This document shows, one piece after another, positions 1 through 64,000 of a DNA stretch of 64,000 nucleotides. A model generated the notes under the pieces. The model was not told the DNA's origin. It saw only the letters and a list, made by a program, of their open reading frames with translations, and searched no databases. How positions within the stretch are numbered: position 1 is the first letter of the stretch; each line of letters begins with the position of its first letter. The translations under genes were made by a program, and so were the position numbers. The DNA comes from Candidatus Zambryskiibacteriota bacterium (GTDB taxonomy: Bacteria; Patescibacteriota; Minisyncoccia; Phycocordibacterales; DATDWN01), in the NCBI GenBank assembly GCA_023267045.1, contig JAHFOB010000002.1, positions 2,032-66,031 of the forward strand, read 5' to 3'.

Positions 1-981
1 TTTAGCGATGTTATCGGGCAGGATCATGTTGTAAAAGTTCTAGAAGCGGAAGCAAAATCAGGCGAGATTTCTCACGCCTACCTTTTTGCTGGAACGCGTG
101 GAACTGGCAAAACTTCTGTGGCTCGAATTTTCGCCTCGGCCATCGGCACTTCCAAAAATGATATTTACGAAATAGATGCGGCAAGTAATACGTCTGTTGA
201 AGATATTCGAACGCTGAACGACTCTGTTTTCACACTACCTTTTGAATCAAAGTACAAAGTCTATATTTTGGACGAGGTGCACATGCTTTCCAAATCTGCT
301 TCAAATGCTCTTCTCAAAACTCTAGAAGAACCACCAGCACATGTTGTATTTATTTTGGCCACAACAGAAACACACAAAATTCCAGAAACAGTTTTATCGC
401 GATGCGAGGTATATACATTCAAAAAGCCGAGTCAAGAAATATTGAAAAAAGTTGTAATAAACATAGCAAAAAATGAAGGGTACACTATCGATGATGCCTC
501 GAGCGAACTGGTTGCACTTCTAGGAGACGGTTCCTTCCGTGACACACAAGGTATGCTTCAGAAAATTTTGTCGTACAGCAAAAACAAGACCATTTCAGAA
601 GATGAAGTGCGACTTGTTACCGGTGCGCCAAGTGTGGAGTTAGTTCACAATGTTATTACAAGTATTGCCACAAAGGACATAACACTGGGCCTTTCCAGTG
701 TGAAAAAAGCAGCCAGTCAAAATGTTGACATGACGGTGTTTTTGAAACTTGTGTTACATACGGCTCGAGCGGTTTTGCTTGTTCGTTTTGGAGCAGGGAA
801 TCTAGTCAAAGATGATTTGTCGCAAAAAGAATTTGAATTTGTTGAGAAACTTTCAAAAAGTGACGGAACTTTTTCTTCTCAAACCCTAGTCAAACTTTTG
901 ACTGCATACGAACGAACAGTCGGTTCATACATTCCGCAGTTGCCACTTGAACTAGTGCTGGTAAATATTATTCAAAAGTGA
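1..981 (+). CDS. dnaX: DNA polymerase III subunit gamma/tau; the 5' end lies outside the window (frame 1 is open from nt 1)
   Basis: Translation from nt 1 begins FSDVIGQDHVVKVLEAEAKSGEISHAYLFAGTRGTGKTSVARIF, which contains the Walker A motif. It continues into track ORF 118..981 with DEVHMLS (box B) and LATTE motifs typical of clamp-loader AAA+ proteins. Confidence 0.85.
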   Translation, partial: FSDVIGQDHVVKVLEAEAKSGEISHAYLFAGTRGTGKTSVARIFASAIGTSKNDIYEIDAASNTSVEDIRTLNDSVFTLPFESKYKVYILDEVHMLSKSASNALLKTLEEPPAHVVFILATTETHKIPETVLSRCEVYTFKKPSQEILKKVVINIAKNEGYTIDDASSELVALLGDGSFRDTQGMLQKILSYSKNKTISEDEVRLVTGAPSVELVHNVITSIATKDITLGLSSVKKAASQNVDMTVFLKLVLHTARAVLLVRFGAGNLVKDDLSQKEFEFVEKLSKSDGTFSSQTLVKLLTAYERTVGSYIPQLPLELVLVNIIQK

Positions 982-1004
982 TTTAAAAAGAAAAGGAGGT
1001 CGTC

Positions 1005-1045
1005 GTCCAAACGACAACCCCCAGTTTTTACTGCCACAGTTCAGA
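1005..1045. terminator. Bidirectional intrinsic terminator between dnaX (+) and ORF 1073..1423 (-)
   Basis: GGTCGTCGT/ACGACAACC hairpin flanked by A-runs upstream and a T-run downstream. Confidence 0.45.
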
Positions 1046-1072
1046 ATCGATTTCACTCCTAACCGATTCTGC

Positions 1073-1423
1073 CTAAGGCACTTTTTGCCGGTCTTTCGTC
1101 TCCACTTCAGTGTACTTTCTCGTGGCTTGACCACAGATCGATTTTGTAAGCCAAAGCAGAAGTTCCACCAAGATCAGATCCCTTTCTTCCACTGATCTGG
1201 CAAATTCCGAAAGTTCTACCAGAGTTTCTTTCAGAAATCTGACTTCAGGAGCATGTTCGTTGACCGGTAGATGTTTGTCTTGCAGGAAAATGAGCAGTGC
1301 TCTGATCAGAGCATAATCAAACTCACTTTCACCATGGATTTCCTCAAGCCCCACTACTTTTGAGTTCAAGGAATCAAGTACGTCATCTCTTTTTGAATTT
1401 CGCTTGATCTGATCTTCATTCAT
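1073..1423 (-). CDS. hypothetical protein (116 aa)
   Basis: ORF with terminator hairpins on both sides; no recognisable family. Confidence 0.4.
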   Translation of the reverse strand: MNEDQIKRNSKRDDVLDSLNSKVVGLEEIHGESEFDYALIRALLIFLQDKHLPVNEHAPEVRFLKETLVELSEFARSVEERDLILVELLLWLTKSICGQATRKYTEVETKDRQKVP

Positions 1424-1486
1424 CTCTGCCTCCGAGTGGAATAGTAATGAAATACTATAAGTAAGTCAATCAGAATTAGAAGACAA

Positions 1487-1530
1487 AAGAAAAGGAGGCT
1501 ATCGTTTGCGCGATAACCTCCTGGTGTTTA
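1487..1530 (-). terminator. Intrinsic terminator for ORF 1528..1953
   Basis: AGGAGGCTATCG...CGATAACCTCCT 12-bp stem followed on the minus strand by TTTTCTTTTG. Confidence 0.5.
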
Positions 1531-1953
1531 TTTGATGAAGTCGCTTGTCCTTCCTCGGGCTCTGTGATGAGCCTGACTGCGAAGGGATACTCGAGATTGA
1601 TTTTCTCGCAACAGTCCCCACGATATCTGCTTTCCATGCAATGCTCTGATGTGTGTATCATTTTCACGAGACGATACAAGCTTGTGTTTTGAGCATCTCC
1701 CTTTGATTCCGAGGTAGTAAATCGCTTTTTTACCACAGATTTCGCAGGTATTGACTAACTCTGGCAAAGCAACTGATAGAGATATTCGGGAGAGTCGACC
1801 AGCCTTGACCTCCAAGATCATGTTGGCGGCGTCTGCTTTTTCTTTACTTTTTTCTCGCCGTCTAGCTTTCACTATTTCCAGAACCTCAACTATCTGGTCA
1901 TCAGTCCACGGGATTTCTCTGCGCCAGAGAAAATAGCTGATTCGGTTTCCCAT
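1528..1953 (-). CDS. hypothetical protein (141 aa) with a CxxC...CxxH stretch
   Basis: ORF immediately followed by the minus-strand terminator; basic protein with CEICGKK...CSKH. Confidence 0.4.
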   Translation of the reverse strand: MGNRISYFLWRREIPWTDDQIVEVLEIVKARRREKSKEKADAANMILEVKAGRLSRISLSVALPELVNTCEICGKKAIYYLGIKGRCSKHKLVSSRENDTHIRALHGKQISWGLLRENQSRVSLRSQAHHRARGRTSDFIK

Positions 1954-2131
1954 TTTTACCTCATTCCATTGAAGGAACTTTTCTAAATTACAATATAATA
2001 AATGAGAAGGTTAGTCAATCTAAATATTTTCCTATCCTTCATCATCTCAACTACAATGGCAAAAAGTTAAAAAAAGCTAGTGTAACTATAAATTTAACCA
2101 TGAATCACAAAATAATTACGAGATTAATTAC

Positions 2132-2165
2132 ACACCTAATTTGTCTTATAGGACAAATTAGGTGT
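2132..2165. promoter_or_regulatory. Perfect 14-bp inverted repeat, operator-like, upstream of the PaaX/Cas2-like gene
   Basis: ACACCTAATTTGTC-ttatag-GACAAATTAGGTGT, ending 12 nt before the ATG at 2178 and overlapping the probable -10 region TATATGATAAAG. Confidence 0.5.
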
Positions 2166-2177
2166 ATATGATAAAGT

Positions 2178-2759
2178 GTGAATATGGTTAATCTGGAAAA
2201 AGAATCTAGTAAAAGAAGATCGAGAAATAACATGCAGAAAGCTATACTGGCTTCCGTAAAAATAGCGGGACTTTTGAGTTTCGCGGTTGTTGCACCAAAT
2301 TCAATTAAATATTTAAAATCATTCGGCGTAATTCCAGGCAAAAGACAAAAAGAAATTATGGCAAGATCTAGAGACCGTTTAATTCAAAATGGTTTATTAA
2401 AATATAAAAACGGATTCATAAGATTGACAGAAAAAGGACAAAAAAGATTAGATTCATTAGAAATTAAAAGTTGGAAATTTGATAAACCAAAGAAATGGGA
2501 CAGTAGATGGCGCATGCTTATATTTGATATACCAGAAAAAAGAAGATCGCTTCGTGCTAAAATTCGTCTGACACTTTTAGGTGTCGGATTTTCTAGACTT
2601 CAAGACAGTGTTTGGATTTATCCGTATGATTGTGAGGATTTCATCACTTTATTAAAAGCGGATTTCAGAGTAGGTAAAGACCTTCTGTACATTATTGTTG
2701 ATTCTATTGAAAACGACAAGAATCTTAGGAAATTATTTGGTTTACCATTGGAAAAATAA
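2178..2759 (+). CDS. PaaX-like transcriptional regulator with a Cas2-like C-terminal fold
   Basis: C-terminal RWRMLIFDIPEKRRSLRAKIRLTLLGVGFSRLQDSVWIYP matches the Cas2/PaaX-C pattern (YDV...RR...L...G.R.Q.SVF). N-terminal part is basic with a wHTH-like/hydrophobic segment. No CRISPR array nearby. Confidence 0.5.
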   Translation: MNMVNLEKESSKRRSRNNMQKAILASVKIAGLLSFAVVAPNSIKYLKSFGVIPGKRQKEIMARSRDRLIQNGLLKYKNGFIRLTEKGQKRLDSLEIKSWKFDKPKKWDSRWRMLIFDIPEKRRSLRAKIRLTLLGVGFSRLQDSVWIYPYDCEDFITLLKADFRVGKDLLYIIVDSIENDKNLRKLFGLPLEK

Positions 2760-2899
2760 ATAAGTACTACATACACTTAACCAATCCTATAGGGTTATTT
2801 AAGTGTGTAATGATATAGAGTATTAATTTTATTAACTGACAGAGAAGACGACTGGTGAAAAGTCAGAAAAAGTGTTAATATAATTTGCGTTTACTGTAT

Positions 2900-2970
2900 T
2901 GGGAGATCGTCTAACGGTAGGACAGGAGCCTTTGAAGCTTCTAATCTAGGTCCGATTCCTAGTCTCCCAG
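2900..2970 (+). tRNA. tRNA-Gln (anticodon UUG)
   Basis: Hand-folded cloverleaf: acceptor TGGGAGA/TCTCCCA, D-arm GTCT-AACGGTA-GGAC, anticodon stem GGAGC/GCTTC with loop CTTTGAA (UUG), T-arm CTAGG-TCCGATT-CCTAG, discriminator G. Followed by hairpin CTTCGATTTT...AAAATCGAAG. Confidence 0.8.
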
Positions 2971-3172
2971 CACTTCGATTTTAATGAAATGAAAATCGAA
3001 GTCACTGAGGAGTGAAACGACGAAGTGTCTCTTACATTTTACATTTCAATTCGTGTTAAAATCTCAGTGTCTTCGACCAAGCCCATGTCTTATTTCACCT
3101 ACATTCTCCAATGTTCTGATAAATCTTTTTATGTTGATTGCATAAATAGTTTTGTTCAAGGTTTCGCCTTGA

Positions 3173-3436
3173 ACAAAATTTAGTAAGGTTGATCAAGATG
3201 TTTGGGATAGCATTGAAGCTGTCAGAACGGTTGGTAATATTGGAGCACACATGGAAAAGGATATAAACATCATTGTTGATGTTGAGCCAGAAGAAGCGCA
3301 GTTACTTATCAGTCTAATCGAACAATTGATAGATGAGTGGTATGTTACTCGTAATGCACGTAAAGAAAGAACTGCAAGTTTGAAAAATCTTGTAGAAATT
3401 AAAAAGAATCAAACAACTATTGAAGCTGGGGAATAA
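3173..3436 (+). pseudogene. Truncated C-terminal remnant of a DUF4145-like protein
   Basis: Frame open from the stop at 3170-3172: TKFSKVDQDVWDSIEAVRTVGNIGAHMEKDINIIVDVEPEEAQLLISLIEQLIDEWY. There is no start codon before 3251. Sits downstream of tRNA-Gln. Confidence 0.4.
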
Positions 3437-3506
3437 GCTATACTTAGAGCCATAGCTGTTCCTATATCCAACCAAACTGTCAGCAATGTGAATAAAGAAT
3501 ACTCTC

Positions 3507-3836
3507 ATGTCCACCTCACCAGAAACAATTGAATTTATTTTAGAAAAACTAAATGATTATGATAGATTTTCTACCAGATCAATGTTTGGTGAGTATGCTC
3601 TGTACGCAGATGGAAAAGTTGTCGGCCTTGTTTGCGATGACCTTTTGTATGTAAAAATACTTCCCGAGAGTCACGAGCTTGAAAGTTTGTGTGAGAAAGG
3701 GGAACCGTATCCAAAAGCAAAACTATGGTATGTAGTTGAAGAAGATCAGCTGTCTAAAATAGAGAATTTGCCGGATATTCTATTTGCCGTCGCAGACTCT
3801 CTTCCAGCAAAGAAAAAGAAAACGAAGAAGAAATAA
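3507..3836 (+). CDS. TfoX N-terminal domain protein
   Basis: RSMFGEYALYADGKVVGLVCDDLLYVK matches the TfoX_N core (MFGGYGLY.DGKMFALI.DD.LYLK). Confidence 0.6.
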   Translation: MSTSPETIEFILEKLNDYDRFSTRSMFGEYALYADGKVVGLVCDDLLYVKILPESHELESLCEKGEPYPKAKLWYVVEEDQLSKIENLPDILFAVADSLPAKKKKTKKK

Positions 3837-3855
3837 CTTTGGTATAATCATTTTT

Positions 3856-4638
3856 ATGAAAATTCTTTCTCTGAATACCTGGGGAGCGAGAGCAGGGCAT
3901 GCTGATTTTTTGAATTTTATAAAAAGGCAGAGTAATTCGATTGACGTTTTTTGCTTTCAAGAGATTTGGCATGTAGATTCAGAAAATTTTGAGCATGCAA
4001 AACTTCAAATTGAAGATGCCGTAGCTGGTGGGGTTGTATTAAAAAATATGATGAAAGATTTATTTCCTCAAATTAGCAAAGTCCTTACTGATTACAAAGG
4101 ATTTTTCCGTCCCCACTATGGAACTCACTACGGACTAGCGATATTTGTCAAAAAAGATTTAGATTTAATAGAAGAAGGAGATATTTTTGTATTTAAGGAT
4201 CGAGATTTTGTTCCGACAGGCGATGTAGGTAATCACGCAAGAAATGTTCAATACGCGTGTATACAAACAGAAAAAGGTTTACAAACAATAGTTAATTTCC
4301 ATGGATTATGGAATGGCAAGGGTAAAACAGATACGGAAGATAGACTACTCCAGTCAGATAATATTATTAAATTTCTCAAAACCATAAAAAATCCCTTCAT
4401 TTTGGTTGGGGATTTTAATTTACTGCCAGATACAGAAAGTTTGAAAAAATTTGAAGAGTTTGGTTTGAGAAATCTCATAAAAGAAAATAACATAACTTCA
4501 ACACGAACAAGTTTATATAAAAAAGAACACAAATTTGCTGACTACGTTTTTGTCAGCAAAGGGATTGAAGTAAAAGATTTTAAAATTTTACCAGATGAGA
4601 TTTCGGATCATAATCCAATATTTTTAGAGATAAAATAA
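3856..4638 (+). CDS. Endonuclease/exonuclease/phosphatase (EEP) family protein
   Basis: LSLNTWG...FCFQEIW...VGDFNLLPDTES...SDHNPIFLEI are DNase I-like EEP motifs. The in-frame ATG at 3856 is preferred over the track start 3784, which overlaps the upstream gene. Extended -10 TGGTATAAT lies at 3839-3847. Confidence 0.75.
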   Translation: MKILSLNTWGARAGHADFLNFIKRQSNSIDVFCFQEIWHVDSENFEHAKLQIEDAVAGGVVLKNMMKDLFPQISKVLTDYKGFFRPHYGTHYGLAIFVKKDLDLIEEGDIFVFKDRDFVPTGDVGNHARNVQYACIQTEKGLQTIVNFHGLWNGKGKTDTEDRLLQSDNIIKFLKTIKNPFILVGDFNLLPDTESLKKFEEFGLRNLIKENNITSTRTSLYKKEHKFADYVFVSKGIEVKDFKILPDEISDHNPIFLEIK

Positions 4639-4696
4639 ATCTCACTCTTGTCTTTATTACACAATTGAGCTAAATTGGTTTGAGAAGGAGATATAT

Positions 4697-5056
4697 ATGT
4701 CAATTCCACTTCCAATGCCAAAGAGGGTTCCGGAAACTGGCCTCTACTACCACTACAAGCATGACCCAACTGGCACAGTCAACAACTACGCCTATGAAGT
4801 AGTCGGAGTTGGTTTTCACACAGAGGATAACTGTCGTCCTGGGGAACGGCATTTTCTGGTCTATCGTCCCTTGTACGAATCCAGGGAATATCGATTTTCA
4901 AAGTACGGAGGAATCCCTTGTTTTTACAGTAGGCCACTTGCAATGTGGATGGGAGAAGTGGAAAAGGACGGACAAGTTGTTCCGCGCTTCCAGAAAATCA
5001 CTGACCCAAAGGTTATCCGGAAACTGAAAAGAATCCGGAACAAGATGTACCCATGA
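4697..5056 (+). CDS. DUF1653 domain protein
   Basis: GLYYHYKHDPTGTVNNYAYEVVGVGFHTE resembles the DUF1653 core (YrHYKG..Y.V). Strong SD GAGAAGGAGATATATATG. Confidence 0.55.
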   Translation: MSIPLPMPKRVPETGLYYHYKHDPTGTVNNYAYEVVGVGFHTEDNCRPGERHFLVYRPLYESREYRFSKYGGIPCFYSRPLAMWMGEVEKDGQVVPRFQKITDPKVIRKLKRIRNKMYP

Positions 5057-5062
5057 CCGCCC

Positions 5063-5096
5063 AAGAGCCACCGTGCTTTTGGGTGGCTTTTGTTTA
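5063..5096 (+). terminator. Intrinsic terminator
   Basis: AGCCACC-gtgcttttg-GGTGGCT followed by TTTTGTTT. Confidence 0.5.
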
Positions 5097-5148
5097 TAAA
5101 ATAAAAGAGGATATCAACAGTTTATACACTTATCCACATCTAGAACAT

Positions 5149-5176
5149 TTGACATAAAATTTTTAGGGTATATACT
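5149..5176 (+). promoter_or_regulatory. Sigma70-like promoter (TTGACA, 16 bp, TATACT)
   Basis: TTGACAtaaaatttttagggtaTATACT. No ORF lies downstream. Confidence 0.35.
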
Positions 5177-5182
5177 CTTCGT

Positions 5183-5711
5183 CAGAGAGTTCGAAGGGTA
5201 CTAAAGGCTGTACTGGATTAGAGGATGAGAAGGAATATCTTATTCTTGGGTTAAAAGCCAATAATTCAGTGGGAGAGAAATCTTCCTTCAAAAGGTTCGC
5301 TGAAAGGCGGATCCCAAATACGAACAGTCATACGTATCATTGACCGACCTAATAATTGTGCAGGCAGGGGCAATCTCCGAATCCAAAGAGATTCTTGTCG
5401 GCACAAATGTCGTCTGGTGACGCGGGTAAGGATAAATCGCGTTAGGTTCAAAGCCACCAGAAGGCTAGGGAAGTTGATTCCACATCCTTGGATTACCGAA
5501 GGCGAATTCAATCGTCGAGGTAAAAATGGGTATCTGTGGGTGTTTAACAGAACAGCCACGTAGGTGCGACTGCATCAGGAAGATGGGGAAACTCACACAA
5601 TTTAGGTATGAAAGGTCTAACGACTGATCTGCCCAAATTGGGTGTATAACCCACTTCCTGATCTGAGCTAAGATCTGCGCACTCCGCGACGAAAAATCCG
5701 GGGTGTTTTTT
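5183..5711 (+). ncRNA. Candidate structured ncRNA; RNase P RNA is the leading hypothesis, identity not established
   Basis: About 530 nt with no credible ORF, visibly GC-richer than the flanks, between a consensus promoter and an intrinsic terminator.
- Many stable hairpins: TCTGGTG[ACGCG-GGTAAGGATAAAT-CGCGT...]CACCAGA; GAAGGAA...TTCCTTC; AATCTC...GAGATT.
- RNase P-like motifs: AAAG-GCUGU (5207) can pair with ACAGAA-CAGCC (5546), as in P4/J18-2.
- GGUG...CCACC-AGAAGGCUAGGGAAG resembles the P11/J11-12 consensus (CCACC.GGAGCAAGGCCAAAUAGG). Confidence 0.35.
5677..5711 (+). terminator. Intrinsic terminator (plus-strand)
   Basis: CACTCCG-cgacgaaaaatc-CGGGGTG, 7 bp including a G-U pair, followed by TTTTTT. 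Confidence 0.55.
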
Positions 5712-5727
5712 GTATCAGTTTATTTTT

Positions 5728-6627
5728 TTACTTAAAAAATTCCATAAATTTCATCGGGTCGATTGAGACTCCGTTTAGTCTGATACTCAAATGCAGATGT
5801 GGAGCGTCTGTGTAGCCAGTTTGACCAGAAAGTCCGATAATTTGCCCCGGTAAAACAAGTTCACCAACATTTACTTTTATTTTGGAGAGATGAAGGTAGA
5901 ACGTTTGCAATCCCAATCCGTGGTCGACAACGATCGTTTTGCCATAAGAAATACCAGTCCGAGCAATCCGAACAACTCCACGATTCATGGCCATGACAGG
6001 AGTGCCTTCGCTCGCTCTGAAGTCCGTGCCTTTGTGTGGGATAGTATATGCGCCAGTTTCGCGAGAATATCCATATGGGTCCGTCACGAAAATTTGTGAA
6101 AGAGGGAAGTGAAATGATTCTGTCCAAAAAGCTTTTTTGCCAGTGTACAGGTTGTTCAGTGTCGAATTTTCCGTCGCCAACACTGCGATCAAATTATTCT
6201 GACTTGCAGTTGTATTTCCGCCAAGTTTTTCTGGTATGCCGAGTGGTTCCTCGACTTTTTCTCTTTCTAAAACGGTAATAACTTTTTCTAGCGTTTGTCC
6301 GTTTGTTAATTTTACCTTCAGATTATAGTTCCCGGGTTTTTTACGAAGATCAACACCAATAAAAGCTGTGACTTTTTTGCCTGCCCCGTTGGAAGCTTGC
6401 TTTCCTTCGGGGCTGTACAAAAACACTGGCACATGAATGCCATCAAAAGTTATTTCTTTCACTTCAGAAATCTTTGTTAATCCAACCACGGTAATCATCA
6501 CAGGATCACCCCGCTGTATTTTTTCAGGAAAAGTAATCAGTGTAGGAGAAACAGCCCAAGTTATATTTGGGGTTAAAAAAGTTATACAAAATATCAAAAC
6601 AAAACCAAGCTTGAGCACTTTATTCAT
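5728..6627 (-). CDS. M23 family metallopeptidase (LytM-like) with a signal peptide
   Basis: HKGTDF...HxxxD and YLHLSKI...HLHLSI (HxH) motifs; N-terminal hydrophobic signal. Confidence 0.85.
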   Translation of the reverse strand: MNKVLKLGFVLIFCITFLTPNITWAVSPTLITFPEKIQRGDPVMITVVGLTKISEVKEITFDGIHVPVFLYSPEGKQASNGAGKKVTAFIGVDLRKKPGNYNLKVKLTNGQTLEKVITVLEREKVEEPLGIPEKLGGNTTASQNNLIAVLATENSTLNNLYTGKKAFWTESFHFPLSQIFVTDPYGYSRETGAYTIPHKGTDFRASEGTPVMAMNRGVVRIARTGISYGKTIVVDHGLGLQTFYLHLSKIKVNVGELVLPGQIIGLSGQTGYTDAPHLHLSIRLNGVSIDPMKFMEFFK

Positions 6628-6650
6628 GTCCCAATTGTACTACTTTTTGC

Positions 6651-7214
6651 TCAACTACTCTTTTTTCGCAAAATAAAAACAGTCATAGTTGTATTTGCCA
6701 TAATCATAACTATTGAATGTAGAGTTGTAGCGATGTTATATGTCTGCAGAGAAAAAAGAGCCAGAGCGTGACGTAGGACGTTTGTGCCGTAAAGCAGAGG
6801 AGTTTCAGTTTTTGGTTTGAGCCATGTTTTGCGCAAAGTCGGGATGAAAGCGATGAGATCAATCGATACGGCGATGATGACTGAAATAGTCGGGTCTTTT
6901 GTTAGTATCCAAGGAATAAGACCTAGCAGGGCAACGACTAGGAAAAATGTGTCGATTTTTTTAACATGCTTAAATCCATTTGGCAGGGAAAAGAAAAATA
7001 TAATAATAGTAAAAATTTCCGAGGCTCCAGTTGGTAGTGCACCGATGCCAGCGCCTTTTGACAACTGTCCGAAAAAAACAATACACGAAACAATGCTCCA
7101 AACGAACCATGTATATGCGTGCGGTTCTACTTTTCGTTTTATGACATCCCAGAGGTAAGGCAGATTTCCTACAACCGCAAGTATCGCAGCAATTATAGCG
7201 ATGTTTTCTTTCAT
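6651..7214 (-). CDS. polytopic membrane protein, function unknown
   Basis: Multiple hydrophobic segments. Confidence 0.5.
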   Translation of the reverse strand: MKENIAIIAAILAVVGNLPYLWDVIKRKVEPHAYTWFVWSIVSCIVFFGQLSKGAGIGALPTGASEIFTIIIFFFSLPNGFKHVKKIDTFFLVVALLGLIPWILTKDPTISVIIAVSIDLIAFIPTLRKTWLKPKTETPLLYGTNVLRHALALFSLQTYNIATTLHSIVMIMANTTMTVFILRKKSS

Positions 7215-7216
7215 GA

Positions 7217-7588
7217 CTAAAGAAAGTTTCGAACTTTTATTATTTGGTACAGATTAAATGTAACTCCAGAATTGACTACCAAAGCTCCCCAGACCAGAGA
7301 CCAGTCTTTATAATGAATACCTTTTACAAACAAGACGCATTGAATAAAAAAGACGGCGATGGGTAGGAAAACTGATACATTTTTGGCACTTTTTGAAGCG
7401 TGGACCAGCGAGCCCTGATTATAATAACCCAGCGAGACCACTAGCCATCCACAAGCTAGAATAATGCTCCAGATTGTTTGAGTATTCCAAAATCCTTGTC
7501 TGTCTAAAAGATAGTTATAAACAAAATAAGTCGGTACAAGAACAAGCGCGGCAGTAAGAAGTATTTCTAGAAATATTTTTTTACTCAT
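7217..7588 (-). CDS. small polytopic membrane protein, function unknown
   Basis: Four hydrophobic segments; adjacent to and co-oriented with 6651..7214. Confidence 0.5.
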   Translation of the reverse strand: MSKKIFLEILLTAALVLVPTYFVYNYLLDRQGFWNTQTIWSIILACGWLVVSLGYYNQGSLVHASKSAKNVSVFLPIAVFFIQCVLFVKGIHYKDWSLVWGALVVNSGVTFNLYQIIKVRNFL

Positions 7589-7841
7589 TACTAATTAAAT
7601 TACACTATAATTATAACACGTATGTATCTTCTAGACCAAAACTGCTCTTGGCAGTATACTTATGAAATATTGGTATTACTTTATAAATATAAAAAATGAC
7701 TATACAATGGAACAAAGTTACTTGGTATTCAAAACTAGTGGCAGTTATACTTTTTCTTCTTGTTTTTCTGGTGGCTTTTAAACTGGGCTATGGCTATGGT
7801 CAACTAAAAGGGTTATAATTATAAAAATTAATAACAAAAAC

Positions 7842-8030
7842 ATGCCACAAACAAAAATAGTAACAGGGATAGTTGTAGTGATAGCAGTTGCAGTTATTGC
7901 TTACTTTGGTTTTTATAGGTCTACCCCTTCAAACAGTGGGGAAGTTAAAGGAGAAACAACAAGTCAGGGCACAACTGGTCAAACGACAGACAATACAGCA
8001 CTCGGTGAGATGGGTGAACAGGCAAACTAA
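7842..8030 (+). CDS. small membrane-anchored protein (62 aa)
   Basis: N-terminal TM segment followed by a Thr/Gly-rich tail. Confidence 0.35.
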   Translation: MPQTKIVTGIVVVIAVAVIAYFGFYRSTPSNSGEVKGETTSQGTTGQTTDNTALGEMGEQAN

Positions 8031-8035
8031 TCAAG

Positions 8036-8497
8036 ATGAAAAATAAAAAACTTTGGTTATTTGTTGCCTTCATTTTTGTCGTGGCTATTTGCCTAGTATT
8101 TGCCTATGGTAAAAAAGCCGAGGCCCCTTTGCAGGAAAAATCAGAAAGCAAAATCAACTACACCAACTCTTCAGCTGACCTCATAGTAGTTGACCTACCG
8201 TATCCAGACGCGGTAACGGGCAAAGATTTTTCTGTTATAGGGAAGGCTCGCGGAACTTGGTTTTTTGAAGCGTCATTTCCTATAAAAGTTTTAGATAAAG
8301 ATGGAAATACACTAGCTACTGCCATAGCTCAAGCGCAAAGCGATTGGATGACAGAAAATTTTGTTCCGTTCAAGGCTGATGTTAAAATTCCACAGAGCTA
8401 CATAGGAAAAGCAACTTTAATTTTGAAAAAAGATAACCCCTCTGGTCTACCAGAGCACGACGCTTCAATTTCTTTTCCAATAAATATTGAGTATTAA
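8036..8497 (+). CDS. Gmad2 immunoglobulin-like domain protein, secreted
   Basis: Signal/TM segment, then ...GKARGTWFFEASFPIKVLDKDGNTLA... typical of Gmad2 domains. Confidence 0.55.
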   Translation: MKNKKLWLFVAFIFVVAICLVFAYGKKAEAPLQEKSESKINYTNSSADLIVVDLPYPDAVTGKDFSVIGKARGTWFFEASFPIKVLDKDGNTLATAIAQAQSDWMTENFVPFKADVKIPQSYIGKATLILKKDNPSGLPEHDASISFPINIEY

Positions 8498-8640
8498 ACT
8501 CTCTCCAAATAAGCCCCAAGGTTAGCCATATTTTGGTTGTTGCTATAGGTAATCTACAGGGGCTATACTTTACAGCCCTAGAGGGTGTATACTGTAGGGG
8601 AATCACATATTATAAATAACGTATAGATAGAATAAAAAAT

Positions 8641-8895
8641 ATGGCAAAAGAAAATTCTGCGTTTATGAAGCCAATGACAATTAGTAGCGATTTGGCAAAG
8701 GTAGTTGGCAGTGGTCCAATGCCTCGATCTGAAGTTGTTAAGAAGATTTGGATATATATAAAGAAGAACAATCTTCAAGACGCAAAAAATAAACGAAACA
8801 TCAATGCTGATGAAAATTTGAAGAAAGTTTTCGGAGGCAAGTCTATGGTAAATATGTTTGAGATGACAAAGCTTGTTTCAAAGCACCTAAGCTAA
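8641..8895 (+). CDS. SWIB/MDM2 domain protein
   Basis: RSEVVKKIWIYIKKNNLQDAKNKRNINADENLKKVFGG...MFEMTKLVSKHL matches the SWIB domain. Confidence 0.85.
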   Translation: MAKENSAFMKPMTISSDLAKVVGSGPMPRSEVVKKIWIYIKKNNLQDAKNKRNINADENLKKVFGGKSMVNMFEMTKLVSKHLS

Positions 8896-8915
8896 GATTT
8901 GAATAAAAAAGAAAC

Positions 8916-8955
8916 GACCCCGAGAATCCGCAAGGACCTCGGGGTTGTTTTTTTG
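8916..8955 (+). terminator. Intrinsic terminator
   Basis: ACCCCGAG...CTCGGGGT followed by TGTTTTTTT. Confidence 0.6.
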
Positions 8956-8986
8956 TATAATCATTTTGTCGTGGTATAATAAAGTG

Positions 8987-9529
8987 ATGAAAAAGTCACT
9001 TATTTATTTTATTTTATTTTCAGGTGTATTTGTTACTCTAACTTTTTTGTCGTATCTTCTTGTTCAACAGGATTTGCGAATGTCGGCTAACGATCCACAA
9101 ATACAGCTAGCAGAGGATGATGCACGAGCTCTTTCTCTTGGCGCAGTGCCAGCTTCTGTAGTTAGTCGTGGTAAAAGTATTAATATTTCAGAAAGTTTAG
9201 CTCCTTTTGTTATTGTCTATGATAACAAAGGCCTAGCTCTTGAATCTGAAGCAAAACTTCACAACTCTATTCCCATACCACCAAAAGGTGTTTTTGACTA
9301 CACCAGAACAAACGGCGAAGACAGAATAACTTGGCAACCAGAAGACGGTGTGCGTATGGCAACTGTCATAACTAGATGGCAATCCGGAAACAGTTCAGGT
9401 TTTGTTCTTGCCGGCAGGTCAATTCGAGAAGTTGAAAATAGAGCTCAAAATCTACTGCGGATTACTCTTGTCGTTACTCTCTGGCTTGTTGGTTTAAGTT
9501 TGATTTTGGCTATAGTTTTGCCGAAATAA
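8987..9529 (+). CDS. membrane-anchored hypothetical protein
   Basis: ATG at 8987 lies after the terminator and the extended -10 TGGTATAAT (8972-8980). The track start 8945 sits inside the terminator. Has N- and C-terminal TM segments. Confidence 0.5.
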   Translation: MKKSLIYFILFSGVFVTLTFLSYLLVQQDLRMSANDPQIQLAEDDARALSLGAVPASVVSRGKSINISESLAPFVIVYDNKGLALESEAKLHNSIPIPPKGVFDYTRTNGEDRITWQPEDGVRMATVITRWQSGNSSGFVLAGRSIREVENRAQNLLRITLVVTLWLVGLSLILAIVLPK

Positions 9530-9533
9530 TCAA

Positions 9534-10559
9534 ATGAACTTTGCAAAAAGAGAATGGATAATCACAGGGTCAGTCGTTGCTGTCGTTGTTCTCGCCTTTG
9601 GCATATATTTTTTTATAACTGGTAGCAAAACCCATCAACTCGTGGCAAAAAAAGATGCTGTACAGAAAGATCTAGAAAGTGCTAAACAGGTTTTGACTGA
9701 TGAAACTGAAACTCTGAACAACATGGTTATCGGTTTACGAAACTCTTTTTCTTTCGCCATGTCTATTCAGGATCAAATAAAGATAACTAAAGGTTTGGTG
9801 GCACAGACAGACTTTCTCTTCACCGGCCCAAACGGTAACAACCCAAAGATGATTTTTAAAAATTCAGACAGTGATATTTTAATAAACGCCGAAAGAAGAG
9901 ACATAAATATTATTTTGGAAGAGTGGCAGAAAAAAATCAGTCTTTCCGCACTTAACGACCTAGATGAACAAGAAGCTCGTTTGATAGAGGAACAGACTAG
10001 AATAGTACAGAGATATATAGAAGATATTACAGAAATAGTTAATACTTCAACTCCAGAAAACTCTGGTTTGACTGTGGCAAAAATAGAAGACTATAAATCC
10101 AAACTTCCTGGAGCAGATTCTGTTACCGATGTTATAACTTCTATAGCTCAAGCGGTTGTTGATAACCAGAATAAAAACACACAGAACAATACTTCTCCAG
10201 TTGTTGCCTATGTTCAAACCATATATCCAGAAATGCAGGCTTCGACCACAGGAAGCTTTACTCCACAAACACCTTCCATTACTCCAGAGGACGTTATTGC
10301 CCAACAAGCTATAGTTGATGCTGCTCAAGCGCAAGTTGACGCTCTGCAAAAACAGCTTGAACAAATAAACCAGCAGATAGCCGATCAAAATAAAACAAAT
10401 ACAGCTACAACCACAGTAGTAAATCAAAATCAGGATGGGCAAACTACTAATTACAACTACTCGAACTATAGTGGTAGTTACATATATAGTCAGGGGGAAT
10501 CAGGTTTTCAGGATCTTATTGCAAAACCTGGTGTGCCACAACCTCTCCAAGGAAATTAA
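9534..10559 (+). CDS. membrane-anchored coiled-coil, Q/N/T-rich hypothetical protein
   Basis: N-terminal TM, long charged helical region, Q/T/N-rich tail. Confidence 0.5.
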   Translation: MNFAKREWIITGSVVAVVVLAFGIYFFITGSKTHQLVAKKDAVQKDLESAKQVLTDETETLNNMVIGLRNSFSFAMSIQDQIKITKGLVAQTDFLFTGPNGNNPKMIFKNSDSDILINAERRDINIILEEWQKKISLSALNDLDEQEARLIEEQTRIVQRYIEDITEIVNTSTPENSGLTVAKIEDYKSKLPGADSVTDVITSIAQAVVDNQNKNTQNNTSPVVAYVQTIYPEMQASTTGSFTPQTPSITPEDVIAQQAIVDAAQAQVDALQKQLEQINQQIADQNKTNTATTTVVNQNQDGQTTNYNYSNYSGSYIYSQGESGFQDLIAKPGVPQPLQGN

Positions 10560-10564
10560 TAAAA

Positions 10565-10586
10565 GCCCCGGTTTCGGGGCTTTTAT
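10565..10586. terminator. Bidirectional intrinsic terminator
   Basis: AAAAGCCCCGgtttCGGGGCTTTT. Confidence 0.6.
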
Positions 10587-11365
10587 TATTTGTGATTCTG
10601 ACAATAAACATACATCGCATCTCGCATAAAGACAGCTAGTCCTTTTGCATATTTTTCGAAATATGCAGTGAAGCGTGGGTCGTCGACATACATTTGGGCA
10701 AGTCCACGGTACATTTCTATGTTTGGTTCATAAAATGTTCGCAGGTTGTTGTAGTGTCTGTCTATCAACTTCTGAACGTCACGACTTTCAGGACCTTTGT
10801 TCATATTTGCCACGATCTCTTTCATAAGTTCATCACCATTTTTTTTCATAGTAAACATGTCTTCTTTGGACATTTTCTTTACCTTTTCCTGTGACTGTTT
10901 ATAAGCTTCGGTATTTCCCCATCTCTCTTTTGCTTCTTTTGCATATTTTTTATCATGCTCTTTAAATGACTGGTATAATTCTTCATCTTTCATAGTAGTT
11001 TCTTTTTTGGTCATACGGCCACTGCTCGCTTGCAGCGGTTGTATTCTTTTAATTGTTTTATCAATTGTCTGAACAAGTTTTTCTAGCCTAATTTTTTTGA
11101 TTTCAATAAGTTTTTTGTGATCTCTCAAAGCTGCAGTCGTATCAAACTTTGGATCATCCATTATCTTCTTTATTTCTACGATAGGGAAGTCAAGCTCTCG
11201 AAAAAACATTATTTGCTGTAGTTTCAAAAGCTCTTTTTCCTCATAGAACCTATATCCATTATTTTTTACTCGGCTAGGTTCAAGAAGCCCGACTTCGTCA
11301 TAGTAGTGAAGCGTACGGACTGTAACTCCTGAAATATTGGCTAGTTTTTGAACTGTGTAAGACAT
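10586..11365 (-). CDS. MerR family transcriptional regulator with a TipAS-like C-terminal domain
   Basis: MSYTVQKLANISGVTVRTLHYYDEVGLL (MerR HTH); C-terminal ...YNNLRTFYEPNIEMYRGLAQMYVDDPRFTAYFEKY is TipAS-like. Confidence 0.85.
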   Translation of the reverse strand: MSYTVQKLANISGVTVRTLHYYDEVGLLEPSRVKNNGYRFYEEKELLKLQQIMFFRELDFPIVEIKKIMDDPKFDTTAALRDHKKLIEIKKIRLEKLVQTIDKTIKRIQPLQASSGRMTKKETTMKDEELYQSFKEHDKKYAKEAKERWGNTEAYKQSQEKVKKMSKEDMFTMKKNGDELMKEIVANMNKGPESRDVQKLIDRHYNNLRTFYEPNIEMYRGLAQMYVDDPRFTAYFEKYAKGLAVFMRDAMYVYCQNHK

Positions 11366-11554
11366 TAATAAAATTTTTAATTTCCAATTTTTAATTTTTA
11401 AACTAAGACCTTCGACCTAGGCTATCACACTATAAACTATGACGCAACGTCAGAGTCAAGAGATTTTACATAGATGATTTATTACTGTAGTCTTTAAAAT
11501 GGAGTCAACGTTTTTAACGAGGATCAGATCAATGATGCTTACTTGGGAGGTAAA

Positions 11555-12304
11555 ATGAAGAACTTTGACTTACACGAGAGATTAGCAATTGCGTGTGACT
11601 TTGAATCATTGCCTGGAGAAAATGCAGCAGCGGCAAAAGTTCGCCTGTTTCAGTTTCTCGAAAAAATTAGAGATTTTCGAGGTCACATTAAAGTTGAGTC
11701 TCTCTTGCGGCAGTGTGGCTATCCGTTCATCCAGGAAATTCAGAAAGCAGGCTTTCTCGTTTTTGCTGATCTCAAGCTTTATGGAACAAACAAAACGTTA
11801 AAGCTGGATGGGCAGTTTCTCTCCCTGTATGAGCCAGATATGTTGTCTGTGGCATGCTCGGTTGGAGTAGAATCGTTGAGGCTCTTGAAAGGCTTGTTGC
11901 CTCATACTGAGGTTGTTGGAATTACTTTTCCAACCAATCTAGATGAACAAGATGCAAGAGCTTTCCACTTACGCTCGATTGCAGAAACAGTAGATTTTTT
12001 CACCAAACTAGCTGATTTTGCAGGAATTGACGGGATTGTTTGCGGAGGCAAGGAAATCCCCATTGTCCCTGTAAATCTACACACGCTTTCTGTGAACGTC
12101 GTAAATGTACGACCGGATTGGGCAAAGGTAAGAGGGGATGATCAAAATTCTCTTCGATCTGTCACACCACGAGAAGCAATTCTGGGGTTTGCAGATAGAG
12201 TAATTGTTGGTCGCCCAATCACAGACGCCAAAAATCCAATGGATGCAATCAAGCGTATTCTCGATGAGATCAACTTAGCGTATGCAGACAGTTATTTAGG
12301 CTAA
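11555..12304 (+). CDS. pyrF: orotidine 5'-phosphate decarboxylase
   Basis: LAIACDF...ADLKLYGTNKT...VIVGRPITDAKNP resembles PyrF motifs. ATG at 11555 is preceded by SD GGGAGG; the track start 11543 lies inside that SD. Confidence 0.65.
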   Translation: MKNFDLHERLAIACDFESLPGENAAAAKVRLFQFLEKIRDFRGHIKVESLLRQCGYPFIQEIQKAGFLVFADLKLYGTNKTLKLDGQFLSLYEPDMLSVACSVGVESLRLLKGLLPHTEVVGITFPTNLDEQDARAFHLRSIAETVDFFTKLADFAGIDGIVCGGKEIPIVPVNLHTLSVNVVNVRPDWAKVRGDDQNSLRSVTPREAILGFADRVIVGRPITDAKNPMDAIKRILDEINLAYADSYLG

Positions 12305-12321
12305 AACAAGTTCGAAAATAG

Positions 12322-12358
12322 CTCGCACACTTCGGTGTTCGGGCTATTGCTTTATGTA
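12322..12358 (+). terminator. Terminator hairpin after pyrF
   Basis: AATAGCTCG-cacacttcggtgtt-CGGGCTATT followed by GCTTTATG. Confidence 0.45.
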
Positions 12359-12388
12359 AGAAATATTTTTGATAGTACATTGTATTAG

Positions 12389-12973
12389 ATGTATAGTAAA
12401 CAAATGAATAGCCATACGGATATCTCTGATGAGGAGCTAGCTAGGCTTGTCCAAAATGGGGATAAGGAAAAGTTCGGTGTACTTATGGAGCGTTATAGTA
12501 CAAAGCTTTTTCGTTATGGTAGAAAATTTATTTCTGGTGATGACAATATAGAAGATGTTGTTCAAGACGTATTCATAAAAACATATAAAAATATAAAAAG
12601 TTTTGATACATCGCAAAAATTTTCACCGTGGATTTATCGAATCGCTCACAACACATATATAAATGCTATAAAAAAGAATTCTCTGAACCCGATGTATCTT
12701 TTTGACTTCGACACACTGATTTCACATACAGTTGTTGAGGATCCAATAGTTCGTGAACGTGAACAGAAAGAAATGAAAGAGATTGTGGACAAGGGACTCT
12801 CTCAAATCGAGCCGAAATATCGAGAAATTCTAGTACTCTACTATATCGAAGAGTTAAGTTACAAAGAAATATCCGATATTCTGCACATTCCGATAGGTAC
12901 AGTAGGGGTAAGAATCATGAGAGCCAAGGAAATACTGAAAGGAAAATACAAAGAGATGAAAATAGAAATATAA
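12389..12973 (+). CDS. RNA polymerase sigma factor, ECF (sigma-70 group 4) family
   Basis: Region 2 (DVVQDVFIKTYKNIKSFD...WIYRIAHNTYINAIKK) and region 4 HTH (ELSYKEISDILHIPIGTVGVRIMRAKEIL). Confidence 0.85.
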   Translation: MYSKQMNSHTDISDEELARLVQNGDKEKFGVLMERYSTKLFRYGRKFISGDDNIEDVVQDVFIKTYKNIKSFDTSQKFSPWIYRIAHNTYINAIKKNSLNPMYLFDFDTLISHTVVEDPIVREREQKEMKEIVDKGLSQIEPKYREILVLYYIEELSYKEISDILHIPIGTVGVRIMRAKEILKGKYKEMKIEI

Positions 12974-12976
12974 AAC

Positions 12977-13705
12977 ATGGAACAAGAAAATAACACACAA
13001 AATAATAGTTTCAAACAAAAAATTCTAGAAAAGATAGAAACAGGGGAAGTGAAAATGAGATCAAAAACCTTTTTCTTTCTCAGAGTCTCTTTTCTAGTAG
13101 TTCTTGCTGTCATGGTTTTTGTTTTGTCAGTTCTTCTAGTCAGCTATATTCTGTTTAGTCTGAAAGCTGCTGGGCATTTGTATTTACTTGGTTTTGGTTT
13201 TCGCGGTTTTTATGAATTTTTACTTGTTTTTCCTTGGTTTGTCTTGATCATAGATATTTTACTTCTTGTCTTTTTTGATTGGTTGGTTAAGCGATGGAAG
13301 TTGGGCTATCATAGCCCGATTATTTACTTGTTTTCTGGGTCAGTTGTGCTCATTGTCCTACTTGGTTCTATTGTCGACAGAACTTCGTTTCACCAAAGTA
13401 TGATGTATAGAGCAGAAAATCGTAATTTACCAATGATGAGTAGTTTTTACAACGGTTTACGTAAATCACATAGAGAATACGGCATTTTCCGTGGTTTTGT
13501 CACGGCGATAGACATGAATACTTTCACTATAAAACACAGTGACTATGACATAGACAGTGATGACGGGTTGAGCAGAGTAGTTATGCCAACAAATTTTGAT
13601 GTTAGGGCTATTTTGCAAGTTGGAGATCAAGTTTTTATTGCTGGTGATGTTGTAAACGGCGAGATAAGAGCATACGGTATAAGGAAATTGAATCCAGATG
13701 AATAG
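12977..13705 (+). CDS. putative anti-sigma factor / membrane protein co-transcribed with the ECF sigma
   Basis: Starts 4 nt after the sigma gene stop; N-terminal cytoplasmic segment, four TM helices, C-terminal extracytoplasmic domain. Confidence 0.45.
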   Translation: MEQENNTQNNSFKQKILEKIETGEVKMRSKTFFFLRVSFLVVLAVMVFVLSVLLVSYILFSLKAAGHLYLLGFGFRGFYEFLLVFPWFVLIIDILLLVFFDWLVKRWKLGYHSPIIYLFSGSVVLIVLLGSIVDRTSFHQSMMYRAENRNLPMMSSFYNGLRKSHREYGIFRGFVTAIDMNTFTIKHSDYDIDSDDGLSRVVMPTNFDVRAILQVGDQVFIAGDVVNGEIRAYGIRKLNPDE

Positions 13706-13767
13706 CCAAATTTCGGTGAAATAAATTCTTTTTCTTGTTGTATCTATAGGGGTAGAGCCATAATACA

Positions 13768-14157
13768 ATGAAAGAAAAAAGATATAAAAGAATGAGAAAA
13801 GCCATTATAGCTTCGGCTGGGACCAGTATTGTCACAGGAATGCTTTTTTTTGGGGCAGGAAACACGGCTTTGGCTGAGAGTTCAGATCTTTCTGTAGCAC
13901 CGTATAGTCAAAATACCACTGCAAAAGGTATGCACATGATGCATCGTTGGAATTCTGTCGGTAGAGCTGGTAGTTTAGCAGTACATTTAGGCCTCGATCC
14001 AGAAAAAGTTAAAACTGAGCTAAAAGATGGTAAGACTCTAAAGCAAATTTTACAAGAGAACGGCATAGTGCCAGGTCAACTACAAAAAGCTTTTGAAAGC
14101 AAGAAAAGCTACAACAAAAGAATGTGGAAAAAAATGAATGGAACTGGTACACTATAA
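13768..14157 (+). CDS. secreted hypothetical protein
   Basis: Basic N-terminus plus hydrophobic signal (ASAGTSIVTGMLFFGAGNTALA). Confidence 0.5.
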   Translation: MKEKRYKRMRKAIIASAGTSIVTGMLFFGAGNTALAESSDLSVAPYSQNTTAKGMHMMHRWNSVGRAGSLAVHLGLDPEKVKTELKDGKTLKQILQENGIVPGQLQKAFESKKSYNKRMWKKMNGTGTL

Positions 14158-14189
14158 AAATAAATTCTATTATTAATATTCAGTAATTC

Positions 14190-14684
14190 ATGGAAGGACA
14201 AAAGAAAAGTAGATCGGTAGTATGGGTAGTTATCGCGCTTGTCGTTGCTGTAGCGACATACGGAGCTTTTAAGTATGTAAAAAGAAATAATACTATTGTT
14301 GATAATACAATCAATTTGCCACAAGCAACACCTACACCTACTCCGACTCCTGTCCCAGCAACACCAGCCCCAAAACCAATTTCATCTACATATAAAAATG
14401 GCAACTATTCAGCCAGTGGGTTTTATAACTCACCAGGTGGCACAGAACAAATAAATGTTAGTGTCACTTTGAAAGATGGTGTTATCACAGATGCCACGGT
14501 CACATCTCTAGCTCGTAGATCAGAAGCAAGGTTTTATCAAGGGGAGTTTATTTCTGGATTTAGTTCGTATGTTGTTGGTAAAAGTATAGATAATGTTGTT
14601 TTGTCAAAAGTTTCTGGTTCGTCACTTACACCAAGGGGTTGGAATAATGCGATAGCACAGATAAAAGTTCAGGCAAAGGCATAA
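14190..14684 (+). CDS. FMN-binding domain (NqrC/RnfG-like) membrane-anchored protein
   Basis: TM anchor, Pro/Thr linker, then YKNGNYSASGFYNSPGG...VTLKDGVITDATV...VSGSSLTPRGWNNAI. Resembles the FMN_bind domain with an S/TGAT-type flavinylation site. Confidence 0.65.
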   Translation: MEGQKKSRSVVWVVIALVVAVATYGAFKYVKRNNTIVDNTINLPQATPTPTPTPVPATPAPKPISSTYKNGNYSASGFYNSPGGTEQINVSVTLKDGVITDATVTSLARRSEARFYQGEFISGFSSYVVGKSIDNVVLSKVSGSSLTPRGWNNAIAQIKVQAKA

Positions 14685-14728
14685 AGAATAAATCTCTTAC
14701 TCTCGACGAGATTTATTCTTCAAAAAAT

Positions 14729-15592
14729 ATGACAAAATTTGAATTTGAGGCTATTGGGACTTCGTGGGTAATAGATATAGACAAAGATCTCTCGGATAAA
14801 GAGAAGGAAAATCTTTTGCTAAAAATAAAAGATAGAATAGATATTTTTGATATCGCATATTCGCGGTTCCGCGAAGATTCGCTTGTAACAAAAATGTCAA
14901 AAGAAGCGGGGGAATTTACTTTGCCGGATGATGCGGACAAAATGATTTCGCTTTATAAAAAAATGTATGACGTAACAGGTGGTTTGGTTACGCCACTTAT
15001 TGGTGATGTTTTGTCTGATGCTGGTTATGACGCAGACTATTCTCTTCAGCCGAAATCATTAAAAAAACCAAAAAGTTGGGATGAAGTTATAAAATGGCAA
15101 AACCCAAAACTAAAATTAAATTATCCGACGATTTTGGATTTTGGTGCAGGTGGTAAGGGTTATTTGGTAGATATTGTCTCTGAAATATTGGAAGAAAATG
15201 GAATAGATTCGTATTGTGTGGATGCCAGTGGTGACATGAAACGTAGAGGTCAAGAGGGATTACGTGTTGGTTTAGAACATCCAGAAGAGACAAATAAAGT
15301 TATTGGGGTTGTTACAATTTCAAATCAAAGTTTGTGTGGTTCTGCAGGCAATCGTCGAAAATGGGCCGATTTTCATCACATTATAAATCCAAAAACTCTT
15401 TCTTCACCAAAAAATATTTTGGCAGTTTGGATAGTTGCTGAAAACACATTACTCGCTGATCTTTTAACCACAGGATTATTTTTTGTCGAGCCGGAAATTT
15501 TGAAAAAACATTTTAATTTTGAATACATTATTTTGAAAAATGATTATTCTATAGAGAAATCAGGTGGATTAGAAGTGGAATTATTTACGTAA
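14729..15592 (+). CDS. apbE: FAD:protein FMN transferase (ApbE family)
   Basis: TGGLVTPLIGD...ILDFGAGGKGYLVD...CGSAGNRRKW...HIINPKT are ApbE signature regions. Confidence 0.8.
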   Translation: MTKFEFEAIGTSWVIDIDKDLSDKEKENLLLKIKDRIDIFDIAYSRFREDSLVTKMSKEAGEFTLPDDADKMISLYKKMYDVTGGLVTPLIGDVLSDAGYDADYSLQPKSLKKPKSWDEVIKWQNPKLKLNYPTILDFGAGGKGYLVDIVSEILEENGIDSYCVDASGDMKRRGQEGLRVGLEHPEETNKVIGVVTISNQSLCGSAGNRRKWADFHHIINPKTLSSPKNILAVWIVAENTLLADLLTTGLFFVEPEILKKHFNFEYIILKNDYSIEKSGGLEVELFT

Positions 15593-15611
15593 GAAAGTGG
15601 TAATATATAGG

Positions 15612-15720
15612 ATGAATCCCGTTAGAAATATCGGAGATTCAGTGTTACCACGGTCAGGTTAACTTTAATCATTAACATAAGGAGTTATTATTAAATATAT
15701 GATCTCCTATTTCTAACGGG
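15612..15720 (+). repeat. L-element copy 1: ~107-nt terminal-inverted-repeat element abutting the start codon of 15721
   Basis: ATGA|ATCCCGTTAGAAATATCGGAGAT...ATCTCCTATTTCTAACGGG|ATGAAG; -10-like TAATATATAG immediately upstream. Confidence 0.85.
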
Positions 15721-17253
15721 ATGAAGTTCATAGATAATTTTCTAAACGGCATAACCATGTACAAATTGGTTTTGTACGGACTTTTGGTTTTGGCCGTGTT
15801 TTCTATAGCTCTAAGTTTTGCAGGAATTTTATCGTACAGTCCTCAAAGTTTGTCCAGTTCTTTTATTATTTTGTTAATAGTTTGTTACATAACAAACTAT
15901 CTTTTTTCCAAAGTATTTAGAGTTTCTGTAAATAGTGAATCATATTTCATAACCAGTCTGATATTGTTTTTGATATTGTTTCCTGTAGGTAGTTTATCTC
16001 AACTATGGGTTTCTATTATTGTTGCCACTATAGCAATGGCTTCAAAATATCTTTTGGCAATAAATCAAAAGCATATTTTCAATCCTACCGCTATCGCAAT
16101 TTTTATCATTGGTTTTTTCGGTTATGGTTCGGCCATCTGGTGGATTGGTAGTTCCTATATGATTGTGCCAGTTGTCATTCTCGGTTTTCTAGTTATACGC
16201 AAAGTTCGCCGTTTTGCTTTGTTTTCTTCTTTTCTTCTGGCGGGTGTTGCCAGTATTTCTGTCTTTAGTTTATATCACGGTTTCAACCTAGTTGAAGTTT
16301 TGAAACAAACTTTTCTTTCAGGGCCGATACTTTTCTTCGGCAGTATTATGTTGACAGAACCACTAACGACTCCGCCAAGTGTTGGTCTTCAGGTAGCGTA
16401 TGGCGTTTTAGTCGGAATATTTTTTGGTGCAGAGTTTCAATTTGGCCCATTATATTCTTCACCAGCTCTAGCACTACTTATCGGTAATTTGTTTTCATAT
16501 ATTGTTAGTCCAAGAGCTCATTTAACATTGACTCTGCTTCGCAAAAATAAACTATCCCATGACGTCTATGACTTTGAGTGGAAAATATCTGGTCATAAAA
16601 CAGACAGAAAAATTGGCTTTATGGCGGGTCAGTATATGGAATGGACATTAGCTCACAAACATCCAGATATAAGAGGCAATCGGCGATTTTTTACTCTAGC
16701 TTCCTCTCCGACAGAAGAAAACTTACATCTTGGTATAAAGTTCTACAAAGACTCTAGTAGCTTCAAAAAAGCTCTAAATTCCATGGCTTTGGGTAGTAAA
16801 ATCGTGGCATCGCAAATAGCTGGGTCATTTACACTACCAAAAGACTCAAGCAAGAAGATGGTTTTTATTGCTGGTGGTATAGGTATTACACCGTTCAGAA
16901 GTATTATCAAATATCTGCTCGATAAAAAAGAGGATAGGGAGGCTGTACTTTTCTTTTCAAACAAAACAACAGAAGATATAGTTTACAAAGATATTTTTGA
17001 CGAAGCAGAAAATAAACTTGGGATAAAAACTATTTATGTCATAAACGATATGCAAGGCGGTGTTGAAACTTCAAAAATAAAAGCTGGAATTGTTACAAAA
17101 GAAATGATCGTAGCTGAAGCAACGGATTATAAAGATAGAATTTTCTATATTTCTGGTTCGCACGCGATGGTTGAATCTTTCAAAAACGTTTTACACAAAA
17201 TGGGTGTAAAAAGATCCCAAATCAAAACCGATTTTTTTCCGGGCTTTATGTAG
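15721..17253 (+). CDS. membrane oxidoreductase: polytopic N-terminal domain fused to a ferredoxin-NADP-reductase-type FAD/NAD(P)-binding domain
   Basis: C-terminal RRFFTLASSP (RxYS-type FAD motif), GGIGITPF (NAD-binding) and YISGSHAMV. N-terminal ~280 aa has 8-9 TM helices, with HIFNPTAIA reminiscent of NqrB/RnfD. Confidence 0.6.
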   Translation: MKFIDNFLNGITMYKLVLYGLLVLAVFSIALSFAGILSYSPQSLSSSFIILLIVCYITNYLFSKVFRVSVNSESYFITSLILFLILFPVGSLSQLWVSIIVATIAMASKYLLAINQKHIFNPTAIAIFIIGFFGYGSAIWWIGSSYMIVPVVILGFLVIRKVRRFALFSSFLLAGVASISVFSLYHGFNLVEVLKQTFLSGPILFFGSIMLTEPLTTPPSVGLQVAYGVLVGIFFGAEFQFGPLYSSPALALLIGNLFSYIVSPRAHLTLTLLRKNKLSHDVYDFEWKISGHKTDRKIGFMAGQYMEWTLAHKHPDIRGNRRFFTLASSPTEENLHLGIKFYKDSSSFKKALNSMALGSKIVASQIAGSFTLPKDSSKKMVFIAGGIGITPFRSIIKYLLDKKEDREAVLFFSNKTTEDIVYKDIFDEAENKLGIKTIYVINDMQGGVETSKIKAGIVTKEMIVAEATDYKDRIFYISGSHAMVESFKNVLHKMGVKRSQIKTDFFPGFM

Positions 17254-17540
17254 AAATAAATATTGACTCTATCACACTACTGTATTCTCGTGATGTTTTT
17301 CTTTTTTCTACAATAATATCTGTAAATAGTGAAATATGACTAAAATAGTCGCTTTTTTAGCGATTTTTCGTCTTTTTCTCGTTTCCTATCAATTTTTTTA
17401 TTAATAATTAGCAAAAATACATGATTTTGTGGTGGTCAAGTCTTGCACTTAAAATACTTGAGTGTTATTTTATTGTTAAGAGTGTGTCGTTTTTTTGATT
17501 TAAGTTTTAATAATAAATTTATAAATTAGTTTTTTATAAC

Positions 17541-20528
17541 ATGAAAAAAATATTTTCTTATTTGACTGTCCTATCAATGGTTATTTCCACTATAGGGGCT
17601 TTTCCGCTAACAGCAAGTGCACATCAGAATAAATTTGACTGGACACCACACTCCGTTTTTCATAATGGTCACGAACACGGAGATCAAGGTGATGATGAAA
17701 AAGGTGATAAAGATGATAATGAAGATCATGATGACCATGAGTCCAAAGGTTCAATCACAGTTTGTAAAATAATAATCAAACCAGATGGTACGACAGTAAC
17801 TGACGGAAGTGAATTATCGTCACCAACAAGTGTTACTGTCCCTGGGGGAACAGTCCCAAACAACTCTCACGGTTATGCTCTCTCTGTAACTACTTTCACT
17901 ACTCCTCTCTCAATGACAGACGGCTTTCTTGATTCCAGTGGGGAGGAAAATGACGCTCAATGTGTCACATATAGCGATTTGAAAATCGGAAGCTACTATT
18001 ACGGACAGGAAACAGCAACTGATCCTTCTCTATGGGATTCTACTATGTACAATGATCAGTTTTCTAACACAGTAAATGATGTTACTGATTTCTATTCATA
18101 TAATACTGACGGTACTCAAAACGGTTACAATTCCGACGGTGTTATTACACTTACAAAAAATAAACCAAATAGAACTCTTATTGTTCTAAACAAACTAAAA
18201 ACCCCACCCACCTCAACTATTGTTGCTACGAAAATCGTCTGTGATAATGAGTCCGACTTGCCAAACTGGGGTTCCGGCGGTCCTGATATAACAGATACAA
18301 CTGCTAGCACTTTCATATCTACCCACCCAAATTGTCATTTAGCATCTGATTGGCAATTCCAGTGGGTTAAGGATTCTGACTCAAATACAAACCCCGGAGA
18401 TAATGTACTGACTCCAGCTAGTTCTCCTTGGACAACAATGCCATCTACAAACGGTTCTGGACAAACTTCAGTCACGGTTCCAGCAGGTTCCAAAATATGG
18501 GTTCGTGAAGTTTTGAAAGACGGTTATGTTCCATTTACTTTCAACACAAATAATCAGACTAACGTAGATAACGTTTCCGCTGAAATTTACTGTAACACCG
18601 ACGTTTTGAATTATGATAACTGGGATTGGATTGATCCAGTCATAGCGGGACAGACTTACCAATGCGTTGCTTTCAACGCTCTAAAACAGGCTCCTCCGAC
18701 TCTAGATATACAAAGCTGTGGTGTTGTACAGTCACCATATCCACCTTCTGGTGAAATGTTATCTCCTACGACATACGACTATTCGGGCCCAAACGACCCA
18801 GGTGATTCTACATCAGGAAATCAAGTTGATCACAAATGGGTTCATGTACACCAAACTCCTGTAGTTTGGGATATGATAACTCCTACAGACACAGCTTATC
18901 TAGTTCCAAGTATTGATCACGATCCTTTCCCAGCCGAATCTCACGAAGCAACACTTTTCGGATCTGACAGTCCAACTGGTCCTTGGGTAGCCGGAATAGA
19001 AACAACAACTTTCCCTCTCGGTCCTACAAGTTGGATTTCTGATAACGACACAACTTCATGGAAATTTGGACAAGCATACAGATATATTTCTGCTACAGCC
19101 GGAGGAACATTGCAAAACGATGGTGATGCAGAGATTGACGCCGTTTGCAGTCCAGAAGTCATTCCTCCACCTATTTGTGACCCAGGGCAAGAGTTAATCC
19201 AGAATGGCTCGTTTGAAACACCAGCAGTTCCTTTGGCAAGTTGGGATATCTTTCCTTCAGGTGCGATTTCGCTTGATTGGGTTGTGTCATGGTTTGGTGG
19301 ATCAACAACCTTTGGTTCTGGAACAAGACCGACTGTTGCAAACCTTGAAATCCAGACTAATGGGCTAAATAGTTCAATTGCTTCAAATGGCACACAGTTT
19401 GCCGAACTTGATACTGATTGGGATGGACCTTCAGGATCACTAAACGGTGAACCAGCTTCTGTGGCAATATCTCAAAATATTACTACTGTTCCTGGAACAG
19501 ATTATAAATTGACTTATGATTTTTCACCTAGACCAAATACTGGTTCTTCAGAAAATAAACTGGAGGTTATTTGGGGTGGAGTACTTGGTGATACGGTTGG
19601 GCCTATAGTCGGAGGGGTTAGTACGATATGGTCATCACATACTCTAAACTTTACTGCAACAAGTACAAACACATTTATTACATTCCGTGATGCTGGGACG
19701 CCAGAGGATTCGCTCGGTACTTTGCTTGATAATGTAAGTCTACGATGTGTACCACCAGAAAATATTCCGGAATGTGATGAAGGTGAGCATCTAAATATAG
19801 ACAACGAATGCATAAGTGATGATGTTCCACCACCTACAGATGTTTGTCCAAATATAGACGGTAACCAGTCAACAGTTCCTGAAGGTAAACATCTAAATAA
19901 TGATGGCCAGTGTGTTCCTAACGGAGATGATAACGATGATGAGGATGAAAATACACCAACTGATGTTTGTCCAAATATAGACGGTAACCAGTCAGAAGTT
20001 CCAAGTGGAAAACATAAAAACGACGACGGTCAGTGCGTAGATAACACAACAACAGAATCTACAAATGACGAAAATAATGGCGGTGGCGGTGGAGGAGGTG
20101 GTGGCGGTAATGGTCCGGGTGGAAACAATGGCCCTATAAACTTCGGATTTGTTAATGGTGGAAATGGCGGTGGAGGCGGTAATGGTGCGCCACAGGGACA
20201 AGTTCTTGGTGCATCTTGCACACCTTATCTTGATTCATACATTGGTTTTGGAAAGAAAAATAATCCAGATCAGGTTAGGAAACTTCAAGAGTTCCTTAAT
20301 GAATATCTAGGTCTTCATATACCAGTTACAGGGTTCTTCGGGCCACTTACATATAACGCCGTAAAACAATTCCAGATACAAGAAAACATAGATATTATTG
20401 GTCCATGGTCAAAACTTGGGTTGCTCAAGGACAAAGAAGCAACCGGATATGTTTACAAGACAACAAAGAGAAAAATAAATCTGATAAAATGTTCTGAACT
20501 AGACATACCAATACCACAGTTACCTTAA
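17541..20528 (+). CDS. large secreted/surface protein (995 aa) with a C-terminal peptidoglycan-binding domain
   Basis: Signal peptide; His/Asp-rich stretch (HEHGDQGDDEKGDKDDNEDHDDHE); triplicated DVCPNIDGNQS.VP.GKH.N.DGQCV modules; poly-Gly tracts; C-terminal VRKLQEFLNEYLG...GFFGPLTYNAVKQFQ matches PG_binding_1. Confidence 0.6.
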   Translation: MKKIFSYLTVLSMVISTIGAFPLTASAHQNKFDWTPHSVFHNGHEHGDQGDDEKGDKDDNEDHDDHESKGSITVCKIIIKPDGTTVTDGSELSSPTSVTVPGGTVPNNSHGYALSVTTFTTPLSMTDGFLDSSGEENDAQCVTYSDLKIGSYYYGQETATDPSLWDSTMYNDQFSNTVNDVTDFYSYNTDGTQNGYNSDGVITLTKNKPNRTLIVLNKLKTPPTSTIVATKIVCDNESDLPNWGSGGPDITDTTASTFISTHPNCHLASDWQFQWVKDSDSNTNPGDNVLTPASSPWTTMPSTNGSGQTSVTVPAGSKIWVREVLKDGYVPFTFNTNNQTNVDNVSAEIYCNTDVLNYDNWDWIDPVIAGQTYQCVAFNALKQAPPTLDIQSCGVVQSPYPPSGEMLSPTTYDYSGPNDPGDSTSGNQVDHKWVHVHQTPVVWDMITPTDTAYLVPSIDHDPFPAESHEATLFGSDSPTGPWVAGIETTTFPLGPTSWISDNDTTSWKFGQAYRYISATAGGTLQNDGDAEIDAVCSPEVIPPPICDPGQELIQNGSFETPAVPLASWDIFPSGAISLDWVVSWFGGSTTFGSGTRPTVANLEIQTNGLNSSIASNGTQFAELDTDWDGPSGSLNGEPASVAISQNITTVPGTDYKLTYDFSPRPNTGSSENKLEVIWGGVLGDTVGPIVGGVSTIWSSHTLNFTATSTNTFITFRDAGTPEDSLGTLLDNVSLRCVPPENIPECDEGEHLNIDNECISDDVPPPTDVCPNIDGNQSTVPEGKHLNNDGQCVPNGDDNDDEDENTPTDVCPNIDGNQSEVPSGKHKNDDGQCVDNTTTESTNDENNGGGGGGGGGGNGPGGNNGPINFGFVNGGNGGGGGNGAPQGQVLGASCTPYLDSYIGFGKKNNPDQVRKLQEFLNEYLGLHIPVTGFFGPLTYNAVKQFQIQENIDIIGPWSKLGLLKDKEATGYVYKTTKRKINLIKCSELDIPIPQLP

Positions 20529-20602
20529 CGCTAAGATAAATTGTAAAAACACAGCTCCGAAAGGGGCTTTGTTTTTTACTATTTTTGTGATTTAATATTG
20601 TA

Positions 20603-21607
20603 ATGAAATGGTTTAAAAAGTACTTTGTCCCACATGACAATAATGACTTTAAACCTCATCTTTTCAGAGAAGCTGGAGCTACAGCTTTGTTCTCTGTAAT
20701 TTTCCTGCTTTTTCTTTTATCAGTTTCAGGAAAGCTTATCTTGATTAGAACGGATTTAACAGCTCTAGTTTTGCCAAAAGTTTTGGTTGATTATGCAAAC
20801 GAAGATCGAGCAACTCAAAACTTTGGACATTTAGCTATTAGTCCTGTGTTAGAGAAGGCTGCTCAATTGAAAGCTAATGACATGGCGATTAAAGGTTATT
20901 TTGCTCATAAAAGTCCGGACGGGCATTCTCCTTGGTATTGGTTTGGGCAAGTTGGATATGACTTTAGTTACGCTGGTGAAAATCTGGCTGTGAACTTTAC
21001 AGACTCTGTCGATGTTAATACTGCCTGGATGAATTCTCCAGGACACAAGGCTAACATAATGAATGGTAATTTTACGGAGATAGGAATTGCCACTGCTGAG
21101 GGTTTTTATCAGGGTAGGAGAACAGTTTTTGTTGTACAGCTTTTTGGTAGGCCATCAGAGGAGGAACCGATAACCGTTACAAAAAAATCGACGACTTCAA
21201 CATTAACAAAAACAGGCACCCAAACACCTTCAACTACGGTTAAATCAGCAACTACAGTATCAGAGACTGTTCTTTCTGAATCAGTCTCGACTGAAGTTTT
21301 GGCACAAAACGGCACGAATGAACTTTACGTTTCTGTACAGAAAAAAAGCAAAGCCACAACATCTACAGAAACTTCGAAATATTCAAATTATTTCTATAAA
21401 TTAGTTGTTTCACCAAACAAAGTTCTAAGATTTGTTTATATGATTCTTGCTTCTATGATTTCACTGACCCTTCTGATGATGATTTTCATAGAATCCAAGC
21501 GTAGACATCCACGCCATATACTGATGGCAATTGGATTTATAGTTATTATTTTAGGTTTACTTTATATTTATCAATCTCTCATTTTTGCTCCATTACTTAT
21601 TGTTTAA
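20603..21607 (+). CDS. CAP/SCP/PR1-like (YkwD family) domain protein with N- and C-terminal TM anchors
   Basis: YFAHKSPDGHSPWYW...GENLA...SPGHKANIMNGNFTEIGIA are CAP-domain motifs; Thr/Ser-rich linker; C-terminal TM. Confidence 0.75.
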   Translation: MKWFKKYFVPHDNNDFKPHLFREAGATALFSVIFLLFLLSVSGKLILIRTDLTALVLPKVLVDYANEDRATQNFGHLAISPVLEKAAQLKANDMAIKGYFAHKSPDGHSPWYWFGQVGYDFSYAGENLAVNFTDSVDVNTAWMNSPGHKANIMNGNFTEIGIATAEGFYQGRRTVFVVQLFGRPSEEEPITVTKKSTTSTLTKTGTQTPSTTVKSATTVSETVLSESVSTEVLAQNGTNELYVSVQKKSKATTSTETSKYSNYFYKLVVSPNKVLRFVYMILASMISLTLLMMIFIESKRRHPRHILMAIGFIVIILGLLYIYQSLIFAPLLIV

Positions 21608-21634
21608 TTTTTGATAAAGTAGGATAATACTTTT

Positions 21635-22192
21635 ATGAATGAACAAAAACTTGAAATCGCCGTGTTTGGGGGAGGATGTTTTTGGTGTACAGAGGCGGTT
21701 TTCAAAATGCTTAGGGGTGTAGCTACTGTTTTGCCTGGCTATGCTGGTGGTAGTATGGAAAATCCTAGTTATGAAAAAGTTAGTGGTGGCAATACTGGTC
21801 ATGCAGAGTGCGTCAAACTAGAATTTGATCCAAGAGAAATTTCATATAAGGATTTACTTACAGTTTTTTTTGGTTCCCATGATCCCACGACATTAAACAG
21901 ACAAGGTAACGATATTGGTACTCAATATCGCTCGGCTATTTTTTATACTACAGAAGATCAAAAAACTACAGCTCTGGATTTCATAAAAGACCTAAATCAA
22001 TCTAACGAAGATGGCAAGACAATAGTTACAGAAGTTGTGCCACTTGACAAGTTTTTTGTTGCAGAGAATTATCACAAAGATTATTATGAGAGAAATAAAG
22101 ATGCCGCATATTGTGAAATAATTATAAATCCAAAATTGGAAAAAGTTCAGAAAAAGTTTGCTAATTTATTAAAAGATCACCCAAAAAACTAA
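21635..22192 (+). CDS. msrA: peptide methionine sulfoxide reductase A
   Basis: AVFGGGCFWCTEAVF...GYAGG...NPSYEKVSGGNTGHAECV...GNDIGTQYRSAIFY. Confidence 0.9.
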   Translation: MNEQKLEIAVFGGGCFWCTEAVFKMLRGVATVLPGYAGGSMENPSYEKVSGGNTGHAECVKLEFDPREISYKDLLTVFFGSHDPTTLNRQGNDIGTQYRSAIFYTTEDQKTTALDFIKDLNQSNEDGKTIVTEVVPLDKFFVAENYHKDYYERNKDAAYCEIIINPKLEKVQKKFANLLKDHPKN

Positions 22193-22197
22193 AAAAT

Positions 22198-22596
22198 ATG
22201 GAAAAAATGGACATAAATGAAGAAGAATTGAAGAAAAAATTAACTCCCGAGGAGTATGCAGTTTTGAGAGGAAAGGGGACAGAAGCACCTTTTTCTGGAA
22301 AACTTTTACATGACAAACGTAACGGCATGTATACCTGCAAAGTTTGCGGGAACGAACTTTTTTCTTCGGATGCTAAGTTTGATTCTGGCACTGGATGGCC
22401 AAGCTTCGATAAAGCCATATCTGGAAGCATCGTAGAGACTCCAGACAACGATATGGGTATGCATAGGACAGAGATAACATGTGCTCGTTGTGGGTCGCAC
22501 CTAGGTCATGTTTTCAATGATGGACCTACTGATACTGGAATGCGATATTGTCTAAATTCAGTCTGTTTGGACCTCGAAGAAAAACCTAAAAATTAA
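22198..22596 (+). CDS. msrB: peptide methionine sulfoxide reductase B
   Basis: CxxC...CxxC zinc site and GWPSF...RTEITCARCGSHLGHVFNDGP...RYCLNS. Confidence 0.9.
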   Translation: MEKMDINEEELKKKLTPEEYAVLRGKGTEAPFSGKLLHDKRNGMYTCKVCGNELFSSDAKFDSGTGWPSFDKAISGSIVETPDNDMGMHRTEITCARCGSHLGHVFNDGPTDTGMRYCLNSVCLDLEEKPKN

Positions 22597-22597
22597 C

Positions 22598-23626
22598 ATG
22601 GATAAAGATTTACTTCAAAAATATTTCTTCGTTGGACTTCTACTTATAGTTTCAGTATTGGTTGGTTTCATTTTTCTTCCTTTTCTGAGTATTTTAGTCT
22701 TATCTTCAATTTTTGGTGTGATTTTAACCCCTCTTCATATAAAAATATCAAAATTTTTTGGTGGCAGAAAAGGTATATCGGCTTTTATTGTAGTTTTGCT
22801 TTTTTGTATAGTTGTTATAATTCCAATGTTTTTCATTTTTATGCAGGTTTTGGGTGAATCAAAAGATCTTTACAGTCAATTGGCAAATCACGATAGTATT
22901 GGATATATACAAAAAATAACTCTAGCCATAGAAAAACCGATACAAAAAATTTATCCGACATTTTCTATAGACCTGAACCAATTCGCCAGTTTTGGGGCAA
23001 ATTGGATTGCTCTGCACTTGAGTTCTATATTATCTAGTGCACTTTCAGTTCTTACCAGCATTGTTTTTATATTTATCTCACTATTCTTTTTCCTTAAAGA
23101 TGGTAGCAAGTTTAAAAAAATGCTAGTTAGCCTTTCGCCACTTCAAGATAAATACGACGAACAAATTTTTGATAAGCTTAAGCAAACAATTACATCCACA
23201 GTACGCGGGGTTTTGCTCGTAGCTATTATTCAAGGAGTTTTGGCTGGTCTAGGGCTTAAAATATTTCACGTTCCACAAGCAATACTGTGGGGGTGTATTG
23301 CTGCCGTAGCATCTGTTATACCTTTCGGCACACTTTCCGTTTATCTACTTTCTATCGCATATATGTATATAACGGGCAATATTCCGTACACTATAGGACT
23401 TGTTTTGTGGACAACTGTTGTTATAGGTCTTGTTGATAATTTTCTTGGTCCATATCTATATTCCAGGGGAGTTGAAATCCATCAACTTGTAATGCTTTTT
23501 GCTATTCTTGGTGGGCTTATAGTTTTTGGCCCGGTAGGATTTATTTTTGGCCCTATTGTTCTGTCTTTGTTTTTTACACTTATAAACATCTATCAGGGTG
23601 TCATTTTGAAAAAAACTTTGTTATAA
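22598..23626 (+). CDS. AI-2E family transporter (UPF0118/PerM-like)
   Basis: About 340 aa, 7-8 TM helices, typical size and topology. The 3' end overlaps the -10 box of the next transcription unit. Confidence 0.55.
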   Translation: MDKDLLQKYFFVGLLLIVSVLVGFIFLPFLSILVLSSIFGVILTPLHIKISKFFGGRKGISAFIVVLLFCIVVIIPMFFIFMQVLGESKDLYSQLANHDSIGYIQKITLAIEKPIQKIYPTFSIDLNQFASFGANWIALHLSSILSSALSVLTSIVFIFISLFFFLKDGSKFKKMLVSLSPLQDKYDEQIFDKLKQTITSTVRGVLLVAIIQGVLAGLGLKIFHVPQAILWGCIAAVASVIPFGTLSVYLLSIAYMYITGNIPYTIGLVLWTTVVIGLVDNFLGPYLYSRGVEIHQLVMLFAILGGLIVFGPVGFIFGPIVLSLFFTLINIYQGVILKKTLL

Positions 23627-23633
23627 TGAGACC

Positions 23634-23740
23634 ATGAATCCCGTTAGAGATTTCAGTTTATTGAAAATTCTTCGGGTAAAATAACATTATTAAATAATTT
23701 GTATATTCAGTAGTTAAAAGCTACTGGTATCTCTAACGGG
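23634..23740 (+). repeat. L-element copy 2 (divergent core) abutting the start codon of 23741
   Basis: ATGA|ATCCCGTTAGAGAT...ATCTCTAACGGG|ATGAAA; TATAAT box at 23622-23627. Confidence 0.8.
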
Positions 23741-24244
23741 ATGAAAACTCCAAAAATATTTGAATCAATTTATCAATTCTTGTTTTCTAATGTAAAGTTT
23801 TCTGTTTTCTGGTTAGTTGTTAGAATTTATTTAGGATGGGAGTGGTTACATGCGGGGTATGAAAAAGTTATAAATCCTATGTGGGTTGGTAAAACTGCGG
23901 GGGGAGCATTAACAGGTTTTATAAATGGCGCTTTAGCAAAAACCGCAGGAGCTCATCCTGATGTGTCTATGTGGTACGCTTGGTTTTTGAAGCACGCAGT
24001 TTTAACATACGTCGTTACTTGGTCAAATTTGGTAGCGTATGGTGAACTTCTTGTTGGTATTGGACTTATTTTGGGTGCTCTAACTTTCCTATCTGCATTT
24101 TTCGGATTCTTTATGAATTTGAATTATCTTTTAGCTGGTACTGTTAGTACGAACCCAGTCCTCTTAATTTTAGCCATTCTTATAATGCTTGCTCACAAAA
24201 CAGCAGGGTATATTGGACTTGATCGCTGGCTTGTTAAGAGTTAG
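23741..24244 (+). CDS. DoxX family membrane protein
   Basis: Four TM helices, RIYLGWEWLHAGYEK..., DoxX-like size and pattern. Confidence 0.55.
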   Translation: MKTPKIFESIYQFLFSNVKFSVFWLVVRIYLGWEWLHAGYEKVINPMWVGKTAGGALTGFINGALAKTAGAHPDVSMWYAWFLKHAVLTYVVTWSNLVAYGELLVGIGLILGALTFLSAFFGFFMNLNYLLAGTVSTNPVLLILAILIMLAHKTAGYIGLDRWLVKS

Positions 24245-24646
24245 TTATTTGTTTGTTGTAGTAGTTGCTTGGCGTATTTGAATCATCGAAGCGGTTAAAC
24301 TTCCGTCGGAGTTTGCTGTACCTGTTCCACTTATTTCTTTTCCGATTTCCAAATCAGTCAGTGTCCCATTTACTGACTTCATTACTGAAGTTGAACTCGA
24401 AAGTATTACTATTTTTGAGCTACCGTCACGCATTTTTATCGTTATACCATTTGGGTCTTTTGAAATTATTTCTCCACTGATTGCTCCGCCTCCTGTAAGG
24501 CCTCTTCCACCACCTTGACCTGGTGTAAAGTTTCCGTTTCTAAAATTTGCAATTATTGCGACTCTTTTACTTTCAGAATATTTCATACCACCATAAAATG
24601 CTATAACTACCAAGACTAATCCCCCTATTATTATTTTCGTATTCAT
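24245..24646 (-). CDS. secreted Gly/Thr-rich hypothetical protein, last gene of the export operon
   Basis: N-terminal TM/signal, GQGGGRGLTGGG. Confidence 0.45.
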   Translation of the reverse strand: MNTKIIIGGLVLVVIAFYGGMKYSESKRVAIIANFRNGNFTPGQGGGRGLTGGGAISGEIISKDPNGITIKMRDGSSKIVILSSSTSVMKSVNGTLTDLEIGKEISGTGTANSDGSLTASMIQIRQATTTTNK

Positions 24647-24669
24647 TTTATTTTTTATTAGTTAATTTT

Positions 24670-25899
24670 TTATTCGTATCTTAACGCATCAATCGGATTA
24701 AGCCCCGCCGCTCTCCTTGCTGGGTAATATCCGAAGATAACTCCTATAAAAGCTGAAACACCAAAAGCTAAAATAACCGATCCCCATGAAACACTGGTTG
24801 TGATAAGTCCGGACCAATTAACCAAAAAAGCTATAAGCCAGCCAAGAATTATCCCACCAGCTCCGCCAACTAAAGTTAAAATTATTGCTTCAATCAAAAA
24901 TTGTTTACTAATGTCAGATTTTTTTGCGCCGATAGCTTTACGTAGACCAATTTCACGGGTTCTTTCAGTTACCGTTGTTAGCATCATGTTCATAATTCCT
25001 ATTCCACCAACGATTAAAGAAATTCCAGCTACGGCCGCAAGTAGATAAGTCAAAGTGTTTGTGATAGATGATGCACTTGAAATAATATCGTTTTGGTTTA
25101 ATACGCTGAAGTCGGCTTGCGTTGAATCAGAGATTTTGTGTCTTGCCAATAAAATATCTGTGATATCTGTTTGAAGTTGTGTCATGACATTTGAATTTGT
25201 GGCCTCTATATCAATAGATGTTAAGTATTGATTACCTGACAAGAAACGTTGGGCGCTTTTTGTTGGCACGTAAATCATGTCGTCTTGGTTGTTAAACCCT
25301 GAACCACCTTTCGAAACTGTAACTCCAATAACTTTAAATTCCATACCCTTTATTCTAATTATTTGTCCTACTGCATCTGCAGGGAGAGCCGTATCGCCAA
25401 AAAGGTCCGTTACAACAGTTGGGCCAATGACAGCAACTTTAGAACTGGATTCATTTTGCGAGTCACTTATAAATGACCCTTGGTCGATTGTGACATTCCT
25501 AATTTCTGGATATGAAGAAGTCACACCGTCGACCGTGGTGTTTGTATTTGTGCCTTTTGCCGTGACCTGATAACGTCCTGAAACTTCTTCAGCCACGGCA
25601 TTTACATTTTGAAGAGTTCTTATGGCATCTGCATCACTCAAAGTCAAAGTTTTAGCTCCACCACGACCCAAACTCACCCCAAAACCCTGACCCCTTTGAG
25701 CTCCTGGAGTAACCATTATAAGGTTTGAGCCAAGAGCTTGAATGTTGGAAGAAATCGAGTTTGATGCTCCAGCGCCAATTGAGACCATGGCAATAACAGA
25801 TGATATTCCAATAACAATACCTAAAACCGTTAATCCCGATCGGACTTTATTTGCCGATAGGGCAGTATATGTTTCTTGTAATACATCAATTATTTTCAT
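24670..25899 (-). CDS. ABC transporter permease, MacB/FtsX family
   Basis: N-terminal TM, large periplasmic domain, C-terminal FtsX motif GIGIMNMMLTTVTERTREIGLRKAIGA. Confidence 0.85.
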   Translation of the reverse strand: MKIIDVLQETYTALSANKVRSGLTVLGIVIGISSVIAMVSIGAGASNSISSNIQALGSNLIMVTPGAQRGQGFGVSLGRGGAKTLTLSDADAIRTLQNVNAVAEEVSGRYQVTAKGTNTNTTVDGVTSSYPEIRNVTIDQGSFISDSQNESSSKVAVIGPTVVTDLFGDTALPADAVGQIIRIKGMEFKVIGVTVSKGGSGFNNQDDMIYVPTKSAQRFLSGNQYLTSIDIEATNSNVMTQLQTDITDILLARHKISDSTQADFSVLNQNDIISSASSITNTLTYLLAAVAGISLIVGGIGIMNMMLTTVTERTREIGLRKAIGAKKSDISKQFLIEAIILTLVGGAGGIILGWLIAFLVNWSGLITTSVSWGSVILAFGVSAFIGVIFGYYPARRAAGLNPIDALRYE

Positions 25900-26588
25900 T
25901 TTGTTTTACTCGTTGATCGATCACTCACTATGACCCCATCTTTTATAGTTATTACTCTTCTGGCATGTTCAGCAACTCCTAGTTCGTGAGTAATTAAAAT
26001 TATTGTTCGACCTTTTTCTTTATTAAGCTTTTCAAATGTTTCTAAAACTATTTCACCAGTTTTTGTGTCCAAATTTCCGGTCGGTTCGTCAGCTAAAATT
26101 AAAGTCGGCTCATTTACTAGTGCTCTAGCAATAGCCACACGCTGTATTTGTCCGCCAGAAATTTCATTCGAATGATGGTTATAATGAGTCTCACTAAGGC
26201 CTGCGGAAGTTAAAGCTTCTTTTGCCCTTCTTTCTCTCTCGTCCCCCTCTACTCCAGCGTAGACAAGGGGAAGCATGACATTTCTCAGGACAGTGGTTCG
26301 TGGAAGCAAGTTGAATGATTGAAAAACGAAACCGATTTTATCTTTACGTATGTCGGCCAGTTCCTCATCAGAAAATTTTGAGACATCTTTTCCATCAAGA
26401 AAATATGTTCCAGATGTTGGTGTATCTAAACAGCCAAGGATGTGCATTAAAGTTGATTTGCCGGAGCCAGAAGGCCCCATGATGGCCACAAACTCGCCAT
26501 CTCTAATTGTAAATGAAACTCCTTTTAACGCCGAGAATGCCGTTTCACCGGAGCCATATGTTTTGTTTATATTTTTTATTTCTATCAT
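25896..26588 (-). CDS. ABC transporter ATP-binding protein (MacB/LolD-like)
   Basis: Walker A GPSGSGKST, signature LSGGQ, Walker B ILADEPTGNLD. Confidence 0.9.
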   Translation of the reverse strand: MIEIKNINKTYGSGETAFSALKGVSFTIRDGEFVAIMGPSGSGKSTLMHILGCLDTPTSGTYFLDGKDVSKFSDEELADIRKDKIGFVFQSFNLLPRTTVLRNVMLPLVYAGVEGDERERRAKEALTSAGLSETHYNHHSNEISGGQIQRVAIARALVNEPTLILADEPTGNLDTKTGEIVLETFEKLNKEKGRTIILITHELGVAEHARRVITIKDGVIVSDRSTSKTK

Positions 26589-26602
26589 GCAGTATTTTAT
26601 TT

Positions 26603-28390
26603 CTAGAATCGTATTACATTAGTACCGCCAACGGTTCTCGTTCCCGTTGTTGTTGTGCGAGTCGTGCCAGTAGTTGCAGTTGTAGCTGTACCAGTAACAG
26701 TTCTTGATACCACCTGTTCTCCTTCTGTTAGGCCAGAAATAATTTCAATGTTGTTATCATCTGATATGCCGACAGTAACTTCTACTTGTTGTGGGGGAAT
26801 TGAAGATACAGTTCCAGATGTTCCGACTGTTTCAGGAAGTGGTGGAGTAAATATCTGAACACGACTTACACCACCTACTGTTTTTACAGAACTATTTGGG
26901 ACTGTCAAAACATCTGTATGAACATCAGTCTGTATCGTCGCGTTTACAGTCATTCCAGGTTTTATTCTCGAGTCTGCGGTGTCAAAAGTTATTTTTGCTA
27001 TATAACTAACAACACCTTGAGAAACTGTCCCGACAGGATCTATTTCCTCAACTGTTCCACTTAAACTCAAACCATCGATGGCATCAAAAGTAAGAGTAGC
27101 TTTCTGACCAGGTTTTATTTTGGCCGCATCAACTTCATTAAGAGACAGTTCAGCTATTTGCTCATTTGTTACAATAGTTGCAATAGTTGCTGCTGTTTGA
27201 CCAACTTTTGCGCTAACAGAAGCTACCGTTCCACCAAATGGTGCTACGACAGTGTAATAACTCAAAGTTCTTTTCAAATCCTCCAAATTTCTTTCTTGTT
27301 TGTTCAAATTACTTTGGGATATTTGGAGACTAATAGGATTATTACCATTATCATTTCCGACTTTTGATAGTTCAATATTTTGCTCATACGTTGTAATACT
27401 TTGTTTCGTTGTATCAATTGATTTCTTTTGAGATAAAAGTGAACTCAAATCTGAATTAACCGTCGAAAGTCTAGTCCGAGTGTTTGTTTGTAATGTTGTG
27501 ACGACACTAGATAAACTTATACTGTATTGATTTGCAATATCTATAGATGTACTCAAAAAATTCAGTTCGCTTTGTAGGGATTGGGCAGTGGCTGTGGTCA
27601 TGTCTATTGATTGTGCAAGAAGGGATTCCAACTGCTCTGGACTAGAAGTTCTGCTTATTTGTTTATAAATCACTAGAGCTGAGTCGTATTTGTCCCTAGC
27701 TATTTTATAATCACTTGTAGATTTCAAAGCAAAGTCTTGGACTTTTGCCAAAGATTCATCATGAAAAACATTTAATATGGCGTCATAGTTTACCTGAGTT
27801 TTACTTATATTTAGATCGTATCCGTATAGAGTGTTTTGTATTCCAACTATTATGTTTGGTAAATCTAGATATGTATTTGATAGCGTATTGAAAGTATCAT
27901 TGTATACACTAACTAAATCATTTTTTGCATTCTGGAGATTATCCAGATTTTTCTGATAGTCTATTGGTGCTTGAGCTTGGTCTTTTTGGAACTGAAGTTT
28001 TGCTTCAGCAAGTGAAGCTTCGGCATCAACAACAGCAGCCTTTGCATCTCTATTATCTAGTCCTGCCAAAGCTTGTCCGGCGTAAACCTTGTCTCCGGCT
28101 TTTACATTTACCCACGTCACGTCTCCAGAAACTTTCGCTTTGACGTCAAGCTGGTTTGTAGCTGAGACTTGGCCACTACCAGTTACGGTTGAAATTATTG
28201 TTTGTTTTTTTACTATGGCAGTGACATATTGTGTCTGACCGGTTGTTGATGTAGCTTTTTTGTATTCATAATATCCACCACCTACAATAATTATTATCAA
28301 ACCAGTGGTTACTACTTTATGGGCTAGTGCAAACTTTTTGACTTTCAAAAACGTTACATTTTGGGAGAGTTTAGTCAGGTAGTTTTTCAT
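26603..28390 (-). CDS. HlyD/MacA-type periplasmic adaptor with a long coiled coil and a T/G-rich tail
   Basis: TM anchor, biotinyl-lipoyl-like hairpin (VKAKVSGDVTWVNVKAGDKV), long alpha-helical segment, beta-barrel region, C-terminal low-complexity TGTATTATTG. Confidence 0.7.
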   Translation of the reverse strand: MKNYLTKLSQNVTFLKVKKFALAHKVVTTGLIIIIVGGGYYEYKKATSTTGQTQYVTAIVKKQTIISTVTGSGQVSATNQLDVKAKVSGDVTWVNVKAGDKVYAGQALAGLDNRDAKAAVVDAEASLAEAKLQFQKDQAQAPIDYQKNLDNLQNAKNDLVSVYNDTFNTLSNTYLDLPNIIVGIQNTLYGYDLNISKTQVNYDAILNVFHDESLAKVQDFALKSTSDYKIARDKYDSALVIYKQISRTSSPEQLESLLAQSIDMTTATAQSLQSELNFLSTSIDIANQYSISLSSVVTTLQTNTRTRLSTVNSDLSSLLSQKKSIDTTKQSITTYEQNIELSKVGNDNGNNPISLQISQSNLNKQERNLEDLKRTLSYYTVVAPFGGTVASVSAKVGQTAATIATIVTNEQIAELSLNEVDAAKIKPGQKATLTFDAIDGLSLSGTVEEIDPVGTVSQGVVSYIAKITFDTADSRIKPGMTVNATIQTDVHTDVLTVPNSSVKTVGGVSRVQIFTPPLPETVGTSGTVSSIPPQQVEVTVGISDDNNIEIISGLTEGEQVVSRTVTGTATTATTGTTRTTTTGTRTVGGTNVIRF

Positions 28391-28850
28391 GGTTTTTTGT
28401 TACTGTATGGTTTAATACAAGCCAAAGTAGCCTAATCTTTCATTGGCTCTATCATAGTAAATATAATGACAAACCTACAAAATCTGTATTGCAACAAAGC
28501 AGATGGAGTGATTTTGAGTATTTTACAAAAACAAAACCTCCGCACGTAGCGAGAGGTTTTGTTTTTGGCCGGTCACACTCATTTGTTAGAGAGGACATCC
28601 CATTTGTTATATTTTTTAGTCTCTAATGTCGGCTAGGCCGACATAAACGAGACAGGGTTTACAATTGAGGATGTTTCTCCTGTGAGCATGTACCTACTAT
28701 AATTCTGTGCCTCATACTAAAATTGTCAACAAAATTTCCGTGCAAATCCTGTTTATAAACTGTGCGAAACTTCCAAAAACTGTGGATAAAATATTTGTGG
28801 CACATATATGACGAACCGGCAAGTCACAATGACCTGCCGGTGTTTTGTTT

Positions 28851-29216
28851 TTACCAGAGCTTCACCCGAAGACGCTTTAACCCCTGGGTTTTATCCAAAC
28901 CTTCCCAACTGTCATTAACGTAGGTGGATTCTGGATCTCTCCTGTTTGGTCTGAAAATTCTTTTGGTCAATTTGACCAGAGGCTTCACCAATATTACGTA
29001 AAAGACAAAAAACAGGATGAGTGTCCCCGCAATTTTGGCCAGAGTCAAACACAGGAAATATATCTGATAAATCGCCGTAAAGGTCCAATCAAACAAATTT
29101 CCGACTACGTATCCGGCAAAACTGAAGATTGGAACGTATAGGTCTATTTGCACTACCGTATAACTCATAATGCAAACAAAAAGCAAAAAAAGTGCAATGC
29201 GAGATGATCTATTCAT
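28851..29216 (-). CDS. membrane hypothetical protein
   Basis: Three hydrophobic segments. Confidence 0.4.
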   Translation of the reverse strand: MNRSSRIALFLLFVCIMSYTVVQIDLYVPIFSFAGYVVGNLFDWTFTAIYQIYFLCLTLAKIAGTLILFFVFYVILVKPLVKLTKRIFRPNRRDPESTYVNDSWEGLDKTQGLKRLRVKLW

Positions 29217-29373
29217 GTAGACCTCACAATCTCTAAGATGTTACGTTTTGCAACATCTAAATCCAAAAGAAAAATAGCATATTTTTAGATTTCAGTCAAT
29301 TCCGGGTTTGACATATTCATTTATTAATATAAAGTAAGTAGATTGAGTTTTCTGACTATCTCAATCTAATTAA

Positions 29374-30591
29374 ATGGAAAGAAATACATATAGAAGTTCT
29401 GGGCCACGAAAATTTGGTCGACCATCTTTTTCTCATAACAGAGGTGGTTTTCGTGGTGGAAATCGCGGAGGTGGAAGATCTGGAAGCAAGCACATTGATC
29501 CGTCACGATTTATAAATAAAGCTGTTATCACTGAACAAGTTGAACATTTTGTACCAGAACACAAGTTTAGTGATTTTGCTGTGGACACTAGATTGTCAAA
29601 AAATATTATTGCTAAAGGCTATGTAGATCCGACTCCAATTCAAGATAAATCCATTCCACACATTTTGAAAGGAGAAGACGTGGTTGGTATCGCAAATACA
29701 GGCACTGGAAAAACAGCAGCCTTTCTTATTCCTCTTATAAACAAAGTTCTGAGTCATCAAAAAGAAAACGTTTTAATAATAGTTCCGACTCGTGAACTGG
29801 CTTTACAAATCGAAGAAGAATTAAACGGTTTTACTTTGGGTATGAAAATGTACTCCGTTTGTTGCGTTGGAGGTTCGTCTATTGGAAATCAAATCAGAGC
29901 TTTAAGATACAGAAACGAGTTTGTTATCGGTACTCCGGGAAGATTGAAGGATTTGATAGAAAAAAAAGTTTTGAATCTATCTCATTTCAAAACAGTTGTA
30001 CTCGACGAAGCTGACAGAATGCTAGATATGGGATTTATAAATGACATGAAGTTCATGATGGCTCTTATGCCGAAAAATCGTCACACACTTTTCTTTTCAG
30101 CTACACTTTCCCCAGAAATCTCTATACTCATCAAAGATTTTTTGAAAAATCCAGTAATGATTTCTGTTAAAACAGGGGATACGGCAAGAAATGTTGATCA
30201 AGATGTTGTTCGAGTAAACAGAGGAGAAAATAAACTAGATGTTTTACACAGTATGCTTATCAAACCAGATTTCAACAAAGTCTTAATTTTTGGACGGACA
30301 AAACACGGGGTGGAAAAATTGACTAAACTTCTGGTGGCTCGCGGATTTAGAGCAGAATCAATTCACGGAAATAAAAATCAGTCAGGTAGACAGAGATCAC
30401 TAAAACTTTTCAAGGAAGGCAAAGTTCAGGTTTTGGTTGCAACAGATGTTGCCGCGAGGGGACTAGACATCAGCGATGTTTCTCATGTCATCAACTTTGA
30501 TATTCCAGCGACATATGAGGATTATGTGCATAGAATAGGACGAACAGGACGGGCCGGCAAGAAAGGCAAGGCTCTTACCTTTGTTGAATAG
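29374..30591 (+). CDS. DEAD-box ATP-dependent RNA helicase with an N-terminal RGG-rich tail
   Basis: Q-motif, GTGKTAAF (motif I), DEAD (VLDEADRML), SAT, HRIGRTGRAG; N-terminal GGFRGGNRGGGRSG. Confidence 0.9.
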   Translation: MERNTYRSSGPRKFGRPSFSHNRGGFRGGNRGGGRSGSKHIDPSRFINKAVITEQVEHFVPEHKFSDFAVDTRLSKNIIAKGYVDPTPIQDKSIPHILKGEDVVGIANTGTGKTAAFLIPLINKVLSHQKENVLIIVPTRELALQIEEELNGFTLGMKMYSVCCVGGSSIGNQIRALRYRNEFVIGTPGRLKDLIEKKVLNLSHFKTVVLDEADRMLDMGFINDMKFMMALMPKNRHTLFFSATLSPEISILIKDFLKNPVMISVKTGDTARNVDQDVVRVNRGENKLDVLHSMLIKPDFNKVLIFGRTKHGVEKLTKLLVARGFRAESIHGNKNQSGRQRSLKLFKEGKVQVLVATDVAARGLDISDVSHVINFDIPATYEDYVHRIGRTGRAGKKGKALTFVE

Positions 30592-30631
30592 CTCAGGTCT
30601 TTTTACTAAATCTCTAACGTCTAACGTAAAT

Positions 30632-30755
30632 AAAATCTCTTTCTCATCACAACTTTTTCTAGTAACAGAATAATTTCTTGCTAGAAATTTTCTTTCTGCT
30701 CACCTTTTCACAGGTTCCGCAGATACTAGAAAAAGTTGTGATTCGACGAGATTTT
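30632..30755 (+). repeat. R-element copy A: REP-like palindromic element (124 nt) with ~32-bp imperfect terminal inverted repeats
   Basis: AAAATCTC...CACAACTTTTTCTAGTA...core...TACTAGAAAAAGTTGTG...GAGATTTT. Confidence 0.8.
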
Positions 30756-30814
30756 GTTTCTGAGCATTTTCTATAAATAGCAACGATAATATACTTTATG
30801 TTACAATAGCCCTC

Positions 30815-30921
30815 ATGGATCCCGTTAGAAATATCGGAGATCAATGTTACGATTATCAGGTTAATTTTAATTTTATAATAGGTCGTCATAGCAGAATGTA
30901 TGATCTCCTATTTCTAACGGG
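30815..30921 (+). repeat. L-element copy 3 abutting the start codon of dedA (30922)
   Basis: ATGG|ATCCCGTTAGAAATATCGGAGAT...ATCTCCTATTTCTAACGGG|ATGGAT. The duplicated hexamer ATGGAT matches this gene's own start; TACAAT box lies upstream. Confidence 0.85.
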
Positions 30922-31539
30922 ATGGATTATTTGATAAATAGCATAACTATACTTGGATATTTTGGCTATGGGCTTTTATTTATAATCATATTTTTTGAGT
31001 CTTTTCCACTAACATTTTTCTTGCCAGGAGACAGTTTGCTTTTTACATCTGGGTTTCTGGCTTCACAAGGGCACTTCAATCTTGCTCTACTTATCGCCAC
31101 ACTTTTTCTAGCAAGTATCGCCGGCTATCTTTTCAGCTATGCAATGGGGGAGAAACTTCGACAAATTATTTTGAAAAGTAACGACAAGTATTGGTTCAAA
31201 AAAAAGCACTTGGACTACACAGAAAAATTTTATGCAAAGTACGGCACAAAAACAGTAATTATCGGTCGCTTTGTTCCCATAGTCCGTTCTTTTAGTCCGA
31301 CATTGGCTGGAGCTGTAGATATGAACTTCAAAAAATTTCTAAAACTGACTATGCTTGGCGGATTTCTCTGGACGGTAGGAATAACTTCTGCCGGTTTTTA
31401 TTTGGGTAAAGCTATTCCTAGCGCTCATTTATATTTAACACCGATAATTCTCGGTATTATTTTTGTGTCACTTTTGCCAGCAATCATAGAATATATTCGT
31501 GATCAGGTTGCCAAAGGTAAAATAAATCCAAAAGTATAA
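30922..31539 (+). CDS. DedA family membrane protein
   Basis: LPGDSLLF...GRFVPIVRSFSPTLAG, DedA/SNARE-associated pattern. Confidence 0.8.
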   Translation: MDYLINSITILGYFGYGLLFIIIFFESFPLTFFLPGDSLLFTSGFLASQGHFNLALLIATLFLASIAGYLFSYAMGEKLRQIILKSNDKYWFKKKHLDYTEKFYAKYGTKTVIIGRFVPIVRSFSPTLAGAVDMNFKKFLKLTMLGGFLWTVGITSAGFYLGKAIPSAHLYLTPIILGIIFVSLLPAIIEYIRDQVAKGKINPKV

Positions 31540-31542
31540 ACT

Positions 31543-32715
31543 ATGAATTCTGAAAATATTATTTCGGTCAGCAAATATCTAGATAAACTAAACTCTACCC
31601 TCAAAACTGAAAGTGCAAAAATAATCGGCGAAGTTTCTGGACTGAAACTACATCAAAATGGCCACTATTATTTTTCTTTGTTAGACAAGACTGATCAAAG
31701 CAAGATAGACTGTGTTATTTGGAGATCAAATTATAAAATATTTGGGGTGGAGCTTGCTGATGGTTTGGAGGTTATTGTTTCTGCCTTACCAAATGTCTAC
31801 AAAATGAATGGCAGACTTAGTTTTATTGTAAATGCTGTTGAGCTGGTCGGCGAGGGAGCTTTGCAGATTGCATATGAAAAACTAAAAAAGAAACTAGAGT
31901 TGGAAGGACTTTTTGTTGAAAGTAGAAAAAAAGAAATACCTTTATATCCACAACGTATTGGTGTTATAACATCACGTAGTGGGGCTGTTATAAATGATTT
32001 TACGACAAACATAGGAAAGTTTGGTTTTGAAATTTTGTTTGTTGATTCAAAAGTTGAAGGTCAGGATGCAATAAAAGATTTGCTCTCGGCTATGGCTACT
32101 TTGAAAAATAAAAATTTAGACGTTCTTGTTATGATGCGCGGGGGAGGATCGCTTGAGTCTTTTCAAGCTTTCAACAACGAGACTCTTGTCCGAGTAGTTG
32201 CCGAATTTCCAGCGCCTGTTCTAACTGGTATTGGTCATGACAAAGACGTTTCACTTGTTTCTCTGGCTTCAGACAAAAATGTTTCTACTCCGACGGCGGT
32301 AGCAAACTTGCTAAACTCTGGTTTTCTAGAAGCTCGTGGTGAAATCAGATTTTTGGAAGAAAAAATTTTTTCCAATTTTCAATCGGCAATTTTTGATACT
32401 TTTCGTCGTGCTGAAGACACTTTATTTCGCGAGATGGATGGGGTAGAATTAAAACTGAAGCAGATTTCTGATATGATAATTTTACAAACAAGAGAACTAA
32501 TTCGTGGTTTTTCTGATCTTTCTGCAAATGCACTAGATTTTCTAGTTCAAAGTGGTAAAACTATACAACTTTCCAATCCCGAAAGACAACTTGCTTATGG
32601 CTATAGTATTATAAAATCCAAAGGCAAAGTGGTTAGATATACTAAAGACGTAAAAACGGATGACAATATTGAACTTATGGTTTCTGACGGTATAATAAAA
32701 TCAAAAGTAATATGA
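31543..32715 (+). CDS. xseA: exodeoxyribonuclease VII large subunit
   Basis: OB-fold N-terminus and catalytic region (QRIGVITSRSGAVINDF...MRGGGS); followed by an overlapping xseB. Confidence 0.85.
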   Translation: MNSENIISVSKYLDKLNSTLKTESAKIIGEVSGLKLHQNGHYYFSLLDKTDQSKIDCVIWRSNYKIFGVELADGLEVIVSALPNVYKMNGRLSFIVNAVELVGEGALQIAYEKLKKKLELEGLFVESRKKEIPLYPQRIGVITSRSGAVINDFTTNIGKFGFEILFVDSKVEGQDAIKDLLSAMATLKNKNLDVLVMMRGGGSLESFQAFNNETLVRVVAEFPAPVLTGIGHDKDVSLVSLASDKNVSTPTAVANLLNSGFLEARGEIRFLEEKIFSNFQSAIFDTFRRAEDTLFREMDGVELKLKQISDMIILQTRELIRGFSDLSANALDFLVQSGKTIQLSNPERQLAYGYSIIKSKGKVVRYTKDVKTDDNIELMVSDGIIKSKVI

Positions 32716-32933
32716 AAAAACAAAACGAAAAAACTGATGGTTCCAATCTAAACGAGACACTAAAAAAACTAAATCAAATAGTTTCTTGGTTTGAGTCACA
32801 ATCGGAACTAGATGTTGAGAAAGGTTTGGAATATGTCAAAGAGGGAGCTAAACTAATAAAATCATCAAGACAACGTCTAGGTGAAATCGAAAACGAATTT
32901 AAAGAAATCAAAAAAGAAATCAGTAGAAATTAG
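32712..32933 (+). CDS. xseB: exodeoxyribonuclease VII small subunit
   Basis: 73 aa helical protein overlapping the xseA stop; LEETLKKLNQIV..FE.....LE pattern. Confidence 0.75.
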   Translation: MKKQNEKTDGSNLNETLKKLNQIVSWFESQSELDVEKGLEYVKEGAKLIKSSRQRLGEIENEFKEIKKEISRN

Positions 32934-32935
32934 TA

Positions 32936-33688
32936 TTATTTCTCGACTTTTATACCGTGCTTTTCTAGCTCGTAACGATCAAACTTTATTCCGTTGTGTA
33001 TTGGAGCATTTCGTATTATATCTAGGATCTCATTCTCGTCATCAGTAATTTTGTAGAGAAGAATGTCTTCTGGGTCTATTGTCCCACGAGAAAGTAACTC
33101 TTTTTTCATCAGTTCATCAAGTGGTTCCCAAAAATAACTTCCGACCAAAATTATAGGTACTTTTTCTATCTTTTTAGTTTGTATTAGTGTCACTATTTCA
33201 AAAAACTCATCCAGCGTTCCGTATCCACCAGGGAAAAATATATATGCTTCTGCGGAGAAAGATAAACAAACCTTTCGACTGAAGAAATAATAAAAATCTA
33301 TATTTTTTGTCAGATAGTCGTTCTGTATTTGGTGTCTTGCCAGTTCTATAGTTAGTCCCAGTGAATCACCTCCTGACTCATATGCTCCACGATTTGCCGC
33401 TTCCATTATTCCAGGTCCACCACCTGTGAAAACTGCATATTTTAAATCTTTCACCACACGAGTCGCAAGTGATCGCGCTTTTTCATATTCAATATCAGTT
33501 TCTTTGAAATGGCTTCCACCAAAAATTGTTACTGATTTTGGATAGTGTCGAAGAAAATTAAATCCGTCAGTAAACTCTTTTGCAATAAGTGAAACTCGAT
33601 CAACAGATGTGTCGTGGAGCTCTCTTTTAGTAAGAGGTCTCATATCCAAACTTTTAAAAGGTAGATTGACTTTTTTCTTTTTCAGCAT
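32936..33688 (-). CDS. LOG family protein (TIGR00730; cytokinin riboside 5'-monophosphate phosphoribohydrolase-like)
   Basis: GGGPGIMEAANRGA...PGGYGTLDEFFE motifs. Confidence 0.8.
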   Translation of the reverse strand: MLKKKKVNLPFKSLDMRPLTKRELHDTSVDRVSLIAKEFTDGFNFLRHYPKSVTIFGGSHFKETDIEYEKARSLATRVVKDLKYAVFTGGGPGIMEAANRGAYESGGDSLGLTIELARHQIQNDYLTKNIDFYYFFSRKVCLSFSAEAYIFFPGGYGTLDEFFEIVTLIQTKKIEKVPIILVGSYFWEPLDELMKKELLSRGTIDPEDILLYKITDDENEILDIIRNAPIHNGIKFDRYELEKHGIKVEK

Positions 33689-33721
33689 TGCCTAATTGTA
33701 CTTTGAAAAACTTCCTATATC

Positions 33722-33755
33722 AAGATCAAAGGCCGGTAGCTACACTTGTAACTGC
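33722..33755 (-). terminator. Terminator hairpin for 33769..34158
   Basis: GGCCGGTAG...CTGCCGGCC followed (minus strand) by TTTGATCTTG. Confidence 0.4.
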
Positions 33756-33768
33756 CGGCCTCATGTGA

Positions 33769-34158
33769 TTACTGCGTGAGCTTTTCTCGGAGCTCTTTCG
33801 GAATTATTTTTGACCTTCCGTTTTCGTCCTGAAGAACGATCAGACGAGTGTGAGTGAGAATCAGTTTTTGCCTAACATTTTTTTCGAAGAGTTTGTGTTC
33901 GAAAATCATGCCAAGTTCTGTCAGGATCAACTGACTTTCCACAAGATAGGGCAACTTACAATCCCAACTAAAAGAGTTGTGTGAAGTGTGAGTTGATCTT
34001 ACTTCCGCTCGAACAGCATACTTTTTTTGAATTTCTTCCAGAGATGTGCCAGCTTTTAACAGCAAGTCATATTGAAAGAGATGAAAAAAGTATGGTGGCA
34101 TGGTTGCTGGACTTATGCCAGCCAATCTAAATCCCTGTAAATCTGATGTTATTTTCAC
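33769..34158 (-). CDS. hypothetical protein (GTG start)
   Basis: ORF followed by the terminator; no recognisable family. Confidence 0.4.
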   Translation of the reverse strand: MKITSDLQGFRLAGISPATMPPYFFHLFQYDLLLKAGTSLEEIQKKYAVRAEVRSTHTSHNSFSWDCKLPYLVESQLILTELGMIFEHKLFEKNVRQKLILTHTRLIVLQDENGRSKIIPKELREKLTQ

Positions 34159-34239
34159 GTCGGCACCTCTAGGCTAAAATTACTCTTATTTATAAAGTTG
34201 TCAATTTACAAATCGTCACAAAAATAATATAATTACGTC

Positions 34240-34346
34240 ATGAGTCCCGTTAGAAATAGCGGAGATCAATATTACCAGAGTCAGATAAGTTTAATAATTA
34301 AATAAGGAGTAATAGTTTTATACTAGATCTCCTATTTCTAAACGGG
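34240..34346 (+). repeat. L-element copy 4 abutting the start codon of the FKBP gene (34347)
   Basis: ATGA|GTCCCGTTAGAAATAGCGGAGAT...AGATCTCCTATTTCTAAACGGG|ATGAAA; TTTACA-17-TATAAT promoter directly upstream. Confidence 0.85.
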
Positions 34347-34802
34347 ATGAAAACATTAGATACAAATGAGTGGATAGCTGTCATAGTTTCTGTTTTTGTT
34401 GTTGGTTTCTTTTTTATATTTGGCCAAAGTCTTATTTCCTTATTTAATAACAGTAATTCAAAAAGTATGGTCACTACTCCACAAGTTATTTCAACAGATA
34501 CGGTTATAGGTGCAGGTCAAACGGCAACAGATGGCGATCGTGTAGTGGTTCATTACACCGGACATTTTGTTGATGGCAAAGTTTTTGATAGTTCTGTCAC
34601 TCGTGGCGAGCCATTTCAATTTGTCTTGGGCAGAGGACAAGTTATAAAAGGTTGGGATGAGGGTATAGTCGGTATGCGAGTTGGTGGCAAAAGAACTCTC
34701 TCAATCCCACCAGAACTTGGCTATGGGGCAAATGACTACGGACCGATTCCTGGCAGATCGACGCTTATCTTTGATGTTGAGTTATTGAAAGTGGAAAAAT
34801 AG
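34347..34802 (+). CDS. FKBP-type peptidyl-prolyl cis-trans isomerase, membrane-anchored
   Basis: N-terminal TM; VVVHYTGHFVDGKVFDSS...FQFVLGRGQVIKGWDEG..GM.VGG.R.L.IPPELGYG is the FKBP domain. Confidence 0.9.
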   Translation: MKTLDTNEWIAVIVSVFVVGFFFIFGQSLISLFNNSNSKSMVTTPQVISTDTVIGAGQTATDGDRVVVHYTGHFVDGKVFDSSVTRGEPFQFVLGRGQVIKGWDEGIVGMRVGGKRTLSIPPELGYGANDYGPIPGRSTLIFDVELLKVEK

Positions 34803-34814
34803 CCACTTGACAAT

Positions 34815-35185
34815 ATTTTGATATTAGTGTAGCCTAGTAAGTAGATATCTCCGACCCAAGGGTGGTCGAAGACAGCCAAGAGGACATGATAGGCAGTCCC
34901 TTGCTCTTGGTTGGTTCTTTTTACGGGATGCAGGATAAGTGTAGTGTTACACTTTTCCGAAGATGCTTCAGACGGTTGGTTGCTACTGGTTCCAAGGCAA
35001 CTGGGCGATGTGTGAACACTCACGTATCATTGCCCATTTCATTTTAGTTTTTCCGAGGTCGTTTCGGTGACTCCATCATTTAGTTGGGCACACACTGAAA
35101 CAACAAACGCCTTGCATCGTTGCTACTCCATACTGTCCGAAAGGATAGTGGTAAAGTAGTCGATGCAGGGCGTTAAAATTTTACA
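34815..35185 (+). ncRNA. Candidate structured ncRNA, identity unknown
   Basis: About 370 nt, GC-rich and ORF-free (only short overlapping frames), with TTGACA at ~34807.
- It ends in an extended ~30-bp hairpin with a GAAA tetraloop: CGCCUUGCAUCG-UUGCUACU...CUGUCC-GAAA-GGAUAG...AGUAGU-CGAUGCAGGGCG.
- The U-G wobbles in that stem only pair on the plus strand. A UUAAAAUUUU tract follows.
- Internal hairpin CCAAGAG...CUCUUGG. Confidence 0.3.
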
Positions 35186-35225
35186 AAATTTTCTTTTTCC
35201 TTTTTAAAATGCTAGTCTGATTTGA

Positions 35226-36476
35226 ATGAATAAATTTTCTTTTGAAATACATAAAGAATTTACAAATGGTTTGGGGAGAGTTGGTACAATACATACTCCG
35301 CACGGTGACATACTGACACCAGCTTTTGTAGCAGTTGGCACAAAAGGAACGGTCAAAGGCTTAACACCAGAACAAATAAAAAGTACAGGTGTACAAACGA
35401 TTATCGCAAACACATATCATTTGTATCTTGATCCGGGAGCAGAACAGGTCGAAAAAATGGGTGGATTGCACAAAGTCATGGGCTGGAACGGACCACTTTT
35501 AACTGACTCTGGAGGTTTTCAGGTTTTTTCTCTTGGTGTGGCGTATGGAAAAGGCATTAGTAAAGTTTCTCATGGAAAAATCGAAGAGTTGGTATTGTCG
35601 GAGCCAAGCGAAGATGCCGAGCAAAGCGAGGTGCCGAAAATCGCGAAGGTAGACGCAAATGGTGTTATGTTTCGAGCGCACGACAGCGGAGATGCACATT
35701 ATTTTACTCCAGAAAAATCAATCGATATTCAGTACAATCTTGGCGCAGATATTATTTTTGCTTTTGATGAATGCACTGCTCCAAATGAGTCAGATCATTA
35801 TCAAAAAGAAGCACTTGAGCGGACTCACAGATGGGCGAAGAGGTCATTAGAACATCATAAGAAATTACTCTTCCAAAAACAAAACATGTCAAAGATGCCC
35901 TTTGACATCTTTCCCGCGATATTTGGGGTAGTTCAAGGGGGGCGAGACGAAAAGCTAAGAAAGGAAAGTGCGGAATACATCGGCTCACTAGATTTTGATG
36001 GGTTCGGTATTGGTGGATCGTTTGAAAAAGAAGATATGGAAAAAGCAGTCGAGTGGGTCAATGGAATTTTACCAAAAGAAAAACCTAGACACTTGCTAGG
36101 AATCGGTGAGCCAATGGATTTATTTATGGCAGTTGAAAAAGGTTGTGACTTGTTTGACTGTGTTGCGCCGACACGACTTGGTAGAAACGGGGGGGTTTAC
36201 ACAAGTCATGGGAAAATAAATTTATTTAATAAAGAATTTCGGGATGACTTAAAACCACTTGATGAAAATTGTACTTGTTATGCGTGTAAAAACTTTTCTC
36301 GTGCCTACATTGCGCATCTGTTCCACGCAAAAGAAATGCTCGCAGGAACTCTGGCTTCCATTCACAATATTTATTTTATAACACACATGGTTTCCAAAAT
36401 GCGTGAAGAAATGTTAAACGGCGATTTTTTATCTTACAAAAAGGACTTTCTGAGTAAATATTATAGAAATCCCTAG
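35226..36476 (+). CDS. tgt: queuine/guanine tRNA-ribosyltransferase (TGT family)
   Basis: LTDSGGFQV, zinc site CTCYAC...H, with an acidic insert; TGT fold motifs throughout. Confidence 0.85.
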   Translation: MNKFSFEIHKEFTNGLGRVGTIHTPHGDILTPAFVAVGTKGTVKGLTPEQIKSTGVQTIIANTYHLYLDPGAEQVEKMGGLHKVMGWNGPLLTDSGGFQVFSLGVAYGKGISKVSHGKIEELVLSEPSEDAEQSEVPKIAKVDANGVMFRAHDSGDAHYFTPEKSIDIQYNLGADIIFAFDECTAPNESDHYQKEALERTHRWAKRSLEHHKKLLFQKQNMSKMPFDIFPAIFGVVQGGRDEKLRKESAEYIGSLDFDGFGIGGSFEKEDMEKAVEWVNGILPKEKPRHLLGIGEPMDLFMAVEKGCDLFDCVAPTRLGRNGGVYTSHGKINLFNKEFRDDLKPLDENCTCYACKNFSRAYIAHLFHAKEMLAGTLASIHNIYFITHMVSKMREEMLNGDFLSYKKDFLSKYYRNP

Positions 36477-36530
36477 AGACTTGCCGCCCTTTTTCTTTAT
36501 TCAAAAATATTGTATAGTACAAGGTCACTT

Positions 36531-36654
36531 AAAATATCTTTCTCGTCACAACTTTTTCTAGTAACAGAATAATTTTCTACTGAAAATTTTCTTTCTGCTC
36601 ACCTTTTCACAGGTTCCGCAGATACTAGAAAAATTTGTGACTCGACGATATTTT
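36531..36654 (+). repeat. R-element copy B, immediately upstream of the uvrB promoter
   Basis: AAAATATC...CACAACTTTTTCTAGTA...TACTAGAAAAATTTGTG...GATATTTT. Arm substitutions relative to copy A are mirrored on both arms. Confidence 0.8.
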
Positions 36655-36675
36655 GTGAGTTTTATAATCAAATTT

Positions 36676-38790
36676 ATGAAGTTCCAAATCAAAAGAGAGT
36701 TTGAACCAGCAGGCGATCAGCCAAAAGCGATCAAGAGTTTGGTAGAAGGTGTAAAAAAAGGTCTGAAGCACCAGACTCTTTTTGGCGTGACTGGAAGTGG
36801 AAAAACTTACACTGTTGCCAACGTCATCCAAGAAATTCAAAAACCAACTCTAGTCATTGCCCACAATAAAACACTCGCTGCTCAGCTGGCCCAAGAGTAT
36901 CGAGAATTTTTCCCAAACAACGCAGTACACTTTTTCGTTTCGTACTATGACTACTATCAACCAGAAGCTTATATGCCGGTTTCTGACACATACATAGAAA
37001 AGGAAGCAATGATAAACGAGGAGATTGAGCGACTTCGGCATGCATCAACACAGGCATTATTAACCAGAAATGATGTCATAATTGTCGCTTCAGTTTCCTG
37101 TATTTACGGTTTGGGTTCTCCAGTTGAATATGAAAAAGTTAATTTGAAAGTAAGTGTGAGTGAAAAAATATCACGGGCAGATTTTATACGAAACTTAATA
37201 GACATTCATTTTGAAAGAACAACAGCTGATCTGAAACCAGGAATGTTTCGAGCCATTGGAAATATGTTGGAAATTATGCCAGTGTCAGAAAAAGTAATTT
37301 ATAGGATAGAAATAGAAAATAATAAAATAGAAAATATAATAAAATTAAATGCAATAACAAGAGAAATTATAGAAAAAACCAACACATTTTTTCTTTTCCC
37401 GGCAAAACATTTTATTTCGACACCAGAACAAAGCCAGCGAGCATTCAAGACAATAAAAGCCGAGCTCGCCATGCGTTTAAAAGAACTCGAAAAAGAGGGC
37501 AAAAATCTGGAAGCAGAACGACTAAAACGTCGAACGACCTACGATTTGGCTTTGATACGAGAAATGGGATATTGCAACGGAATCGAAAACTACTCACGAC
37601 ATTTTTCTGGTAAAAAAGCAGGTGAAGCGCCAGACACATTACTTTCGTATTTTCCACACAAGGCTGATGGTAGTGCTGATTTTTTGACTATCATTGATGA
37701 AAGTCATGTCTCTGTTCCGCAGATCGGGGCAATGTATGCTGGGGACGCTTCTCGAAAACAAAGTTTGGTTGACTACGGATTTAGATTACCAAGTGCAAAA
37801 GATAATAGACCACTGAAGTTTGCCGAGTTTGAAGCACGTGTTGGACAGACTATATATACATCAGCAACACCAAGCGACTATGAAAGAGAACACAGTGAGC
37901 AAATAGTGGAGCAAGTTATACGACCAACAGGGCTTATCGATCCTGTTGTTGAGGTGCGTCCAATAGTAAGTAACTTAAAATCAAATGAGAATAAAAAACA
38001 TTCTAATATTCTCAAGAATACGAGAATAAGTGGATATCCTGGGCAGATAAAAGATTTTATCGAAGAGTCTCAAAAAGCAATCAAAGTTGGCGGGAGAGTT
38101 ATTGCCACGACGTTGACCAAAAAGATGGCAGAAGATTTAAGTGAATATCTCAAAGAGAAAAAGATCAAATCTGAATATTTGCATAGCGATATAAAAACAA
38201 TAGAAAGAATAGAAAGACTGACAGAATTTCGTCGAGGTACATTCGACGTTCTTGTTGGGGTAAATCTTTTGCGAGAGGGGTTGGATTTACCAGAAGTCAC
38301 TTTGATCGGAATTTTGGACGCTGATAAAGAAGGATTTTTGCGAAGTCAGACGAGTTTGATACAGATTATTGGTCGAGCGGCAAGAAATGTAGACGGCAAA
38401 GTTATTTTGTACGCCGACACCGTTACGGGTTCGATGAAATATGCTATAGACGAGACACAAAGACGTAGAGATCTACAGATGGCATATAACCAAAAACACG
38501 GTATCACGCCAAAAACAATCATAAAAAAAATTCAGGACATTACCGATCAGATGAAAACGGAACACGCAAAAACAGTTGGAGCTTTGATCGAGCTTGATAA
38601 ACGGATGATGGCAAAAGATCCACAAAAACTTATCGCTCAAAAAGAAAAACAAATGGATGGTGCGGTGAAGATTTTGGATTTTGAAACGGCGGCAATACTA
38701 CGGGACGAAATCGCAGCACTTTTGAAAATGATTGCACCGAAAAAAGAGAAAAAGATCAAAAATCCAAGAAACAAGGATTTATTGATGTAG
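36676..38790 (+). CDS. uvrB: excinuclease ABC subunit B
   Basis: MKFQIKREFEPAGDQPKAI N-terminus, GVTGSGKT, helicase motifs, C-terminal UVR domain. ATG at 36676 is preferred over track start 36637; TTTTATAAT box at 36660. Confidence 0.9.
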   Translation: MKFQIKREFEPAGDQPKAIKSLVEGVKKGLKHQTLFGVTGSGKTYTVANVIQEIQKPTLVIAHNKTLAAQLAQEYREFFPNNAVHFFVSYYDYYQPEAYMPVSDTYIEKEAMINEEIERLRHASTQALLTRNDVIIVASVSCIYGLGSPVEYEKVNLKVSVSEKISRADFIRNLIDIHFERTTADLKPGMFRAIGNMLEIMPVSEKVIYRIEIENNKIENIIKLNAITREIIEKTNTFFLFPAKHFISTPEQSQRAFKTIKAELAMRLKELEKEGKNLEAERLKRRTTYDLALIREMGYCNGIENYSRHFSGKKAGEAPDTLLSYFPHKADGSADFLTIIDESHVSVPQIGAMYAGDASRKQSLVDYGFRLPSAKDNRPLKFAEFEARVGQTIYTSATPSDYEREHSEQIVEQVIRPTGLIDPVVEVRPIVSNLKSNENKKHSNILKNTRISGYPGQIKDFIEESQKAIKVGGRVIATTLTKKMAEDLSEYLKEKKIKSEYLHSDIKTIERIERLTEFRRGTFDVLVGVNLLREGLDLPEVTLIGILDADKEGFLRSQTSLIQIIGRAARNVDGKVILYADTVTGSMKYAIDETQRRRDLQMAYNQKHGITPKTIIKKIQDITDQMKTEHAKTVGALIELDKRMMAKDPQKLIAQKEKQMDGAVKILDFETAAILRDEIAALLKMIAPKKEKKIKNPRNKDLLM

Positions 38791-38835
38791 TTGACTTTTA
38801 GTCAAATATATCATACATTATCGGTTGGAGGTAGT

Positions 38836-38928
38836 ATGCATCAAGCAGCCTTGTATGGGTTTATCATGGTCTTTTTAGGAGTTGCCCTCGGTTTGATACC
38901 AGTGATCTTGTATAGACCGAGGAAGTGA
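38836..38928 (+). CDS. small hydrophobic peptide (30 aa) with a strong SD
   Basis: GGAGGTAGTATG; MHQAALYGFIMVFLGVALGLIPVILYRPRK is a single TM helix. Confidence 0.35.
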   Translation: MHQAALYGFIMVFLGVALGLIPVILYRPRK

Positions 38929-39044
38929 TTTCCTGCCGGCAGATTCCATCGTGGGTCTGTCGGTTTGTCGTATATAGAAAGTATGATATTATCCCACATA
39001 CATGTATAGACCGAACGCGGTCTCTATTTGCGTGTATCTTTCAT

Positions 39045-41744
39045 ATGAATATGAAAAAAAACGAAGAAAAAATCATAGTTAAGGGCGCTCGAACCCACAA
39101 TCTGAAAAACATCACGGTAGAAATGCCACGTAATAAAATGGTCGTTTTTACAGGACTTTCAGGTTCTGGTAAGTCCTCTCTAGCTTTTGACACTATTTTT
39201 GCTGAAGGCCAACGTAGATACGTTGAGTCATTATCTTCATACGCTAGACAGTTCTTGCGCCAAATGCAAAAACCAGACGTCGATGAGATCGCCGGACTTT
39301 CTCCAGCAATTTCTATTGACCAAAAGTCTCGATCAAATAATCCAAGATCGACGGTTGCAACTATCACCGAGATTTATGACTATCTTCGAATATTATATTC
39401 ACGTATTGGTCATCCACACTGTCTGGTCTGTGGAGATGAAATAACAAAACTTTCAAACGAAGAAATAAAAAACTTCATTTTAGAGAAGATAGAAAATAGA
39501 AGATTAAATTCAAAAGAAGGAATTAAACCAAAAATTCCTCTACCAGTATATGTGGAGATCTTTGCTCCAGTGGTCAAGGGTCGGAAGGGTGAGTATTACC
39601 AGCTTCTTTATGATCTTTTAGGAAAAGGATTTTCACATATTTTGGTTGATGGTGTTCGCAAGTCACTCCGCGAGAGGATCGAACTTTCTAAAACAACTCG
39701 TCACAGTATCGATGTCCTCGTTGACTCGATTTCTCTTTTAGACTTTAATTCTGATCCGAAAAGTGCTGAAGAAAGACTGTCAGAAGATTTGGAAAAAGCT
39801 TTGCACGAATCCGATGGTCAAGTAAAGATTATTTTCCGGGACTTAGCAGAAGAAGGTCGGCAACCGCCGAAGGCGAGCAGTGGTCGTATGACCAACGAAT
39901 TTTTCATGTCCTCAAAACTTTCTTGTCCAAAGGATGGTTATTCCTATCCAGAAGTTGAACCACGACTTTTTTCTTTCAACTCTCCGTACGGTGCCTGTCC
40001 AGAATGTAATGGTTTGGGGACACGGCACTTTTTTGGAAGTGAACCGTGTCCAAAGTGCCACGGTGCCAGACTTCGAGAAGAGGCTCTACATGTGACCCTT
40101 GGAGATTCAACTCCAAGGAGTCATGCCGAAAGTAATTCTGAGGCATCAAAAAGAAAAGGAGAAAATATTGTGGATTTAACAGCTATGTCGATTAAAGACG
40201 TCTACGATTTTTTTCAGAAAGTAAAACTAACCGAGCGTGAGAAAAATATTTCTAAAGTAGTGATGAAAGAAATAGAATCAAGACTAATTTTCATGATAAA
40301 TGTCGGTATTGAATATTTGTCGCTCAATCGTCGAGCTCATACTCTCTCTGGTGGAGAAGCACAGAGAATTCGTCTTGCTTCACAACTTGGTTCAGGTCTT
40401 GTTGGCGCGCTGTATGTTCTAGATGAGCCTACGATCGGACTTCACTCACGCGATAACGACCGTCTGATCAAAACACTTTTAAATCTACGCGATCTAGGAA
40501 ACACCATAATCGTCGTGGAACATGATGAAGATACGATTTTTGCTTCGGATTATTTGGTTGATATTGGTCCAGGTGCTGGTGTTCATGGTGGATACGTTGT
40601 TGTTTCAGGAGATTTGGATGAACTGATCACTGCAAAGAAAAATACATCTGGTTCAGTGACGTTGGACTATTTGCGAGGTGACAAAGTTCTCGAAGTTCCA
40701 CAGGAGAGACGAGAAAGCGAAAAAGGTCAGTTGCAGATTAGGGGCGGAAAAATATTTAATATAAAAAACATGAACGTTGATATTCCACTCGGGCGATTTA
40801 TTGCTGTGACTGGAGTGTCAGGTTCTGGTAAATCATCTTTTGTTTACGAAATTTTGCACAGAAATTTGCAAGCTCGTTTTGAGAGAAAATATCGATCAGC
40901 CGAAATTTATAATTGTAAATCGTTTGCTGGCACAGAATATTTGGGTCGAGCAATACTGATAGATCAGTCACCGATCGGACGAACTCCACGCTCAAATCCA
41001 GCGACATACACGGGCTCATGGACTTTTATTCGAGATTTGTTTGCTGAAACTGTAGAGGCTCGTGCTCGTGGTTGGAAGTCAAACAGATTTTCTTTCAACG
41101 TCAAAGGTGGTCGATGCGAAACCTGCCAAGGAAACGGAATGATCGAAGTTGAAATGCACTTTTTGCCGACTGTTTATGTGCCTTGCGATGTCTGCAAAGG
41201 CAAGCGGTTTATGAAAGAAACCCTCGAAGTTCATTACAAAAAGAAAAATATTTATGATGTTTTGAAAATGACAGTTGAAGAAGCGCTGGCGTTTTTTGAA
41301 GATATTCCTGCTGTATCCGATCGTCTTAAATCCCTAGACGATGTAGGTCTGGGCTATCTCGAACTTGGCCAGTCAGCCACAACTCTTTCTGGTGGAGAAG
41401 CTCAACGTGTTAAAATATCTTCGGAACTATATCGACCACATTTGCAAAAAACTATCTACCTTTTGGACGAGCCGACTATTGGACTTCACTACGAAGACGT
41501 CAAAAAGTTAATCGAGATTTTGCAAAAACTTGTTGATAAAGGTAATACCGTTGTTGTTATTGAACACAACATGGATATTATAAAATCCACTGACTATATT
41601 TTAGACATCGGTCCAGAAGGTGGTGACGGAGGTGGTCAGCTCGTTGCAAAAGGAACGCCAGAAGAGATAGCAAATAATGATCGGTCATATACCGGCAAGT
41701 ATCTAAAGAAGGCACTTAAACAATACAGGGCTTATAGGAAGTAA
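39045..41744 (+). CDS. uvrA: excinuclease ABC subunit A
   Basis: Two ABC modules (GLSGSGKSS / [14 protein letters not shown] signatures) and zinc-finger Cys clusters. The start is at 39045 or 39051 ([20 protein letters not shown]); the track's N-terminal extension from 38925 is unlikely. Confidence 0.9.
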
Positions 41745-41942
41745 AGTTTCTTTTTCCTGATGATTTTTTCTAGTAACAGAATAATTTCTTGTTAGAAATT
41801 TTCTTTCTTCCTTACAGGAACTGTACACCTTTCGCATTCTGATTACAGAACGCTCAAGGTCTTGCGAAGTGATAACATCACTTCTCACTCACTTTCACAG
41901 GTTCCGCAGATACTAGAAAAAATCATAAGTCAACGAAACTTT
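41743..41942 (+). repeat. R-element copy C (200 nt, with an ~85-nt internal insertion), overlapping the uvrA stop codon
   Basis: AAAGTTTC...TGATTTTTTCTAGTA...core+insert...TACTAGAAAAAATCA...GAAACTTT. Both the inner and outer arm differences relative to copies A/B are compensatory. Confidence 0.75.
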
Positions 41943-41973
41943 AAAATGTTGTTTGTAATTTTGTGTAAAAGAA

Positions 41974-41998
41974 AACGGCGCCGATTTCTCGGCGCCTA
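41974..41998 (-). terminator. Terminator hairpin for 41996..42214
   Basis: GGCGCCGAgaaaTCGGCGCC followed on the minus strand by GTTTTCTTTT. Confidence 0.5.
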
Positions 41999-42214
41999 GC
42001 AAACACGTGATGAGATTACTTCCCAATGCAGATTAACCGCTTCAACTCCTGACCAGTTGTATTCCTCAAGCTCGTCTTCAAGGATATCAGCAACTGTCTT
42101 GAAAGTTATTTTATCGGAAGAATGTACACAGGGAAGATATAATTCTTCTGGCCCAATGTTTTTCAAGACATTACCTCTCAAATCCGTGTAGATCATTTTC
42201 AGAAGAATTGGCAT
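41996..42214 (-). CDS. hypothetical protein (72 aa)
   Basis: ORF with its own terminator; acidic C-terminal half. Confidence 0.4.
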   Translation of the reverse strand: MPILLKMIYTDLRGNVLKNIGPEELYLPCVHSSDKITFKTVADILEDELEEYNWSGVEAVNLHWEVISSRVC

Positions 42215-42246
42215 CAGTACCTCTATACTAATGATACAAAAATCAA

Positions 42247-43611
42247 ATGGATAATCAAGCCAAAAAAATATTAGCTAAATTACCAGATACTCCCGGGGTG
42301 TATATTTTTAAACATGCCGATAAAATTCTCTACATAGGCAAAGCCACATCTCTTCGCGATCGAGTCCGTAGCTATATGTCAAAGGGCACCTTTGACAGTA
42401 GAGGTCCGCTCATTACAAAAATGCTGGGAGAGTTTGACAATATTGAACATATTAAAACTGATTCTGTTTTGGAGGCACTTGTTTTAGAAGCTAGTCTTAT
42501 AAAAAAATATCAGCCCGAAGCAAATATAAAAGAAAAAGATAATAAAAGTTTTAATTTTGTTGTTATTACAAAAGAGGATTTTCCAAGAGTTTTGATTGTT
42601 CGTGGAAGGGAATTAATGGACTCAAATGTTAATACTTCATCTCTTTCGATATATCGAAAGAGATTAAATTCTACCGATTTTAAAATTCAATATTCGTTCG
42701 GACCATTTCCAAATGGAAACCAACTCAAAGAAGCTATGAAGATTGTTCGTAAAATGTTCCCTTTTCGCGATAAGTGTATTCCTTGTATTATTCAGCGTCA
42801 GTCTGTGAAAAGTCTGCATAAGTCTGCGACTTGCCGACCTTGCTTTAGTAGGCAAGTAGGTTTGTGTCCTGGAGTTTGTACTGGGGAGATTTCAAAAGAA
42901 GAATATGCCGAGCGAGTAAAAAACATCATTTTATTTTTTGAAGGAAATAAAAAGAAATTAATGAAGAACCTTGAGAAACAAATGCAAAGTTTCGCAAAAG
43001 ATAAACATTTTGAAGAAGCAAACATTGCTAAACGTACATTATTTACACTAAACCATATTCAAGATATATCACTCTTAAAAGATGATATCAGCCATGGCGT
43101 ATATCCCCTTGATGGCCGTCTTCAAGGGGGATCTCAAGTGAGACAAGTGGGAATTAGGATTGAAAGTTATGATATCGCTCATATGTCTGGTCAAAATGTT
43201 GTTGGTGTTATGACGGTGGTGGAGGGTGGGGAAGTTAAAAAGTCTGATTATAGAAAGTTCAAAATCAAGAATGATCCTGGAGTAAACGACACAAAAGCGT
43301 TGTCAGAAGTTTTGGAAAGACGACTGGCACATATTGAGTGGAAATTTCCGGATCTTATTGTTGTGGATGGTGGTATTGCACAAAAAAATGTCGTGGAAAA
43401 AATTCTTTCAAAAAATAATCTTAAAATCCTAGTCGTTTCAGTTGTAAAAGACGAGCGACATAGACCACGAGAAATTATTGGTGATCGTTCGATTGCACTG
43501 ACGACAGGCAAAAAGTGGTCTGAAATTGAAAAAGAGATTCTACTTTCGAACGCCGAAGCGCATCGATATGGTATCGCCTTTCATAAACAGCTTCGTGGAA
43601 AGATAAAATAA
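42247..43611 (+). CDS. uvrC: excinuclease ABC subunit C (short form, 454 aa)
   Basis: GIY-YIG N-terminus (PDTPGVYIFKHADKILYIGKATSLRDRV), UvrBC-interaction region, RNase H-like endonuclease domain. The C-terminal HhH region appears to be absent. Confidence 0.8.
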   Translation: MDNQAKKILAKLPDTPGVYIFKHADKILYIGKATSLRDRVRSYMSKGTFDSRGPLITKMLGEFDNIEHIKTDSVLEALVLEASLIKKYQPEANIKEKDNKSFNFVVITKEDFPRVLIVRGRELMDSNVNTSSLSIYRKRLNSTDFKIQYSFGPFPNGNQLKEAMKIVRKMFPFRDKCIPCIIQRQSVKSLHKSATCRPCFSRQVGLCPGVCTGEISKEEYAERVKNIILFFEGNKKKLMKNLEKQMQSFAKDKHFEEANIAKRTLFTLNHIQDISLLKDDISHGVYPLDGRLQGGSQVRQVGIRIESYDIAHMSGQNVVGVMTVVEGGEVKKSDYRKFKIKNDPGVNDTKALSEVLERRLAHIEWKFPDLIVVDGGIAQKNVVEKILSKNNLKILVVSVVKDERHRPREIIGDRSIALTTGKKWSEIEKEILLSNAEAHRYGIAFHKQLRGKIK

Positions 43612-43661
43612 ATCTTTCTCGACTTTTCGACATTGTGAGTGTACGGATGTATAATATTTCT

Positions 43662-44645
43662 ATGAATAATTTGTCTCGCTCTCTTCACATCGGTGTTATA
43701 CGAGGTGGACCATCTTCAGAATATGAAGTTTCGCTACAAACCGGTGGAAATGTTTTGAAAACTCTTTCAGAAACTCACAGTCCTGTAGATATTTTTATTT
43801 CTCGCGATGGTAAATGGCATATAAACGGTGTTGAGAGATCTCCGGAGAGAATTTTGAAAAATATCGACGTGGTTTTCAATGCTTTGCACGGAGAGTATGG
43901 TGAGGACGGTGGAGTTCAGGAAATTTTAGTTCATCACGGCGTGCCATTTACAGGTTCAGAAAGATATCCGTCGGCTATTGCAATGAACAAGTGGATGACA
44001 AAAGAACGTGCCAAAGCTATCGGTATAAAAACACCATTGGCAATGCTCGTTAGAAGGGAAGATTCTATAAATGAAAAAGCCAGAGAAATTTGGAGTGCAA
44101 TGCCACATCCTTTTATAGTTAAACCGACTTGTGGAGGATCATCCATCGGAGTATATATTGCAAATACTTTCAAAGAACTAGTTTCTTCACTTGAAAAAGT
44201 TTTAGAAATTCATGGTTCAGCTGTTGTTGAGGAGTATATTACTGGCAAAGAAGCGACATGCGGAGTAATAGATAATTTCCGTGAGCAGAAACTCTACGCT
44301 CTGCCGGTAGTAGAAATAATTCCACCAAAGAAAAGTAAATTTTTTGATAATGAATCAAAATACAATGGCCAAAGTAGGGAAGTTTGTCCTGGCAATTTTA
44401 GTGCAGAGGAAAAAACAGAAATGGAGAAAATCTCCAAAGAAATTCACGAAGTTCTCGGCCTTCGACACTATTCACGATCTGATTTCATCGTCTCACCTCG
44501 TCGCGGGATTTATTTTCTAGAAGTTAACACTCTTCCCGGTTTGACAAAAGAATCTCTTTTACCAAAATCTCTCCAAGCTGTAGGGGTATCTTTTATTGAT
44601 TTTATACATCACGTTTTAGGTTTGGCATTGAATAGAAACAATTAA
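43662..44645 (+). CDS. ddl: D-alanine--D-alanine ligase
   Basis: HIGVIRGGPSSEYEVSL..., HGEYGEDGGVQ, ATP-grasp motifs. The ATG at 43662 sits 6 nt after a TATAAT box (TCGACA-17-TATAAT), suggesting a leaderless mRNA. Alternative starts are GTG 43635 and ATG 43647. Confidence 0.8.
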   Translation: MNNLSRSLHIGVIRGGPSSEYEVSLQTGGNVLKTLSETHSPVDIFISRDGKWHINGVERSPERILKNIDVVFNALHGEYGEDGGVQEILVHHGVPFTGSERYPSAIAMNKWMTKERAKAIGIKTPLAMLVRREDSINEKAREIWSAMPHPFIVKPTCGGSSIGVYIANTFKELVSSLEKVLEIHGSAVVEEYITGKEATCGVIDNFREQKLYALPVVEIIPPKKSKFFDNESKYNGQSREVCPGNFSAEEKTEMEKISKEIHEVLGLRHYSRSDFIVSPRRGIYFLEVNTLPGLTKESLLPKSLQAVGVSFIDFIHHVLGLALNRNN

Positions 44646-44692
44646 TTGTTTAATTATTGACTTTTTGCTAGTCTTACTTCGGGAGGCTTAAA

Positions 44693-45007
44693 ATGCCTGA
44701 GCACAGGATTGCTATTGCTGAAGACATGGAACGGGATAAATCCAAGTTTCTCAAGTTACTTGAGAAACATGCTGTAGTGTGTCAGTATGATGGGCCGGAG
44801 GAATACATTCGATTTGTACTCGGCAAGTTCACCGACATTGATGTTGTCATTGCTCAACTCAAAGCGGAAGGGGTTTCGTTTGAAGAAGCTTACAACAAGT
44901 CCATGGTCTGGCCGAAGTTAACACCAGCTCCACCTAAGCTAAAGCCGACTCCGCCCAGAAGTTCTTGGTTCTCTAGATTTTTCGGCGCCTTTCATCTTCA
45001 CCGATGA
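44693..45007 (+). CDS. hypothetical protein (104 aa)
   Basis: SD GGGAGG; followed by a 12-bp terminator hairpin GGCGCCTTTCATC...GATGAAAGGCGC. Confidence 0.45.
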   Translation: MPEHRIAIAEDMERDKSKFLKLLEKHAVVCQYDGPEEYIRFVLGKFTDIDVVIAQLKAEGVSFEEAYNKSMVWPKLTPAPPKLKPTPPRSSWFSRFFGAFHLHR

Positions 45008-45054
45008 AAGGCGCTTGTCGTTTATCAAAATTTTTGTTATTATTTTTCTCGATT

Positions 45055-45093
45055 GGGCCCTTAGCTCATCTGGTAGAGCACCTCATTTGCAAT
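45055..45093 (+). other. Left junction (attL-like): 5' part of a disrupted tRNA-Ala(TGC) gene, ending in the core TTTGCAAT
   Basis: GGGCCCTTAGCTCATCTGGTAGAGCACCTCATTTGCAAT gives the acceptor 5' strand, a complete D-arm, the 5' anticodon stem and the anticodon loop UUUGCAA. The sequence after the core (AAATAGGTCTACCCC) cannot complete the tRNA. Confidence 0.75.
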
Positions 45094-45276
45094 AAATAGG
45101 TCTACCCCTTATTAATCAAATATCCCTTAGAATAAGGATAAAATTGATGTAAAACAGTCGACAAGACCACTTCTCTCACAAAACAGGTCACCGGCTCATT
45201 GAATTCATGTTGTTTTGACTCGTGTATTTTGACCAGGAATCCAATGAAATAATAACAACGGTAGGTTGTTATTATT

Positions 45277-46176
45277 ATGAATATACAAATATTGGCTCAG
45301 AAATTTTACGACTATTCATTGTATATGCGTGGTCGCAGACCAGCAACAATTAGACGATATAGACAGGCAATCAACTTGTACTCCAGACTGGCAGGAGTTT
45401 CAGAAATAGAACAAGTGACGGAAGACAATGTAAGACAATTCTTTTTTAATGGAAGAACTAAACGCAACTGGAAACCAAATTCGTTTATTTGTTTCTATCA
45501 TTCTCTGTTAGTATTTTTCAAATGGTGTCTGAATGAAAAGTATCTGACAAAAAATCCAATTGATGATCTTGAAATACCAAAGGTAGAAAAACGGTTGCCG
45601 GCCTGCCTTACCAAGCAGGATGCTTTCAAACTCATTGAAGTTGTTTATAACTATCCGTACGATTATAAATATTTGCGATACAGAAACCATGCTATATTTT
45701 CAACTTTTATTTTCTCTGGTTTAAGAAAGAAAGAGTTGTTGAAATTAAAATATACTGATATTGACCTGGAGAATCTAAGTATATTTGTTAATCAGGGCAA
45801 GGGTGGTAAAGATCGAATAATACCGATATGTAGCACTTTGGCCCAGAGCTTAAAACGTTACTTGGAGGAACGCAAACGACTCAACAAAACATGTCCAGAA
45901 TTCTTTGCATCTCTGAACCGAAATTGTGGATTTACTGATATGGGGCTCCGGGGGTTAGTCTTTAAGATAAGAAAGGCGTCTGGTATAAAATTCACAATTC
46001 ATAAACTCCGACACACCTTTGCAACATTAATGTTGGAAGGTGGTTGCGATATTTTTAGTTTGTCTAAAATGATGGGTCACAGTGACATCAAGACCACAAC
46101 AATTTATCTCTCAGCCAGTGCTAATCATTTAAGGTCGCAGATGATTAAACACCCGTTGAATGATTTGGTAACCTAG
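45277..46176 (+). CDS. tyrosine-type site-specific recombinase/integrase (int1)
   Basis: C-terminal catalytic region HKLRHTFATLMLEGGCDIFSLSKMMGHSDIKTTTIYL (R...HxxR...Y). Confidence 0.85.
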   Translation: MNIQILAQKFYDYSLYMRGRRPATIRRYRQAINLYSRLAGVSEIEQVTEDNVRQFFFNGRTKRNWKPNSFICFYHSLLVFFKWCLNEKYLTKNPIDDLEIPKVEKRLPACLTKQDAFKLIEVVYNYPYDYKYLRYRNHAIFSTFIFSGLRKKELLKLKYTDIDLENLSIFVNQGKGGKDRIIPICSTLAQSLKRYLEERKRLNKTCPEFFASLNRNCGFTDMGLRGLVFKIRKASGIKFTIHKLRHTFATLMLEGGCDIFSLSKMMGHSDIKTTTIYLSASANHLRSQMIKHPLNDLVT

Positions 46177-46192
46177 CTGTCTACTGTTTCTG

Positions 46193-46265
46193 TGGACCCT
46201 GCCGGATTCGGACCGGCGACCTCCGCATTGCAAATGCGGCGCTCTACCAACTAAGCTAAGGGCCC
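46193..46265 (-). tRNA. tRNA-Ala (anticodon UGC), intact, carried inside the island
   Basis: Reverse complement reads GGGCCCTTAGCTTAGTTGGTAGAGCGCCGCATTTGCAATGCGGAGGTCGCCGGTCCGAATCCGGCAGGGTCCA. G3:U70 acceptor pair; anticodon stem CCGCA/TGCGG with loop TTTGCAA. Confidence 0.85.
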
Positions 46266-46364
46266 TTCTTTCAGGACAAACTATAGCAGAATTACATGAA
46301 TTAAGCAAAATGAAAATTTTTACTTAATGCTTAAATATAATTCTATTTTGATAGTATCACTTAA

Positions 46365-46532
46365 TTAATTTTTGTCTTTATGGATTTTGATATACTTCTC
46401 AGTTTCTTCAAAGAGAATATCAAATGCCTTTTGTACTTTACGTTCCTGTTCTGCTTTTTCTTCCGGTGTCTTTGGCTCGACGTAGGTATACGTGATCTTT
46501 AGTCCGTCTGTTTTTGAGGTTCCTTTTTTCAT
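46365..46532 (-). CDS. small charged protein (55 aa), below the ORF-track cutoff
   Basis: MKKGTSKTDGLKITYTYVEPKTPEEKAEQERKVQKAFDILFEETEKYIKIHKDKN. Confidence 0.3.
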   Translation of the reverse strand: MKKGTSKTDGLKITYTYVEPKTPEEKAEQERKVQKAFDILFEETEKYIKIHKDKN

Positions 46533-46560
46533 AGACTGTTAAAGCTTGTAATGGCACCCA

Positions 46561-46974
46561 TCATGGATACACTGTTTTGTTTGGCCGCTCCAGGAGGTGC
46601 GGATTTTTAGTAATCATCTCGTTATAGATGGCCATATCCCGGTCGCAATTCTGTGCAAAGTGGCGTTGAATCTCTGCGGGTCCCATATCCTCTCCGCTAC
46701 CGGCCCCCGCTCCGTATTGCATGTAGTAGCTCAAAGTAATGATGGCGAGGTCCCAATCGATGCCATTTGCGGCGGGACACTCCGGAACTGTGCTCTCGAG
46801 TGCATACGAGTAGAAATAAACCGGTAGTATCACCCCGCTTGACTCCTCATCCGGGCTTGGTGATTCATTGGCTCGGGAGAGAGTTTCTGGAATAGACCCA
46901 TGTTTGAGAAGCAGGGTGCCAGCAACAAGTGCCACCGCAATAACCGCTATGAGAATGTAGGGGGCTTTGTTCAT
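46561..46974 (-). CDS. secreted hypothetical protein, GC-rich
   Basis: Signal peptide; composition differs from the host genes. Confidence 0.45.
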   Translation of the reverse strand: MNKAPYILIAVIAVALVAGTLLLKHGSIPETLSRANESPSPDEESSGVILPVYFYSYALESTVPECPAANGIDWDLAIITLSYYMQYGAGAGSGEDMGPAEIQRHFAQNCDRDMAIYNEMITKNPHLLERPNKTVYP

Positions 46975-46978
46975 GTTT

Positions 46979-47872
46979 TTATTTTTTGTATGCTGTTTTA
47001 TTATATTTTAATCTTATGGCCTTAAGCATTGATTCTGATTCGCCAATTATTCTTTCTGACGAATGAGTGATGGTACGATAATTCATTCTCTCCATCATTT
47101 CACTGTCTACTCCAATATATGAATCACGTTCAAGTATCCAACCAGCAAGAAGTAATCGATTCTTCGATAACGGCAAAGTCACATCAACATCTTTATATGC
47201 AAATCCCGGGAGACTCCCAAATGCATTTGGACCATATTTTTTAATTGCCTCTGGTCTTAACAAGACAATTGGATCATCAGATGTCACATAGCCTCCACTT
47301 GGGGATTCCCATATAGACCATTTCATATCAAATATTATTTGAGAGAGATGTGGAAGTTGGGCGAGGATACTCAATGCATGTTCTTCTTTGTAGTTCTCTA
47401 AATATTCTTCAATATCGCTCATGTGAATCGCTTTACCACTGCTTGGGGTTGCGGCTGCAATTCGCCTTGCTTCTGGGTTATCTTCGTATCGTTGTCTCCA
47501 TTCCTCCATACTTTTTTTCATGGATAAAACCATGCGATGCATACTCTCCCTATGTGGTCTTGTTCTAAGAAAAAGTGCTGCAATAAATACAGAAACTTTT
47601 GCTCGTTCTTCATCTGTCAGAAACAAATTTTTTGTTATCTTTTTTTCAAATATGGCCGCATAAGTACCCTCGATATTGGCTAATGTATCTTCAACAAATA
47701 AACTCTTATCACCGTTCTTTAATGTGACGGTATAGAAATGGCTTTCTACCAGAATGTTCTCGGGTTTTGTTTTGAAAATATTATCCTTCGTATCAAGCAC
47801 CCAAACGAAACCATCACTGTCAGTGAAATTTTGTAGGTAGCATCTTGGTATTGTGTGGTGACGTTTTTTCAT
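46979..47872 (-). CDS. DUF4238 domain protein
   Basis: N-terminal HHTIPRCYLQNF matches the DUF4238 signature (HxVPqfYLrxF). Confidence 0.55.
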   Translation of the reverse strand: MKKRHHTIPRCYLQNFTDSDGFVWVLDTKDNIFKTKPENILVESHFYTVTLKNGDKSLFVEDTLANIEGTYAAIFEKKITKNLFLTDEERAKVSVFIAALFLRTRPHRESMHRMVLSMKKSMEEWRQRYEDNPEARRIAAATPSSGKAIHMSDIEEYLENYKEEHALSILAQLPHLSQIIFDMKWSIWESPSGGYVTSDDPIVLLRPEAIKKYGPNAFGSLPGFAYKDVDVTLPLSKNRLLLAGWILERDSYIGVDSEMMERMNYRTITHSSERIIGESESMLKAIRLKYNKTAYKK

Positions 47873-47928
47873 ATAATTGAGATCATTTTACACTAAAATA
47901 GACCTCATTTAAGGTTACCAAAATATCA

Positions 47929-47957
47929 TTGACAGTATAGGTAAAAAGGTGTATAAT
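47929..47957 (+). promoter_or_regulatory. Consensus sigma70 promoter for 48036..48887
   Basis: TTGACAgtataggtaaaaaggtgTATAAT (17-bp spacer); SD CAAGGAGTAAGGAAATG further downstream. Confidence 0.6.
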
Positions 47958-48035
47958 TGTCAGCAGAAATTACCGTTCTCGTGAGTTATTCCGAGGACTA
48001 GAATCCCGTAACGATCTTTCACAAGGAGTAAGGAA

Positions 48036-48887
48036 ATGAAGATTCTCGCAGAAGCTGATACGGCACAGGTTCTTACTGGTCTGTTCCATCAGATCGGTGA
48101 CCAGAACTGCTACGTCGTGCAGATGGAACAAAGACGAGACACGTACGATACGTTGCAAAACGTGTCAGGACTCGACCTCGTTCTCAACGTCGCTCCGGAA
48201 GGTACACCCGTCGTCATGCTTGGATGGATGACGCCGAAAATGTATACCGACCTCAAGCCACAGGAGTGGTTCGCAGCGATGGGCTACCCGAACGTGATGT
48301 TCCGTCGCCTACCGGCAACACTGGAAGACGTTGTGAGTGCGCTTGAAGAAGTGAAGATTGGCAGTCGCCAGTCAGATCCTCTTGCAATTGCACTTCTCGG
48401 CGTCGATCAGATGAACTCGACTGTCAGAGTCCTTAACCACGATCTTTTGTCCGCTGAACGAGATTCAGAGCGGATGATTCGATGGGTTGAGCGAGCTCGG
48501 GCAGCATTCGGCGACAAGCCCCAAGCCGAACTGATTTCCTTGGTGAAAGATGCCGGGAAATTGGGAGGTCTTCCTGGTCCACTCACGGGTCAAATGTTCC
48601 CTGATGTCTGCGTGGATGTCGAGGGGACACTTCTGGTCGACGGGCAGATTCGTTCCGAAGTTATCGCTTTGGCACAAGAGAAAGCGAACGGCGGACCGAT
48701 CACTGTTTGGACTGGTGGGAACATCTACGACCTTACCAAGCAACTTCGTGGTTTGGGAGTGACCCACAAGATTACCTCCAAGCACACCATGAAGGATGCG
48801 ACTGTTCGAGTGGTGATCGACGACCAGCCGGAAGAAGCGTTCAAGAGCAACTACGGCGTCGGTTACGAAAAGTACATTCAGATCTAG
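48036..48887 (+). CDS. hypothetical protein, strongly GC-rich, with a possible C-terminal HAD-like phosphatase motif
   Basis: GC visibly ~55%. VCVDVEGTLLVDGQ resembles HAD motif I (DxDGT) and VVIDDQPEE motif IV; the N-terminal 170 aa are unknown. Followed by a bidirectional terminator (AGCCCCA...TGGGGCT, TTTTT). Confidence 0.45.
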   Translation: MKILAEADTAQVLTGLFHQIGDQNCYVVQMEQRRDTYDTLQNVSGLDLVLNVAPEGTPVVMLGWMTPKMYTDLKPQEWFAAMGYPNVMFRRLPATLEDVVSALEEVKIGSRQSDPLAIALLGVDQMNSTVRVLNHDLLSAERDSERMIRWVERARAAFGDKPQAELISLVKDAGKLGGLPGPLTGQMFPDVCVDVEGTLLVDGQIRSEVIALAQEKANGGPITVWTGGNIYDLTKQLRGLGVTHKITSKHTMKDATVRVVIDDQPEEAFKSNYGVGYEKYIQI

Positions 48888-48964
48888 TGTCTGCACTTAG
48901 TAGACACAAAAAGAAAGGAGAAAACACAAAGCCCCAAGCAAACACGCTGGGGCTTTTTCAATTA

Positions 48965-49729
48965 TTATTTAATACCAATTATTAAATCATCTCTTGTGTC
49001 ATCTGGTATTAGAATGTAAACATTTTTAAATCCAGCGACTTTCATTTGTTCAACAAGTTCTTCTTTTGTTATGAGATAACTTTTTCTTACTACCTCTCCT
49101 TCACTCAAATCACTTTCAACTCTCGTGGTCCATGTGTTTATTCTTTTACCCCAGTCAAATGTTGATTTCCAAATAGTGTGATATTGCTCACCATTTCTTT
49201 CTGAATCAAAAGTCCTATCAGAACCTTTGTAACTTGGTACATAATGTTTACCTAATCCTATGACAACGAGTCCATTATCCTTTGTAGCTTCAAAAAAACT
49301 TTTCAAACACATTTGTATTCTTGGAATAATGTTTTCTAATTTCTCCGGAGTTTCTCCACCCATCCAACCGTCCATATATACGAAGGAGTTATCTGCATTT
49401 ACAATCACATCAAATTTTTCAGATATTTTATTACCTAATTCCTGCCAAGAAGAATGATAAGCTGATATTTCCATTCCCTCTGATTTAAATTTCTCCTGTA
49501 ATTCCTTAGCGTATGTTTCGTTTCCATCGGTAACACTTAGATTTGTAAATCCTAACTTATATAAATCGAAGGTAGGAAAACCTGTGCCTCCAGCAGTATC
49601 CAGTATTTTAAGATTTTTATCTTTCAAAACAAAAGCTAGAGCTTTTGAATAATTAGTACGATACTGCTCGTCATGTAAAGCATTTCCTGCAATTTCCCAA
49701 ACTTGTGATTGTGTGAGTTCTTTTTTCAT
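48965..49729 (-). CDS. class I SAM-dependent methyltransferase
   Basis: Motif I ILDTAGGTGFPT, motif II/post-I acidic residue, VIVNADNSFVYM. Confidence 0.8.
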   Translation of the reverse strand: MKKELTQSQVWEIAGNALHDEQYRTNYSKALAFVLKDKNLKILDTAGGTGFPTFDLYKLGFTNLSVTDGNETYAKELQEKFKSEGMEISAYHSSWQELGNKISEKFDVIVNADNSFVYMDGWMGGETPEKLENIIPRIQMCLKSFFEATKDNGLVVIGLGKHYVPSYKGSDRTFDSERNGEQYHTIWKSTFDWGKRINTWTTRVESDLSEGEVVRKSYLITKEELVEQMKVAGFKNVYILIPDDTRDDLIIGIK

Positions 49730-49732
49730 AAT

Positions 49733-50263
49733 TTAATTGTTTTTAATAAATGGCTCTACATTCTTTATGATTTCTTGAATGTCATTATATTTGTGGTCTT
49801 CACCTGGTAATTCTAACAAATTATAATTTTTAACACCTGATTTATTTAACACTTCCCTTAAAACAGTAGAAGATGTTGTTCTATCATTTGTTTGTTGAAT
49901 AAAGAGACTCGGAATAGCAAAGTTATTTAATAACTCATCCATGTCCCACCCATTTTCCTTACTCCATTCATAAGCTGTGCCGGCAAAAATACATTTGATT
50001 GGTTTTATATACCCATTGCGTATAGCTTGAAGCGTAAGTGCGACTCCTACAGATTTGGCAAAAATTACAAGATCATTTTTTCCTTCCGCTAATTTTTTTA
50101 AGTTTTCTACTTCTGACCTAATATCAACATCTTCTTTATAATCTTTCCAATTTTCATAATAAAGAATCTCTACTGAATTGAACAAACCTCCGAATGTTTT
50201 TCGGATATTTTCTACCCATTCTTTATTATAATCACTGTAGCCCCCAAGGATAATAAGATTCAT
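49733..50263 (-). CDS. small alpha/beta-fold serine hydrolase-like protein (YdeN/RBBP9-like size)
   Basis: 176 aa; LVIFAKSVGVAL contains a G/A-x-S-x-G nucleophile elbow. It sits 4 nt from each neighbour in the operon. Confidence 0.4.
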   Translation of the reverse strand: MNLIILGGYSDYNKEWVENIRKTFGGLFNSVEILYYENWKDYKEDVDIRSEVENLKKLAEGKNDLVIFAKSVGVALTLQAIRNGYIKPIKCIFAGTAYEWSKENGWDMDELLNNFAIPSLFIQQTNDRTTSSTVLREVLNKSGVKNYNLLELPGEDHKYNDIQEIIKNVEPFIKNN

Positions 50264-50267
50264 GTAT

Positions 50268-52103
50268 TTAATTTAGAGTTGGGTTATACACCTTTTCAAA
50301 CGCATATATACCAATAATCTCCACCAAAACATCATTTATATTGCCATAAAATGCCTCTGTTTGCATTCTTGCTTCATCGTTACCCAAAAGACCTTCAATG
50401 AACTCTTTTTTGTATACACTCTGAAGAAGTGGTGATGACAACATACTTTCCTTATTTTTTTCAATGATGTCAAAAAGTTCCTCACTATAATTCTTCTTTT
50501 TTGGTCCAGGACTTTTTACTCTGTAGACAATCTCATGTGGTAATTTATCCTCCAACATTTTTCTGAATAAATGTCGTCCAGAAGTAGTAGATGCGATATG
50601 AGTTTTATAATCACATTTGTCCGCAAACTCTACGAGTAGTCTATTCACAGTAGGGACCCTGACCTCAATTCCTGAATGCATTCCGAATTTATCTTCACTC
50701 GCAAGCATTGTTGGTAACATATTCTCCCTTATAAATGCCGTGATAAGTTTCTGTTGATTTTCCTGCTGTCCGATGTCACCAAAAACACTTTTTACGTATT
50801 CTGTTGAAGTTAATTCTGCGTCCTTAGTAAATTGATCCGAAAGACCTGATAGTTTTAATGCGTTGAGTTTCTTAAAATAGTCTATGACATTTTCAGTGTT
50901 AAATACTCCTTCTCTGTAAAAAATGCTCATCCAATAATCGAGAGGATAATAACCATAAAAGACTTCGTCAGCACCTTGTCCATTAAAACAAACTTTCAAC
51001 CCAGCTTTTTTAACGGCTTGGTAGTTTTTTAGCTTGGTAATATAACGAATATCCACCACTGGTTCTTCTCTGGCAATAGTCGCTTCCATGAAATCCTCAA
51101 GAGTAAATGGGTCATCAAGGTTTAGTTCGTGCGGTTCAAAAACATTTCCGTATTTCTCAGAAAGAATTCCTAACAATTTTTGAGTATACTCTAAATCTGT
51201 CTTCTCACCTCGTTTATTAAAGTAGTATGTAAACGTTGGTATTATTTTCTCCTTCTCTACTAGGTATGGAGTAGCTAGTGTTGAAATAAAAGTACTGTCT
51301 ATACCACCAGAGAGAATCATTCCGATTGGTACATCACTTCGTGTTTCCCAATGAATAGCTTTGTCTGCAATAACACTGAAATCGTTCTCGATTTTTGAAA
51401 TATCTTCTGTAATGGACGTTTTAAAATCTGGAATGTAATAAGCCTCCTTATTTTTTACAGCTCCACTTGAATCTAAAATTAAATAATTACCTGGTTCTAA
51501 GCTCTGAATACTTTTGAAAAAAGACTTTGTTTTCTGACTACCAATAAAGCGATCGAGAAATAGGTGAGTCTGTAACATTGAATGATCCAGTTGTGCAGGA
51601 ACATAGTTCAGTATGGAAGCAATTTCAGATGAAAAAATAAACTTTTCTTTATCGTGATAATAGAAGAGGGGTTTTACACCAACTCTATCTCTAGCAACAA
51701 TATATTCTTTTTTCTGGGAGTCATAGAAACAGAAGCCGTATATTCCGTTTACTTCTTGCAAGAAATCAATTCCTTTATGGGTCAGTCCAGCAATTAAAAC
51801 CTCAGTGTCCCCAGTTGTTTTAAATTCATAGCCTTCTTTTCTCAAGTCCTCTCGTAATTCTATGAAGTTATATATTTCACCATTGAACACAAGCCAATTG
51901 TCATGATAATGGAATGGTTGCATAGCTTCAATTTTCAAATCTTGAATTGATAGCCAGTTAAAACCAAATAAACAGTTTTCGTTGATCTTCTCTACCAAAG
52001 AACCATCCGGACCCCTGTGTTTTGATTTTTCTAGAGCACGTTCAAATACCTCTTTGTCTAGGTTTGATTGGTTTTCTGAGATTATGCCGATTATTCCACA
52101 CAT
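50268..52103 (-). CDS. asparagine synthetase B-like glutamine amidotransferase (class-II GATase plus PP-loop synthetase)
   Basis: N-terminal MCGIIGII (Cys2 nucleophile); PP-loop ILSGGIDSTFIS. Confidence 0.8.
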   Translation of the reverse strand: MCGIIGIISENQSNLDKEVFERALEKSKHRGPDGSLVEKINENCLFGFNWLSIQDLKIEAMQPFHYHDNWLVFNGEIYNFIELREDLRKEGYEFKTTGDTEVLIAGLTHKGIDFLQEVNGIYGFCFYDSQKKEYIVARDRVGVKPLFYYHDKEKFIFSSEIASILNYVPAQLDHSMLQTHLFLDRFIGSQKTKSFFKSIQSLEPGNYLILDSSGAVKNKEAYYIPDFKTSITEDISKIENDFSVIADKAIHWETRSDVPIGMILSGGIDSTFISTLATPYLVEKEKIIPTFTYYFNKRGEKTDLEYTQKLLGILSEKYGNVFEPHELNLDDPFTLEDFMEATIAREEPVVDIRYITKLKNYQAVKKAGLKVCFNGQGADEVFYGYYPLDYWMSIFYREGVFNTENVIDYFKKLNALKLSGLSDQFTKDAELTSTEYVKSVFGDIGQQENQQKLITAFIRENMLPTMLASEDKFGMHSGIEVRVPTVNRLLVEFADKCDYKTHIASTTSGRHLFRKMLEDKLPHEIVYRVKSPGPKKKNYSEELFDIIEKNKESMLSSPLLQSVYKKEFIEGLLGNDEARMQTEAFYGNINDVLVEIIGIYAFEKVYNPTLN

Positions 52104-52107
52104 ATAT

Positions 52108-54252
52108 TTATATAATTTTAATTACACCTGAGTCTGCATTTACTTCTACCTTATCTCCATCTTTTAAAACTTTTGTCGCTATTTTTGTCGCAATGATACA
52201 GGGTTTATTAAGCTCTCGAGCAATTATGGCCGCATGACAGGTAACACCTCCTTCATTAGTGATTATAGCAGAAACTTTAGATAGGATCTGAGTAAATTCT
52301 GGTCGTGTCATAGATGTAACCAATATATCTCCATCAACTATTTTATGAAAATCATTTCGAGATAATACTATCTTTACTGGACCAACTACTTTCCCAGGCA
52401 TCGCAGAGACGCCTTTTATTGTTTTTACATTGTCGCCAACTTCAACATTTTTAACAATTGCTTTCCATTCATCGTGAGATATATCTATCAAGCCATCATG
52501 AGTTACTTCGGCAAATCTTACACCCCCATAGTTTTTTAATGTCTCATTCTTATTCTGTTCAAACTCCTCTACAGTAGACATCACCGCTGTTTCTCGAGAA
52601 ATTTTATACTTACTACACTCTTGAATAAGATAGCGATCTAATAAACCATCAACAATTAAATTAGACTTCTTCCGTTCGTCTCGCATCATGGTCAAAAAGT
52701 CTATCCATTCCAACATAGTGTTTGGTTCCTGTAATTCAACCTCAGAATAACTAACATCTTCCTTCAAAATCTCGTTTTTTCTTTTTATAAAATCTTCTTC
52801 GGTCGTTCTGTATTCTCCAGAGTAGTCATTTTGAAGCCATGAATACTTGAGAGTATGCTCAGTTACTTTATCTTCAAAAGACTCCGACTCATTAAAAATC
52901 TGCTTCAACTCATACTTCTCTTTTTGTGCAAAAGAAAAGTATTTCTTTTCGAGTGTAGAAATATTAATTCCTTCATTTTTGATGTATTTGTCAAAAGCAT
53001 AATCCAATGAGTAACCAATACCTATGGCAACACTATAAATCGCATCAAATTCTTGGTAAAAATCTTTTATATCACTAACAGTTTTATTTTTCAGGTCCTT
53101 GTAGTTTCTCTTCTCGAGTCTTTTATTTAACTCCAAGAGTTTTTGAGCTAAATCAAAAAGATAATTTTCAAATACGTGATCATTTTTCAGTAACAAATCA
53201 AAAAAGAAATCACCGTATTCTTCAAATGAGCTTTCAGGGGCATCAACGATCGTTGTCGTTCCATAACGAAATTTTACAAACCAACCACCCATTAAATACT
53301 TGTTATTATATTTTTGTTTTGGAGCATTTGCGGTAGAAGAATAGAAAAACGGGTATATTGGATTTTCAAAAGAAACAAACTTTTCTAAAGTTGTAATAGG
53401 TCTACTCTGTAGAATATAAAACTTGTCTTTTTCAAAAGCCCATTCAATATCACATGGAAAACCGAAATGGTTTTCAATTTGAATGACGATATCAGACAAC
53501 TCCATGATTTGTTCATCAGTTAGAGTTGGTTTATCAATAGGATTACTTTCGAGAATAGTTTTTGTATCTTTTTTTACCACATAACTATCGGGAGTAACCG
53601 ACCCAGATACGATAGCTTCACCAAGTCCATGCACTGCCTCTATAATGAGTTGATTTTTATCTTGCGTAACTGGGTGAACAGAGAAAGCAACGCCAGATAC
53701 AACGCTCTGTATCATTTTTTGTACGACAACGGCTACTGATATTTGAGTAGTGTGTAAACCTTTTTCAAAACGATAGAAAATGGCACGAGGAGTAAAAAGC
53801 GATGCCCAGCAATGCTGTATTTTTTCCACTAGATCTTTCTCGCTGATATTTAGAAAACTATCAAGTTGTCCTGCCCATGCATGTTCCTGACCATCTTCAC
53901 TTGTAGCTGAAGAACGAACGGCAACATATTCCGCATTGAGATTTTTGAATTGTTCTATAACCTCTGTTGCTATGTCCTCAGGTATTACAGCATTTTTAAT
54001 TAAACCTTGGATTTTCTCCGAAGCATTCTCGACTGCATGTATTTCTTTGTGATTAACAGCATCTAGAATTGAATCTATTTTTTGAGTTAAATCTGTCTCG
54101 TTGAGGAAGCGATCAAAAGTGCTGGAAAGCACAACAAAACCTTCTGGGACAGAAATGCCTAGTTGGACCATCTCGCCCAAAGAAGAACCTTTTCCGCCAG
54201 CGATATCAACATCATTTTTGTTAATCTTTTGGAATGGTCGAATTAGCTCCAT
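52108..54252 (-). CDS. PEP-utilising enzyme family protein: PPDK/PEP-synthase N-terminal ATP-grasp domain plus phospho-His swivel domain (rifampicin-phosphotransferase-like architecture)
   Basis: N-terminal GGKGSSLGEM..GISVPEGFVV (PPDK_N). C-terminal TNEGGVTCHAAIIARELNKPCII is the PEP-utilisers mobile-domain His motif. No C-terminal TIM-barrel domain is present. Confidence 0.7.
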   Translation of the reverse strand: MELIRPFQKINKNDVDIAGGKGSSLGEMVQLGISVPEGFVVLSSTFDRFLNETDLTQKIDSILDAVNHKEIHAVENASEKIQGLIKNAVIPEDIATEVIEQFKNLNAEYVAVRSSATSEDGQEHAWAGQLDSFLNISEKDLVEKIQHCWASLFTPRAIFYRFEKGLHTTQISVAVVVQKMIQSVVSGVAFSVHPVTQDKNQLIIEAVHGLGEAIVSGSVTPDSYVVKKDTKTILESNPIDKPTLTDEQIMELSDIVIQIENHFGFPCDIEWAFEKDKFYILQSRPITTLEKFVSFENPIYPFFYSSTANAPKQKYNNKYLMGGWFVKFRYGTTTIVDAPESSFEEYGDFFFDLLLKNDHVFENYLFDLAQKLLELNKRLEKRNYKDLKNKTVSDIKDFYQEFDAIYSVAIGIGYSLDYAFDKYIKNEGINISTLEKKYFSFAQKEKYELKQIFNESESFEDKVTEHTLKYSWLQNDYSGEYRTTEEDFIKRKNEILKEDVSYSEVELQEPNTMLEWIDFLTMMRDERKKSNLIVDGLLDRYLIQECSKYKISRETAVMSTVEEFEQNKNETLKNYGGVRFAEVTHDGLIDISHDEWKAIVKNVEVGDNVKTIKGVSAMPGKVVGPVKIVLSRNDFHKIVDGDILVTSMTRPEFTQILSKVSAIITNEGGVTCHAAIIARELNKPCIIATKIATKVLKDGDKVEVNADSGVIKII

Positions 54253-54344
54253 AATTAAGCAAATTTTAACACATTTTCAACCTTTTTGTCCCAACAAAAA
54301 ATGGCGGTAACCCATGACGGGACCGCCGTTTAATGTTATCTCCT

Positions 54345-55040
54345 CTATCTCCGTGATGTCATAAGAAATGACGATATCAGTTCCGATGCATCAAATTTGG
54401 AACATGACTCTGCTTCCTGTAGCCATCGTTCTCGTTCAGTTGGACTGGCAATACGTTCGAATATAAGGGACGTCAGCAAATCCTTTTGTTTTGCTGTAAT
54501 TGGTTCATCTTCACCACCTTCGTATTTCTTGGGAAAGAAATTGCTGGAGCCATTGTTTACACTCTGGACCGTTTCCTCCTGAATTACTTCAGGTGAAATG
54601 TCTTCGAGATCGCTAGTAAAGATGTCTGAGAGTCCTGTGGAGCGAATGACGGCATCTATGAAAGCTGATTTTTGCGCCATCTTCACTGTCTTGTTGGCAT
54701 CGTTGCCATGACTCTTTAGCACTGCCGCACCACGACCCTGACCTACCGTTTCCCCGGACCGAGTGAGTGTGCAGACATATGCTAACAACCCCTCTACACT
54801 CCTAAATGACTCTATGGTATCGGCATCCTTTGTGAATGTGGCAACTAGCGAGTATATCGTGGCTAGTTTCTCTGCACCGGCTTTGCCGAGCGACTGACGA
54901 CCCTTGATAGTGTAGTAGTCTCGATTCTCCACAAGCTTTGGGAGTATCTTCTGAATGAAGTAATCCCGTTTCTGCAACAGTGAATCAACTCCAGTTTTGA
55001 ATTGGGCGATGCTATCTGAAGCAATGAGTGCTGTATTCAT
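54345..55040 (-). CDS. hypothetical protein, possibly a phage-type ssDNA-annealing/recombination protein (weak)
   Basis: 231 aa; overlaps the upstream gene by ATGA and has a terminator at 54262-54300. Its resemblance to RecT/Rad52-like annealing proteins is uncertain. Confidence 0.35.
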   Translation of the reverse strand: MNTALIASDSIAQFKTGVDSLLQKRDYFIQKILPKLVENRDYYTIKGRQSLGKAGAEKLATIYSLVATFTKDADTIESFRSVEGLLAYVCTLTRSGETVGQGRGAAVLKSHGNDANKTVKMAQKSAFIDAVIRSTGLSDIFTSDLEDISPEVIQEETVQSVNNGSSNFFPKKYEGGEDEPITAKQKDLLTSLIFERIASPTERERWLQEAESCSKFDASELISSFLMTSRR

Positions 55041-55354
55041 GATGTTTTATTCTTTTCAACTTGTTTGTAATAGAACAGGAACACGTTTCGCTTAATGCGT
55101 TTGACGATATTCCCGTTATTGTCCTTCACTTCGACAAAAGTGACGGATCGAATAGCTCTCTCTCCTTTACGAACTACATAACCAAGAGATAGCCATTTAG
55201 CGAACGTAAGAGTGTTGTGGTGTGGGTCGTACTTTTCGACCTCGTCATCACCCCAGCGACTCTTTATTTCCGAAGCGACCAGATCGTAGGTAGTTTCGGA
55301 GCCGGTATAGCCTGAGATTGGCGGACCAGCCATTATTTGCTTGAAACTTTTCAT
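55037..55354 (-). CDS. ArdC N-terminal-like (DUF1738) ssDNA-binding domain protein
   Basis: FAKWLSLGYVVRKGERAIRSVTF matches the ArdC_N core (W...GY.V+KGEKG). Confidence 0.45.
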   Translation of the reverse strand: MKSFKQIMAGPPISGYTGSETTYDLVASEIKSRWGDDEVEKYDPHHNTLTFAKWLSLGYVVRKGERAIRSVTFVEVKDNNGNIVKRIKRNVFLFYYKQVEKNKTS

Positions 55355-55625
55355 GTATGTCTATGCATGTGCAACGCATACCTCGACTATGGAATGCAAA
55401 GGGCTTGTGTTGTGTTAGTAATTAAGTCCTTCATAAATCAAAGTGGTAATGAGTTGTGGGGTGGCTGGAGGGGTGATTTGTCATTTTTAAGGACAGAGAT
55501 AGGGACCGTATGATAAGGGACTCGAATGGGTCCCTTTTTGGTTTCAGAAATCAATGGTCATAAAAAATTTTCTGCAAAAAATTCCAAAATGAGTAAGTCA
55601 TAAAGGACTGAGATACGATTGAGGT

Positions 55626-56192
55626 ATGACTACTAAAGAAAGACATTTCGTAGAAGACTGCTTTTTTCTTAGGCCTAAGGATGCCTTAATGGGCCTTAGG
55701 GTAGATAAGATAGTGGGAAAAGAGAATACTAATACTACTAATAAGCCGGGAGAGCTCTATCTATGGTTTGAAGAGGACCTAATTGATCCAAATATTGTAC
55801 ATGTCAGCGTGAATGGCAATGAGCCCCAGAAGCTTGTTCTGGAGTACATTAATGCTACTTATGGTCAAAGATGCTATCTCATTTGTAATTGTGGTCACAG
55901 AGTCGCCAAATTGCATTTAACGCCACATGGTAAAGAATTTCGCTGCAGAGTATGTCTAAATTTGAGATACCGGATTTCAGTAACAAACTCTAGGTCTATT
56001 GCTGGTGGAGCTTTACATAACTTCAGCAGGATAAGTAAGTTAATGGAAATGCGAGAAAGAATCGATAGGATATTTTACAGAGGTCGTTTTACTAAGAGAT
56101 ACAAGCGTTTTTTGATGTTGTGCGGTAAGGCAGGGCTCAATAGTGAGGTTGATCGTGCGCAAAATCTACTTGAAACAATCAAATCTCATTAG
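55626..56192 (+). CDS. zinc-ribbon containing hypothetical protein
   Basis: CNCGHRV...CRVC 4-Cys cluster. Confidence 0.45.
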   Translation: MTTKERHFVEDCFFLRPKDALMGLRVDKIVGKENTNTTNKPGELYLWFEEDLIDPNIVHVSVNGNEPQKLVLEYINATYGQRCYLICNCGHRVAKLHLTPHGKEFRCRVCLNLRYRISVTNSRSIAGGALHNFSRISKLMEMRERIDRIFYRGRFTKRYKRFLMLCGKAGLNSEVDRAQNLLETIKSH

Positions 56193-56740
56193 ATTAATAC
56201 AAAGCCAGTAGATTACCGATTTTTATAATGTGTAGAACTACCAAAAGGTCTATTTGAGGGGTAAAAGACCCAACCCAGCCGGACGTTTTCTATTTTCTAG
56301 AATATTTTCTCTCTATTTCGGGTTATTTCCCTTGACAAATGGAAAAGAAGGGAGTACATTTATCAGCAGGAGGAGCAAAGGTTTCTCCGGCAGAACAATA
56401 AAATCTGGTTTTATGGAGGGCAGGAGGTTAAATCAATTACCTCGCCCCGGTAGCACTTATAAGCAAGCTACTTAAATTGATTTCTATCATAAGAGGCCTA
56501 CATACTCTTACGGTTAGTAACGAAAGCGACCCTTTGAGACGTTAGTCGGGTCAAAGCGTAGTAGGCAACGCAAACAATGTCCCCAGAAGTGATGTGTTTA
56601 TGAGTTAATCTCGTAAATAGATCATTAAGCGGGGACTTTTTCATTTCCGCATATATTGCATTGTCGGTGAAGTCATTATCACCAATGCAGTCGCCTCAGT
56701 CTGAAGCGGCTCCTCTACTGTAAACCAAGGGTCACTACAC

Positions 56741-57748
56741 TTGGTAAATGAGACATACATGCGAACTAAAAAGAAGGATGTAGCTGTTATCCAAAAAGAT
56801 CCGCTGAATTCGCTAAATCCAGATCGTCTGGATGAGCTTTTTGATCAGTTTATGACGGAAAAGAAATATGTGACACTACTTCGCCCTGCTACCTTGATTG
56901 GGTATAGAGCATCGTATGACCTTTTTAGAAAACTCTCGTATGTCACAATTGATTCACTCACCACAAAATCGCTGACTAATTTTTTCAAGGAGATGCAAAC
57001 CAGAACTAGAATTGTTGGTAAGGGGGTTGAGAAAATTGGTGTTAAGGATTCAACCATAGCAACATATGCTATGAAGCTTAATGTATTTTTTGAGTGGTTA
57101 GTTCAAGAAAAACATATCATTGAAAATCCAATCAAAAAATTGCCAAAATACAGACCAGTCTATGATGACAAAAGAGCCTTACGCAAAGGAGATATCGAAT
57201 ATATCAGAACAGCAATTGAAAACCACTCCACTACTTTGCTACAAAAGAAGAGAGATCAAACGATGCTCGCTGTACTTCTGTTTTGTGGGATAAGAAGAGG
57301 AGAACTACTTGGCTTGAAAGTGACTGATATCGACCTGGAAAAAAGGCAACTGATAATTAGAGGCGAAACATCGAAATCAAAGCGTACGAAAATTTTACCG
57401 ATTACCAATAAAATATTAGCAATGGCTTTACAAGATTATTTGAATGAGAGAAAAAATTACAAAACTCCGCAATTATTTGTTTCGTTAAATACTGACAAAG
57501 GACTAAGCTACGAAGGATTCAAACATTGGATTGACAGGTTGGAACTATTGTCTGGTGTAAAATTTCATTCGCATCGATTTCGTCATACCTTTGCTACAAA
57601 TCTTGAAGCTAACGATGTTGGCATTATAAAGATTTCAAAACTTATGGGTCATAAAGATACAAGAATGACTCAAGTGTATCTTCGCTCGATGGGATCAGAG
57701 GACTTAGGACCAGAGATGAGTACCCTGACATTTGACAACTTGATATAA
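56741..57748 (+). CDS. tyrosine-type site-specific recombinase/integrase (int2), reading toward the right junction
   Basis: HSHRFRHTFATNLEANDVGIIKISKLMGHKDTRMTQVYL catalytic motif. Confidence 0.85.
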   Translation: MVNETYMRTKKKDVAVIQKDPLNSLNPDRLDELFDQFMTEKKYVTLLRPATLIGYRASYDLFRKLSYVTIDSLTTKSLTNFFKEMQTRTRIVGKGVEKIGVKDSTIATYAMKLNVFFEWLVQEKHIIENPIKKLPKYRPVYDDKRALRKGDIEYIRTAIENHSTTLLQKKRDQTMLAVLLFCGIRRGELLGLKVTDIDLEKRQLIIRGETSKSKRTKILPITNKILAMALQDYLNERKNYKTPQLFVSLNTDKGLSYEGFKHWIDRLELLSGVKFHSHRFRHTFATNLEANDVGIIKISKLMGHKDTRMTQVYLRSMGSEDLGPEMSTLTFDNLI

Positions 57749-57930
57749 GTCTAATTTTTTAATATAATATGAGCACATTATTAGTTAATTTGCAGTCTGT
57801 TGTTGTAAATATTTCATGGACTTTCCTAGGTAGGAAACAGGTCATTGCAACGGTATGAATTTAAGGAACCAAATCACAATTTTACCGCTTAAATAAAGGA
57901 TATTTCAAGAGAAATAGGGGTACTAGTTTC

Positions 57931-57972
57931 TTTGCAATGAGGGGGTGGCAGGTTCGAGTCCTGTAGGGTCCA
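57931..57972 (+). other. Right junction (attR-like): 3' part of the disrupted tRNA-Ala gene, beginning with the core TTTGCAAT
   Basis: TTTGCAATGAGGGGGTGGCAGGTTCGAGTCCTGTAGGGTCCA gives the 3' anticodon stem, variable loop, T-arm GCAGG-TTCGAGT-CCTGT and acceptor AGGGTCC-A. Confidence 0.75.
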
Positions 57973-57984
57973 CTGACAACACAA

Positions 57985-58010
57985 ACTATCCCGCCTGCGC
58001 GGGATTTTGT
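57985..58010 (+). terminator. Terminator of the ancestral tRNA-Ala gene
   Basis: CCCGCctgcGCGGG followed by ATTTTGTG. Confidence 0.45.
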
Positions 58011-58373
58011 GCGTCAGTGGAAGACAGAGTCATGTTTTTATACCAATAAAAACGGACGAGTCAGGGTCGTGGAAATTTTGTTTTGACGAAAATAAAATTA
58101 TTCCTGACCACAAAATGTATTAGGAAAATAGTGGCTGACCCCATTTTCCCTGACCCCATTTTCCCCATCTTCTAAATAAATCATTGCTATGGTATTGTTT
58201 TGTTACAACTAAATAAGTTAAAGTAGCCTAAACCAAGTAATTGGCATGGTGAAAAGCCCAGTAACGAATAAAAAACCCATCATGCGGGCTTGTCGTTACT
58301 GGCCATATCGGGAAACCGGTATGGGGAGCTTCGGCTCCCACCCTGTGGTGGGCTTTTTGTATAAATAAAAAAT

Positions 58374-58661
58374 ATGGAAAACGAATCTATTGAAAAAGAT
58401 GTATCTATTGTATCCAAGAAAGATAAGTGGTTTGCTGGTTATATAGTAACAGGATTAATTTTTAATGCGTCACAAATTTTTGACAGAACAACATATGACG
58501 GGTTCTTTATTATTGTAGTATCAATAATGTGTGGGTATTTTTATCACAGATTAAAGAATAAAATAAAATTAAAAAATGAGGGAAATAGAATTATTGTTAC
58601 CTTCTTGATTCTTGAATTAATTGCTGGTTTTTTAATAGGAGCTATAACACGTTTTTTCTAA
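58374..58661 (+). CDS. small membrane protein (95 aa)
   Basis: Three TM segments. Confidence 0.4.
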   Translation: MENESIEKDVSIVSKKDKWFAGYIVTGLIFNASQIFDRTTYDGFFIIVVSIMCGYFYHRLKNKIKLKNEGNRIIVTFLILELIAGFLIGAITRFF

Positions 58662-58662
58662 A

Positions 58663-59451
58663 ATGAAAAAACTCTCAAAAACTTATGTATTCATCGGGCT
58701 GATAGTTTCATTGGTAATTTTACTTGGAATATTTTATAAAAAAAATGATTGCAATGTATATGGCATCAATATTCATGGAGATATTGTTACCTACAACGGA
58801 AACGATTCTTATAATGATCAGAATAAGTTAATTTACGATCAAACTTCTGCGGATGACGTTTTAAATCTCATAAAAGATGCTAATAGTAATAATGATATAA
58901 AGGCTATAACCATAGAAATTGACTCAAGTGGTGGTTCTCCTGTGGCAGGAGAAGAAATAATGAGGGCTTTAAAGGACTCTGGTAAGCCAACAGTAGCCTT
59001 TATCCGTAACAGGGGGCTATCCTCTGCATATCTCATTGCTACTGGGGTAGAAACTATATTCGCCTCTCAATTCTCGGATGTAGGAAGTATAGGTATTACA
59101 ATGTCTTATTTACAAAATACAGAAAAAAATAAAAAAGATGGACTGACATATATAGACTTGAGTTCAGGAAAATATAAAGATTCTGGCAATCCAAACAGAT
59201 CTCTGACTGAAGAAGAAAAACAAATTTTCATGCGTGATGTAAAAATATCACATGATTATTTTGTAGGCCTTGTATCTGAGAATCGTAACTTAGATATTGA
59301 AATGGTAAAAAAACTAGCAGACGGTTCAAGTATTAATGGAATGGGAGCATTAAAAGAAGGTCTTATAGATAAGATCGGTATACTACCCGATGTGGAGAAT
59401 TTTCTCGCAGAAAAAATTGGAACAACAGCAGAGATATGTTGGCAAAATTAA
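58663..59451 (+). CDS. signal peptide peptidase SppA-like S49 family protease (short form)
   Basis: N-terminal TM; ITIEIDSSGGSPVAGEEIMRAL...SSAYLIATG...SDVGSIGI are ClpP/crotonase-fold S49 motifs. Confidence 0.75.
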   Translation: MKKLSKTYVFIGLIVSLVILLGIFYKKNDCNVYGINIHGDIVTYNGNDSYNDQNKLIYDQTSADDVLNLIKDANSNNDIKAITIEIDSSGGSPVAGEEIMRALKDSGKPTVAFIRNRGLSSAYLIATGVETIFASQFSDVGSIGITMSYLQNTEKNKKDGLTYIDLSSGKYKDSGNPNRSLTEEEKQIFMRDVKISHDYFVGLVSENRNLDIEMVKKLADGSSINGMGALKEGLIDKIGILPDVENFLAEKIGTTAEICWQN

Positions 59452-59455
59452 TTAT

Positions 59456-59746
59456 ATGAAAAAATTTATCAACGAAAATTGGTTCAAAATAATAGTAGTT
59501 GGTGTGTTAATTGGAGCATTAGGAACTCATCCTTACTCATACTATCAATTTACTAGATGGGCTATGACTATTTGTAGTGTCTACCTTGCATATCACTACG
59601 CAGAAAAAGAGAAAAAGGGTTGGATGTGGATATTTATCGCCCTTACGATTTTATTTAATCCGATTTTCCCATTTTATTTTGCAAAAAACACATGGCAGGT
59701 GTTTGACTTACTTGGAACTATTTTACTCTTTACAACATTTTTCTAA
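59456..59746 (+). CDS. small membrane protein
   Basis: ATG at 59456 lies just after the SppA stop; the track ORF 59390 overlaps SppA. Confidence 0.4.
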   Translation: MKKFINENWFKIIVVGVLIGALGTHPYSYYQFTRWAMTICSVYLAYHYAEKEKKGWMWIFIALTILFNPIFPFYFAKNTWQVFDLLGTILLFTTFF

Positions 59747-59748
59747 AT

Positions 59749-59979
59749 ATGAAAATAATTCTAGACCGATTACTAGATGTGTTTATATGGGTGTATGGAA
59801 TCTTTTTGTATTCTCTGGTTCTACCATTAACTCTTGGTGTCATTTTGATTTTTATTGTGCCAATAGCAGATTGGTTTAATGAAATACCTATAATTATAAA
59901 AATCCCTTCTTTTATTCTTATTGGTGCTGGTTTGAAATTTTTACACACCAAAAAGAACATATTTAATGTTTATAAATAA
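59749..59979 (+). CDS. small membrane protein (76 aa)
   Basis: Two TM segments. Confidence 0.35.
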   Translation: MKIILDRLLDVFIWVYGIFLYSLVLPLTLGVILIFIVPIADWFNEIPIIIKIPSFILIGAGLKFLHTKKNIFNVYK

Positions 59980-60145
59980 GGAAAAATGGTGTCTAACCCC
60001 ATTTTCCATTTTCCCCAAGAAAAACTACCGATGCTACTTACAAACAAGTATCAGTCACTAGAAGACGCTAAGGATGTTTTAGGAGAAGCAAAAGGTATAA
60101 GCTCTCTATTTTTCAACTTCCAAAAGTATCTATACCAAAAATAGA

Positions 60146-60598
60146 TTAATATCTTTTATAACTTTTACTCGTATCAATGTGAGTATTTTTGAAAGCAATA
60201 AAGTAAAATATCTTTTGACTATCAACGGTAAAAAAGAACAGTCTACCTTTTTCGCTGTAACCACCACTTAAATAAGCTTCTTCTACTTGCACACCATCGT
60301 CTAGTCCTGTATACAAATCAGAATAATCACCATCATTTACAACAGGTTTTATTGTTACTCCCAACTTAGAAATATCGCTCTTAACAAAAACTTTAGTGCC
60401 TATTTGTTTTATCAGTTTCAGACTATTTTTTCTTTGTTTATCATCAAAGCTTCCTTCCAACTGACACATCTTGTCATTGTAATTTAAAAAAGAAATTAGA
60501 TATGGCTGTGTCTCCGGTTCTATTTCTTCAGACAATTCTGCGAGTGAGTTTGGTAAAACGCCTTTCTCCTCATTTATTCCGGGTTCGGGAACATCCAT
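60146..60598 (-). CDS. candidate toxin partner of the Panacea-domain antitoxin (uncharacterised, 150 aa)
   Basis: Lies immediately downstream (11-nt gap) of the Panacea gene on the same strand; acidic N-terminus, no recognisable toxin family. Confidence 0.4.
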   Translation of the reverse strand: MDVPEPGINEEKGVLPNSLAELSEEIEPETQPYLISFLNYNDKMCQLEGSFDDKQRKNSLKLIKQIGTKVFVKSDISKLGVTIKPVVNDGDYSDLYTGLDDGVQVEEAYLSGGYSEKGRLFFFTVDSQKIFYFIAFKNTHIDTSKSYKRY

Positions 60599-60609
60599 AA
60601 TAGTAGTTT

Positions 60610-61095
60610 TTATTTTGCAGTAGCTTCCTCCATCTTTCTAGTGTAAAAATCCATCATAGACTTACGAGTAATTTCTTGTTCAGAATTTTCACTCGCTTCT
60701 AATCCAGCTCTAGCGTCTTGCCATGGTGCTTCAGAGTGAGTAAGCATTTCTAAATATGAAGAATCATATTTACCATAAAGCTTCCAGACTTGTTCCAACA
60801 GATTTTTATCAATATCTGATATTTTGTTAATTAATTCTATATCGGGCTCCTTTTTAATTGGGTTAAATCCGAACTCCTTATATTTAGCATAAACACTTTT
60901 TATTGCTGGACCATGAACCCATGCTTCAATTTTTTCTTTGAAAAGAGGTTTTTTGTTTACTACAAGAGACCATGCTTGTGCATAATAAACAAGTTTCTGA
61001 ATCTTCTTATTGGTTATAACCTTTCCAGATAGATTAGCCTTCTGAATGAAAAATTCAGCTATAGAACTAGCTGAAACTGTCTTTGCGACTTTCAT
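60610..61095 (-). CDS. Panacea domain (DUF4065/SocA-like) antitoxin
   Basis: GKVITNKKIQKLVYYAQAWSLVVNKKPLFKEKIEAWVHGPAIKSVYAKYKEFG matches DUF4065. The start is probably at the internal MKVAKTVSASSIAEF (61095) rather than 61155. Confidence 0.6.
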   Translation of the reverse strand: MKVAKTVSASSIAEFFIQKANLSGKVITNKKIQKLVYYAQAWSLVVNKKPLFKEKIEAWVHGPAIKSVYAKYKEFGFNPIKKEPDIELINKISDIDKNLLEQVWKLYGKYDSSYLEMLTHSEAPWQDARAGLEASENSEQEITRKSMMDFYTRKMEEATAK

Positions 61096-61405
61096 ATAGT
61101 AAGTATACAACACTATTGCGAATTTTTTCGCAAGTTTTCCACTATCCAAGAACATACAAGCATATTTTATAAAACAGACCCGGGTCCATAAGGAAGGGCA
61201 ACCCCCTACTGTCTATGCCGAAATTTTTGCGAAATTAGCTTTATATTCAATAATTATTTTGCTATTGTCCAATTTAGTAAGTTATAAGTCTCTAAAACCC
61301 AGCTTTCGACTTGGTTCCAACTTTTACTTACCAACTTCACCTTTGTAATATCTTTTCCTCTTTCACTGTATAATACCTATACAATTACAAATTAAATTAA
61401 ATAAT

Positions 61406-61648
61406 ATGATGTATAACTACGGTTATTATAGTCCTTTTAGTGCATTGTTCGGTATTCTAGGCTGGGTTATTTTTGCACTTATTATAGTTTGGATTTTGAA
61501 ACTTGGACGGAGAGATCATTGGATGGATAAAATGGGGAAGCATGGCTTTATGAAAGATAGCGCTATGGAGATTTTGAGAGAAAAATATGCAAAAGGTGAA
61601 ATATCAAAGGAGGAGTTTGAAGCAAAGAAAAAAGATTTGAGTCAATAG
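61406..61648 (+). CDS. SHOCT domain membrane protein
   Basis: N-terminal TM; C-terminal LREKYAKGEISKEEFEAKKKDL is SHOCT. Confidence 0.65.
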   Translation: MMYNYGYYSPFSALFGILGWVIFALIIVWILKLGRRDHWMDKMGKHGFMKDSAMEILREKYAKGEISKEEFEAKKKDLSQ

Positions 61649-61732
61649 CTCTCTTCTAGCGTATTTTTATTGCTATGATAGAATAGCCGGTATATCATAA
61701 TATCAGCAATTAAAAATTTAAAATAAAAATAA

Positions 61733-62419
61733 ATGACTAAAGAAAAGATTTTTCAGATTGTCGGTATAGTTGTGGTGGTTGGGGTAGTCGGGGGACTTGC
61801 TTTTTTTGGTGCTAATAAGTGGCATAAACAACCTGTGGCAGAGAAATCTCCTTCTGTTGCTACTGTAAACGGAGTGGTTTTGACACAGGCAGACTTTGAT
61901 ACTCAGCTCGCTACTACTTTGACCACTCTGAAATCACAAGGCGTTAATACAGAAGACCCTACTAAACTTGCAGAAGTTAAAGCTCAAGTTCTGAACGACA
62001 TGATAAGTAACGAGCTTGTTGCAGAAGAAATAGCAAAAGAAGGAATAAAAACTACTGACTCCGATGTGGAAACACAGTACCAGACGATATTGACTCAAGT
62101 CGGCGGCGCAGATCAGCTCAAGACTCAACTTGCTTCTGCAAATATGACAGATACACAGCTTCGAACTAATATATCAAAACAACTAACAATCAAGGCTTAT
62201 CTCTTGAAACACATAGATATGAATACAGCTACTGCAAGTCCAACAGAGATTTCTAAGTTTTATGACGATAATGTTAAGGGTCAGAAAGGCGCGCCAACTC
62301 TGAAAGACATAACTGATCAGATAAAACAACAGATAATAAACACTAAACAGCAACTTCTAATAAATACTTTCATAGCTTCTCTACGCGAAAAAGCTAAAGT
62401 CGAAACGACACTGAAGTAG
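61733..62419 (+). CDS. SurA N-terminal-like chaperone domain protein, membrane-anchored
   Basis: TM anchor; VATVNGVVLTQADFDTQL... resembles SurA_N. Confidence 0.5.
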   Translation: MTKEKIFQIVGIVVVVGVVGGLAFFGANKWHKQPVAEKSPSVATVNGVVLTQADFDTQLATTLTTLKSQGVNTEDPTKLAEVKAQVLNDMISNELVAEEIAKEGIKTTDSDVETQYQTILTQVGGADQLKTQLASANMTDTQLRTNISKQLTIKAYLLKHIDMNTATASPTEISKFYDDNVKGQKGAPTLKDITDQIKQQIINTKQQLLINTFIASLREKAKVETTLK

Positions 62420-62446
62420 TATTTTCTCAGTAGTGTGCTATTCTAG

Positions 62447-62671
62447 TTGGTGGAAAAGGGGTGGATTATGATGCCGCTCAATTACCTTGACTGGCCTGTA
62501 ACTTCCGTGGCACTAGCAATCTTTCTCGTCGTCTGGCGACTACTTCTCAATGTCAAAGGAGACAAAGCTATTCGCTGGACATTCTCTCCATTTGGAGGTC
62601 TGTACGCCGCTCTAATCTTTTTCTGTCTCTACGTTTCCATCAAGATGTTTGTCGAGTGGCTATCGCGGTGA
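62447..62671 (+). CDS. small membrane protein
   Basis: Two TM segments. Confidence 0.35.
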   Translation: MVEKGWIMMPLNYLDWPVTSVALAIFLVVWRLLLNVKGDKAIRWTFSPFGGLYAALIFFCLYVSIKMFVEWLSR

Positions 62672-62739
62672 GGGGGGTGTCATGCAATGCAGACACCTCC
62701 CTTTTTGTGTCTCTGAAAAGGTTTTGGTTCGACGAGATT

Positions 62740-63534
62740 TTAATAATACTTATCAATATTTTTCAAATGACCTTCGTATGTTGCTGAACAATGAATATTT
62801 CCTTTTTTGTCGTGAAGGTAGAAAAGACAGTTTGTTTTTTGAGGATTGTAAGCGGCGTCGATAGCTGCTAGACCTGGATTGGCGATAGGAGTCGGTGGAA
62901 GTCCAACATGCAGATATGTATTGTAGAGTGAGTTTATGCTTTTGTCTTTTGGATAAACTTTTGACCACCAACCATCTTCTTCTGAACCTTTGGCGTATTG
63001 CAGCGTGGCGTCTATTTGTAGTTTCATACCGTTGAAAAGGCGATTCCAAATAATTCCGGAAATTAATTTCATATCATTTTTTCCGCCGGCTTCACGCTGG
63101 ATGATGGAGGCGATAGTCAGAGCTGTTTCTGGGTTGATTATTTTTGCCGTTTTTGGTTTTTTAATTGCGGATGTTTGTGTGCTGAACTGGTGAAGCATTA
63201 TACTGGTTACTCCAAGCGGGTTTTCATCTTTCAGTAAAATATAAGTTTTTGGAAAATATTTTCCTTCCAAGTCGTCTGTGTTCAGTGCTAAATGTGCATT
63301 TATAAACTGGCTTTTTTCTGAATCACCCCAACCTAGTTTACTTCCAACAAGATCAGCGATCTCTTCTTTACGCAGTCCCTCTCTGACTTGAACTATACGA
63401 GCGTCTGGGTTGGCCAAACTCTGGTAGAAAGAAAGGTCAGCCAACAGAGAAAAATCTAACCTATAGTGATACATCATTCCCAAAAGAGTTCCGAAAGATA
63501 AAACAAAGAGTGTAGCAATGTATCTTAACTTCAT
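62740..63534 (-). CDS. mltG: endolytic murein transglycosylase MltG/YceG family
   Basis: N-terminal TM; YceG-like domain pattern (NTYLHVGLPPTPIANPGLAAIDAA). Confidence 0.8.
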   Translation of the reverse strand: MKLRYIATLFVLSFGTLLGMMYHYRLDFSLLADLSFYQSLANPDARIVQVREGLRKEEIADLVGSKLGWGDSEKSQFINAHLALNTDDLEGKYFPKTYILLKDENPLGVTSIMLHQFSTQTSAIKKPKTAKIINPETALTIASIIQREAGGKNDMKLISGIIWNRLFNGMKLQIDATLQYAKGSEEDGWWSKVYPKDKSINSLYNTYLHVGLPPTPIANPGLAAIDAAYNPQKTNCLFYLHDKKGNIHCSATYEGHLKNIDKYY

Positions 63535-63641
63535 CCCGTTAGAAGTACCAGTAATTTGAATATTAAAGGTATAAAAATTAACTTAATTTTTAAATTATTC
63601 TCAAAAGAAGATTTTCGACTGAAACTTCTAACGGGATTCAT
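63535..63641 (-). repeat. L-element copy 5 (minus-strand orientation, divergent core) abutting the start codon of mltG
   Basis: The minus strand reads ATGA|ATCCCGTTAGAAGT...ACTTCTAACGGG|ATGAAG; a -10-like TATGATATAG lies upstream. Confidence 0.8.
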
Positions 63642-63724
63642 TTCTAAACTATATCATATTTGAAAATATTTCTTTTGTTTTTTCCACATGGACTTATAGA
63701 TTGATTCTGATAAAATAGAGTCTA

Positions 63725-64000
63725 ATGTCGAGAAAAATTTTTGTTCTAGTTGGGCATCCCGATACGGAAAGCATGTGTCGAGAGTTTGGCATGGCTTATG
63801 CCGATGGTGCGCGTGGGGGTGGTAATGAAGTCAGGTTTACAAACCTTGGTGATATGAAATTTGACCCGATACTTCATCATGGTTACAAAGTCATACAGGA
63901 GCTTGAACCAGATTTGAAAAAATTTCAAGAGGATGTCAGGTGGTGTGATCATTTTGTTATCATTTATCCATCATGGTGGTCAACTATGCCAGCTCTTCTC
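63725..64000 (+). CDS. flavodoxin-like fold NAD(P)H dehydrogenase (quinone) family protein; 3' end outside the window
   Basis: MSRKIFVLVGHPDTES...HFVIIYPSWW matches the Flavodoxin_2/NQO-like N-terminus. Confidence 0.55.
   Translation, partial: MSRKIFVLVGHPDTESMCREFGMAYADGARGGGNEVRFTNLGDMKFDPILHHGYKVIQELEPDLKKFQEDVRWCDHFVIIYPSWWSTMPALL

Follow-up and report, generated by a model that had tools for sequence, protein, structure and literature searches.

A candidate large structured non-coding RNA gene between two convergent genes of a Candidatus Zambryskiibacteriota bacterium

Genomic Context of the Region

The window analysed here is a stretch of 64,000 nt from a Candidatus Zambryskiibacteriota bacterium. 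Within it, a DUF1653 gene with its stop at 5056 and a convergent M23 peptidase gene on the minus strand with its stop at 5728 leave a gap of 671 nt, consistent with the gap of about 670 nt between convergent genes described in an initial annotation of this DNA. The upstream DUF1653 gene ends in its own strong terminator (5057-5086), and the candidate RNA region within the gap was therefore regarded as a separate unit. A tRNA-Gln gene is located upstream of the region, and accessory genes lie around it, encoding a TfoX_N protein, an EEP-family nuclease, and the DUF1653 protein; relatives of all three were found in unrelated contexts.

All relatives of the DUF1653 and M23 peptidase proteins belonged to Patescibacteria, Saccharibacteria or Parcubacteria MAGs, with the exception of one bin labelled Nanoarchaeia. 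The closest relatives of the flanking and nearby proteins (DUF1653 protein, M23 peptidase, and a 187-aa membrane protein) were only 60-72% identical and occurred in contexts unrelated to this one. The relatives of the M23 peptidase did not exceed 62% identity and were found in unrelated contexts. A comparison of the neighbouring genes with PHROGs and PADLOC gave no prophage or defence signal except for matches of the M23 peptidase and a PaaX-like protein. The former matched PHROGs phage families through its peptidase domain alone, and the weak Cas2-like PADLOC matches of the latter were the sole defence-library matches among the neighbours. Searches for tRNA-linked att-like repeats, and for arrays or tandem repeats near the region, returned none.

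The GC content of the region was 0.457, compared with a window mean of 0.376, which places it in the top 2.4% of 529-nt stretches. The coding DNA next to it, namely the DUF1653 gene and the M23 gene at its 3' end, was equally GC-rich (0.45-0.49). The initial statement that the GC content lies above that of the flanking DNA thus holds with respect to the window mean, but not with respect to the adjoining genes. The region could be recently acquired DNA, as it follows a tRNA gene and accessory genes and has neighbours that are equally GC-rich.

Promoter, Terminator, and Coding Capacity

The following features delimit the predicted transcription unit.

5149..5176, plus strand: sigma-70-type promoter, TTGACA (5149-5154), 16-nt spacer, and TATACT (5171-5176), 11/12 matches
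5183..5711, plus strand: predicted primary transcript of about 529 nt, non-coding and highly structured according to fold statistics and coding searches
5679..5711, plus strand: intrinsic terminator, G+C-rich hairpin followed by U6 (stretch 5677-5712, -12.2 kcal/mol)

Both the consensus-like promoter at 5149-5176 and the intrinsic terminator at 5677-5711 had been proposed in the initial annotation, and both were confirmed. Promoters of this quality (at least 11/12) were detected at only five sites in the 64-kb window, all on the plus strand. Judging from the position of the promoter, transcription would start at about 5183. The terminator stem consists of GCACUCCGCGA/UCCGGGGUGU at 5679-5706, followed by U6; this hairpin (5679-5711) was missed by an automated terminator scan. 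The U run is present 3' of the hairpin on the plus strand only, which indicates that the promoter and terminator delimit one plus-strand unit from 5183 to 5711.

The longest ORF in the region was an arginine-rich frame of 97 aa on the minus strand. Stops were present in all six frames under code 11 as well as code 4, so that reading UGA as sense, an alternative that was considered, leaves every frame interrupted. A six-frame pseudo-protein composed of all open stretches of at least 22 codons gave no match at E<=1 among 2,964 word-sharing candidates, which were drawn from a collection of 5.8 billion protein sequences. Similarly, the longest plus-strand frame had no match in an exhaustive HMMER search of 1.84 billion representatives. 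These empty searches argue against a pseudogene and, together with the stops in six frames, agree with the earlier observation that no protein-like ORF lies between the promoter and terminator.

Folding of the Predicted Transcript

The plus strand of the region had a minimum free energy (MFE) of -179.9 kcal/mol with a z of -5.66 relative to 100 dinucleotide shuffles (-6.6 in a control run with 30 shuffles), and the minus strand had a z of -1.87. Control stretches of 529 nt, taken every 2.2 kb on both strands, showed a mean z of -1.10 (sd 1.46). The z of the region was the most extreme when set among 58 control stretches in the window; the two strongest control stretches overlap the region, and the strongest independent stretch had a z of -4.19. 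The ensemble was also better defined than that of the shuffled sequences: the positional entropy was 0.535 versus 1.06 +/- 0.26 and below that of all 60 shuffles, 42% of the bases had a partner with p>0.9 versus a shuffle mean of 15% and a maximum of 37% (60 shuffles), and the ensemble diversity was 63.9 versus a shuffle mean of 129. In the predicted fold, 67% of the transcript bases are paired. The asymmetry between the plus and minus strands arises because 30 of the 177 predicted pairs are G-U, and its direction agrees with the orientation of the promoter and terminator. Elsewhere in the window, the stretch 982-1527 also folds well on the minus strand; it holds a 116-aa ORF and was rejected.

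The anatomy was derived from a single-sequence fold prediction with pairing probabilities (p). A weak helix is predicted to join the transcript ends (5183-5192 with 5665-5677), and the parts enclosed by it are as follows.

5197..5338, plus strand: 5' domain of 142 nt, closed by GGUAC/GUAUC and GGCUGU/ACAGUC, pairing p 0.92-0.98
5212..5270, plus strand: Y-shaped module A (predicted fold), with outer stem ACUGGAUUA/UAAUUCAGU, a 10-bp hairpin (loop AGGAAUA), and mini-hairpin GGUUAAAAGCC
5356..5406, plus strand: long hairpin with loop CGAAUCCAAA (predicted fold)
5411..5463, plus strand: Y-shaped module B (predicted fold), with outer stem UCUGGU/ACCAGA, hairpin GACGCGG-GUAAGGAUAAA-UCGCGUU, and mini-hairpin GGUUCAAAGCC
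5466-5490, plus strand: hairpin, p 0.64
5493-5523, plus strand: hairpin, p 0.94-0.98
5536..5559, plus strand: hairpin GUGGGUGUUU-AACA-GAACAGCCAC, p 0.98
5574..5662, plus strand: 89-nt hairpin domain at the 3' side, closed by AUCAGGAAG/CUUCCUGAU, p 0.96-0.99

The 5' domain carries module A and two hairpins with GAAA tetraloops (5271-5286 and 5294-5313), and its nucleotides 5203-5211 read AAAG-GCUGU, a string that had been described as 'CR-I-like'. The hairpin at 5536-5559 contains ACAGAAC-AGCC, previously described as a 'CR-V/P4' string, for which a long-range pairing with 5206-5211 competes. Seven nucleotides of the loop CGAAUCCAAA are complementary to UUGGAUU (5488-5494), and a pseudoknot between the two is possible. 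The long perfect stems listed in the initial annotation fared differently. UCUGGUG/CACCAGA enclosing ACGCG-loop-CGCGU and AUCUC/GAGAU were recovered with pairing p of about 0.7-0.94, whereas GAAGGAA/UUCCUUC and AUACG/CGUAU, although complementary, were outcompeted in the predicted fold.

Two Predicted Y-Shaped Modules

Modules A and B are paralogous in both sequence and shape. Each consists of an outer stem, a hairpin with AGGAWWA in the loop, one purine, and a mini-hairpin GGUUMAAAGCC. The pattern AGGAWWA-N(4-14)-TTRGGTTMAAAGCCA has two occurrences in 64 kb; both belong to the plus strand of the region, and each has the same Y-shaped surroundings. As the pattern was derived from the sequence of the region itself, the two matches are no independent test. 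The mini-hairpin GGUUCAAAGCC fits the T-loop consensus of tRNA, G53-U-U-C-R-A-N-N-C61 (G-UUCRANN-C). It is conceivable that the GG-bearing loops of the Y modules and the T-loop-like hairpins make a loop-loop contact resembling the tRNA elbow.

Search for Relatives

All 4227 models of Rfam 15 were scanned at the gathering score and at E<=10, the latter reaching only about 10-15 bits as judged from the matches at E 4-10. Only noise (FTX_2 and U4) was detected at E 4-10, and no Rfam match was obtained for SRP, 6S, OLE, ROOL, GOLLD, raiA, HEARO, introns, or ribozymes. The scan for tmRNA, 6S, SRP, and large ncRNAs that had been suggested earlier was thus negative throughout.

In GTDB genomes, 15 loci with a relative of the DUF1653 gene had neither the RNA nor a gap next to it, and no RNA homolog was found beside the relatives of the M23 peptidase and the 187-aa membrane protein. 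Exact 16-17-mers matched viral contigs at chance level only, and six degenerate 24-nt patterns, obtained by translating the RNA in one frame, gave nothing in viral contigs or JGI metagenome contigs. The large DNA collections were scanned by exact patterns only and the lineage is thinly sampled, so that distant homologs could be missed. The module pattern AGGAWWA-N(4-14)-TTRGGTTMAAAGCCA had 24 matches in metagenomes, approximately the chance expectation by a rough estimate. Sixteen of these fell in open frames exceeding 80 codons; of the others, seven were folded, and the Y shape appeared in none. A single nhmmer match (L043) was rejected, as it lies inside a 419-aa ORF. No homolog was found by blastn against phage genomes, and a covariance model of the 5' domain, run over 432 kb of fetched loci, detected only itself.

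Structured RNA Gene or Decaying Remnant

The co-oriented promoter and terminator, the strand-specific fold signal, the defined ensemble, and the lack of a coding signal support the initial reading of the region as a structured RNA gene. Among the identities that had been offered, the evidence favours the one named as a fallback, another large ncRNA. On balance, and with moderate confidence, we regard the region as a stand-alone, lineage-restricted gene for a large structured ncRNA of about 525-530 nt, belonging to an undescribed family.

A considerably less probable explanation is that the region is non-functional DNA, namely a decaying acquired remnant such as a pseudogene or mobile-element fragment, in which the signals and fold are leftovers or coincidence. 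The lack of a homolog in any collection searched is consistent with such a remnant, as are the location downstream of tRNA-Gln among accessory genes whose relatives sit elsewhere and a GC content that resembles the DUF1653 gene more than the genome average. However, none of the six frames was similar to any protein searched, the phage or defence signal near the region amounts to the M23 peptidase-domain match only, and att-like repeats are lacking. Moreover, the strongest strand-specific fold and the best-defined ensemble of the window are not what one would expect from a decayed gene, nor is the exact bracketing by a co-oriented 11/12 promoter and a terminator.

Comparison with RNase P RNA

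The initial annotation had noted several echoes of bacterial RNase P RNA. Accordingly, the region could be an extremely divergent RNase P RNA of Patescibacteria, in which AAAG-GGCUG (5203-5210) and ACAGAA-CAGCC (5547-5557) would form the P4 pseudoknot, GGGUAC/GUAUCU (5196-5201 with 5530-5535) would form P2, P3 would be lost, and a hairpin domain would be appended between P4 and P1. We consider this identity unlikely.

GGCUGU(ACUG) at 5206-5215 is 90% complementary to CAGAACAGCC at 5548-5557. Of 200,000 dinucleotide shuffles, only 43 contained an AAAG and an adjoining 5-nt strand with the complement placed immediately after an ACAGAA 100 nt or more downstream, and neither strand of the window has a second instance; this P4-like pattern, however, was specified only once the sequence had been seen. 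Relative to AAAG and ACAGAA, the helix sits in the register of E. coli rnpB, and the P2-like helix has the crossing topology expected of RNase P. Releasing the P4 strands costs the fold 10.4 kcal/mol, against about 11 kcal/mol to be gained from the duplex, and in energy the pseudoknotted form is close to the MFE structure. On the other hand, both P4 strands hold strong local partners (p 0.96 and 0.98); in the nested fold, 5206-5211 pairs with 5324-5329, whereas the P4-like pseudoknot would pair it with 5552-5557. Among the RNase P echoes, only the AAAG-GCUGU/ACAGAA-CAGCC pair is rarer than chance, but it is post hoc and competes with strong local pairings. Aberrant RNase P RNAs have been described in CPR bacteria: in 10 of 35 circularised CPR genomes, the RNase P RNAs were below the Rfam thresholds, with helices missing or extended (Lui et al. 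2021, PMC8172020).

The tests that had been set beforehand did not uphold the RNase P assignment. The covariance scan proposed in the initial annotation gave no match to the RNase P models (RF00010/RF00011) at the gathering score, nor at E<=10 with relaxed filters over 5050-5780. Local alignment with cheap long gaps to E. coli rnpB, the reference copy of which was verified against 5,426 genomes, gave p of 0.27-0.83 versus shuffles. The ordered placement of CR-I to CR-V and J5/15 yielded 66/118 identities versus 63.9 +/- 2.0 in shuffles (p 0.21). Apart from these tests, a hand count against the verified E. coli rnpB showed agreement of GGUAAGGAUAAAU with GGUAAGGGUGAAA at 10/13 positions; by a hand estimate, agreement of this kind would arise by chance at some position of 530 nt with a probability of about 7%.

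The conserved elements of P4 are also incomplete. The canonical GGAAAGUCC is absent within 2 mismatches at the proposed site; the CR-I site reads CUAAAGGCUGU, and no match to GGAAAGTCC within 2 mismatches was found at 5198-5215. In CR-I, a bulged U in the 5' strand of P4 is universally conserved, but the P4-like helix formed with 5553-5557 is a continuous helix of 5-6 bp without a bulged U. CR-V consists of ACARAA and, after it, a 3' strand of P4 that ends in GGCUUA and complements CR-I. The region has an ACAGAA with CAGCC, the complement of GGCUG, directly after it, an arrangement that is rare by chance (43/200,000 shuffles, as above), whereas GGCUUA is absent, and so is GCUUA; the A-U pairs of P4 cannot form.

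The overall architecture is likewise different. Only 20 nt separate the inferred start (5183) from AAAG, leaving no room for P1 to P3. RNase P RNA has its 3' end within about 30 nt of the P4 3' strand, but here the terminator comes about 150 nt after 5557, with the 89-nt hairpin domain in the interval. These distances bear out the earlier remark that the spacing is unlike that of E. coli, with about 150 nt after the ACAGAA motif. The interior is a row of closed independent hairpins without a nested P5/P7-P12 specificity domain. In addition, an island-like accessory context without relatives would be odd for an essential RNA. Compared with type A RNase P RNA (RF00010; E. coli rnpB), the region is likewise a large, stand-alone, highly structured RNA gene, its AAAG/ACAGAA pair mimics J3/4-P4-J2/4 in both order and register, and two GNRA hairpins lie side by side within it, along with T-loop-like elements. 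However, it differs in the lack of a covariance-model match or colinear similarity beyond chance, in the lack of P3, the bulged-U P4, GGCUUA, and the nested specificity domain, and in its 150-nt 3' extension. Motif-level echoes of RNase P can look persuasive and call for caution.

A specific form of this idea is that the region encodes the tRNA-processing ribozyme of the lineage as a rewired RNase P, in which the P2/P4 pseudoknot and the AAAG/ACAGAA joiners were kept, P3 and the bulged U were lost, the two T-loop Y modules replaced the specificity domain, and an extra hairpin domain was inserted between P4 and P1. Such a ribozyme is quite improbable. A likelier possibility is that the region represents the first member of a new family of large ornate RNAs, assembled from duplicates of a tRNA-elbow-like module.

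Comparison with tRNA-Related RNAs and a Short Peptide Frame

It is very unlikely that the region is a housekeeping or tRNA-related RNA (tmRNA, SRP RNA, 6S RNA, or tRNA-like RNA) that has diverged beyond recognition. The mini-hairpins with the T-loop consensus adjoin acceptor-like stems, and at least two other structured stretches with T-arm-like hairpins, unrecognised by Rfam, are present on the same contig. Like the tRNA-like domains of tmRNA (TLD) and the bacterial Y RNA YrlA, the Y modules have an acceptor-like stem, a GG-bearing hairpin loop, and, in agreement with the T-loop consensus, a G-UUCAAAG-C loop. However, their T stems are only 2-3 bp, and the region has no 3' CCA end, tag frame, or Ro or SmpB context. 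ARAGORN found no tmRNA in the window, and both ARAGORN and Rfam were negative for the region, with no Rfam match to the tmRNA, SRP, and 6S families at E<=10. On reading the sequence, we saw neither a resume codon leading into a tag frame nor a 3' end of the CCA type, and the domain IV motif of SRP was likewise not seen. At 530 nt, the region also exceeds all these RNAs in size.

An mRNA with a long structured leader for the 33-aa cysteine-rich peptide MGICGCLTEQPRRCDCIRKMGKLTQFRYERSND (5526-5627) has very little probability: the cysteines of the peptide are arranged as CxC...CxC and a GAGG stands 5 nt ahead of its ATG, but no Pfam match or homolog was found for it (also within the six-frame query), and the ORF sits within two strongly predicted hairpin domains and covers only 102 of about 530 nt.

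Proposed Organization and Action of the RNA

To our knowledge, few bacterial ncRNAs exceed about 400 nt, and nearly all of those that have been studied have proved to be either ribozymes or complex machines made of RNA or RNP (RNase P, tmRNA, OLE, ROOL, and GOLLD). The candidate ncRNA gene resembles ROOL and OLE in size (500-600 nt) and shares with the large 'ornate' ncRNAs OLE, ROOL, and GOLLD (Weinberg et al. 2017, PMC5737381; Kretsch et al. 2025, PMC12286853) its own transcription unit, the lack of coding capacity, a multi-branched form, GNRA tetraloops, and repeated sub-modules. It lies near a tRNA gene, as ROOL and GOLLD tend to do. In contrast, it does not match their Rfam models and is located in a Patescibacteria genome without prophage genes around it; the OLE, ROOL, and GOLLD families rest on hundreds of covarying sequences, whereas the region is a single sequence.

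We infer the transcription of the region, its exact ends, the details of its fold, and any function as follows. The sigma-70 promoter at 5149-5176 would start transcription near 5183, and the hairpin with U6 would end the transcript at about 5711. The transcript would then fold into a multi-branched body comprising the weak 5'/3' helix, the 142-nt 5' domain, the two Y-shaped three-way junctions, the hairpins, and the 89-nt 3' domain. By analogy with OLE, ROOL, and GOLLD, the RNA would most likely act through its folded shape, as a protein-binding scaffold, an RNP core, or a self-contained machine; antisense pairing to mRNAs is less likely. The two modules with T-loop-like and 'GG' loops could present tRNA-elbow-like surfaces.

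If real, a large ncRNA of Patescibacteria would be a good target for structure determination, as the genomes of these bacteria are minimal and aberrant housekeeping RNAs have already been found in them; it might also bear on tRNA biology in these episymbionts. Its importance is potential, being that of a single-organism orphan represented by one sequence. The only other copies found were in identical contigs of the same organism, from independent assemblies (L016 and L063), and an ENA contig that spans the window differed from it by one mismatch in the 17 kb compared. The region is stable in the population, as independent assemblies of the same organism carry an unchanged copy.

Alternative pairings of the 5' segment

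The 5' segment GGUACUAAAGGCUGU (5197-5211) of the predicted structured RNA (5183-5711, plus strand) was found to have two alternative sets of partners, located at 5324-5338 and 5530-5557. In the nested fold, the partner set was ACAGUC...GUAUC (5324-5338), and in the pseudoknotted alternative it was GUAUCU...ACAGCC (5530-5557). The motif GAACAG[U/C]CA..CGUA was common to both partner regions. This shared motif and the dual pairing could have arisen by chance or through duplication within the RNA, or could mark a conformational switch.

Other structured RNAs and candidate RNAs

One RNA of a known family and two candidate RNA loci were located in the window or on L063, an ENA contig of the same organism that contains the window sequence.

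58225-58339, +, LOOT RNA (Rfam RF03000)
57740-58012, +, second small transcription unit of the window (promoter, about 200 nt, terminator)
L063 17680-18020, -, GC-rich ORF-free stretch of about 330 nt between dus and dnaX

The LOOT RNA was a clear match to its family (80.7 bits; gathering score, 46.4) and occupies the 3' end of an ORF-free stretch (57749-58373). The stem-loop and T run on its 3' side are read as a putative terminator.

The promoter of the second small unit, TTGATA-17-TATAAT at 57740, showed 11/12 matches, and the roughly 200 nt following it end with a T-arm-like hairpin, GCAGG-UUCGAGU-CCUGU, plus AGGGUCCA, which is identical to the acceptor 3' strand of the tRNA-Ala of the window. 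GGACUUU (57819-57825) is able to pair with this acceptor-like strand, and an exact match to GGAAAGTCC on the minus strand (57818-57826) is the complement of GGACUUUCC in the unit. The terminator consists of CCCGCCUGCGCGGG followed by Us (57988-58012). The fold z-score against shuffled sequences was -2.7, and the unit was called by neither ARAGORN nor Rfam. Possible readings are an unusual RNA of the tRNA-like or tmRNA-like type and a piece of a tRNA that remained at an integration site.

The dus-dnaX stretch precedes window position 1 by about 0.5-0.8 kb on the same contig and gave a fold z-score of -3.6 on the minus strand. Besides a terminator, it contains a long hairpin with perfect pairing and one that is T-arm-like, CAGAG-UUCGAAAA-CUCUG, followed by ...GGGUCACACCA. 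ARAGORN made no call in this stretch and Rfam gave no match at E<=10; therefore, the genome seems to hold several candidate RNAs outside Rfam recognition.

Neighboring genes, tRNAs and promoters

2178-2759, +, PaaX-like protein gene
2900-2971, +, tRNA-Gln(UUG)
4697-5056, +, DUF1653 gene
46192-46265, -, tRNA-Ala(UGC)
47929-47957, +, sigma-70 promoter TTGACA-17-TATAAT

The GC content of the DUF1653 gene (~0.47) is as high as that of the predicted RNA at 5183-5711 and far above the 0.28-0.35 of the genes upstream of DUF1653. Its relatives in other Patescibacteria showed at most 72% identity and occurred in unrelated contexts, which suggests a mobile gene. The L063 gene table lists no gene at this position.

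The central domain of the PaaX-like protein matched Cas2-like models (Pfam PaaX_M and, weakly, PADLOC Cas2), and no CRISPR array was found in the 64-kb window. The 535 nt on the 3' side of tRNA-Gln (2972-3506) contain short ORFs only; one of 32 amino acids (3085-3183), with no Pfam match, appears reminiscent of a GIY-YIG N-terminus. The sigma-70 promoter, a perfect consensus (12/12), is located upstream of the gene at 48036-48887.

Follow-up and report, generated by a model that had tools for sequence, protein, structure and literature searches.

The locus, in a reduced genome of the Patescibacteria type, consists of three consecutive plus-strand open reading frames, encoding an FMN-binding protein, an ApbE-family transferase and a 510-aa reductase (Table 1), within the 64-kb stretch of DNA that was analysed as a whole (the window). 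An earlier interpretation made from the letters of the DNA (the sequence-only reading) had reported these frames together with the motifs HIFNPTAIA, RRFFTLASSP, GGIGITPF and VSGSSLTP, and translation of the window recovered all of them. The domain assignments of that reading for all three proteins were borne out by Pfam, profile and structure comparisons. In the Pfam search that it had proposed, ApbE and NAD_binding_1 scored above their cut-offs and NQR2_RnfD_RnfE and FMN_bind below theirs; independent profile and structural evidence supported both of the sub-threshold assignments.

Table 1. Features of the gene trio and its surroundings, in positions of the window
Feature	Position	Strand	Description
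ECF-type sigma factor	12389-12973	+	194 aa; Sigma70_r2 and Sigma70_r4_2 above Pfam cut-offs; TIGR02937 sigma70-ECF 104 bits
Polytopic membrane protein, anti-sigma-like position	12977-13705	+	242 aa; C-terminal domain weakly DUF5666 (18.3 bits, below cut-off)
Secreted protein p129	13768-14157	+	129 aa; signal-peptide-like N-terminus and helical motif of ~45 aa
FMN-binding (NqrC/RnfG-like) gene	14190-14684	+	164 aa; N-terminal membrane anchor, Pro/Thr-rich linker, FMN_bind domain
Perfect 13-bp hairpin, no U-tract	14684-14720	+	between FMN-binding gene and apbE; -13.5 kcal/mol, z = -5.6
apbE	14729-15592	+	ApbE-family FAD:protein FMN transferase, 287 aa
Extended -10-like box TGGTAATAT	15598-15606	+	upstream of reductase, within 15598-15616
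Upstream copy of duplicated start ATG	15612-15614	+	left duplication TGAA 15613-15616
L-element	15617-15721	+	105-nt MITE-like palindromic insertion, T-CCCGTTAGAAATA...TATTTCTAACGGG-A
Reductase gene	15721-17253	+	510 aa; membrane domain and FNR-type domain
NqrB/RnfD-like membrane domain	15721-16515	+	aa 1-265, ~10 membrane helices
FNR/Fre/NqrF-type FAD (flavin) and NAD(P)H-binding domain	16516-17253	+	aa 266-510; RRFFTLASSP, GGIGITPF
Terminator-like hairpin, then T-run	17347-17365	+	94 nt past reductase stop

Alignments with homologues of the reductase reach back to the first residue of the 510-aa frame, so its true start is the one given in Table 1, and the public gene calls, at 487 or 498 aa, are too short. 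The membrane domain matched NQR2_RnfD_RnfE (PF03116) at 25.1 bits (E=1.4e-5; cut-off 27.7), and a profile of 11 membrane-domain sequences searched against the PDB matched only RnfD (8ahx_D, E=4.5e-6) and NqrB. With an AlphaFold model of the domain as query (pLDDT 90, pTM 0.88), the top 15 Foldseek matches were RnfD/NqrB chains (probability 1.00, TMq 0.56-0.71); 7xk3 and 8a1t, also matched by this domain, are NQR structures. The profile and the model agree in predicting an RnfD/NqrB fold, in line with the polytopic domain originally recognised from HIFNPTAIA. An unrelated transporter-like fold was rejected, as the next structural neighbours, urea transporters, were only remote matches (E>0.2). 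Between the NPA motif (aa 121-123) and the WW motif (aa 140-141) there are about 20 aa, compared with 67 aa in NqrB, where T236 lies, and no SGAT-like motif was found in this loop of the reductase; the membrane domain has lost the NqrB/RnfD flavinylation loop. The charge distribution over the modelled helices puts the C-terminal domain inside the cell together with three basic loops (K64/R67, R160-R164 and R271-K274), and puts aa 133-144, the site of the missing loop, outside.

The C-terminal half of the reductase matched NAD_binding_1 (PF00175) at residues 382-487 with 57.3 bits (cut-off 22). Sequence matches in the PDB support an FNR/NqrF/Fre-like domain, and Foldseek returned FNR-family proteins, including NqrF and SpNOX, which together substantiate the FAD/NAD(P)H half previously identified from RRFFTLASSP and GGIGITPF. 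The homologue search yielded 5,816 proteins at E<=0.001, some of them matched through the NAD-binding domain alone; the best 120 of the 5,816 keep the full fusion and are mostly from Patescibacteria where source names are given.

For the 164-aa protein, the single-sequence match to FMN_bind (PF04205) reached 18.6 bits (cut-off 22), a precomputed PF04205 match was present in 5 of 96 homologues, and many of these homologues carry the source name "FMN-binding". A profile of 45 homologues matched the solved FMN-binding domain 8p2a (E=0.013), with VSGSSLT (nt 14613-14633) aligned opposite VSGATYT, so that Ser145 is the counterpart of the T in that motif. Ser145 is invariant among the 45 aligned homologues, VSGSSLT is present in 77 of the 96, and the residue at this position is Ser in 93 and Thr in 2 of them. 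VSGSSLT has the form of an [S/T]GA[S/T]-like flavinylation motif with a terminal hydroxyl residue, the middle Ala usually being Ser, and within the window a SGAT-like motif occurs in a real open reading frame only here. The predicted flavinylation site is Ser145 in SGSS; the motif singled out by the sequence-only reading does hold an invariant flavinylatable residue, and this residue is Ser145 rather than the Thr two positions later.

The 287-aa ApbE is intact. It matched PF02424 with 127.2 bits (cut-off 25.6), and its alignment to the crystal construct of E. coli ApbE (4xgw) spans residues 3-264, with residue 3 opposite residue 17 and with conservation of GKGY, the His of HHIINPKT (SHVIDPQT in E. 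coli ApbE) and the AD...T segment. Only 8 residues of the protein precede the first strand of the fold; there is no start codon further upstream in frame, and no signal peptide, lipobox or membrane anchor was found in the protein. Among its 120 closest homologues (286-310 aa), none has a hydrophobic N-terminus, the maximum 15-residue hydropathy within the first 45 aa being at most 1.31. Export signals were also absent from the ApbE proteins of the related loci L003-L008 (short ApbE), L011 and the high-GC L141, and in L141 the FMN-binding partner is a lipoprotein, yet its ApbE has no export signal.

Co-occurrence of the three genes was assessed in 15 related loci, which come from Parcubacteria, Saccharibacteria, Gottesmanbacteria and Chloroflexia and from one high-GC contig that is probably actinobacterial. 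ApbE lies no more than 6 kb from the reductase gene in 14 of the 15 and FMN_bind likewise in 14; both do so in 13, which have the complete trio, so the check proposed with the original annotation gave a positive result. In a Parcubacteria subclade, three genes precede the trio in a fixed order: one for an ECF sigma factor, one for a membrane protein and one for a small secreted protein. At four loci (L001, L002, L017 and L019) the sigma gene lies at the equivalent position, an orthologue of the 242-aa membrane protein follows it directly (243 aa in L017, 242 aa in L019), and p129 is kept between the anti-sigma-like and FMN-binding genes. The helical motif of p129 also occurs as 2-5 repeats in other proteins (DUF2680 / HTH-like). 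By its position, the membrane protein would be anti-sigma-like, and the sigma factor, as an ECF factor of the envelope-stress type, is the probable regulator of the trio in this subclade. The neighbourhood from 10.5 to 24.6 kb further contains MerR, OMP decarboxylase, a DUF642/PG-binding protein, CAP, MsrA, MsrB, AI-2E and DoxX.

The reductase gene also carries a palindromic element at its start codon. The 4-bp direct repeat TGAA stands on both sides of the L-element (15613-16 and 15722-25), the element's final base is the A of the reductase ATG, and its hairpin has a folding energy of -35.1 kcal/mol (z = -4.3). Five copies of this palindrome, each about 101-103 nt long, stop exactly at the ATG of a gene, and 10 arm matches were found where 1.76 were expected, which establishes the five-copy start-codon repeat, including the copy at the reductase gene, as real. 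The element is absent from orthologous loci and matches no Rfam family. It is a widespread MITE-like palindrome whose 4-bp target duplication rebuilds the start codon. Orthologues of the reductase have leaderless-type promoters, with TGnTAnAAT 6-7 nt ahead of the ATG, and 15598-15616 probably represents the leaderless promoter and start that the gene had originally. The best explanation is that the reductase gene has a leaderless-type promoter of its own besides the probable ECF-sigma control, and that here a MITE-like insertion broke into the promoter-start arrangement and restored the start codon. The L-element may belong to a MITE family that prefers the start codons of leaderless genes and rebuilds them. 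Elsewhere in the transcription unit, the hairpin ahead of apbE may act in the processing or stability of the mRNA or as an attenuator, and the hairpin past the reductase likely marks the end of the unit.

Méheust 2021 (PMC8238504) and Huang 2024 (PMC10979944) describe the NQR/RNF-like flavinylation-associated electron-transfer system, in which one protein joins a membrane domain of the NqrB/RnfD type to an NAD-binding domain and the same gene cluster encodes ApbE and an FMN-binding protein resembling NqrC/RnfG; it is defined by PF03116-like and PF00175 domains in one protein, clustered with ApbE and/or FMN_bind, and is found mainly in Actinobacteria and CPR bacteria. Both domains are present in the 510-aa protein, and apbE and the FMN-binding gene lie directly upstream. 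The architecture shows no difference in kind from the published system, and the taxa shared are CPR / Patescibacteria, Actinobacteria and Chloroflexi such as Ktedonobacter. The flavinylation Thr of NqrB/RnfD is not conserved in the membrane subunit here, as Huang 2024 (PMC10979944) reports for these systems. We consider the trio a member of this published system, acting as a conduit from NAD(P)H to an outer covalent FMN, with a probability of roughly 0.6, and it would probably form a two-subunit membrane complex encoded with its own maturation enzyme. A one-way conduit from NAD(P)H to an extracytoplasmic flavin has already been hypothesised for the class (PMC8238504, PMC10979944); the conduit function proposed from the sequence fits that hypothesis. 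The reading of the trio was essentially right but not new, as this class of minimal electron conduit was known before. An unrelated fold, the lack of a flavinylatable residue or a lack of co-occurrence had been named as grounds for abandoning it, and none of these was found. The label "flavin trafficking" is looser than the evidence, which fits electron transfer through a covalently bound flavin better. The accessible text of Méheust 2021 and Huang 2024 yielded no description of an ApbE without an export signal, a modified Ser in an SGSS motif, an ECF sigma block linked to the trio in a Parcubacteria subclade, leaderless-type promoters of reductase orthologues or a MITE at the reductase start codon.

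In the proposed mechanism, ApbE would take FMN from FAD and attach it to Ser145 of the NqrC/RnfG-like protein anchored in the membrane. The cytoplasmic FNR/Fre-type domain of the 510-aa protein would oxidise NAD(P)H, and the electrons would cross the membrane through one or more flavins held non-covalently in the NqrB/RnfD-like domain, arrive on the outer side at the small subunit's covalent FMN and pass onward to some extracytoplasmic acceptor. We infer flavinylation itself, the non-covalent cofactor of the membrane domain, the direction of the electrons, the acceptor and the route of ApbE to its target, and the same holds for flavinylation, cofactors, donor and acceptor in every member of the class. 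No candidate acceptor gene is encoded next to the trio. The suggestion that periplasmic Msr systems might be reduced is unsupported, as the nearby MsrA and MsrB lack export signals and are of cytoplasmic types.

The trio shares with Na+-NQR and Rnf an RnfD/NqrB fold, an NqrC/RnfG-type FMN_bind protein with an ApbE-type motif and an NqrF-like FAD/NADH domain. It differs in having two polypeptides instead of six, and no six-subunit RnfABCDGE or NqrABCDEF operon is present at 10.5-24.6 kb: neither the Fe-S carriers NqrD/E or RnfA/E nor NqrA or RnfB/C were found among the neighbours there. The NqrF-like part lacks the 2Fe-2S domain of Na+-NQR, the NqrB-like part lacks the covalent FMN site, and the proposed electron flow is one-way, in comparison with a semicircular flow in Na+-NQR and Rnf. 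As in the Listeria EET system (FmnB / PplA / Ndh2 / EetAB / DmkA), an ApbE-family enzyme would flavinylate a membrane-tethered extracytoplasmic FMN_bind protein, which in Listeria is thought to pass electrons to outside acceptors, as proposed here. In Listeria the membrane step runs through Ndh2, EetA/B and a derivative of demethylmenaquinone, whereas the trio has an NAD(P)H-binding RnfD-like fusion and no quinone genes; FmnB is a lipoprotein, unlike the ApbE of the trio. NOX and MsrQ-like systems also fuse a cytoplasmic FNR-type NAD(P)H domain to a membrane electron-transfer domain, and SpNOX (8qt6) is among the structural matches noted above, but their membrane part is a six-helix di-haem ferric-reductase domain and that of the trio is RnfD/NqrB-like and presumably flavin-based.

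The orientation of the small subunit bears directly on this mechanism. Its homologues have a hydrophobic N-terminal anchor (median KD 2.92) flanked by 2.19 K/R on the N side and 1.80 on the C side, a weak N-in bias that is not decisive for topology. This weak bias leaves some room for an arrangement in which the FMN-binding domain faces the cytoplasm (N-out / C-in) and its FMN relays electrons from the FNR-type domain through the RnfD-like domain to a membrane-soluble or membrane-embedded acceptor such as a scavenged quinone. The lack of a signal peptide in ApbE across the clade speaks for it: if ApbE is cytoplasmic, the FMN-binding domain should be cytoplasmic too. NqrB of Na+-NQR bears the last flavins and the quinone site, and such an arrangement would be closer to the distal half of Na+-NQR than to an outward conduit. 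To our knowledge, however, Patescibacteria generally lack quinone biosynthesis. A lipobox in 8 of the 96 homologues of the small subunit indicates that the FMN-binding domain is extracytoplasmic at least in those 8, and the Pro/Thr/Ser-rich linker past the anchor is typical of extracytoplasmic tethers. The slot of the lost NqrB loop is predicted by the model on the outer face, where Huang 2024 (PMC10979944) docks the small subunit. The FMN-binding domain looks extracytoplasmic, and we regard the cytoplasm-facing arrangement as unlikely.

Somewhat less likely again is a role in flavin acquisition or trafficking, in which the RnfD-like domain, with a fold like that of urea transporters, would be a flavin channel or binding site, the Fre-like domain would use NAD(P)H to reduce free flavin and ApbE would be Ftp-like, together supplying flavins to a flavin-auxotrophic cell or recycling them. 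NCBIfam models gave flavohemoprotein and Fre-type matches to the C-terminal domain, with Fre / LuxG scores nearly equal to the flavohemoprotein score; in T. pallidum, ApbE / Ftp proteins are reported to act as FAD pyrophosphatases as well, and the structural neighbours after RnfD/NqrB are urea transporters. The strictly conserved Ser and the strict linkage to FMN_bind point instead to a covalent redox cofactor, the urea transporter matches are far behind those to RnfD/NqrB, and no flavin transporter or ECF-RibU gene adjoins the trio. An ancestral Rnf/Nqr operon might instead have decayed in this reduced genome and left the trio behind without a function, as the presence of RnfD-, RnfG- and NqrF-like parts without RnfA/E/B/C-type genes nearby might suggest. 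This is highly improbable and effectively ruled out by conservation, given intact reading frames, conserved gene order, a fused reductase that keeps 38-61% identity and many invariant residues in several phyla, and an ApbE that, at 58-73% identity to its homologues, is the best conserved protein of the three.

For an outward conduit, ApbE itself is difficult to place. Characterised extracytosolic ApbEs are secreted or lipidated, and the signal or lipoprotein peptide expected of them in NQR, RNF and EET systems was not found here, a poor fit with flavinylation outside the cell. Throughout this clade of NQR/RNF-like systems ApbE has no export signal, yet the domain that it would modify looks to be tethered outside the membrane. 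We suggest, tentatively and as less than an even chance, either that FMN is attached to Ser145 in the cytoplasm, with later insertion or export of the flavinylated, signal-anchored protein, or that the accepted extracytosolic topology of the class is wrong. If either reading is true, maturation of the conduit in Patescibacteria would be unlike that of every characterised ApbE system.

The trio consists of three consecutive plus-strand genes, and every peptide string quoted for them in the sequence-only reading is present in their translations. Pfam placed ApbE (127.2 bits) and, in the 510-aa protein, NAD_binding_1 (57.3 bits) above their cut-offs, while NQR2_RnfD_RnfE in the same protein (25.1 bits against a cut-off of 27.7) and FMN_bind in the 164-aa protein (18.6 bits against 22) fell below theirs. 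As these last two scores were sub-threshold, both calls were tested independently, with profiles and, for the membrane domain, with a structural model. Single-sequence searches of the PDB returned only noise for the small protein and only FNR-type matches for the reductase; profiles were needed. A membrane-domain profile, built from residues 1-270 of the window protein and of its counterparts at ten related loci, found no matches in the whole PDB other than RnfD (8ahx_D, E=4.5e-6) and chains of NqrB. In addition, when an AlphaFold model of this domain (pLDDT 90, pTM 0.88) was compared with the PDB using Foldseek, the 15 best matches were all RnfD or NqrB chains, with a probability of 1.00 and TMq up to 0.71, and the next were urea transporters at E>0.2. 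The C-terminal half of the reductase is an FNR/Fre/NqrF-type domain. The small protein has 96 homologues, many with the source name "FMN-binding", and a profile from 45 of them matched 8p2a, a solved FMN-binding domain, in an alignment that pairs VSGSSLT with VSGATYT. Taken together, these results support the domains originally proposed, namely an FMN-binding protein, an ApbE and an RnfD/NqrB-like membrane domain fused to an FNR-type domain.

Coordinates of the trio, its neighbours and the L-element copies in the window
Feature	Coordinates	Strand	Gene start	Basis or remark
ECF sigma factor	12389-12973	+
Polytopic membrane protein, 242 aa	12977-13705	+		anti-sigma position
Secreted helical protein, ~120-130 aa (p129 in the window)	13768-14157	+
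FMN-binding protein, 164 aa	14190-14684	+		ORF translation
ApbE, 287 aa	14729-15592	+		ORF translation
L-element, reductase	15617-15721		15721
Reductase, 510 aa	15721-17253	+		ORF translation
MsrA	21635-22192			catalytic domain at N-terminus, no signal peptide
MsrB	22198-22596			catalytic domain at N-terminus, no signal peptide
L-element, DoxD/DoxX	23639-23741		23741
L-element, DedA/VTT	30820-30922		30922
L-element, anchored FKBP	34245-34346		34347
L-element, YceG/MltG	63534-63636	-	63534

Méheust et al. 2021 (PMC8238504) define NQR/RNF-like systems as flavinylation gene clusters in which a PF00175 NAD-binding domain is fused to an NqrB/RnfD-like membrane domain. Huang et al. 2024 (PMC10979944) presented a model of the Ktedonobacter complex, in which the flavinylation site of the small subunit is docked close to a pocket of the membrane subunit for non-covalent flavin, and reported that the class does not conserve the flavinylation site of NqrB/RnfD. 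The window's trio shows every sequence-level feature of this class, and its reductase has lost the NqrB loop, with about 20 aa between the NPA and WW motifs compared to 67 aa in NqrB. We put the probability that the trio is a member of the class at about nine in ten. The reading of the trio from the sequence as a minimal electron conduit from NADH to a flavin on the outside is largely right; the trio is real, but the class is already published and the locus is nothing new in kind. No experimentally characterised member is reported in the consulted passages of PMC8238504 and PMC10979944.

The class is abundant, as a search with the reductase yielded 5,816 proteins at E<=0.001, although the NAD-binding domain alone accounts for the match in part of them. 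The full fusion architecture is common to the best 120 of these 5,816, among which the named sources are mostly Patescibacteria (Parcubacteria/Minisyncoccia, Levybacteria), and a genome scan for the reductase added Saccharibacteria, Gottesmanbacteria and Chloroflexia. Across 15 loci with complete flanks, HMMs of the three families detected an ApbE within 6 kb of the reductase in 14, an FMN-binding protein in 14 and the whole trio in 13, which shows co-occurrence among relatives.

The window ApbE is intact, as its GKGY and AD..T segments and the His of HHIINPKT align with E. coli ApbE, and the search for an S/TGAT-like flavinylation motif in the small protein yielded V-S-G-[S/A]-S-L-T with an invariant Ser145 in the 45-homologue alignment. 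VSGSSLT occurs in 77 of the 96 homologues, and the predicted modified position is a serine in 93. Model helices and loop charges place the basic loops of the reductase (K64/R67, R160-R164 and R271-K274) on the same side as the FNR domain, with aa 133-144, where the lost flavinylation loop would sit, on the opposite side. NQR structures have established that NqrB binds riboflavin and FMN. In the proposed route, NAD(P)H would reduce the flavin of the cytoplasmic domain of the reductase, electrons would cross the membrane via one or more flavins held non-covalently in the RnfD-like domain, by analogy with NqrB, and they would then reach covalent FMN on Ser145 outside the membrane and pass to some further acceptor. 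We regard this route as a whole as moderately probable.

The extracytosolic ApbEs characterised so far are either secreted or lipidated. The window ApbE lacks a signal peptide, a lipobox and a membrane anchor. Its fold's first strand is preceded by 8 residues, and there is no in-frame start upstream of its open reading frame. All 120 of its closest homologues are 286-310 aa long, and none has a hydrophobic N-terminus. A shorter type of ApbE, found beside the reductase at loci of Chloroflexia, Gottesmanbacteria and Saccharibacteria, likewise has no export signal, and in a high-GC locus (L141) an ApbE without an export signal is accompanied by an FMN-binding partner that is a lipoprotein. Flavinylation of the small subunit may precede its export, or ApbE may get outside by an unconventional route. 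The small subunit may also face inward, although 8 of the 96 homologues of the FMN-binding protein are lipoproteins, indicating export of the domain in these proteins at least. Méheust et al. filtered ApbEs by secretion or lipidation (PMC8238504), and the searched passages of PMC8238504 and PMC10979944 do not mention a missing ApbE export signal for this class.

Three conserved genes, for the sigma factor, the membrane protein and the secreted protein, precede the trio in the window and in four related loci (L001, L002, L017 and L019), while more distant loci keep the trio only; this ECF sigma block suggests that the trio may be under envelope-stress control. No evidence was found for the window's secreted protein, p129, as a redox partner: it has no Cys/His/Met-rich conserved motif and is similar only to helical DUF2680/HTH-like repeats. 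Its C-terminal helical motif of about 45 aa (LGLDPEKVKTELKDGKTLKQILQENGI...) is present in 2-5 copies in larger proteins scoring as DUF2680/HTH-like repeats. Between the FMN-binding gene and apbE lies a hairpin with a perfect 13-bp stem and an 11-nt loop (14684-14720; -13.5 kcal/mol, z = -5.6), which has no U-tract and is therefore not a canonical terminator; another hairpin, terminator-like, lies 3' of the reductase gene. Downstream of the reductase, the window (21635-24244) and the related locus L018 (7673-10904) share the gene order MsrA, MsrB, AI-2E-family transporter and DoxD/DoxX membrane protein; this stretch lies directly 3' of the reductase in L018 and, in the window, after a DUF642/peptidoglycan-binding wall protein and a CAP protein. 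This stretch may be an oxidative-stress neighbourhood or synteny only. The suggestion of a periplasmic Msr system as acceptor fails, as MsrA and MsrB lack signal peptides in the window and their L018 orthologues also begin at the catalytic domain; they are therefore not the outside acceptor. A large secreted DUF642 and peptidoglycan-binding protein and a CAP-family protein are found 3' of the reductase both in the window (17541-20528) and in L017 (7839-12233), the former protein having 995 aa in the window and 1464 aa, with PA14, in L017.

The true start of the reductase is 15721, because the alignments with its homologues begin at the first residue of the 510-aa reading frame. Public gene calls (locus L015; ENA/NCBI records) start 12 or 23 codons late, giving 498 or 487 aa (window 15721-15792), probably because the palindromic L-element at the start codon removes any recognisable upstream signal. 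The element is absent from orthologous reductase loci, where apbE and the reductase gene are spaced by just 18-47 nt, and a role as a conserved cis-regulator of the trio was rejected on that ground. The ATG of orthologous reductase genes is preceded at 6-7 nt by an extended -10 box, TGnTAnAAT, with no Shine-Dalgarno sequence (the box was seen in L001, L002, L006, L011, L017, L018 and L019 at about 5975-6003), which suggests that their mRNAs are leaderless. The window retains a -10-like box just upstream of the second, duplicated ATGAA (15598-15614), and its other four L-element-bearing genes have the same box arrangement upstream of the duplicated ATG. Before insertion, the reductase site would read ...TAATATATAGGATGAAGTTC..., with TGAA then duplicated. 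In L017, a 59% identical relative, the same apbE-reductase gap holds an IS110-family (Transposase_20) gene (4431-5720).

As first noticed from the sequence, five copies of the L-element are present in the window. Each ends precisely at the start codon (ATG) of a gene for an envelope or membrane protein, the reductase gene included. The element is an 89-119-nt palindrome with termini Y-CCCGTTAGA...TCTAACGGG-R, and a metagenome scan found it on at least 120 contigs (L021-L140). Among the matches listed, the terminal bases (Y...R) are complementary in 124 of 126 copies, and the flanks form a perfect 4-bp direct repeat in 79 of the 126, with 3 of 4 positions matching in 24 more; these repeats are mostly TGAA/TTCA and TAAA/TTTA. 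When empty sites were reconstructed by deleting the element and one repeat, and only ORFs with 60 or more codons were counted, the junction codon was the ORF's first start codon in 31 of 125 sites among the matches listed, compared to 6.4% of control RTGRA sites. The element is best read as MITE-like, with a TNNA target duplication and enrichment at gene starts, its terminal purine and the duplicated TG rebuilding an ATG or GTG start codon. Its RNA would fold into a hairpin of -35.1 kcal/mol (z = -4.3), and a known RNA family was rejected, as no Rfam model reached its gathering threshold and the matches below were all generic, miRNA-type hairpins. A LOOT RNA (Rfam RF03000) lies elsewhere in the window (58225-58339, plus strand; 80.7 bits against a gathering score of 46.4). 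No transposase partner of the element was found, an ECF sigma/anti-sigma pair being what lies between two inverted copies in L039, and a literature search for a start-codon MITE in CPR returned nothing relevant.

The Patescibacteria (CPR) have very small genomes and are not known to possess a respiratory chain. A two-protein conduit from NAD(P)H to the outside could be one of the few ways in which CPR re-oxidise NAD(P)H, or could alternatively serve redox chemistry on the CPR envelope or at the host interface. The locus sharpens the question of how an ApbE without a signal peptide matures an exported target, and the MITE that rebuilds start codons is a separate curiosity that concerns both mobile DNA and the translation of leaderless mRNAs in CPR.

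Follow-up and report, generated by a model that had tools for sequence, protein, structure and literature searches.

In this study, we report that an inverted-repeat sequence found five times in the window (the whole 64-kb stretch of DNA analysed) is very probably a non-coding, non-autonomous mobile element of the MITE kind, ~80-135 bp long, which integrates at the start-codon motif ATG-R-A and rebuilds the ATG. The element is a selfish insertion and not a regulatory switch for membrane-protein genes, and its targets are the start codons of leaderless or tightly coupled genes. On integration into ATG-R-A, the G of the start codon and the following base are duplicated; as the element ends in AT, a new ATG comes to stand directly before the intact coding sequence. 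The original ATG stays at the 5' edge of the element with its native promoter, SD or stop/start overlap. Genome-specific subfamilies multiply within genomes, and the same gene starts are struck repeatedly.

If this reading is correct, no mobile element with the start codon itself as its niche would have been described before, and a transposon would have found a new way to survive in tiny, ~90%-coding genomes that offer hardly any safe intergenic space. That the termini are identical across phyla would point to a recombination activity shared widely among organisms regarded as poor in mobile elements. Gene calling in Patescibacteria would be affected, as callers can choose wrong starts, and many genes of this group would, on indirect evidence, be leaderless or independent of an SD. 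The copies would also provide a natural experiment on re-initiation and hairpin-masked start codons at essential genes, and their presence or absence could be used as a fine-scale strain marker.

Structure and position of the element in the window

The initial annotation had described five copies of an inverted-repeat element wedged between a promoter and a gene. All five were found at the positions given there, and the element is genuine: each copy has the form ATG-N followed by ATCCCGTTAGA, ~85 nt, TCTAACGGGAT and G, and a long hairpin is predicted for every copy (-28 to -37 kcal/mol, z = -3.7 to -4.5). The copies, here called c1 to c5, and their surroundings are as follows.

15598..15615, + strand: TGgTAATAT extended -10-like box of c1 (15598-15606), 5 nt, original start ATGA (15612-15615), read from the sequence
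15616..15722, + strand: c1 element, 107 nt, ATCCCGTTAGA...TCTAACGGGAT; working start codon 15721-15723
15721..17253, + strand: c1 host, 510-aa membrane FNR/RnfD-like oxidoreductase
23598..23637, + strand: promoter-like GTGTCA-18-TATAAT with TG of c2 (23598-23627), 6 nt, original start ATGA (23634-23637)
23638..23742, + strand: c2 element, 105 nt, second subfamily; new ATG 23741-23743
23741..24244, + strand: c2 host, DoxD/DoxX-like protein, 167 aa
30799..30818, + strand: TGtTACAAT extended -10 of c3 (30799-30807), 7 nt, original start ATGG (30815-30818)
30819..30923, + strand: c3 element, 105 nt; new ATG 30922-30924
30922..31539, + strand: c3 host, DedA/VTT-domain protein, 205 aa
34205..34243, + strand: promoter-like TTTACA-17-TATAAT of c4 (34205-34233), 6 nt, original start ATGA (34240-34243)
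34244..34348, + strand: c4 element, 105 nt, variant termini; new ATG 34347-34349
34347..34802, + strand: c4 host, FKBP-type peptidyl-prolyl isomerase with hydrophobic N-terminus, 151 aa
63638..63656, - strand: TGaTATAGT extended -10 of c5 (63656-63648), 6 nt, original start ATGA (63641-63638)
63533..63637, - strand: c5 element, 105 nt, second subfamily; new ATG 63534-63532
62740..63534, - strand: c5 host, YceG/MltG-like protein, 264 aa

The ATG after the 3' arm had been taken as the start of the host gene, and in all five copies the downstream ORF has no earlier start than this second ATG; the AT at the end of the element and the duplicated G together form the working ATG. The first ATG, which had been counted as part of the element, is present in each copy but is the host's original start codon, duplicated on insertion. 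Every copy has a -10-like hexamer, also noted in the initial annotation, 5-7 nt ahead of its first ATG. In c2 and c4 it falls within a full promoter-like match, that of c4 (11/12) being the best in a 19-kb scan, and TGn-extended -10 boxes can be read before c1, c3 and c5. Transcription very likely starts at or next to the first ATG, as had been proposed, given that empty orthologous sites show leaderless-type promoters of the form TGnTACAAT-N7-ATG. It had correctly been remarked that SD is lacking directly before the real ATG; AAGGAG, said to be frequent in the core, does occur there, but in two of the five copies. SD-like motifs are scarce in the window genome, where they precede ~10 of 62 genes. 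The start of the c1 host gene is called 23 codons downstream in one assembly.

Two subfamilies are present in the window, c1/c3/c4 and c2/c5. Copy c4 is a variant with GTCCCG and TCTAAACGGG; its termini, GTCCCG... and ...TCTAAACGGGAT, carry one substitution and one extra A. In the window, exact matches to the nine-mer CCCGTTAGA are confined to element arms, and TCTAACGGGATG with up to 2 mismatches has 13 matches against 3.3 expected, a number reached by none of 100 shuffles; the window contains no further copies beyond the five. Shuffle controls exclude chance, the same contig region appears in independent assemblies and more than 130 copies lie in independent genomes, which leaves chance similarity or an assembly artefact with a negligible probability.

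Among the window copies and in the family alike, the core varies while the stems keep their sequence. Family members are 82-135 nt long and non-coding; their reading frames are short, and only the arms impose any conservation on them. A helical module of 14 bp, a bulged U and 7 bp, about two helical turns in all, is conserved. The 3' arm ends in ...UAACGGGAUGA, and the element carries stop codons in two frames next to the rebuilt start codon. No outward promoter or IHF site is evident in the element.

Distribution across genomes

Scanning of species-representative genomes yielded at least 120 loci. The element was found with identical 11-nt termini, invariant by design of the search, in at least 120 other genomes, almost all of them Patescibacteria. 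Among the loci listed, ~109 belong to CPR/Patescibacteria and the rest to Omnitrophota, Sedimentisphaerales/Planctomycetes and WOR-3. One copy was found among viral contigs, on a phage-like contig and at a gene start. For a MITE family, it is unusual that 11-bp termini are identical in different phyla.

Tabulation of copies by their position relative to start codons, as suggested in the initial annotation, gave the arrangement ATG-N / element / G-N in 102 of 134 copies. N was identical on both sides in 96 of the 102 and was followed by A in 99, with no other flank conservation seen. Three copies have GTG upstream and ATG downstream; therefore, the downstream AT is supplied by the element. The canonical N-terminus begins at the downstream ATG in GlyRS, PheT (5 copies), AlaS, GyrA, DnaN, TopA, SSB (3 copies), ClpP (2 copies), ribosomal proteins L9, L18, L29, L35 and L36, and others. 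The copies are dispersed at syntenic housekeeping genes with a strong orientation bias, and none was seen inside a coding region.

Across the family, the -10 hexamer peaks 6-7 nt upstream of the upstream ATG. TAnnnT lies 5-8 nt before this ATG in 34 of the 102 copies and an SD-like motif precedes it in 16; the stop of the upstream gene overlaps it in 15, and the end of the upstream gene is at most 25 nt away in 27. Apart from promoter-like A/T signals, nothing before the old ATG is conserved, and on the downstream side conservation stops at +5.

Empty sites, target duplication and mobility

The corresponding gene starts of related genomes are mostly empty: the element is absent from 17 of 18 DedA and 22 of 23 FKBP orthologues (including L122 and L123). 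The DedA empty site in a relative reads TGTTACAAT-N7-ATGGATTATTT, and in L122 the c3 promoter and ATGGATTATTT are contiguous at the empty orthologous site, so that the DedA start runs uninterrupted (ATGTTACAATAGCCACC ATGGATTATTTAAT), compared with ATGTTACAATAGCCCTC ATGG-element-ATGGATTATTTGAT in the window. This identifies the element as an insertion into the start codon. Checked against the empty sites, the target duplication consists of the G of the start codon and the next base N. Conversely, the start of the neighbouring helicase gene is occupied in L127, L137 and L164 and empty in the window, and that of XseA is occupied in L137 only.

Within a genome, copies share a subfamily (the window groups, L127, L137, L054 and L059), and tandem copies are found in L011, L052 and L095. 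Density is uneven: the window has 5 copies in 64 kb, and 614 kb sampled without bias from relatives have 10, of which 7 have diverged termini; L070 is a relic with the 3' arm alone. The element thus shows the features by which a MITE is recognised: it is small and non-coding, has terminal inverted repeats, a target-site duplication against an empty site and several copies per genome, and its occupancy of DedA, FKBP, helicase and XseA forms a mosaic among relatives.

The initial annotation had leaned towards a dedicated leader or riboswitch for membrane genes, and all five window hosts are indeed membrane or envelope proteins. This does not extend to the family, in which the hosts of 126 oriented copies are arbitrary housekeeping genes, including those for tRNA synthetases and ribosomal proteins, and 41 of 115 hosts (36%) have a predicted membrane-spanning (TM-like) segment against a background of 38.6%. 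A cis-regulatory RNA leader of a membrane/envelope regulon, riboswitch-like or protein-binding, would fit an element that is transcribed from +1, folds stably and has termini conserved across phyla. Already largely refuted, it is very improbable: a variable core with conserved stems is the opposite of what a ligand-binding RNA shows, the element has a target-site duplication and tandem copies, and most DedA and FKBP orthologues do without it. Classification as a riboswitch or structured cis-regulatory leader was rejected in view of the variable core with sequence-conserved stems, the unrelated hosts, the orthologues without the element and the absence of an Rfam match even at E<=10.

A search of ~950 kb of loci for an autonomous parent with a transposase or recombinase found none, and no long-range arm pairs or ORF-flanking solo arms; the viral contigs likewise yielded no transposase, recombinase or parent copy, and no abutted-ends junction. 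Candidate solo arms and distant arm pairs proved to be degenerate copies, relics, a mini-hairpin or chance. The window contains 603 ATGNA sites, ~82 of them non-coding; the ATG-R-A motif alone is therefore insufficient to explain the start-codon specificity, which may come from selection or from a targeting mechanism. An IS200/IS605-like 'guide' setting N was rejected, as c1 (ATGA) and c3 (ATGG) belong to the same subfamily and genome and are each matched on both sides.

Pairing of the stems

The initial annotation had called for a test of arm covariation across genomes, and the stems do covary: pairing extends to 96.8% of cells, both partners have changed in 10 pairs, and none of 500 shuffles matches the observed values. 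Stem positions 12-14, which lie outside the search selection, are Watson-Crick in 353 of 378 cells, with covariation. The P2 helix is long-range in some copies and a local hairpin in others. Because the stems covary in two topologies, transposition probably proceeds via a folded single strand.

Strand tests for an RNA hairpin, in which P2 was selected by Watson-Crick pairs only, gave G·U against A·C mismatches of 11 vs 11 and 17 vs 20, and no asymmetry was found for stem positions 12-14 or P2. An apparent excess in other counts was traced to how the pairs had been selected and to positions 1-2 being constrained by the start codon. The near equality of G·U and A·C thus gives no sign of selection on a sense RNA hairpin in resident copies, and pairing seems to matter for propagation and not in resident copies.

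Compensatory changes even turn the new ATG into GTG in L043 and L168. Such costly changes would suit a domesticated element, in which a trans factor acting on the 11-bp helix exerts global translational control and the copies are maintained by host-level selection, as would the exact termini in at least 120 genomes across phyla and the occupation of the same genes in distant genomes (PheT 5, SSB 3 and ClpP 2 times). Against domestication, most relatives lack the element at the same genes, diverged termini prevail in the unbiased sample, the stem mismatches look neutral and 3'-arm-only relics exist; we consider it quite unlikely.

Expression of the host genes

Read in the frame of the upstream ATG, 36 of 102 copies have no stop codon within the variable core, against 10 and 7 for the other two sense frames, and the excess persists after clustering of related copies (26.2 vs 7.3 and 6.0). 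The upstream frame terminates at the arm UAA in 22 copies and at a UGA overlapping the new ATG in 11; c5 in the window has such an open frame, closed by the TGA that overlaps the new ATG. These open frames ending at 3'-arm stops suggest a relay from the old to the new start codon, and expression of the host by ribosomes passing from the old AUG to the new one is plausible, if slightly on the doubtful side. The mRNA arms would pair and bury the new AUG; ribosomes that had loaded at the old AUG would enter the element, melting the stem as they translate, and would then terminate at the UAA 4 nt before the new AUG, or at the UGA of AUGA, and re-initiate, or else the new AUG would simply be exposed for another ribosome. 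Host translation would be kept under the original initiation signals, and the insertion would therefore be nearly harmless.

An early stop in the core ends 65 of the 102 upstream frames, which counts against a universal relay; with early stops in most copies, simple termination-reinitiation cannot be the general route. In-frame fusion of the upstream frame to the host occurs in 1-2 of 102 copies, and the inter-ATG offset modulo 3 is 41/38/23 across copies. Loss of the upstream ATG amounts to ~4% per site; it is retained no better than the apparently neutral stem positions 12-14, and thus its presence may reflect the mere youth of the copies.

The early stops also favour a variant in which the insertion is as described and the element is removed or skipped in the RNA, by bypass, precise excision or hairpin trimming. 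Trimming by RNase III-like cleavage would give a leaderless or short-leader mRNA, as for the Correia elements of Neisseria, which are bound and cleaved by RNase III (PMC2649163). The matched AUG-N on both sides would be juxtaposed by the hairpin base, and the 14 bp-bulged U-7 bp helix has the size of an RNase III substrate. Yet the excess of open upstream frames ending at arm stops argues for read-in and not hopping, no stop or 'hungry' codon follows the take-off AUG, and no copy was seen within coding regions, although these would tolerate an insert that is generally bypassed or spliced out. Removal or skipping in the RNA is on balance unlikely.

Insertion with a ribosome relay can also be extended to a start-codon-homing transposon, a possibility which we advance tentatively and regard as rather doubtful. 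Here, the machinery would select ATG-R-A starts across phyla, possibly through a conserved or host-encoded recombinase acting on a folded single strand, and the UAA-CGGG-AUG-A arm would be an evolved device for ribosome hand-over. If this were true, dozens of essential genes per genome would depend on the translation of a parasitic leader.

Comparison with known systems

The initial annotation knew of no described equivalent, and none emerged here. Literature searches by sequence and by topic (Patescibacteria leaderless genes, MITEs, start codons, translational coupling) found no description, and a 2024 MITE review mentions neither start codons nor Patescibacteria. At gathering thresholds, Rfam returned LOOT RNA and two tRNAs for the whole window, all away from the element; at E<=10, the c1 region (15400-15900) gave chance miRNA-like matches only. 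A group I/II intron or known ribozyme was rejected, as the Rfam models gave chance matches only.

Bypassing, as in T4 gene 60 and the byp elements of Magnusiomyces mitochondria, involves a short, possibly mobile hairpin insert with identical take-off and landing codons. The present element likewise has AUG-N on both sides at the hairpin base; it differs in occurring at initiation codons only, never internally, in having no stop or unreadable codon after the upstream AUG, and in frame statistics that indicate read-in and not hopping.

The attC sites, IS200/IS605-derived palindromes and REPINs are folded single-strand recombination substrates. The present element resembles these substrates in that a short conserved sequence forms the base of a long imperfect hairpin, in its strong orientation bias, and in stems that covary, contain bulged bases and end in a variable loop of 3-80 nt. 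In contrast to attC, the order of the GTT/AAC boxes is reversed and there are no cassette arrays; an integron attC was rejected because the order is GTTAGA...TCTAAC where 5'-RYYYAAC...GTTRRRY-3' is required, and the copies are dispersed and not arrayed by intI. HUH/Y1 enzymes (the single-strand-DNA transposases of IS200/IS605) are not known to make a target duplication, whereas the present element has a real duplication of target bases. Unlike REP/REPIN sequences, it is without a GTAG-type head and is not located at gene 3' ends.

Among mobile elements, the Correia repeat-enclosed elements (CREE) of Neisseria are MITE-like, non-coding and ~100-150 bp long, with terminal inverted repeats and a TA 2-bp duplication; they are present in many copies per genome with presence/absence polymorphism, and are often co-transcribed with the downstream gene as an expression-affecting hairpin (PMC2649163, PMC10969869). 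The present element is also small, inverted-repeat, multicopy and polymorphic, with a 2-bp duplication, but has no sequence similarity to CREE. It targets the start codon ATG-R-A whereas CREE target intergenic TA, it rebuilds the start codon with adjacent stops in two frames, and it is superphylum-wide where CREE are found in one genus. It was not classed as a Correia element, which has a 26-bp TIR, a TA duplication and an IHF site; termini, target and taxa all differ.

The Rickettsia palindromic elements (RPE) are selfish palindromes inserted in such a way that the host gene stays functional (PMC10969869), and the present element escapes counter-selection in the same manner. RPE, however, lie in frame inside ORFs and are translated within the protein, whereas the present element is not a multiple of 3 nt, is stop-rich and lies before the coding sequence. 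An RPE-type in-frame insertion was rejected in view of the offsets (41/38/23), with merely 1-2 of 102 copies open in frame.

In natural coupled gene pairs, adjacent or overlapping stops and starts (ATGA, TAA-N-ATG) allow termination-reinitiation (PMC6728339). The open upstream frames of the element similarly stop 4 nt before the new AUG or overlap it; they differ in that the upstream 'gene' is a meaningless frame of 5-40 codons on a mobile element, and that about one third of the copies keep this frame open.

The element copies in the window

All five copies were found exactly at the positions given in the initial annotation, whose observation was confirmed as a whole, and Pfam agreed with the host genes it had named. 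A search across the window for a sixth copy found none. The copies, designated c1 to c5, are as follows:

15612-15720 (+), c1, before an FNR/RnfD-like gene
23634-23740 (+), c2, before a DoxD/DoxX-like gene
30815-30921 (+), c3, before a DedA gene
34240-34346 (+), c4, before an FKBP gene
63535-63641 (-), c5, before a YceG/MltG-like gene

The window copies share the layout ATG-N, ATCCCGTTAGA, a variable stretch of ~83-85 nt, TCTAACGGGAT and G, and their arm sequences occur far above chance expectation; c4 departs from this layout by GTCCCG and by an additional A in TCTAAACGGG. Alignment sorted the copies into two subfamilies, one of c1, c3 and c4 and the other of c2 and c5. A long hairpin is the predicted fold of each (-28 to -37 kcal/mol, z about -4), and in 5/5 a long ORF has its first start codon in the ATG formed at the 3' edge. 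The -10-like hexamer reported before the first ATG was also present in 5/5, 5-7 nt upstream. In c2 and c4 it lies within a full promoter-like match, the c4 site ranking first in a 19-kb scan; as a class, promoter-like matches in that scan were not above shuffled expectation, so the scan on its own proves little.

The one-base insertion in the 3' arm (TCTAAACGGG) is common to c4 (34330-34346) and to two loci from other genomes, L127:~9960 and L083:~7860, in different subfamilies, and in 3/3 cases it precedes a gene starting with ATGAAAA (two FKBP, one FtsH-like). In a different assembly of this organism (sample ERZ27297709), the c1 host protein was called automatically from a start 23 codons downstream (487 vs 510 aa), with the same spacing, which may be an example of the element disturbing start prediction.

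Distribution of the family

The family was scanned for as ATCCCGTTAGA-N70-100-TCTAACGGGAT in one genome per species, which gave at least 120 loci. Among these listed loci, ~109 were from Patescibacteria of many classes (Paceibacteria, Saccharibacteria, Kaiser-, Nomura-, Moran-, Levy-, Kerfeldbacteria and others), and the remainder from Omnitrophota, Sedimentisphaerales/Planctomycetes, WOR-3 and two MAGs labelled Gammaproteobacteria. The 11-bp termini were kept across phyla. The window itself forms part of a 78.8-kb metagenome contig. The nearest proteins to its XseA were of Paceibacteria/Zambryskibacteria type, and the following RNA genes were located:

2900-2971, tRNA-Gln
46192-46265, tRNA-Ala
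58225-58339 (+), full-length LOOT RNA (RF03000; 80.7 bits, gathering score 46.4), a marker consistent with CPR origin

A sub-lineage carrying 5' GTCCCG and usually 3' TCTAATGGGAT, with two G·U pairs in the sense strand, comprised L005:3852, L009:7172, L081:568, L127:3510, L134:7230 and L034:4811. These copies have CTTG or CCTG where others have ATG-N, and so lack an upstream ATG, TTG or CTG being possible. In a Planctomycetaceae MAG, a 47-nt mini-hairpin with both arms and a short loop (CCCGTTAGAAATGCC...GGAATTCCATTTCTAACGGGG) lies directly after the stop codon of a gene (L067:7077-7124); it may have arisen by collapse of a copy and act as a terminator-like hairpin.

Insertion into the start codon

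Flanks were analysed in 134 copies, from the scanned loci and the window. ATG-N directly before and G-N directly after the element was found in 102/134, of which 96 had the same N on both sides. N was mostly A (79 copies), less often G (18-19) and rarely C or T. The base downstream of N was A in 99/102, and the rest of both flanks was without conservation. Variants included ATG directly abutting the element, ATGCA...GCA, and GTG upstream with ATG downstream (three copies). On the simplest parse, ATCCCG...CGGGAT is the element, G+N is duplicated on integration, and the AT at the element's end restores the ATG. Within one subfamily c1 has ATGA and c3 ATGG, so the duplicated bases come from the target. 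If abutted, the ends (TCTAACGGGAT-GN-ATCCCGTTAGA) would make a perfect palindrome around a 2-bp core, with AT-GN-A common to the target; a recombinase or a transposase with a 2-bp staggered cut would fit equally.

Well-known proteins have their authentic N-terminus at the downstream ATG, among them GlyRS, PheT (five genomes), AlaS, GyrA, DnaN, TopA, SSB (three), ClpP (two), DnaJ, Frr, Adk, TPI, PGK, MurG and ribosomal proteins L9, L18, L29, L35 and L36. The association with start codons extended to other genomes, and ~85-90% of copies lie at starts. That the hosts encode membrane proteins as a rule was not borne out: a predicted membrane-spanning (TM-like) segment occurred in 41/115 hosts vs 38.6% of background ORFs from the same loci, and the 5/5 membrane hosts of the window are therefore a local coincidence. 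The interpretation first given was partly supported.

The window contains 603 ATGNA sites, ~39 at ORF starts and ~82 non-coding. The few copies away from starts (L012, L050, L086) all belong to non-Patescibacteria and lie in ATAAA with duplication of AA. Specificity for start codons may arise from selection, real targeting or both. At L047:2700-2880, a diverged copy lies in an ATGA shared by the adenylate kinase stop and the start of the next gene (methionine aminopeptidase-like), indicating that the element also enters translationally coupled operon junctions.

Empty sites and mobility

Relatives were fetched through XseA, which is located between the c3 and c4 host genes.

Table. Occupancy of gene starts in the window and its relatives
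Gene start; window; relatives
DedA; occupied (c3); 17/18 empty, L127 occupied
FKBP; occupied (c4); 22/23 empty, L127 occupied
DEAD helicase; empty; occupied in L127, L137 and L164
XseA; empty; occupied in L137 only

At the DedA start, L122 reads ATGTTACAATAGCCACC-ATGGATTATTTAAT, compared with ATGTTACAATAGCCCTC-ATGG[element]ATGGATTATTTGAT in the window. The empty DedA orthologues have TGnTACAAT-N7-ATG in common, conserved in ~17 related genomes, and empty FKBP orthologues have TATAAT/TATACT-N5-7-ATGAAAA. Each genome carries one subfamily, and copies at the same site in different genomes belong to different subfamilies, which points to independent hits or to turnover at preferred sites. Also seen were tandem copies linked by a shared ATGA (L011, L052, L095) and relics, such as L070 with the 3' arm only. 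An unbiased XseA-based sample (80 loci, 614 kb) held 10 copies in 8 loci, 7/10 with 1-2 substitutions per arm; set against 5 per 64 kb in the window, the element load is very uneven between genomes. Empty sites, subfamilies, tandems, relics and uneven load are the behaviour of a mobile, non-autonomous element.

The initial annotation was aware of no described riboswitch, leader or MITE of this arrangement. No Rfam family matched the element and a literature search found no description of it. Its kind is known, that of the bacterial MITE, with Correia elements and Rickettsia palindromic elements as the closest functional analogues. No description was found of its target and design, namely insertion into the start codon, its regeneration, and built-in stops for coupling.

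Origin of the upstream ATG

The upstream ATG is the original start codon of the host gene with its original signals; the initial annotation had taken it as part of the element. Hexamers resembling a -10 box peak 6-7 nt before the upstream ATG, the arrangement of leaderless genes, and TAnnnT occurs 5-8 nt before it in 34/102 copies. An SD-like motif stands at the proper distance in 16/102, and the stop of the upstream gene overlaps the ATG in 15/102 and falls within 25 nt in a further 27. The window genome is itself SD-poor (SD-like motif before ~10/62 genes), and a -10 box abuts the ATG in ~12 window genes. Across all window gene starts and the DedA, FKBP and XseA starts of L122-L205, many genes have a -10 box of the TGn-extended type at 5-8 nt from the ATG. 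Together with the SD-poverty and the conserved DedA promoter arrangement, this offers strong comparative evidence for leaderless mRNAs in Paceibacteria.

Conservation of folding

Stem positions 12-14, beyond the fixed 11 bp, were Watson-Crick paired in 353/378 cells, with four pair types. They are followed by an asymmetric internal loop (5' NNC, 3' U) and a 7-bp helix, P2, which takes two topologies: long-range, with its 5' strand adjoining the 5' arm, or a local hairpin adjoining the 3' arm. The stems covary: in 34 long-range copies, chosen by P2 pairing and not by covariation, 96.8% was paired and double changes occurred at 10 pairs, values matched by 0/500 shuffles. Complementarity kept despite sequence change, in two topologies, indicates that the folded single strand, DNA or RNA, matters. 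Stem mismatches of A·C and G·U were equally frequent (11 vs 11, and 17 vs 20), and therefore gave no sign of purifying selection on a sense RNA hairpin in resident copies. We infer that folding is needed at propagation of the element.

The asymmetric interior has the same orientation relative to the host gene in ~69 copies vs ~9, so that either the element integrates directionally or this orientation is the better tolerated one. A sense-strand (A/G)CGGGA(T) occurs in about a third of cores, within their 5' half and 20-40 nt from the 5' end (GGGA in 42 copies vs TCCC in 7), as in L109, L003 and L101; c2 has CGGGT at ~23673. This motif is complementary to the 5' arm, with which it could pair as an alternative 5' hairpin freeing the new AUG, or it could be a remnant of composite, nested or tandem copies.

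Translation of the host gene

The reported absence of an SD before the real ATG holds for the new AUG in Patescibacteria versions, where its A and U are predicted to be paired within a -30 kcal/mol stem. Of the three frames of the conserved 3' arm, UCUAACGGGAUGA, one has a UAA that ends 4 nt ahead of the AUG, another a UGA that overlaps it, and the last the AUG itself. Read in the frame of the upstream ATG, the variable core was stop-free in 36/102 copies, vs 10 and 7 for the other sense frames and 7-19 for antisense frames; with related copies down-weighted (68 clusters), the values were 26.2 vs 7.3 and 6.0. Open upstream frames end at UAA in 22 copies and UGA in 11, and hardly any (1-2 copies) run on in frame into the host protein. 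The encoded leader peptides had no conservation beyond the arm-imposed MNPVR...

From the open-frame excess and the endings at the arm stops, a relay is proposed in which ribosomes would initiate at the old AUG, read in, unzip the stem and be handed to the new AUG by termination-reinitiation; such behaviour of coupled stop/start pairs is known (PMC6728339). In the 65/102 copies with an early-stopping frame, ribosomes would merely expose the new AUG. We hold this relay tentatively, as a reading of sequence patterns that falls a little short of probable. The upstream ATG is retained no better than neutral stem positions, so its retention is not usable as evidence for the relay.

In Planctomycetes/Omnitrophota versions and one phage copy, GGAGG lies in the 3' arm, 9-12 nt before the new AUG, and the element thus supplies whichever initiation signal its hosts use. 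Arms in these non-Patescibacteria copies are AGACCTCC/GGAGGTCT, or have AAGGAGG, the 3' arm giving the SD and the 5' arm masking it; they were found in L053, L065, L066, L071, L076 and L067 (Planctomycetes/Omnitrophota) and in L125:3734-3829 (viral contig).

Within the c1/c3 subfamily, a mini-frame ATGATCTCCTATTTCTAA (M-I-S-Y-F-stop) lies in the 3' stem of c1 (15700-15717), c3 (30901-30918) and the L137 copies, terminating at the UAA of the arm. A conserved TAAGGAGT, too distant for a normal SD, is located ~17 nt upstream of the mini-frame in c1, c4 and both L137 copies.
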